The notes under the pieces were generated by a model. The model worked only from the letters and a program-made list of their open reading frames with translations. It searched no databases and was not told where the DNA came from. The position numbers and the translations under genes were made by a program. From the NCBI GenBank assembly GCA_035650735.1, contig DASRGZ010000040.1, positions 46,507 through 66,506 of the forward strand: 20,000 nucleotides of DNA. Reading direction: 5' to 3'. This document shows positions 1 to 20,000 of this stretch, one piece after another (position 1 is the stretch's first letter; every line of letters begins with the position of its first letter). Source of the stretch: Chthonomonadaceae bacterium. GTDB taxonomy: Bacteria > Armatimonadota > Chthonomonadetes > Chthonomonadales > Chthonomonadaceae.

Positions 1-128
1 AAGTCGCTGGTATCGGGACGCTTCACATCCGGCTTGTTCGGGCCGCCATCATCGCCGCCTTTGCGCAGCGGATCGGTCGGCAAGGTCGGCATCTGGCGTC
101 GCTCTTCGCCACGGAATATCCTCGTCAT
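1..128 (-). CDS. ubact: UBact-type prokaryotic ubiquitin-like protein (Pup analogue), 3' end truncated by the window edge
   Basis: Not in the ORF track. Manual translation from ATG at 128 gives MTRIFRGEERRQMPTLPTDPLRKGGDDGGPNKPDVKRPDTSD(L)..., with RBS AAGGAG at 144-139. It is small, disordered and Pro/Gly/Asp-rich, and its ERR..P..P and DDGGP..P...RPDT..L pattern matches UBact proteins as I recall them. It lies directly downstream of dop, the position Pup/UBact occupies. The diagnostic C-terminal G-E/Q is outside the window. Confidence 0.85.
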   Translation of the reverse strand, partial: MTRIFRGEERRQMPTLPTDPLRKGGDDGGPNKPDVKRPDTSD

Positions 129-138
129 GGGTGGTTAT

Positions 139-144
139 CTCCTT
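139..144 (-). promoter_or_regulatory. Shine-Dalgarno AAGGAG for the UBact gene
   Basis: Minus strand reads AAGGAGATAACCACCC-ATG(128), a 10-nt spacer. Confidence 0.75.
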
Positions 145-241
145 GTCTTAGCGCTCAGTCGCGCGGATGCAAGTGCAGTGCTCTACGAAATCAGCTTGGA
201 TCATCTATACGCAAGATTGCCATCCGTTCGTGCTATATCGG

Positions 242-1747
242 CTAGACCACTTCGTCAGAATGGCGAATCACGGCAACGAAATCCTCCAGGGTTTCGGCGG
301 CGGCGAGTTCCTCGTTCAAAACGCTGACGTTCTCCTCGACGAGCGGGTTCATATCGAAGAGCAGGTCTTCGCCGTTGTGCTGAAAGGCGATCCCGTTCCA
401 GCCGATACTGCGCACCGCCTGGCCGAACCGCTCCACGAACAGCCCCCGGATGAAGGCGCGGGTATCGGCGGGCGGACAGGACATGGCCGCCTGAATGCGC
501 GCATCCGTCACCAGACGCCGCATCTCTCCCGCCTGTTCCAGCCCATAGTAGAGCCCCTGTTCGGGATCAATGTTATGATAGGCCAGGTCAAGGCTCTGCA
601 TGTAGGGATCGTTCCAGCTCAGGCCCTCTTCGGCGCGGAAGGCATCCAGCAGCTTGAACTTGGCGACCCAGTCTAGCCGGTCGGCCAGGCTGAGCGGATC
701 GGTCTCCAGCGCCTCCAGCGTAGAGGCCCATTCCGCCAGCGTCCAGTCCGTCTCTTCGTCCCTGCCGCACAGGCGTTTTTCCGCCTCCTGTAGATAGAGA
801 CGTTGGATCTCCAGCGCGGTGACGGGGCTTCCACCCTGCCGCTCCACCCTCTGTTTCAGCGTGATGTCCCGGGAAACCTGCTTGACGGCGCGCACCGGGT
901 CCAGCAATTTGATGGGCGACGACCACCCTTCTTCCAGCAGCGATAGCACCAGGCTGGTCGTGCCGACTTTGAGGGCGGTAGCGTACTCGCTCATGTTGGC
1001 ATCGCCGCAGATGACGTGCAGACGGCGATAGTGGCGCGGCGTGGCGTGGGGCTCATCCCGTGTGTTGACCAGCGGGCGGTTATGCAGCGTGTCCACGCTG
1101 GCCTCGACCGAGAAGAAGTCGGCGCGCTGGGAAAGCTGAAAGACAGGAACGGCGCTGTCGTTTTCGACGTCCGACTTGCCCGCCCCGGCGTAGATCTGGC
1201 GCGTGGCGAAGAAGGGCAGCAGCGCCTGAATGAGGACGTCCGTGGGCACATCGCGGCGCACCAGGTAGCCTTCGTGCGTGCCGTAGCTGGCGCCGTGAAA
1301 ATCGGTGTTGTTTTTGTAGATGGTGACGGCCTGGCCGCGCTGCTGGGCCCGGCGCTGGGCCGCCGCGAAGACGATACGCTCTCCGGCTTTGTCGTGGGCA
1401 ACCAGGTCGCGTAGGCTGCGGCATTCCGGCGTGGCGTATTCGGGATGGCCGTGATCGTTATAGAGCCTGGCCCCGTTCGCCAGAACCCGGTCGCTGCGCT
1501 CCTCCTCGCGACTCATGGGAGGCGTGCCGGGCGCATCGAACTGCGCATCATCGGGGTTGGTGGAGAGATGCTCCACCGTGAACCCGCGCATGTCACGCCG
1601 AGGATCTTCGCCCCGGTAGTTCCAGCCGCTGACCGCCGGCCCGGCATGGCTGCGGACGACCGCGATGCTCTCGTTAATCCAGTCGCCGGCGCTCAGCCCC
1701 TCAACCACGATGCCATATTCCGTCTCGATCCCGAATAGCCTGTGCAT
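242..1747 (-). CDS. dop: Dop-family deamidase/depupylase (PafA/Dop carboxylate-amine ligase fold), 501 aa
   Basis: Motifs GIETEYG, NGARLYNDHGHPEYATPEC, KNNTD..GASYGTHEGY, NTRDEPHA, YRRLHVICGDANMSE, LDWVAK and DLAYH. The Dop-specific loop WNYRGEDPRRDMRGF (cf. WDY..ESPLRDARGF) and the position between arc and the modifier gene favour Dop over PafA. Confidence 0.9.
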   Translation of the reverse strand: MHRLFGIETEYGIVVEGLSAGDWINESIAVVRSHAGPAVSGWNYRGEDPRRDMRGFTVEHLSTNPDDAQFDAPGTPPMSREEERSDRVLANGARLYNDHGHPEYATPECRSLRDLVAHDKAGERIVFAAAQRRAQQRGQAVTIYKNNTDFHGASYGTHEGYLVRRDVPTDVLIQALLPFFATRQIYAGAGKSDVENDSAVPVFQLSQRADFFSVEASVDTLHNRPLVNTRDEPHATPRHYRRLHVICGDANMSEYATALKVGTTSLVLSLLEEGWSSPIKLLDPVRAVKQVSRDITLKQRVERQGGSPVTALEIQRLYLQEAEKRLCGRDEETDWTLAEWASTLEALETDPLSLADRLDWVAKFKLLDAFRAEEGLSWNDPYMQSLDLAYHNIDPEQGLYYGLEQAGEMRRLVTDARIQAAMSCPPADTRAFIRGLFVERFGQAVRSIGWNGIAFQHNGEDLLFDMNPLVEENVSVLNEELAAAETLEDFVAVIRHSDEVV

Positions 1748-1774
1748 TGTCGCTGCTGCTCATCTCCTTATTTT

Positions 1775-1928
1775 TCAACAGGATGAACAGGATTTCTCAG
1801 GATTTGCAGGATTAAGACCAAAGACTAAAGCCTTCCCGTCCACTAAGTTAAGAGATATAGGAACTTGGTTGGGTAGGTAGGTTTTAGAAATCCTGTTTAA
1901 TCCTGCATAATCCTGTTCATCCTGTTGA
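1775..1928. repeat. 154-bp inverted-repeat element: perfect 20-bp terminal IR, each arm with four CAGGAT units (MITE/REP-like)
   Basis: 1775-1794 TCAACAGGATGAACAGGATT is the exact reverse complement of 1909-1928. CAGGAT at 1779, 1788, 1798, 1807; ATCCTG at 1890, 1900, 1910, 1919. The core is AT-rich relative to the flanking genes. Confidence 0.85.
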
Positions 1929-1933
1929 GGTCT

Positions 1934-3760
1934 TTAAATGATATTGCGGCGGGTGGCGTTTAGCTGCTTCTTGGCGCGAATAGGCTTGATGGTCGCCACG
2001 TTCTCCGGGTCGTAATCGAGCAGCTTCAGCCAATCTTCCTGCGAGTCGCCCTTCGGGAAGATCTCGTTCTCCTTGAACTCGACCCGGACCGCCTTTTGGA
2101 GATCGTCCAGCGAGATGCCTTCGTGCTCCGACTGCTTGAGAATGCTGCGCTTGATGGCAAAGTCCTTTGCACGCTCGGTCACCGACTTGATCAGGGCGCC
2201 GCTGATGAGGTCCTTCCAGTAGAGCGTCTCGGTGCTGCCGTTGCGCAGGAAGACCTCCAGGAACTCGGTTTCCTCGTCGCGTCGGAACGTGAACTCGGTT
2301 ATCAGATCGAGCAGCTCATCCATCGCGGCGGTACAGTCACCCTTATGCTCCCGGATCAGGTCCGGGTCAATCGGCACGTCGCTCAGATAGATTTTATAGA
2401 TGTCGCGCGAGGCGCGGCGGTCGGGCCGTCCGACCTTCACCTTGCGGTCAATGCGCTCCGGGCGCAGGATGGCTGGGTCAATGTAATCGGGCCGATTGGA
2501 GGTCAGCATCACGACCACGTTCTCTAGGTTGACCAGGCCGTCCATCTCCGCGCAGAACTGCGGCACAAGGGTATTAGAGATATTCAGCCAGCGCCCAGAC
2601 GAGCGCGTGCGCAGGAGCGACTCGGCCTCATCAATGAAGATAAAGACCAGATGCCCTTCCTTTGACTTCTCCCGCGCCTGCGTGAAGATTTCGCGCACCA
2701 TGCGCTCGCTCTCGCCCAGCCACATATTGAGGATTTTCGGGCCGTTGATGTACATGAAGTACTCTTTAACGTCCCGCCCGGTCTGGCTCCGGTATTCTTG
2801 CGTGAGGTTGTAGGCGGTCGCCTTGCCGATGAGAGTCTTGCCGCAGCCGGGAGGGCCGAACAGCAGGATGCCTTTGAGCGGGCGCTTGCCAAACCGTTCA
2901 AAGAGCTCGGGATAGAGCAGCGGCAGCTCAATGGCGTCCTTGATGACGCTGATGGCCTCCTCCTGCCCGCCGATCTTGCTCCAGGGCAGAACAGGAACCT
3001 CTTCCAGGTAGTAGTCGCGGGTCTCTTTCTCCGCGAAGTACTCCAGGGCCACCTTGAAATTGGGCTCCATGCGCACTTCCGCGCCGGTCTTGAGCGGCAA
3101 GTCCAGAAGAGGCTCGCCCCGGTAGACCACGCGCGACTGCATCCCCTGCGCGTCCATCGCCACGCGCAGCCGCCCATCTTCCAGTACCTCGCTTATCTTA
3201 ACGATGGGGCCGCCCTGCGCGAAGCCCAGGTCGCCGATGACCGCGAACGCCTCGTTCACCTTGACCTGCGTGCCGATCTTGAAATCGGGGTTCTCCAGCT
3301 TGGGGTCCACGTTGGCGATGTATTCCTGGTCGCCCAGGGCAATGCGCACGACCAGGCCGGGCTTTTCTTCGGATTCCGGCTCGGCGGGCTGACCGAGGCG
3401 GCGGCGCGGCTTGGGCTTTTCCTCGGTGGGCTCCAACATCCCCAGGAAGACGCCAATGCGGTTGGCGGGCGAGGTCAGCTTATTATAGGCCTCCTCAAAC
3501 TCGGCGATGACTTTCTTGGCCTCTTCCATCATGGCCTCATCGGCCTGGACCTGCTCGCGCAAGGCCATCAGGTAGCTGAGGCGCACGTCGTTGCGCGGGG
3601 TCATGCGGATGATCTCATCCAGCAGCCAGAGGGCGCGCAGCTGCATGTCGGAGGAGGAAGCGGCCTGGTTATCGTCACCGAAGGCGCTGTCGTTATAATC
3701 GTCGCGGTTGCCGCCGAAGTCCATGTCGTCGCGGCGGTCACGGTCACGGTCTCGTCGCAT
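1934..3760 (-). CDS. arc: Proteasome-associated AAA+ ATPase (ARC/Mpa family), about 608 aa
   Basis: N-terminal coiled coil ending KLTSPANRIG, two OB-like segments, Walker A GPPGCGKT, pore loop KILNMWLGESER, Walker B IFIDEAES, SRH SNRPDYIDPAILRPERID, ARC-typical FLEVFLRNG.TETLY..DL.SGALIK. Start moved from 3814 to ATG 3760 because AAGGAGAGG (3772-3764) lies immediately upstream. Confidence 0.92.
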   Translation of the reverse strand: MRRDRDRDRRDDMDFGGNRDDYNDSAFGDDNQAASSSDMQLRALWLLDEIIRMTPRNDVRLSYLMALREQVQADEAMMEEAKKVIAEFEEAYNKLTSPANRIGVFLGMLEPTEEKPKPRRRLGQPAEPESEEKPGLVVRIALGDQEYIANVDPKLENPDFKIGTQVKVNEAFAVIGDLGFAQGGPIVKISEVLEDGRLRVAMDAQGMQSRVVYRGEPLLDLPLKTGAEVRMEPNFKVALEYFAEKETRDYYLEEVPVLPWSKIGGQEEAISVIKDAIELPLLYPELFERFGKRPLKGILLFGPPGCGKTLIGKATAYNLTQEYRSQTGRDVKEYFMYINGPKILNMWLGESERMVREIFTQAREKSKEGHLVFIFIDEAESLLRTRSSGRWLNISNTLVPQFCAEMDGLVNLENVVVMLTSNRPDYIDPAILRPERIDRKVKVGRPDRRASRDIYKIYLSDVPIDPDLIREHKGDCTAAMDELLDLITEFTFRRDEETEFLEVFLRNGSTETLYWKDLISGALIKSVTERAKDFAIKRSILKQSEHEGISLDDLQKAVRVEFKENEIFPKGDSQEDWLKLLDYDPENVATIKPIRAKKQLNATRRNII

Positions 3761-3845
3761 TCGCCTCTCCTTGTTATGTCCGGGAGCCCGAGGACTTCCT
3801 GTAGACAAAGACATACTGGGCGCGCTTCGATGCGCACCCGGTCTC

Positions 3846-3874
3846 AGTATACCAAACTTTACGCGTGTTGGGAA
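3846..3874 (-). promoter_or_regulatory. Putative sigma70-type promoter for the arc-dop-ubact unit
   Basis: Minus strand TTCCCA (3874-3869), 17-nt spacer, TATACT (3851-3846), with an extended -10 TG (TGgTATACT). Confidence 0.55.
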
Positions 3875-3951
3875 GCGTAAGTTTCGCGCCTCCCAGTACG
3901 AATGTATACCTGTTCTGACGACAAGCGGCGGTATTTTTACACTTTCCTGGG

Positions 3952-3980
3952 TTGACCGCCCTTTCGCCCTGTGCTAAGAT
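3952..3980 (+). promoter_or_regulatory. Putative sigma70-type promoter for the HEAT/S41 genes, divergent from the arc promoter
   Basis: TTGACC (3952-3957), 17-nt spacer, TAAGAT (3975-3980), with an extended -10 TG at 3972-3973. Confidence 0.55.
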
Positions 3981-3985
3981 GAACC

Positions 3986-4100
3986 CAGGCTGGCAGAAAG
4001 AGCGGGCCTCAGACTGGCAGAAAGAATGGGTACGAGTAGGCTGCCCAGGCCAGCATAGGCGCAGCAATTGGGCTAGGATGTGCCCAGACTGGAAGCAAGA
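3986..4100 (+). repeat. Three imperfect 16-bp direct repeats in the leader of the HEAT gene
   Basis: CAGGCTGGCAGAAAGA 3986-4001, CAGACTGGCAGAAAGA 4010-4025, CAGACTGGAAGCAAGA 4085-4100. Confidence 0.55.
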
Positions 4101-4108
4101 ACCGGCTG

Positions 4109-5092
4109 ATGACGCGGCTGAGGCAGCAACAGGAACCGAAAAGCGTGAATCGCAAAACGGCTCAACTTATCCAAAATCTGACGACAGGCGATGTCGTCGC
4201 GCGCCGCGAGGCGGCAACCAAGTTGGGCAAGCGTGGCGGCCGGGAAGCCGTCGAAGCGCTCTGCCAGGCGCTACAGGATGGTAGCTGGCATGTACGCCGG
4301 AATGCAGCCCAAGCGCTGGGTCGGCTGGGAGATACCGCCGTTCTTGAGCCGCTCTGTCAGGCGCTGCAAGATAAGAGCCAGGGCGTCCGGCGCGCGGCGG
4401 CGACGGCGCTGGGCGCGCTGCAAGATGCCCGCGCGGTCGAACCGCTTCTCTCTGCTCTACGGGATAAGAAGGCGCTCGTTCGCAACAGCGCCTGTGAAGC
4501 CCTTATCCGGATCGGCTTGCCCGCCGTGGCCCCACTTTGCCAGGCGCTCGCGGAAGATCGGGAGCCTGTTCGCAAACATGCGCGCACGGCCTTACAGCAG
4601 ATATTGGAGCAGAATCATAAGCAGACGCTCTCCGCCCTGCTGGGAGACGCCCGACTGACGCCCCAGCAGCGCTGGATCGGGCTGGATGCGCTCTGTGGCT
4701 ATCGCGGCGGACGGTTTCTCGGCCCTTACTTTGCCGACACGCGCCGCTTCTGCGAGCGTGTCGCACGATCAGAGGATTTTGCGGAGCCTGCCCGCACTGG
4801 CGCGCACGAAGTTCTCAATTACCTGACGCTGGCCCGCCCCAGCCAGCGCGACCTGTCGGCGGAAAAGGATTCCCTGCTGCGCGCCGCGCACGGTACGGAA
4901 GCGACGGGCGGCGCGGATATTCTCCTGCGGGCCTCCAATTCAGAGCCTGAGGAACTTACAGAGGAGCGCGCGTTGCGGAGCGGCGCGTTGACAGTGTTTG
5001 CCTACCCAATCACGAAATCGGCGCACACCTTGCGCCGATTTGTGCTCCTCTGCCTGGATAGATTCCGAAATCTCTTTAAGCCGGACGACTAA
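4109..5092 (+). CDS. HEAT-repeat (PBS-lyase/HEAT_2-like) protein, 327 aa
   Basis: About five ~31-aa repeats of type AVE.LCQALQD....VRR.AA.ALG.LGD. An in-frame stop at 4037-4039 limits upstream extension; GTG at 4145 is an alternative start. Confidence 0.85.
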   Translation: MTRLRQQQEPKSVNRKTAQLIQNLTTGDVVARREAATKLGKRGGREAVEALCQALQDGSWHVRRNAAQALGRLGDTAVLEPLCQALQDKSQGVRRAAATALGALQDARAVEPLLSALRDKKALVRNSACEALIRIGLPAVAPLCQALAEDREPVRKHARTALQQILEQNHKQTLSALLGDARLTPQQRWIGLDALCGYRGGRFLGPYFADTRRFCERVARSEDFAEPARTGAHEVLNYLTLARPSQRDLSAEKDSLLRAAHGTEATGGADILLRASNSEPEELTEERALRSGALTVFAYPITKSAHTLRRFVLLCLDRFRNLFKPDD

Positions 5093-5185
5093 CGCCATCA
5101 GCAAAATAGGAACCTGACTCCACGCCGGTGGTGCATTGGACGAAGTATGCCGTCACCGTCGAGCCCTTAGCTGCCAGGGAAACAA

Positions 5186-6931
5186 ATGACGAAGCCACCG
5201 AACCCTCTCACCGAACGCGGCCTGAATAACCTGGTCGCCTTTACCCGGCTGCTCGGCTACGTCCGCCATTTCCATCCGAGCGACGAGGCGGCAGCCATCA
5301 CGGACGGCTGGCACCGGTTTGCGGTCGAAGGCGTACAGAGCGTGGAAGGCGCGACAGACTCCTGTGACCTGGCGCATAGGCTGTCAGCCCACTTCCGCAC
5401 GGTTGCGCCCACGCTGCGCGTCTTTCTGACGGGACAGCGCCTGCCGCTACCCGTTGAGTTGTTCCCGCCTGCGAACCGGCAGGGCCTGGGTGTCATGATG
5501 TGGCGGCATGAGGGCTACGGCGCTCCGCGCTTTGCCCGTCCCTACCGCAGCGTGCGCGTCCGTAAGTCCACGCCGCAGGGATGCATTCCCAAACGGCTGC
5601 CCGATCCCCGCCAGCCCTATCGCGCCGACCTGGGTGGGGGCGTTTCCTGCTGCGTTCCCCTCGCGCTCTGGACGGACGCCAGAGGCACGCTGCCGCATCG
5701 GGCGCAGCAGAAACGGGCCTCTACTTCCGAACCGAGGGAGTATTTGGGTGACGACCGGGCGGTTCGCCTTGCGGCGGTGGCGCTGGCCTGGAACGTATGG
5801 CAGCACTTCTATCCCTATTTCGATGTGGTCAAGACCGACTGGCGCGGCGTCCTGCGGGAGACCCTGTGCGCCGCCGCGACCGACTACGACGCGACCGAGT
5901 TCCTGAGCACGCTGCGGCGCATGAATGCGCAGTTGCAGGATGGGCATGGGTACGTCCAGAGGCACGCCGATTGGCGGCGCTATGCGCCCCCGTTTCACAT
6001 GGACTGGATCGAGGAGCGGCTGGTGATAACCTCAGTCACGCCGGAAGGCGCGGGCGGGCTGAGACCGGGGGATGTGGTTCTCCGCGTGGATGGTCAGCCT
6101 GCCACAGGGGCGTTGGAGTCGCAGGAACGTCTGGTTTCGGCGGCGACGCCGGGCCGCAGGCGCTTCCGCGCCATCCAGGAACTGCTGGCGGACACCGACG
6201 AATCCGAAATGGTCCTGGAGATAGCGACGGCCACGGGGCAGCCGCAGGCGGTAACGGTGCGCCGCTCTGTCCTTTGTCCCTCTTACTGGGACCTGGGCTT
6301 TCTGCAGAGAGAATCGCGCCCGCCCAAGATAGTCGAGATGCAGCCGGGCCTCTGGTACGTGGACTTTTGCCGGACGGAGGACAGCGAGTTTTACGCCGTG
6401 CTCTCGCATCTGGCGCAGGCGCGGGGCGTCCTCTTCGATGTGCGCGGCTATCCGAGCGCCATTTCGTACCATACCCTCGCACACCTGATTGACGCGCCGA
6501 TCACCTCGCCGAAGCACTGTCTTCCGACGCGGCTGTACCCGGATCGGCAGCGCGTTGAGTGGGACGTTCGCCAATGGGATCCTATCTTCCCGGTCGCCCC
6601 ACGGATCGCAGGCAAGATCGCCTTTTTGACCGATGAGCGGGCCGTCAGTTGGGCCGAGACCTATCTAGCGTTCGTCGAGCATTATCATCTGGGCGAGATC
6701 GTCGGCGCGCCTACGGCAGGAACAAATGGGGCGCTCAACGAAATCGAAGAGATCATCGGGGGCTATCGTCTCTACTGGACGTGCTATCGCGTTCTCAAAC
6801 ACGACGGCTCACCGCATCATGGCATAGGCCTCCTGCCCACGATCCCTGTTACGCGCACCCTTCGCGGCGTCGCAGCAGGACGGGATGAGGTAATGGAACG
6901 TGCACTGGAAGTTGTCTCTGCCCGGCCCTAA
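5186..6931 (+). CDS. Peptidase family S41 protein with PDZ-like domain, 581 aa
   Basis: WNVWQHFYPYFD, L.DGHG, PDZ-like GLRPGDVVLRVDG, VLFDVRGYP, catalytic-Ser segment FLTDERAVSWAE, GEIVGAPTAGTNG, and GIGLLPTIPV. Confidence 0.85.
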   Translation: MTKPPNPLTERGLNNLVAFTRLLGYVRHFHPSDEAAAITDGWHRFAVEGVQSVEGATDSCDLAHRLSAHFRTVAPTLRVFLTGQRLPLPVELFPPANRQGLGVMMWRHEGYGAPRFARPYRSVRVRKSTPQGCIPKRLPDPRQPYRADLGGGVSCCVPLALWTDARGTLPHRAQQKRASTSEPREYLGDDRAVRLAAVALAWNVWQHFYPYFDVVKTDWRGVLRETLCAAATDYDATEFLSTLRRMNAQLQDGHGYVQRHADWRRYAPPFHMDWIEERLVITSVTPEGAGGLRPGDVVLRVDGQPATGALESQERLVSAATPGRRRFRAIQELLADTDESEMVLEIATATGQPQAVTVRRSVLCPSYWDLGFLQRESRPPKIVEMQPGLWYVDFCRTEDSEFYAVLSHLAQARGVLFDVRGYPSAISYHTLAHLIDAPITSPKHCLPTRLYPDRQRVEWDVRQWDPIFPVAPRIAGKIAFLTDERAVSWAETYLAFVEHYHLGEIVGAPTAGTNGALNEIEEIIGGYRLYWTCYRVLKHDGSPHHGIGLLPTIPVTRTLRGVAAGRDEVMERALEVVSARP

Positions 6932-7068
6932 AGGACTGGGCTGTGGGCGGCAAGCCCCCGGAAGGGGGCTCTCCCTTCTGGTAGCCCCTGAAAGAGGCAA
7001 ACCCACCTATGAGAGCCCGCTTGAGCGGGCTTGCCATCGGCAGCCCACCCCTAAAGGACTGGGCTGCC
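6920..7068. repeat. Composite REP/BIME-like palindrome cluster at the convergent S41/gspD junction (possible bidirectional terminator or mRNA stabiliser)
   Basis: 18-bp direct repeat CCCTAAAGGACTGGGCTG at 6926-6943 and 7049-7066, each within a hairpin. Further hairpins AGCCCCC-GGAA-GGGGGCT (6953-6970) and AGCCCGC-TTGA-GCGGGCT (7014-7031). GGCAAGCCC (6949-6957) is the reverse complement of GGGCTTGCC (7027-7035). Confidence 0.75.
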
Positions 7069-7078
7069 ATGTGATGAT

Positions 7079-10042
7079 TTACCGGCCTGGCGATGGCGGC
7101 GGGCTGCCGCTCTTCGAAGAACTGGGCGCTTCGGATTTCTCCGGCCCTGGCTGCTTCTGGTCGGTCTCCGCGGGCTTGAGGTTGCGCTTTGGATCCAGGT
7201 TGGGCTGCTGCTTGGGCAGGTCGGGCAACTGCTTGATGATGCTGGCCCCCTGCTTGCGGGTCATCTCGCGCGCCTCCGCGGCGCTATTAATGACATGGGG
7301 CGTGATAAAGATCATCAGCTCCGTTTTGTTGCGCACCTTCTGGCGGGAGCGGAAGAACTGGCCGATCAACGGTATCTCCGACAGGATCGGGATTTTGGTG
7401 ACGTTGAGCGAGTCGCTGTCGCGAATCAGGCCGCCGATGACGATGGTGTCGCCATCCTGGACCGTGACCGCCGTATCGGTGTAGCGGTCATCAACCACCG
7501 GGGCGCGGATCGCGCTGACGCCCGTGCCCAGAATGTCGAAGCGGAGCAGATCGCTGGCCTCCTGCTGCACCTCAATCGTCACCAGGCCCTCTCGGGTGAT
7601 GCGGGGAATGACGTTGAGGATGATGCCGACGTTCAGGAAGTCAAGTTCGTTGCTGACCGTCGTATTGATGAAGCCGTTGGCATTCTGGCCCTGCACGTAG
7701 GGAATATTGGTCGTGATGTCAATTTCGGCTTCCTGGTTATTGCCGGTAAAGATGCGCGGCGTGGAGAGGACTTTAACCTTGCTATCCGAGGTGAGCGCCT
7801 GGATCAGCGCGTCATAGTTGGCGCCATGCAGGACGAACTGCCCGCCGGTCGCCAGCGGATCGAAGGTCGGGCTGAATCCCTGCGCCGGCAGATTGATAGC
7901 TCCCTGGGCGTTATTGTTGCCGCTGAAGAGCCGGAAGAACTTGCCGCTCAGCGCCAGCCCGGTTCTCTGGTCCGAATCCAGGGTCACTTCGGCGATAATG
8001 GCCTCGATCATGACCTGGCGCGGCACCACGTCCAGCGCCTCGATGATCTCTTTGACGGCCTGATAGTTGTCCGGGGTTGTGGTGACGATGAGGCTGTCGC
8101 CGCCGGGAGACGCGGTGACGAAGACGTTGTTCTGTAACTGCAACAGGTTGGAGTAGGTGCCGGTGCGTCCCCGTCCATACTGCGGCCCGCCGCCCTGCCC
8201 GATGCCGCGCCGCCGCCCGAAGCCGTAATCGTAGTATTGGCGCGTGCGCTCCTTCTCCTGGCCATCGCGCGGATCGTCCCCCTCGCTATCGGGCGGAGAG
8301 ACATCTCCGGGCGGCACTCCTCCGGACGCCTGGGCTGCGCTCGGGGGCGGCGCGGCCCTCCCATCGGGTCGCGTCGCGGATCGGAAGGGATTGTTGTTGT
8401 TCTGGCTGCCCAGACGCCGCTGGATGCGCTGGCGGCGGCCTCCCCGGTTCCCCTGGCCGCCACCTCCAAAGAAGAAGAAGCCACCGAAGGGATTGAAGTT
8501 ATTTTGCGCCGTGTTGAACGCCTGGCTTAGCGCATAGGCCACGTCGTCGGCCTGGGCGTTCTTGAGCGGAATGACGAAGGTGGTCGGTTCCACCGGCACA
8601 TCCACGTCCAACTGGTCAATCAACTGCTCGATTTCGGGCATCCGCTCTGCCGAGGCCGTGAGCAGCAGAGTGTTGGTGCGCGGGTCGGCGACGACCTTGC
8701 CGAAGGGATCGGCACTGGTTACCGTCTGCGTCTGGGGCTGCTCCCCGCCGAAGCCGCCGAAGGCGCGCGCCTGAAACGAGGCGCCGGCCGGGTTCGGATT
8801 GGCCGACCCACCGACATGCATATTGGTCAGCACGCTATTGATGAGGTTGGCCACGGTCACGGCATCGGCATACTTAATCTTGCGGGTTTTGGTCTGGAGC
8901 GTGTTGGCCTCGTCGCCATCGAGCGCCTGGATGATCTTGCGGGAGATCTCGTCCTGGTTATCCGGCGAGGCGACGACGATGACGGAGTTGGTGCGGGCAT
9001 CCGCTACGGCCACCACGGCAGGCCGTCCGCTGCCCATCGGCGCGGGCTGGCCCGGCTGCGGCGGAGGGGGCTGGGGCTGGCCGGGCTGCGGCGGGGCGCC
9101 ACGGCCGCGCGTGGTGGTCTGCTTGTAGATGTTGGTGATGATGTCGGCGACGACGGTGGCCTCGGCGTGTCGGAGCGGATAGATGCGCATCTCCGTCCGG
9201 TTGGAGGTTTTGTCCAGGGCATCCACCAGCTTGATAAAACGCTGGACGTTGCTGGCCGTGTCGGTGACGATCAGGGCGTTGGAGCCGGCGCTGCCGATTA
9301 GGCTGGCACCCTTGTTGATGAGCGGCATCAGCTCTTTGGACAGCGCCTCAGCGTCCACGTTCTCCAGGGGGATCACCTGGGTCATCACCTGATCGCGCGC
9401 ATCAATCGTGCCCGGCTTGACATCCGGATTGACCAACGGCGTACTGCCCACAGCCCGGTCCAGCGGCACGATACGCAGCACCATCCCGTCCTGAATGGCG
9501 GTAAAGCCGCGCACGAATAGCACCGACTGCAAAATCTTGAACGCCTCGTCCAGCGTCACCTGCTTGGGATTGATGATGGTGACCTGGCCGGTCAGGGCCG
9601 GATCTTTGGTGACCGTCAGGTTGGAGACGCGCGCATAGAACTGCAAGACGTTGTCAATATCGGAGCCATGAAAGTCAAAGGAGAAGATCGCGCCCGCCGC
9701 CATCGGGGCGACGCCGCCTCCGCCGGCGGGGTTCGGCGCGGCGGCGACCGGCTGCGCGCCGGCAGGCATGGGCGGCAGCGCCGGTTTTCCACCGGGCGGC
9801 GCGGCCTGCTGCCGGGACATGGGCACGACGCGCAGTGTCGGCCCATTCCGCTTTTTGGATGTTTTCTTGCCTTTGCTCTGCGCGGCGCGCGTCCCCTTGC
9901 GCGGCGCGCGCGACGGCTGTGCCTCCTGCGCGGCCGTGCCCGTAAGCGGAAGGATCAGGCTGGCCGTCAAGGCAGCAAGCCCGGCCCTGGTCCAGAAGTC
10001 CCGTCTCCAGGACGGCGCGGCATATTTGAATCGTTTCCCCAT
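7079..10042 (-). CDS. gspD: Type II secretion system secretin GspD, about 987 aa
   Basis: Signal peptide, N0 domain (FSFDFHGSDIDNVLQF), repeated N-domains (IPL...A..DARTNS), secretin core QVMIEAIIAEV, KVLSTPRI, GIILNVIPRI, VQDGDTIVIGGLI, KIPILSEIPLIGQFFRS, TELMIFITPHVI. Start placed at ATG 10042 (AGGAAGGA upstream) rather than 10072. Confidence 0.93.
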   Translation of the reverse strand: MGKRFKYAAPSWRRDFWTRAGLAALTASLILPLTGTAAQEAQPSRAPRKGTRAAQSKGKKTSKKRNGPTLRVVPMSRQQAAPPGGKPALPPMPAGAQPVAAAPNPAGGGGVAPMAAGAIFSFDFHGSDIDNVLQFYARVSNLTVTKDPALTGQVTIINPKQVTLDEAFKILQSVLFVRGFTAIQDGMVLRIVPLDRAVGSTPLVNPDVKPGTIDARDQVMTQVIPLENVDAEALSKELMPLINKGASLIGSAGSNALIVTDTASNVQRFIKLVDALDKTSNRTEMRIYPLRHAEATVVADIITNIYKQTTTRGRGAPPQPGQPQPPPPQPGQPAPMGSGRPAVVAVADARTNSVIVVASPDNQDEISRKIIQALDGDEANTLQTKTRKIKYADAVTVANLINSVLTNMHVGGSANPNPAGASFQARAFGGFGGEQPQTQTVTSADPFGKVVADPRTNTLLLTASAERMPEIEQLIDQLDVDVPVEPTTFVIPLKNAQADDVAYALSQAFNTAQNNFNPFGGFFFFGGGGQGNRGGRRQRIQRRLGSQNNNNPFRSATRPDGRAAPPPSAAQASGGVPPGDVSPPDSEGDDPRDGQEKERTRQYYDYGFGRRRGIGQGGGPQYGRGRTGTYSNLLQLQNNVFVTASPGGDSLIVTTTPDNYQAVKEIIEALDVVPRQVMIEAIIAEVTLDSDQRTGLALSGKFFRLFSGNNNAQGAINLPAQGFSPTFDPLATGGQFVLHGANYDALIQALTSDSKVKVLSTPRIFTGNNQEAEIDITTNIPYVQGQNANGFINTTVSNELDFLNVGIILNVIPRITREGLVTIEVQQEASDLLRFDILGTGVSAIRAPVVDDRYTDTAVTVQDGDTIVIGGLIRDSDSLNVTKIPILSEIPLIGQFFRSRQKVRNKTELMIFITPHVINSAAEAREMTRKQGASIIKQLPDLPKQQPNLDPKRNLKPAETDQKQPGPEKSEAPSSSKSGSPPPSPGR

Positions 10043-10082
10043 GCTTTCCTTCCTATTTCCCCTAAGGCCCACACCCCTCGTG

Positions 10083-10922
10083 CTAACGGTTAAAAGTCCT
10101 ATCCAGGATGCGCTCCCGGCGCTGGGCCTGTCTGGCGTTGAGCACGCGGCCGTTGGAGAGCGTTACCGGTCCATTGGGTGCCGGCGCATTGGCGGGTGGA
10201 GGACCCCCTGGCGGGGGCGGCGTTCCGGGCTGGCCTCCGGGTTGTCCTCCCGGCTGCCCCGGCTGGCCGGGCTGGCCGCCGCTATTCAGAAAGTCCGCGC
10301 TCTTATCCAGGGGCGTGACGGTAATCCGGTCGGATTTGGCCAGACGGGTCGTGTTGCCGCCGGCCATCAGAGTCACCTCCTGATCGGTGATGTTGGACAC
10401 CTGCGCGCCGAGGAAGCTCTCGCCGACCTGAACGTAGTGGCCCTCTTTGGTCTTGGGGTTCTCCAGCAGCGCCATCAGGGTATCGCCGATATGGACCGTT
10501 CCCGTATAGGCCCAGTCCGCGAACGGATTGATCGGCGCGACGGGAACCATAGGGGCGGGCGGCGGAGGCGGCGGGGCCGGGCGCTTCCTGATGTGAACCG
10601 GCTTCGGTTTGGGCGGCGGAGGCGGCTGCGGCGCGCTGAACAGGCTGCTGCGTACCTCGCCGGTATAGAAGGAGAGAGGCCGCCGGGAGGGCGGCGCGGG
10701 GGAAGGCTCTACAGTTAGCCCGGCGCTGCTTTCCGCGTTCTGCGCCGTGGCGCCCTTGTTGGCTGGGGCCGCGGACGCCGGGCGGTTCTGCGCGCCGTTG
10801 GGCCGTGCCACGCCGACCAGGATGAGCGCCGTGACGCCAACGACCAGCGCCGCGCCTCCTACCGGGAAGGTTTTGCCTGGGCGCAGTGCCCTCTGCGCTT
10901 TAATCCACTGTATTTGCAGCAC
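10083..10922 (-). CDS. GspC/PilP-like T2SS inner-membrane protein, about 279 aa
   Basis: One TM segment, Pro-rich linker, then an HR-like beta domain (WAYTGTV..ALLEN..GHYVQVGESFLGAQVSNITDQEVTL). Located between gspM and gspD. Start placed at GTG 10922 (AAGGAGG 8 nt upstream) rather than 10997. Confidence 0.7.
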   Translation of the reverse strand: MLQIQWIKAQRALRPGKTFPVGGAALVVGVTALILVGVARPNGAQNRPASAAPANKGATAQNAESSAGLTVEPSPAPPSRRPLSFYTGEVRSSLFSAPQPPPPPKPKPVHIRKRPAPPPPPPAPMVPVAPINPFADWAYTGTVHIGDTLMALLENPKTKEGHYVQVGESFLGAQVSNITDQEVTLMAGGNTTRLAKSDRITVTPLDKSADFLNSGGQPGQPGQPGGQPGGQPGTPPPPGGPPPANAPAPNGPVTLSNGRVLNARQAQRRERILDRTFNR

Positions 10923-11493
10923 TCTTCTGCCCTCCTTCTGCGCCGGCAGCCGCTCCTGCGGTCCAGGTTGTGAACGCCGCGATCTCGGCGGAGACATCCA
11001 CCGTCTTCAATTTCTGATCCGTCGAGGTCAGGGCGAGCTTGTCCACGGTCATCTTGCCGGCCGGGTCTTCGACAAAGTAGAGGAACTTCATGACGTTGGG
11101 CTGGAACGGCGCGGTAAAGCGCACCTCCAGCGGCACCTGGGTGCCGGAGGCTGTCGCAAGATCATGCGGGCGCAGGGGCTTGATCTCGCGCAGGTGAACG
11201 CCCGCCCGGTCGGCCAGGCGGTTCAGGTCGCGGATAAGACGCGGCACCAGCGAATCCGGCGGCAGGTCGTAGGCCTGGCGCGCGATTCGAGGCTCCAGGG
11301 CAGCCTGGTCGTCGCTTAGCTGCGCGATCTGGCGCAGCGCGGCCCGATACGCCTGCTCGGCCCGGGCGGGCGGCAACAGCGCGCTCTGCCCGGCGGGCGT
11401 CGGGGGCGGATGGAGCTGCAGCCAGACCGCCGCGCCCACCACCACCGAACACAAAACGATCAAGACCTGCTCTCGCTTATGGAGACGGCGCAT
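10900..11493 (-). CDS. gspM: GspM/PilO-like T2SS protein, 197 aa
   Basis: N-terminal L.KREQVL followed by a TM segment, coiled coil, and a ferredoxin-like C-terminus (LNRLADRAGVHLREIKP...VMKFLYFVE...VDKLAL). Follows gspL. Confidence 0.8.
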   Translation of the reverse strand: MRRLHKREQVLIVLCSVVVGAAVWLQLHPPPTPAGQSALLPPARAEQAYRAALRQIAQLSDDQAALEPRIARQAYDLPPDSLVPRLIRDLNRLADRAGVHLREIKPLRPHDLATASGTQVPLEVRFTAPFQPNVMKFLYFVEDPAGKMTVDKLALTSTDQKLKTVDVSAEIAAFTTWTAGAAAGAEGGQKSAANTVD

Positions 11494-13495
11494 GGTTTGC
11501 TCCCGGAACGGCTGCTGTGCGCTTGCCCGTCTGCGCCAGCGCGCTCTCTGTCGGTTTTTCGCCTGTGGGCGCGGGCGCTCCGGTCAGGAGGCTGGGCGCG
11601 CCGGGGTTGAGGCGGCAGGTGATAACAAAGCTGGTCAGGGGAGGCCGCGCCGGGACCGTTCCCTTCTTGGGCGCCGGAGCGGACTTCTTGACGTGCGGCG
11701 CCGGAGGCTTGCCACCTAGCGTGGGGCCGCGCGTTTCTGGCGCCGAATGCCCTCTGGCCTGAAGAGCCGGGCCTCCGGGTGCCGGACCTGGCGACCCCGG
11801 CCCTGCCGGAGCGGCGTTGGGCAGCGTTCCCGGCGGCGGGCTGGCAGGCGCCGCATTGGGAGGTGGGCTGCCGGGCACAGGCGTCCCCGCAGGCGTTCCC
11901 GCGGGCGTCCCCGGATGGATGCCGGGCGGCGCGGGAGCGCCAGGCATGCCGGGCAGCGTCGTTGTAGCCGCGGAGGCAGGCGACCCCGTCGCGCTCTCAC
12001 CGGGCGCTTTCGTCGTCGGACGGCTGGCTGGCGTTTTCTCTTCCTGCGCGTCGCCCAGATATCCGATCCGTACCTCCGAGAAGGCGCCGGACTGCTGGAG
12101 GCGAATCACGAGGTCGGTGGCTGCCAGGGCGGAGCGGGTGTTGCCGCGCAGGGTGAGCAGCCCGCCGCGATCAAACTCAAACTGCGTCAGCCAGATGTCG
12201 GTGGATTTGGGCAGCGCCATGTTGACCGCCGCCAGCACATCCACCGTCGGGTGGTTGCGATCCAGGGCGGAGGCCAGCGCCGCCTCCTGCGCCTGCAAGC
12301 GGTTGTAGGATCTCTGTCGCGCGTCCAGCCGCGCCTGGACATCGCTCAGCTTCGCGTTGGCCGTCTGTGTTCTTTCCTTAAGCTCTCTCTGCGCCGCCAG
12401 GGAGCGCGAGAACATAATGCCAAAGACGGCAAGCAGCCCTACAGCCGCGAGGCCCACGGCAATCCGCGCTTTGCGCCGCCGCTCCAGCGCCCGGCGCTCG
12501 GCACGCTCGTCCGGCACCAGGTTGATCGGCGCCAGGCCGACCCCGGCGCCCTGCAGGGCCATGCCGATGGCCGTGGCGTAGGCCGGCGCATCAGGATCGC
12601 CGGGCGGCAGGAGGCGACTCTGGAACCGCGCCACCGGCATCTCCAGCATCTCGCTCAGGGCGCGCTGCAGGGCCTCCGCCTCCGGCCCTACCGCGCTCAC
12701 GCCGCTCAGATAGACATGCACCAGCGGGTGGTGCCGGAACTCGTTCTGGTAGGCGGTGAAAGAGCGCACGACCTCTTCGGCCATGCGCACGCGCACGGAC
12801 TCCGCATCTCTGCCGGCCAGCGCAAACGCGGCGGCGCGGGTGAACAGCAGCCGCCCATTCGCCACGACGACGGCATCCATCTCGCCGGGCTTGAGGTCAA
12901 TGAGCGCGGTCGGCTCCAGGGCATCGCGGATATTTTCCGCCAGTGCCAGGGCCGAGACCGATAGGCGGCACAGTTCCAGCCCGGCCCGGTCGAAGATGGC
13001 CAGGACTTCCGTGATCAGCGTGCGCCGCGCCGCCGCGATCAGCACCGTCTCCAGGTTATCGCCTTCGGCCGCGGCCAGGCCCGCCGCCGGCTCGGCCAGG
13101 ACGTGATAATCCAGCACAACCTCATCGCGGGGAAAGGGAATGTACTGCTGGGCCTCAAAATCCACCATGCCCCGCATCTGCTCGGGGGTTCCGGCGGGCA
13201 ACTGCGCGAATCGCAGCGTCACCAGGCGGCGCGGCAGGCAGGCCACGACCGTCTTGCTCGCGATTCCGGCGCCGGAGAGCGCGACGCGCAGGGCCTCAGC
13301 AAAGGCATCATGGTGGGCGGCGAGATTACTCCAGGCGTGGGGCGGCAGGGGCGCCGTCCCGCGCCGCAGGACGCGCATGCCTTCCTTTCCCCCTAAGCCT
13401 TCCAGTTCGACCACGCGCACGGCAGCCGCGCCCAGGTCTATGGCGGTGGTATGTGCCGTCGTGCCCGCGCGGCGCGCGGGCGGTCTTAGCCCCAA
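11477..13495 (-). CDS. gspL: GspL-like protein (PilM actin-like domain fused to TM and PilN domain), 672 aa
   Basis: AIDLGAAAVRVVEL, FEAQQYIPF..DEVVLDY, INLVP motif before the TM segment, PilN-like ALPKSTDIWLTQFEFD..LTLRG..LQQSGAFSEV. TTG start with AGGAGG at 13506-13501. Confidence 0.82.
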   Translation of the reverse strand: MGLRPPARRAGTTAHTTAIDLGAAAVRVVELEGLGGKEGMRVLRRGTAPLPPHAWSNLAAHHDAFAEALRVALSGAGIASKTVVACLPRRLVTLRFAQLPAGTPEQMRGMVDFEAQQYIPFPRDEVVLDYHVLAEPAAGLAAAEGDNLETVLIAAARRTLITEVLAIFDRAGLELCRLSVSALALAENIRDALEPTALIDLKPGEMDAVVVANGRLLFTRAAAFALAGRDAESVRVRMAEEVVRSFTAYQNEFRHHPLVHVYLSGVSAVGPEAEALQRALSEMLEMPVARFQSRLLPPGDPDAPAYATAIGMALQGAGVGLAPINLVPDERAERRALERRRKARIAVGLAAVGLLAVFGIMFSRSLAAQRELKERTQTANAKLSDVQARLDARQRSYNRLQAQEAALASALDRNHPTVDVLAAVNMALPKSTDIWLTQFEFDRGGLLTLRGNTRSALAATDLVIRLQQSGAFSEVRIGYLGDAQEEKTPASRPTTKAPGESATGSPASAATTTLPGMPGAPAPPGIHPGTPAGTPAGTPVPGSPPPNAAPASPPPGTLPNAAPAGPGSPGPAPGGPALQARGHSAPETRGPTLGGKPPAPHVKKSAPAPKKGTVPARPPLTSFVITCRLNPGAPSLLTGAPAPTGEKPTESALAQTGKRTAAVPGANHAPSP

Positions 13496-13507
13496 ACTGT
13501 CCTCCTG

Positions 13508-15670
13508 TTATGGCCCCGTATCATCGCTATCGGGGGCCGCTTCGGTGCTGCCGCCCGAGGTCGGAGTCGGTAGCTGCGGTGGGGAGGTCCAGGATGACCA
13601 TCCCGGATAGCGCGGGACTTCCCGCCATTGCAGCACGCGCGGCCCGTTCTCCGTCAGCTCCGCCAGCGCCGAGACCGCATATACGCCTGGCTGACCCGGC
13701 ACGCGCACCTTGATATGCACCCTATAGACGGAAGATTTCGTGCAGAGATGCCCGATCACGGCTTCATACTGCTCGCGCGTGATGTTTTGCAACTGAAAGA
13801 GATCGCCCAGCGACTGAAACGCCTGCCCGCCCTGTCGGTAGCTCAGGATGGCGTCCAGCAGCGCGCGGTCCATGCCCGGCACCGTCGCCAGCACTTCGGG
13901 CGGGGCGGTGTTGATGTTGACGACGTTTTCCCGGTAGGTTGTGTCCTCGGTGGTGATGCGGTCGGCGATATCGGCCATCACCGTCCGGGTAAAGCCCCGT
14001 ACCTCCAGCAGGTCGGCGATGGTGCGGAACGCCTGGCTCTGCCCACCGCCGCTACTGCTGCTGCCCGGGCTATTGCCGCCGGGAGCGCCGCCGTTCCCGC
14101 CGGGGGTATTGCCGCCCGATCCCGGCCCACCGCTGCCCGCATTGTTGCCCGCCGGCGGGCTATTTCCGCCAGAATTGGGACCGCCGCCCAATCCTAGCTG
14201 CCGGGTGACGCCCCGGCGCGGTCGGCCCAGCAAGCCCCCGGACTCCATCTGTAGCCCCGGCCTGTTGCCGTTCCCGCCCAATCCCGGCCTACCGTTGCCC
14301 GGGACGTTACCAGGCGGCGGGCCGCTGGGCGCTCCATTGCCCTGGCTGGGAGGCGGCCCTCCACCGGGCTGGGGTTGGCCTCCGAAGCCGCCCGTACCGC
14401 CGTTGCGGTAGTCTATCAGGCGGCGGGCCAGCTGCGCGGGTAGCCCGAGCTTCTGCTGAAGATCCTGGGCGCTGGCGGTATTGATGTTGACGCGCGGCGA
14501 GCCGTCGGAGGCGACGTTGCGCTCGCGGGCGTAGGTCGTCAGCAACTCGGCCAGCGGGAACGTGCTGTTGGCGAAGATGTCGTCAAAATCGCTGTTTCCG
14601 CCCGACGGCGGCGGATTGTTAGGGTTCGGCGGGCCGTTCCCCGGCGGATTGGGCGGGGAGCCGGGTAGGCCGGGCTGATGAGGGCCGTTCGGCTGTGGGG
14701 CCTGCCGCGTGGTTCCATCCTCATAACCGCCCGGCATCGCGCCCCCGTTCGCCTGCGCCGCCTGGCCCGGCGCTGCCGATGTCGGGTTGCCGGAGGGAGC
14801 GTTATAGAGCAGCGCGGGCGTCATGCCCCGCACAAGCAGCAGTTCCTCCACCGTATCGAACGGCGCCCCTTTGGCGCTGTAGGGCGTGGGCAGCGATTGA
14901 TAGTAATCCGACGCGCCGCCGCTGGCGGAGGATTGATCACTCGAATGGCGCCAATCCAGGATGGCGGTTATCAGGTCCTCCTGGTCACTCAGGGTCGGCA
15001 GACGCCTGAGCGTCGCCTCGTCCGCCGTATTCAGGTTGATCAGCCCGGCGGTATCTACGGCCTCGATCTTGACCCAGGCATCCCCGACCGGCATCCAGCC
15101 GTTGGCGTCGGTATCCGCCACCGGGGGGATGACACCGTAGGTGGCGCCGTTGTTGCTGGTCTGCGCCAGGGCGCTCAGGGCGTAGTTGAGCGCGCCGCGC
15201 GCGGCATAGAAGCGCTCTACCTGCGCGCTCTCGCGGGCCGCCGCCCGTACCTCGCGCCGCGCCGAGGTCGCAAAAGTCACGGCCACCGCAGTCAAAATCA
15301 GCACGACGAAGACCACTGGCACGAGCGCCTGCCCTCGCCGTATCCCACCAGTGGCCCTGTTGTCACCATACTGCCGTGAAAACAGGCCCCCATCCCGTCC
15401 TGCGGCCACCCACTGCCAGGGTCGGCGCTCAACGGACTGCCAGGGGCGGGCCTGCAATGGACTGCCAGGGTCGGCAGGGTTACGGCCCCTGCCTCCGCCT
15501 TGCGACACCTTGCGACACGGCTCTGCCTTGCGACAGCCCGCCGCCTGGCTATCCCCAAGGACAGGGGAGGGGAGAGACCTCACCCCCGGCCCCTCTCCTT
15601 TAGAAGGAGAGGGGAGAGGCGTTCTCATGCGAGTGGATGAATACCTGTTTATGGAGCCTCTTGCGTGCAT
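13508..15670 (-). CDS. gspK: Minor pseudopilin GspK with HhH-like repeats; start uncertain
   Basis: Prepilin site RRG|QALVPVVFVVLIL without Glu5 (typical of GspK), A.YAARGA, D.AGLINLN, AILDWR, DYYQSLPTPY.AKGAPFDTVEELLLVRGMT, VNINTA repeats. The first ~110 codons overlap DNA repeats, so the start is doubtful. Confidence 0.85.
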   Translation of the reverse strand: MHARGSINRYSSTRMRTPLPSPSKGEGPGVRSLPSPVLGDSQAAGCRKAEPCRKVSQGGGRGRNPADPGSPLQARPWQSVERRPWQWVAAGRDGGLFSRQYGDNRATGGIRRGQALVPVVFVVLILTAVAVTFATSARREVRAAARESAQVERFYAARGALNYALSALAQTSNNGATYGVIPPVADTDANGWMPVGDAWVKIEAVDTAGLINLNTADEATLRRLPTLSDQEDLITAILDWRHSSDQSSASGGASDYYQSLPTPYSAKGAPFDTVEELLLVRGMTPALLYNAPSGNPTSAAPGQAAQANGGAMPGGYEDGTTRQAPQPNGPHQPGLPGSPPNPPGNGPPNPNNPPPSGGNSDFDDIFANSTFPLAELLTTYARERNVASDGSPRVNINTASAQDLQQKLGLPAQLARRLIDYRNGGTGGFGGQPQPGGGPPPSQGNGAPSGPPPGNVPGNGRPGLGGNGNRPGLQMESGGLLGRPRRGVTRQLGLGGGPNSGGNSPPAGNNAGSGGPGSGGNTPGGNGGAPGGNSPGSSSSGGGQSQAFRTIADLLEVRGFTRTVMADIADRITTEDTTYRENVVNINTAPPEVLATVPGMDRALLDAILSYRQGGQAFQSLGDLFQLQNITREQYEAVIGHLCTKSSVYRVHIKVRVPGQPGVYAVSALAELTENGPRVLQWREVPRYPGWSSWTSPPQLPTPTSGGSTEAAPDSDDTGP
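15412..15535. repeat. Two short repeat families in the gspK 5' region
   Basis: ACTGCCAGGG at 15412, 15436, 15461; CCTTGCGACA at 15498, 15508, 15526; hairpin GGCAGGG...CCCTGCC at 15473-15493. Confidence 0.7.
15549..15616. repeat. REP-like palindromic element CCTCACCCCCGGCCCCTCTCC...GGAGAGGGG, one full and one degenerate copy
   Basis: Perfect 11-bp stem CCCCTCTCCTT-TAG-AAGGAGAGGGG at 15590-15614, preceded by CCTCACCCCCGG. Degenerate copy TCCCC-AAGGACA-GGGGAGGGG at about 15549-15572. Confidence 0.7.
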
Positions 15671-15678
15671 CGTCTTGT

Positions 15679-16554
15679 TTAGCCGCCGGGAGGGGCCGTC
15701 GTGTTGGGATTGGCCGGTGCGCCGGTATTGGCGGCTGGTGCCGTGATGTGCGGCATGGGCTGCGGCGCGGCAATCGGTATCAGGGTTGTATAGGTTGCGG
15801 GCGTGCCGTCCGTCCGGCGCAGCGCCAGCGACACCTCCACCGCGCCGGGCAGGGCGCTGTCGCCCGTGCCGCTGTCAGCCTGCCCTGTCCCGCCGGAGGG
15901 CGCGGTGCCGTTCGCATCCTCCTGTCCGCTCGGTGCGCTGCCCTGCGTTGTCGGCTGGCCTGCCGCCTGATTCGGCTGTTCAAAATCCCAGTCGCTGCGC
16001 CAGGCGCGGGCGTTGGCATCCCAGAAGCGCAGGTTCAGCGCCAGCACCCGCCGCGATAGGATATTGGTCGGAGAGGGAGTCGCTTGCATCACAACCTGCG
16101 GATTGGGCACAGCGTTCTCCACGCGCAGCAGCGTGCCCGTGTTGGCATCCAGGTCGTAGCGTACCAGCGCGCAATCGGATTGCGGCAGCGCCGCCGATTC
16201 GTCCTGCGCGCCGCCTGCCGGATTCGCCTCGGCCTCAATGCGGTGCGAAAGTGTCGTTAGCAGGAGCAGGCTGCCTCCGGCGGCGCGCGGCCCCTGCCCT
16301 CCGCCCGCGATAAACACGGAGTCCGGGTCGTTCAGGGAGCCGTAAGCGGCGGTCAGGTCGCGGCTCAGCGTGGCAAAGAGGGCGCTCGCTTCCTCCTGAT
16401 CCTCCTGGCGCTGCGTGGAGGCAGTATGCGCCCGCAGGGCCACCGAGAGCGCCAGGCCGGTGGCAAAGCTGATAACGCCGAAGATGACCAGCGCGACGAT
16501 CACCTCCAGCAGAGTAAAGCCAGGCCGCTCTTTCCCCCTCCGGCGTATCCTCAT
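15679..16554 (-). CDS. gspJ: Minor pseudopilin GspJ, 291 aa
   Basis: G|FTLLEVIVAL, L.RDL, VRY.L....LLR, L.LRFWD....WRSDW, LPGAVEVSL. ATGA overlap with the gspI stop. Confidence 0.88.
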   Translation of the reverse strand: MRIRRRGKERPGFTLLEVIVALVIFGVISFATGLALSVALRAHTASTQRQEDQEEASALFATLSRDLTAAYGSLNDPDSVFIAGGGQGPRAAGGSLLLLTTLSHRIEAEANPAGGAQDESAALPQSDCALVRYDLDANTGTLLRVENAVPNPQVVMQATPSPTNILSRRVLALNLRFWDANARAWRSDWDFEQPNQAAGQPTTQGSAPSGQEDANGTAPSGGTGQADSGTGDSALPGAVEVSLALRRTDGTPATYTTLIPIAAPQPMPHITAPAANTGAPANPNTTAPPGG

Positions 16555-16934
16555 GGTTGCTGCTCCTGTGGCTTACGCAGGAACGTGGTGTAGACGCGCT
16601 CGTAGGGATGGCCCACCGGCCCCCAGCGGAGGGTGAGCGTCACCTTGAACAGGTCGGGATATCCGGTAGTCTCCACGCTTTGCCGCCAGAGGTAGCCGGG
16701 ATACTCCGCGCCGAAGTTGCCCTGCTGCTCCCCGCCAACCAGCGCCTCCGGCTGCAACTCCACCTCGGTCAGCCTGCGCCGGGCCAGGAGCGCCGCCGTC
16801 TGGATCTGCTCGGCCATGCCGGAGGCGCGCGTTGCCGTGGAAATAGCGGTTAGCGCGCCGACCACCCCGATAGCCAGCAGCAGCGTGGCGACGATCATCT
16901 CGATGAGCGTGAAACCGCGCTTTGATCTCCTCAT
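16551..16934 (-). CDS. gspI: Minor pseudopilin GspI, 127 aa
   Basis: G|FTLIEMIVATLLLAIG, A..LARRRL.E, Y.WRQSV, LFKVTLTLRW. ATGA overlap with the gspH stop. Confidence 0.85.
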   Translation of the reverse strand: MRRSKRGFTLIEMIVATLLLAIGVVGALTAISTATRASGMAEQIQTAALLARRRLTEVELQPEALVGGEQQGNFGAEYPGYLWRQSVETTGYPDLFKVTLTLRWGPVGHPYERVYTTFLRKPQEQQP

Positions 16935-17479
16935 GGCGCTTCTCCGGCGGCGCTGTCATCCACCGTAACGCGCCCCGTGCTGGGTGCCACGACGACGTTC
17001 GCCATGTAGCCTGACTGGCTGACAACCGTCACCACCGCGCCCTCGTTGCTGCCGTCGCCGTGAAAGTGCAGGGCCATGCCATTCGTGCCTTCCCCCGTCA
17101 CAAGGCGCGCAATGGCAAGCTCTTCTCGCAGCGCCAGGCCGCGCGGCGCAGGAGCGGAGGGAGCCGCCGCGACCGCATCTAGCGCGCCTGCCCCGCCCAG
17201 GGCGACCGGCTGATCGGTCGGCGGCGGAGGCGGCGCTACCGTGACCGCCAGCGCTCCCTGCTGCGGGTCGAAGGTCACGGTGGCCGTCGTGTCGTTGGCA
17301 ATGGCCTGCTCGCGGGCGTAGGTCAGCAGGTCGCGCACGGCGGCGACCCCGCCCTCAAAGCGCGTCCGATCCCAGAACCGGCCATAGGCGGGCACAAGAA
17401 GGCTGCTCATGACGGCGATGATGATGATGACCATGAGCAGCTCGATCAGCGTGAAGCCGCGCGGCAGAGGACGGGACAT
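16931..17479 (-). CDS. gspH: Minor pseudopilin GspH/FimT-like, 182 aa
   Basis: G|FTLIELLMVIIIIAVM, L.YAREQAI, F.GDGS, and C-terminal TGRV; lies between gspG and gspI. Confidence 0.85.
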   Translation of the reverse strand: MSRPLPRGFTLIELLMVIIIIAVMSSLLVPAYGRFWDRTRFEGGVAAVRDLLTYAREQAIANDTTATVTFDPQQGALAVTVAPPPPPTDQPVALGGAGALDAVAAAPSAPAPRGLALREELAIARLVTGEGTNGMALHFHGDGSNEGAVVTVVSQSGYMANVVVAPSTGRVTVDDSAAGEAP

Positions 17480-17488
17480 GGCAGGGGC

Positions 17489-17926
17489 CTACTTCTTTTG
17501 CAGGTTCCAGCTCTGGATGTCGTCATTCGTGCCGGGCTGTCCGTCCGGGCCGGTAGAGCTGATCTCATATTCGCGGCCATCGCTGCCCGGTTGCCGGTAG
17601 ACATAGGGATGGTTCCAGGGATCGAGCGGAATGGAAGACTGGTTTTTCAGGTACGGCCCGTTCCATTTGGGGACGCCGGGGTTGGTGATGAGCACGTTCA
17701 ATCCCTGCTCAACGGTCGGGTACTGGCCCGTATCGGCTCGATAGAGATCCAGCGCCGTATCAAAGGATTGAATGGTAGCGATGGCGCTGGAGACGCGCGC
17801 ATCGTCGGTGCGATGAATGACGTTGGGAATGACGACCGCCGCCAGCACCGCCAGAATGATGATGACCACGATCAACTCTATCAGCGTAAAGCCGCGTGCG
17901 CGCCGCCTTAGCATGCGTTCTCTCAC
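17489..17926 (-). CDS. gspG: Major pseudopilin GspG, about 145 aa
   Basis: G|FTLIELIVVIIILAVLAAVVIP, ALDLYRADTGQYPT.EQGL, WNGPYL, P.DPWNHPYVY, S.GPDGQPGT.DDI. GTG start with AAGGAG upstream; ATG 17914 is an alternative. Confidence 0.95.
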   Translation of the reverse strand: MRERMLRRRARGFTLIELIVVIIILAVLAAVVIPNVIHRTDDARVSSAIATIQSFDTALDLYRADTGQYPTVEQGLNVLITNPGVPKWNGPYLKNQSSIPLDPWNHPYVYRQPGSDGREYEISSTGPDGQPGTNDDIQSWNLQKK

Positions 17927-17997
17927 CTTGCCTTCTCCTTACAATAGAGATAACAGTTCCATTCTGCCCGTACCAGAGACTTACCTAACCTCCCGTC

Positions 17998-18019
17998 GCG
18001 GCAGGCTGAACCCTGCCGC
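17998..18019. other. GC-rich stem-loop in the gspF-gspG intergenic region
   Basis: GCGGCAGG-CTGAAC-CCTGCCGC, an 8-bp perfect stem with no U-tract. Confidence 0.45.
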
Positions 18020-18070
18020 TTGCCAACCGCCCGTCGTCGAGAAAAGCCGGGTCTCCCCTCTCCCGCAGGT

Positions 18071-19390
18071 CTATTTGACGATGGTGCTGGCCTGGAAGAT
18101 GGGCAGCAGGATCGACATCACCACAAACGCCACGAACCCGCCCATCAGCAGGACGACCACCGGTTCGACCAGGCTGGTCAAGCGTCGCATGGCCGTATCC
18201 ACCTCAAAATCCAGCGTATCCGCCGTGCGAATCAGCATGTGCGGCAGGCGTCCGGTCTCTTCCCCCACCGCCGTCATGTGCTTGACGACGGGCAGGAACT
18301 CGCCGGCGCGCTCCATCGCCTCGTGGAGCGTTTCGCCCTGCCGCACCCCGCCGCGCGCCGCCAGGATCGCCTCGGTGGCGACCCGGTTGCCGACCGCTGA
18401 GGCAGAAATCTCCATCGCCTCCAGGATGGGCACGCCGCCGCCAAGCAGCGTGCCCAGCGTTCGTACCAGCCGGGCGGCCACGATCTTCTGCATCAGCGTG
18501 CCAAAGAGCGGCGCGCGCAGCCGGAACCCGTCGAAAGCGCGGCGTCCGGCGTCCGTGGCGATCCAGGCTCGAAACCCGTAGTAGGCCGCCGCCAGGCCGA
18601 GCAGAAGCGCCCATCCCCAGTGGGTCAGAAAGCCCGCGAGGCCCAGCAGTATCCGCGTTGGCAGGGGCAGCGTCGATCCCAATTCGCTGAACACGCTGGC
18701 CAGCCGGGGAATGACGAAGATCAACAGGCACGTCACCGCCAGCACCGCCACGCAGATAAGCACCATCGGATAGGTGAGCGCGGCCATTATCTGGCTGCGG
18801 CGCACCTGCTCCTTCTCCATAAACGTCGCCAGCCGGAGCATCACGTCCGCCAACTGGCCGGAGACCTCTCCGGCGCGCACCATGTTGACGAAGAGTTGGG
18901 GAAACTCGCGCGGAAATTTTGCCAACGCCGCCGAGAGCGGCTGCCCGGCGCGGATGTCGCCCTGCATGGCCGTGAGCATGGCGCGCACCGGCTCACTGTC
19001 GGTCTGCTCGATCAGAACGGAGAAGGCGCGATCCATCGGCAGCCCCGCATCCAGCAGGTCGGCCATCTCGCGGGTAAAGAGCAGCACATGAAGCCGGGTG
19101 ACCTTTTTGCCCCTGCCGCCCGACGCCGCCCTGCCCTCCGTCCGCTCTGCTGGCGGGCGCGTCAGGGCCGGGGCCGCCGCGCCGTCCCTGCCGTTGGCGC
19201 GCGCGCTGCCGTTGCGGGCCGCTGCTGCCGCCGCCGGCCCATTGGAAGCCGTCTTGCCGTTGAGGATGCGGGTCGGATAGATGCCGAGCGCGCGCACCTT
19301 GACGGCGGCCTCCGCCGTGTCGCGGGCCGTAATGGTGCCGGTGGCGGGTTTGCCGGAGCGATCCAGCGCTTCGTAGGTAAACTCAGGCAT
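18071..19390 (-). CDS. gspF: T2SS inner-membrane platform protein GspF, 439 aa
   Basis: MPEFTYEALD..G, FTREMADLLDAGLP, MVRAGEVSGQL, ALTYP, GEETGRL, LVEP....MG..V, ILLPIF. Confidence 0.93.
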   Translation of the reverse strand: MPEFTYEALDRSGKPATGTITARDTAEAAVKVRALGIYPTRILNGKTASNGPAAAAAARNGSARANGRDGAAAPALTRPPAERTEGRAASGGRGKKVTRLHVLLFTREMADLLDAGLPMDRAFSVLIEQTDSEPVRAMLTAMQGDIRAGQPLSAALAKFPREFPQLFVNMVRAGEVSGQLADVMLRLATFMEKEQVRRSQIMAALTYPMVLICVAVLAVTCLLIFVIPRLASVFSELGSTLPLPTRILLGLAGFLTHWGWALLLGLAAAYYGFRAWIATDAGRRAFDGFRLRAPLFGTLMQKIVAARLVRTLGTLLGGGVPILEAMEISASAVGNRVATEAILAARGGVRQGETLHEAMERAGEFLPVVKHMTAVGEETGRLPHMLIRTADTLDFEVDTAMRRLTSLVEPVVVLLMGGFVAFVVMSILLPIFQASTIVK

Positions 19391-19396
19391 GTTCCT

Positions 19397-20000
19397 CTAG
19401 AGGTCGAAGTTCTCGCGCTGACAGACGCGCAGCACTTCCTGGATAGTCGTCAGCCCTTGCAGCACCTTCTCGCGCCCATCCTGGAGCATACTGACCATGT
19501 CCTGATTCTGCTGGGCGTACTGCTTGATGACGGCGGCGGGCTGACGCTCGACGATCATGCGGCGGATGGCTTCGTCCACGATAAGCATCTCGTAGATGCC
19601 CGTCCGGCCACGGAAGCCGACGCCCCGGCACTCCGGGCAGCCTTTGCCGCGCATCAGGGGCCGGCACCGCGCCAACTCCGGATCGATCCCGATATCGCGC
19701 AGCACCTCCGGCTTCTCCTCGTAGGGCGCGCGGCAGCGCGGGCAGTTGACGCGCACGAGCCGCTGCGCCACCGTGCCGATCAGCGACGAGGCCACCAGAT
19801 AGGGCTCCGCGCCCATATCCAGCAGGCGGCTGACGGCGCCCGCCGCGTCGTTGGTGTGCAGCGTGGAAAAGACCAGGTGGCCGGTCAGCGCGGCATGGAT
19901 AGCGATCTCGACGGTCTCTGTGTCGCGGATCTCGCCGACCATGATGATATCCGGGTCTTGCCGGACGATATGGCGCAGGCCGCTGGCAAAGGTCAGGCCG
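19397..20000 (-). CDS. gspE: T2SS ATPase GspE, C-terminal part (5' end beyond the window)
   Basis: Frame stays open to the edge: from 19999 it reads [26 protein letters not shown]...[17 protein letters not shown]...AQRLVR. Zinc motif CPRC...CPEC, then [10 protein letters not shown]. Confidence 0.93.

Follow-up and report, generated by a model that had tools for sequence, protein, structure and literature searches.

A complete UBact–proteasome gene cluster in a Chthonomonadaceae bacterium, with an ARC unfoldase that probably docks by a tyrosine-free aliphatic tail

Two questions are raised by this locus: whether its proteasome-related genes amount to a complete protein-tagging system, and how its unfoldase ARC could engage a 20S core without the penultimate tyrosine of HbYX-type activators. 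We analyzed a window of 20,000 nt, position 1 of which corresponds to C40:46507 (contig DASRGZ010000040.1). A preliminary description had proposed a UBact conjugation and degradation locus and predicted prcB, prcA, and a PafA-like ligase gene to the left. All three were found on the contig on the same strand, giving six genes in the order arc–dop–ubact–prcB–prcA–pafA, all on the minus strand and all with intact frames. The host is Gram-negative and non-actinobacterial: the nearest ARC relatives belong to Chthonomonadaceae (Armatimonadota; 90%), a passage of PMC5666114 describes Armatimonadetes as Gram-negative, and a secretin in the window, from which an outer membrane had been deduced, exceeds the GspD cut-off (449.2 vs. 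351.35).

The tag gene ubact (C40:46440–46634, minus strand, 64 aa) lies in the window with its first 42 codons (positions 1–128). It had been regarded as missed by the open reading frame track; this is an edge effect, since the gene crosses the window boundary, and an identical protein with PF20513 already assigned is present in a public collection. Close homologues bear the NCBI name 'ubiquitin-like protein UBact'. AAGGAG stands 10 nt upstream of the start codon (ATG at 128), in agreement with the strong ribosome-binding site described for a small ORF co-oriented with arc and dop. The basic modifier passes both UBact models, NF033388 (81.7 bits, cut-off 35) and PF20513 (81.8 bits, cut-off 27.8), and the Pup model PF05639 gave no match to the ORF at E ≤ 0.01. 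A Pup search of the whole genome was likewise without a match, while a Corynebacterium control was positive. On the contig, the ORF ends in RYRQRSGQ-stop. A UBact conjugation–proteasome system of Gram-negative bacteria was reportedly described by Lehmann et al. 2017 (BBRC 483:946; PMID 28087277), the paper from which the C-terminal motif R-[ST]-G-[EQ] is also said to derive; the RSGQ end seen here conforms to it. A short ORF, its GQ end, the UBact matches, and the presence of a PafA-like gene thus leave the original assignment of the locus standing. The terminus is RSGQ or RSGE in 49 of 49 loci, with GQ in 26 and GE in 23, and the two endings are interspersed even among the closest loci, which is the mixture to be anticipated if the action of Dop renders Gln and Glu equivalent. 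Across the same 49 loci, the last 43 residues carry a charge of +3 to +7. Comparison of the last 30 codons with 48 relatives revealed 571 synonymous and 153 non-synonymous codon differences, and third positions hold 607 of 901 base differences. Because of this excess we consider the small ORF a real gene, and the codon pattern indicates that ubact is under purifying selection. The claim that UBact is non-homologous to Pup agrees with the missing PF05639 match, but a count of Pup orthologues in PMC2588565 includes small verrucomicrobial proteins ending in G[EQ], and non-homology is therefore tentative.

As a cluster, the locus is ordinary, i.e., a complete copy of the six-gene UBact type already described. 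The UBact system is already known from Armatimonadota and routinely annotated; the locus shares with it the tag models passed, the R-S-G-Q end, the gene order, and the phylum, and shows no system-level difference. Its reported occurrence in Armatimonadetes was borne out by 301 sampled genomes of the phylum, in which UBact was found in 170 and PrcB in 171; the two co-occur, their counts per family of the phylum agreeing except for one genome. The locus brings one further genome to a family that more than half of the Armatimonadota sampled possess. In a gene-order survey of 81 loci, all 41 loci that contain the six genes have them in identical order; fewer than six were in view in the remaining 40, and arc stands without the other five genes in several long loci (L008, L044, L059, and L079). 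The host genome (97.6% complete) contains exactly two Pup-ligase-family genes and one UBact gene. The literature searched yielded no paper with experimental work on UBact conjugation, for the reconstitution of which the locus offers an intact six-gene kit.

That the cluster is a decaying remnant seems hardly credible. Repeat insertions in two of its spacers and departures from mycobacterial essential motifs would fit decay, but all six frames are intact, ubact appears to be under purifying selection, and all 22 other genomes examined from the host family carry UBact; because of this conservation, decay is largely refuted. One repeat, a palindrome in the arc–dop spacer (window 1775–1928, strand not applicable), lies outside the system and was dropped as an element of it because it recurs at about 66 places in the genome. 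The single promoter that had been suggested is represented by a weak sigma70-like candidate with an extended −10 element (3846–3874, minus strand, 9/12 matches). This site is one of four, where shuffled sequence gives 1.1 ± 0.9, and transcription of arc, dop, and ubact from one shared promoter is plausible. Terminator-like matches were no commoner than chance.

We consider it highly probable that the locus is a complete UBact–proteasome cluster, likely acting in a pupylation-like manner, with ARC probably docking by a tyrosine-free aliphatic tail. The catalytic steps are likely to follow the actinobacterial system, by analogy with which Dop would deamidate the terminal Gln of UBact to Glu, the PafA-like enzyme would attach UBact to substrate lysines, and ARC, as a hexamer, would unfold the proteins so tagged and pass them into the PrcA/PrcB core. 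The predicted deamidase and de-tagging enzyme Dop (window 242–1747, minus strand, 501 aa) scores just below the TIGR03688 cut-off (488.4 vs. 492.3 bits), has Dop-type His/Pro near the catalytic Asp, and contains the Dop loop, as reflected by a motif spacing of 76–78 across 53 Dop frames, compared with 50 across 18 frames of the ligase. The product of the last gene (C40:42783–44258, minus strand, 491 aa) lacks the full Dop loop and has, by alignment, the PafA-type positions VGSH, ATA, His174, and Ser180–Ser181 listed in Table 1 of PMC7947786. Its alpha-loop is divergent, with Val/Arg at Thr183/Thr184 and Lys at Arg193, a position described as essential in M. smegmatis PafA, where R193A is inactive. 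This loop is specific to the Armatimonadota lineage: Lys occupies the Arg193 position in 40 of 40 pattern matches of the phylum, and NTRDEP is replaced by NPK[WR][DE] in all 40, whereas RDEP is retained in 14/14 metagenomic UBact ligases. Such a loop, an insertion of about 30 residues ahead of the SQRAD motif, and a score that is higher with solved chains of Dop (239 bits) than with those of PafA (205 bits) would suit an enzyme that is no general ligase but one of narrow specificity, or else a transpeptidase or second hydrolase, with tagging limited accordingly. We regard this as unlikely, as the gene is kept in the same operon position at 63–92% identity, the Arg-to-Lys exchange preserves charge, the Dop loop is missing, the signature positions are PafA-type, and no PF03136 gene besides dop and this one exists in the genome. 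FastTree support for the position of the ligase relative to actinobacterial PafA is low (0.33).

Within the core, PrcB (C40:45276–46109, minus strand, 277 aa) matches PF00227 (91.5 vs. 22.4) and consists of a propeptide followed by HG|T, with Thr1, Asp17, and Lys33 all present in what we take to be 20S beta-subunit numbering; this junction, D17, R19, and K33 are retained in 46 of 50 pattern matches. PrcA (C40:44466–45260, minus strand, 264 aa) matches the bacterial alpha-subunit fold (Z 26.6, rmsd 2.1, 216 aligned residues, offset +2). In the mycobacterial pocket, as described in section 6 of PMC9599533, Arg26 and Glu119 bind the tyrosine, Lys52 the carboxylate, and Asp144 the backbone. The equivalents of Lys52 and Asp144 are present here (K48 and D140), and those of Arg26 and Glu119 are replaced by E24 and V117. 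The same holds for partner PrcAs: Arg occurs at the Arg26 position in 0/69, the Glu119 position is aliphatic in 64/64 scored sequences and Glu in none, and the pocket Lys (67/67) and Asp (64/64) are invariant. Three Actinomycetota served as Tyr-tail controls; Arg and Glu occupy these positions in their three GQYL-type PrcAs, and the ARC of Nonomuraea ends in GQYL. A Lys/Arg one position ahead of the Arg26 site, found in 45/46 and 20/23 PrcAs, might take over the role of Arg26.

The proteasomal AAA+ unfoldase ARC (window 1934–3760, minus strand, 608 aa; ARC/Mpa family) starts at an ATG with a Shine–Dalgarno-like AAGGAG, the mechanical ORF beginning at 3814. It contains PF00004, both proteasomal OB domains, and Walker A/B, and ends in RRNII instead of GQYL or HbYX, its final 12 residues being predicted disordered. 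An aliphatic dipeptide closes ARC, with Tyr/Phe at the penultimate position in 0/79 Armatimonadota and 0/77 metagenomic tails. Armatimonadota tails have V/I at this position in 79/79 cases and I as the last residue in 78/79; metagenomic tails are looser (V 30, I 18, A 11, T 11, others 7), and a terminal I/V is found in 79/79 and 75/77, respectively. With HbYX-type activators (PAN, Rpt, Mpa, and Bpa/PafE), ARC shares the free C-terminus and hydrophobic last residue, and their conserved alpha-ring pocket lysine is also present here, but the penultimate Tyr is missing from 156/156 complete tails. We propose that ARC would dock on the core through this tail, the carboxylate of the terminal [VI]-I binding K48 of PrcA, as conservation suggests, with no bond between a Tyr and Arg26/Glu119 and with the pocket rendered hydrophobic by the Val that replaces Glu119.

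A less probable course, though one we take seriously, is that tagging and degradation proceed as proposed but ARC, instead of opening the gate with its tail, couples to the core through beta-grasp/H0 contacts, or that the core gate is leaky or served by another activator and the pocket drifted after Tyr loss. Tyr-free tails are shorter (29–35 vs. 36–47 residues from the last conserved Trp), and their penultimate residue is looser among the 77 metagenomic sequences; a longer tail is described as helping mycobacterial Mpa, and contacts of the beta-grasp hairpin are presented in a part of PMC8755798 as a second Mpa interface. The tail change also has a single origin. Tyr-free ARCs form one clade in a quick tree (SH-aLRT 99), and tail and pocket therefore changed once, without independent replicates. 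Against a gate independent of the tail stand the retained terminal I/V, the tight length, the variable and predicted disordered linker that precedes the conserved end, and the invariant Lys and Asp of the PrcA pocket. Moreover, a GxYL-like ending occurs in just 1 of 19,521 open frames of the genome; this frame spans 182 codons, and its contig has no ARC match. A Bpa search of the genome gave no match, its controls being equally silent. Docking by the tail remains our preferred reading, and the tail–pocket pattern looks like a re-keyed docking motif of single origin. It offers a specific and cheap test of whether a 20S core can be gated by an ATPase that lacks the HbYX tyrosine. We judge the odds of such re-keying to be even; if it took place, these ARCs would form, across their clade, a natural exception to other ATPase activators, and UBact would be insulated from Pup in dual-system cells. 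Six ARC-like loci from a viral collection, sought as UBact-linked Tyr-tailed controls, had no dop/prc neighbours, and cluster look-ups named few taxa; the search yielded no control of this kind.

The actinomycetotal Pup–proteasome system (Mpa/ARC, Dop, Pup, PrcBA, and PafA) has homologous enzymes, unfoldase, and core and a tag likewise ending in G[EQ], and the Nonomuraea Pup locus shares the order dop–tag–prcB–prcA–pafA. It differs in that ARC lacks GQYL and PrcA lacks both Arg26 and Glu119 here, and in that all five large proteins (ARC, Dop, PafA, PrcA, and PrcB) fall below the actinobacterial cut-offs TIGR03686–03691, ARC reaching 429.7 bits vs. 504.75 for TIGR03689. UBact, besides having no PF05639 match, is basic, whereas Nonomuraea Pup has a charge of −11. 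We do not claim that charges were swapped between the tag (basic) and the coiled coil of ARC (acidic), because the Nonomuraea coiled coil is also at −3 despite an acidic Pup; median coiled-coil charges were −4.5 (70/81 scored) and −3 (65/80) vs. 0 (13/20) in Tyr-tailed ARCs. Within the Tyr clade itself, two ARCs (P0084 and P0126) may have lost the tail independently.

The cluster lies on the minus strand of contig DASRGZ010000040.1 and runs on to the left of the window (contig 46507–66506). ORF calls and HMM scans identified arc, encoding an AAA+ unfoldase (window 1934–3760), and dop (window 242–1747; 501 aa). HMM scans also assigned ubact, which starts at window position 128 and runs out of the window, prcB (20S beta; contig 45276–46109), prcA (20S alpha; contig 44466–45260), and a gene for a PafA-like ligase (contig 42783–44258). 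The last three, all on the same strand within contig 42783–46109, had been predicted by the preliminary description, which proposed a UBact tagging locus from the window sequence. Its small ORF extends to 64 aa on the contig, ends in RSGQ, matching the expected C-terminal R(S/T)G(E/Q), and passes the NCBIfam cut-off for UBact. It is the only one of the six cluster proteins to pass a curated cut-off; ARC, Dop (by 4 bits), both 20S subunits, and the PafA-like ligase stay below theirs, the models having been made for the actinobacterial system. The genome (97.6% complete) carries a pair of PF03136 genes and a single UBact; Pup had no match in it, and tblastn detected no second ARC or proteasome copy. 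Codon differences in the ubact frame (571 synonymous versus 153 non-synonymous; 30 codons, 48 relatives) show purifying selection. Close homologues are named UBact by NCBI, and an identical protein with PF20513 assigned is already present in a public collection. The initial observation is real and its UBact interpretation right, with one restriction: arc, dop, and the small ORF are co-oriented, while the single promoter candidate of the cluster is a weak consensus match only. The locus type is already known; a 2017 paper reportedly described UBact, its enzymes, and the proteasome in Gram-negative bacteria. Armatimonadetes proteasomes and Dop/PafA homologues are mentioned in sections of PMC5666114 and PMC7947786. 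In the literature, covered mostly at title and abstract level, we found no description of a Tyr-free ARC tail (one without penultimate Tyr/Phe), a feature possibly mentioned in the 2017 paper or in its supplementary material, and no report on UBact biochemistry, the 2017 paper possibly excepted. The value of the locus lies in a testable tail-and-pocket pattern and an altered ligase loop.

ARC (608 aa) can be aligned to Mpa (609 aa) up to Mpa residue 597. Mpa continues for twelve residues and ends in GQYL (motif described in part of PMC9599533), whereas ARC continues for four, predicted to be disordered like the rest of its last 12 residues, and ends in RRNII. Our locus set comprised the present locus and the top 80 of the 162 ARC relatives identified in genomes. 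Two of the 81 tails were cut, and the 79 complete Armatimonadota ones all finish in [VI]-[IV] without a Tyr/Phe. A Tyr/Phe ending was likewise absent from the 77 complete tails among the best 80 of 540 more distant metagenomic ARCs, 30 of which belong to loci carrying UBact. A quick tree built from 64 selected ARCs placed 34 Tyr-free rows in one clade (SH-aLRT 99), among them every UBact-linked ARC in the tree; the other side held 23 Tyr-tailed and seven other rows. Measured from the last conserved Trp, tails span 29–35 residues in Tyr-free ARCs versus 36–47 in Tyr-tailed ones (14 of 20 measurable). Five contigs of a viral collection (L162, L163, L164, L166, and L167) encode ARC-like ATPases ending in GQYL or GMYL, with no dop or prc genes detected in the flanks covered; these may be proteasome activators carried by viruses, or the contigs may be host DNA.

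In the mycobacterial complex, according to part of PMC9599533, the tail Tyr bonds PrcA Arg26 or Glu119, the tail carboxylate contacts Lys52, and the backbone contacts Asp144/Ser146; Arg26Ala and Lys52Ala each abolish PafE-driven degradation. By sequence alignment and a structural offset of +2, the equivalents here are E24, V117, K48, D140, and E142, respectively. Across PrcAs from Armatimonadota (46) and metagenomes (23), Arg never occurred at position 24 (0/69), position 117 was always aliphatic (V, A, I, L, or M; 64/64, five gaps), and Lys48 (67/67, two gaps) and Asp140 (64/64, five gaps) were constant. The Tyr side-chain partners are thus gone from the pocket and the Lys52 and Asp144 equivalents kept; Ser146 is not conserved. 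A basic residue at the neighbouring position 23 limits this reading. In contrast, PrcAs of M. tuberculosis, Rhodococcus, and Nonomuraea have Arg and Glu at the two Tyr-contact sites, and Nonomuraea ARC ends in GQYL rather than RRNII. The tail-pocket pattern represents one evolutionary origin, with these three related PrcAs as its only controls. We lean slightly towards docking of the aliphatic ARC tail into such a re-keyed alpha pocket; that ARC couples to the proteasome independently of its tail is an explanation to which we give somewhat less than even weight.

Upstream of such docking, the most likely scheme by analogy is that Dop would convert UBact-Gln to UBact-Glu and also recycle conjugates, the PafA-like ligase would join the UBact Glu to lysines, and ARC would bind and unfold the tagged proteins; deamidation, ligation, and unfolding are modelled on the actinobacterial pathway (sections of PMC7947786). 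Residues 1–464 of the 501-aa protein align with solved Dop at 395.6 bits, against 246.4 for PafA, and the Dop loop is present. The last gene lacks this loop and, by alignment, carries PafA-type positions given in Table 1 of PMC7947786. Its product, however, matches solved Dop chains at a higher score than PafA chains, a small tree leaves its PafA orthology unsettled, and it carries Val, Arg, and Lys at Thr183, Thr184, and Arg193 of M. smegmatis PafA; for these reasons, we regard its ligase activity as putative. The Arg193Ala mutant of M. smegmatis PafA is inactive (part of PMC7947786). Lys occupies this site in 40/40 Armatimonadota ligase pattern matches, and Arg is retained by 14/14 metagenomic UBact ligases. 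Of 50 PrcB pattern matches, 46 keep the autocatalytic site and four appear spurious.

Almost all of the best 80 of 162 ARC relatives are labelled Armatimonadota or Abditibacteriota, the closest (90%) belonging to Chthonomonadaceae. All six genes occur in 41 of the 81 loci, in identical order every time; the remainder are short contigs or have arc at another place. Among 49 loci, 26 have a tag ending in GQ and 23 one ending in GE. In a sample of 301 phylum genomes, UBact was found in 170 and PrcB in 171; their tallies per family agree except for one genome, and the counts include kin, which are not independent. Eight of the genomes (G012, G026, G102, G185, G211, G217, G233, and G293) have two UBact matches and one PrcB, six of them from one family. 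Four loci from Abditibacteriaceae, Armatimonas, and Fimbriimonadales (L008, L044, L059, and L079) have arc without dop-ubact-prc within 9 kb flanks, and their ARC still has a [VI]-I tail.

The arc-dop spacer contains a REP/MITE-like palindromic repeat of ~155 bp (window 1775–1928) found at ~66 places in the genome; its 30-nt arms are 90% complementary, and its fold z is −9.45. A second, nested palindromic repeat adjoins the prcB start in the ubact-prcB spacer (14609–14923 of compared locus L001), with ~308 related genome places by blastn. In seven relatives (L003, L004, L005, L015, L043, L078, and L080), inserts of 1–2 kb often occupy the arc-dop, prcB-prcA, and prcA-pafA spacers. Divergent from arc, the plus strand encodes a HEAT-repeat protein (window 4109–5092), preceded by three 21-nt direct repeats (window 3986–4105) near a promoter-like site on that strand. 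Also on the plus strand, window 5186–6931 encodes a peptidase of the S41 family that has a PDZ-like region. A type II secretion-like cluster on the minus strand (window 7079–20000) comprises GspE, F, G, pseudopilins, K, PilM/N/O-like proteins, and the GspD secretin.
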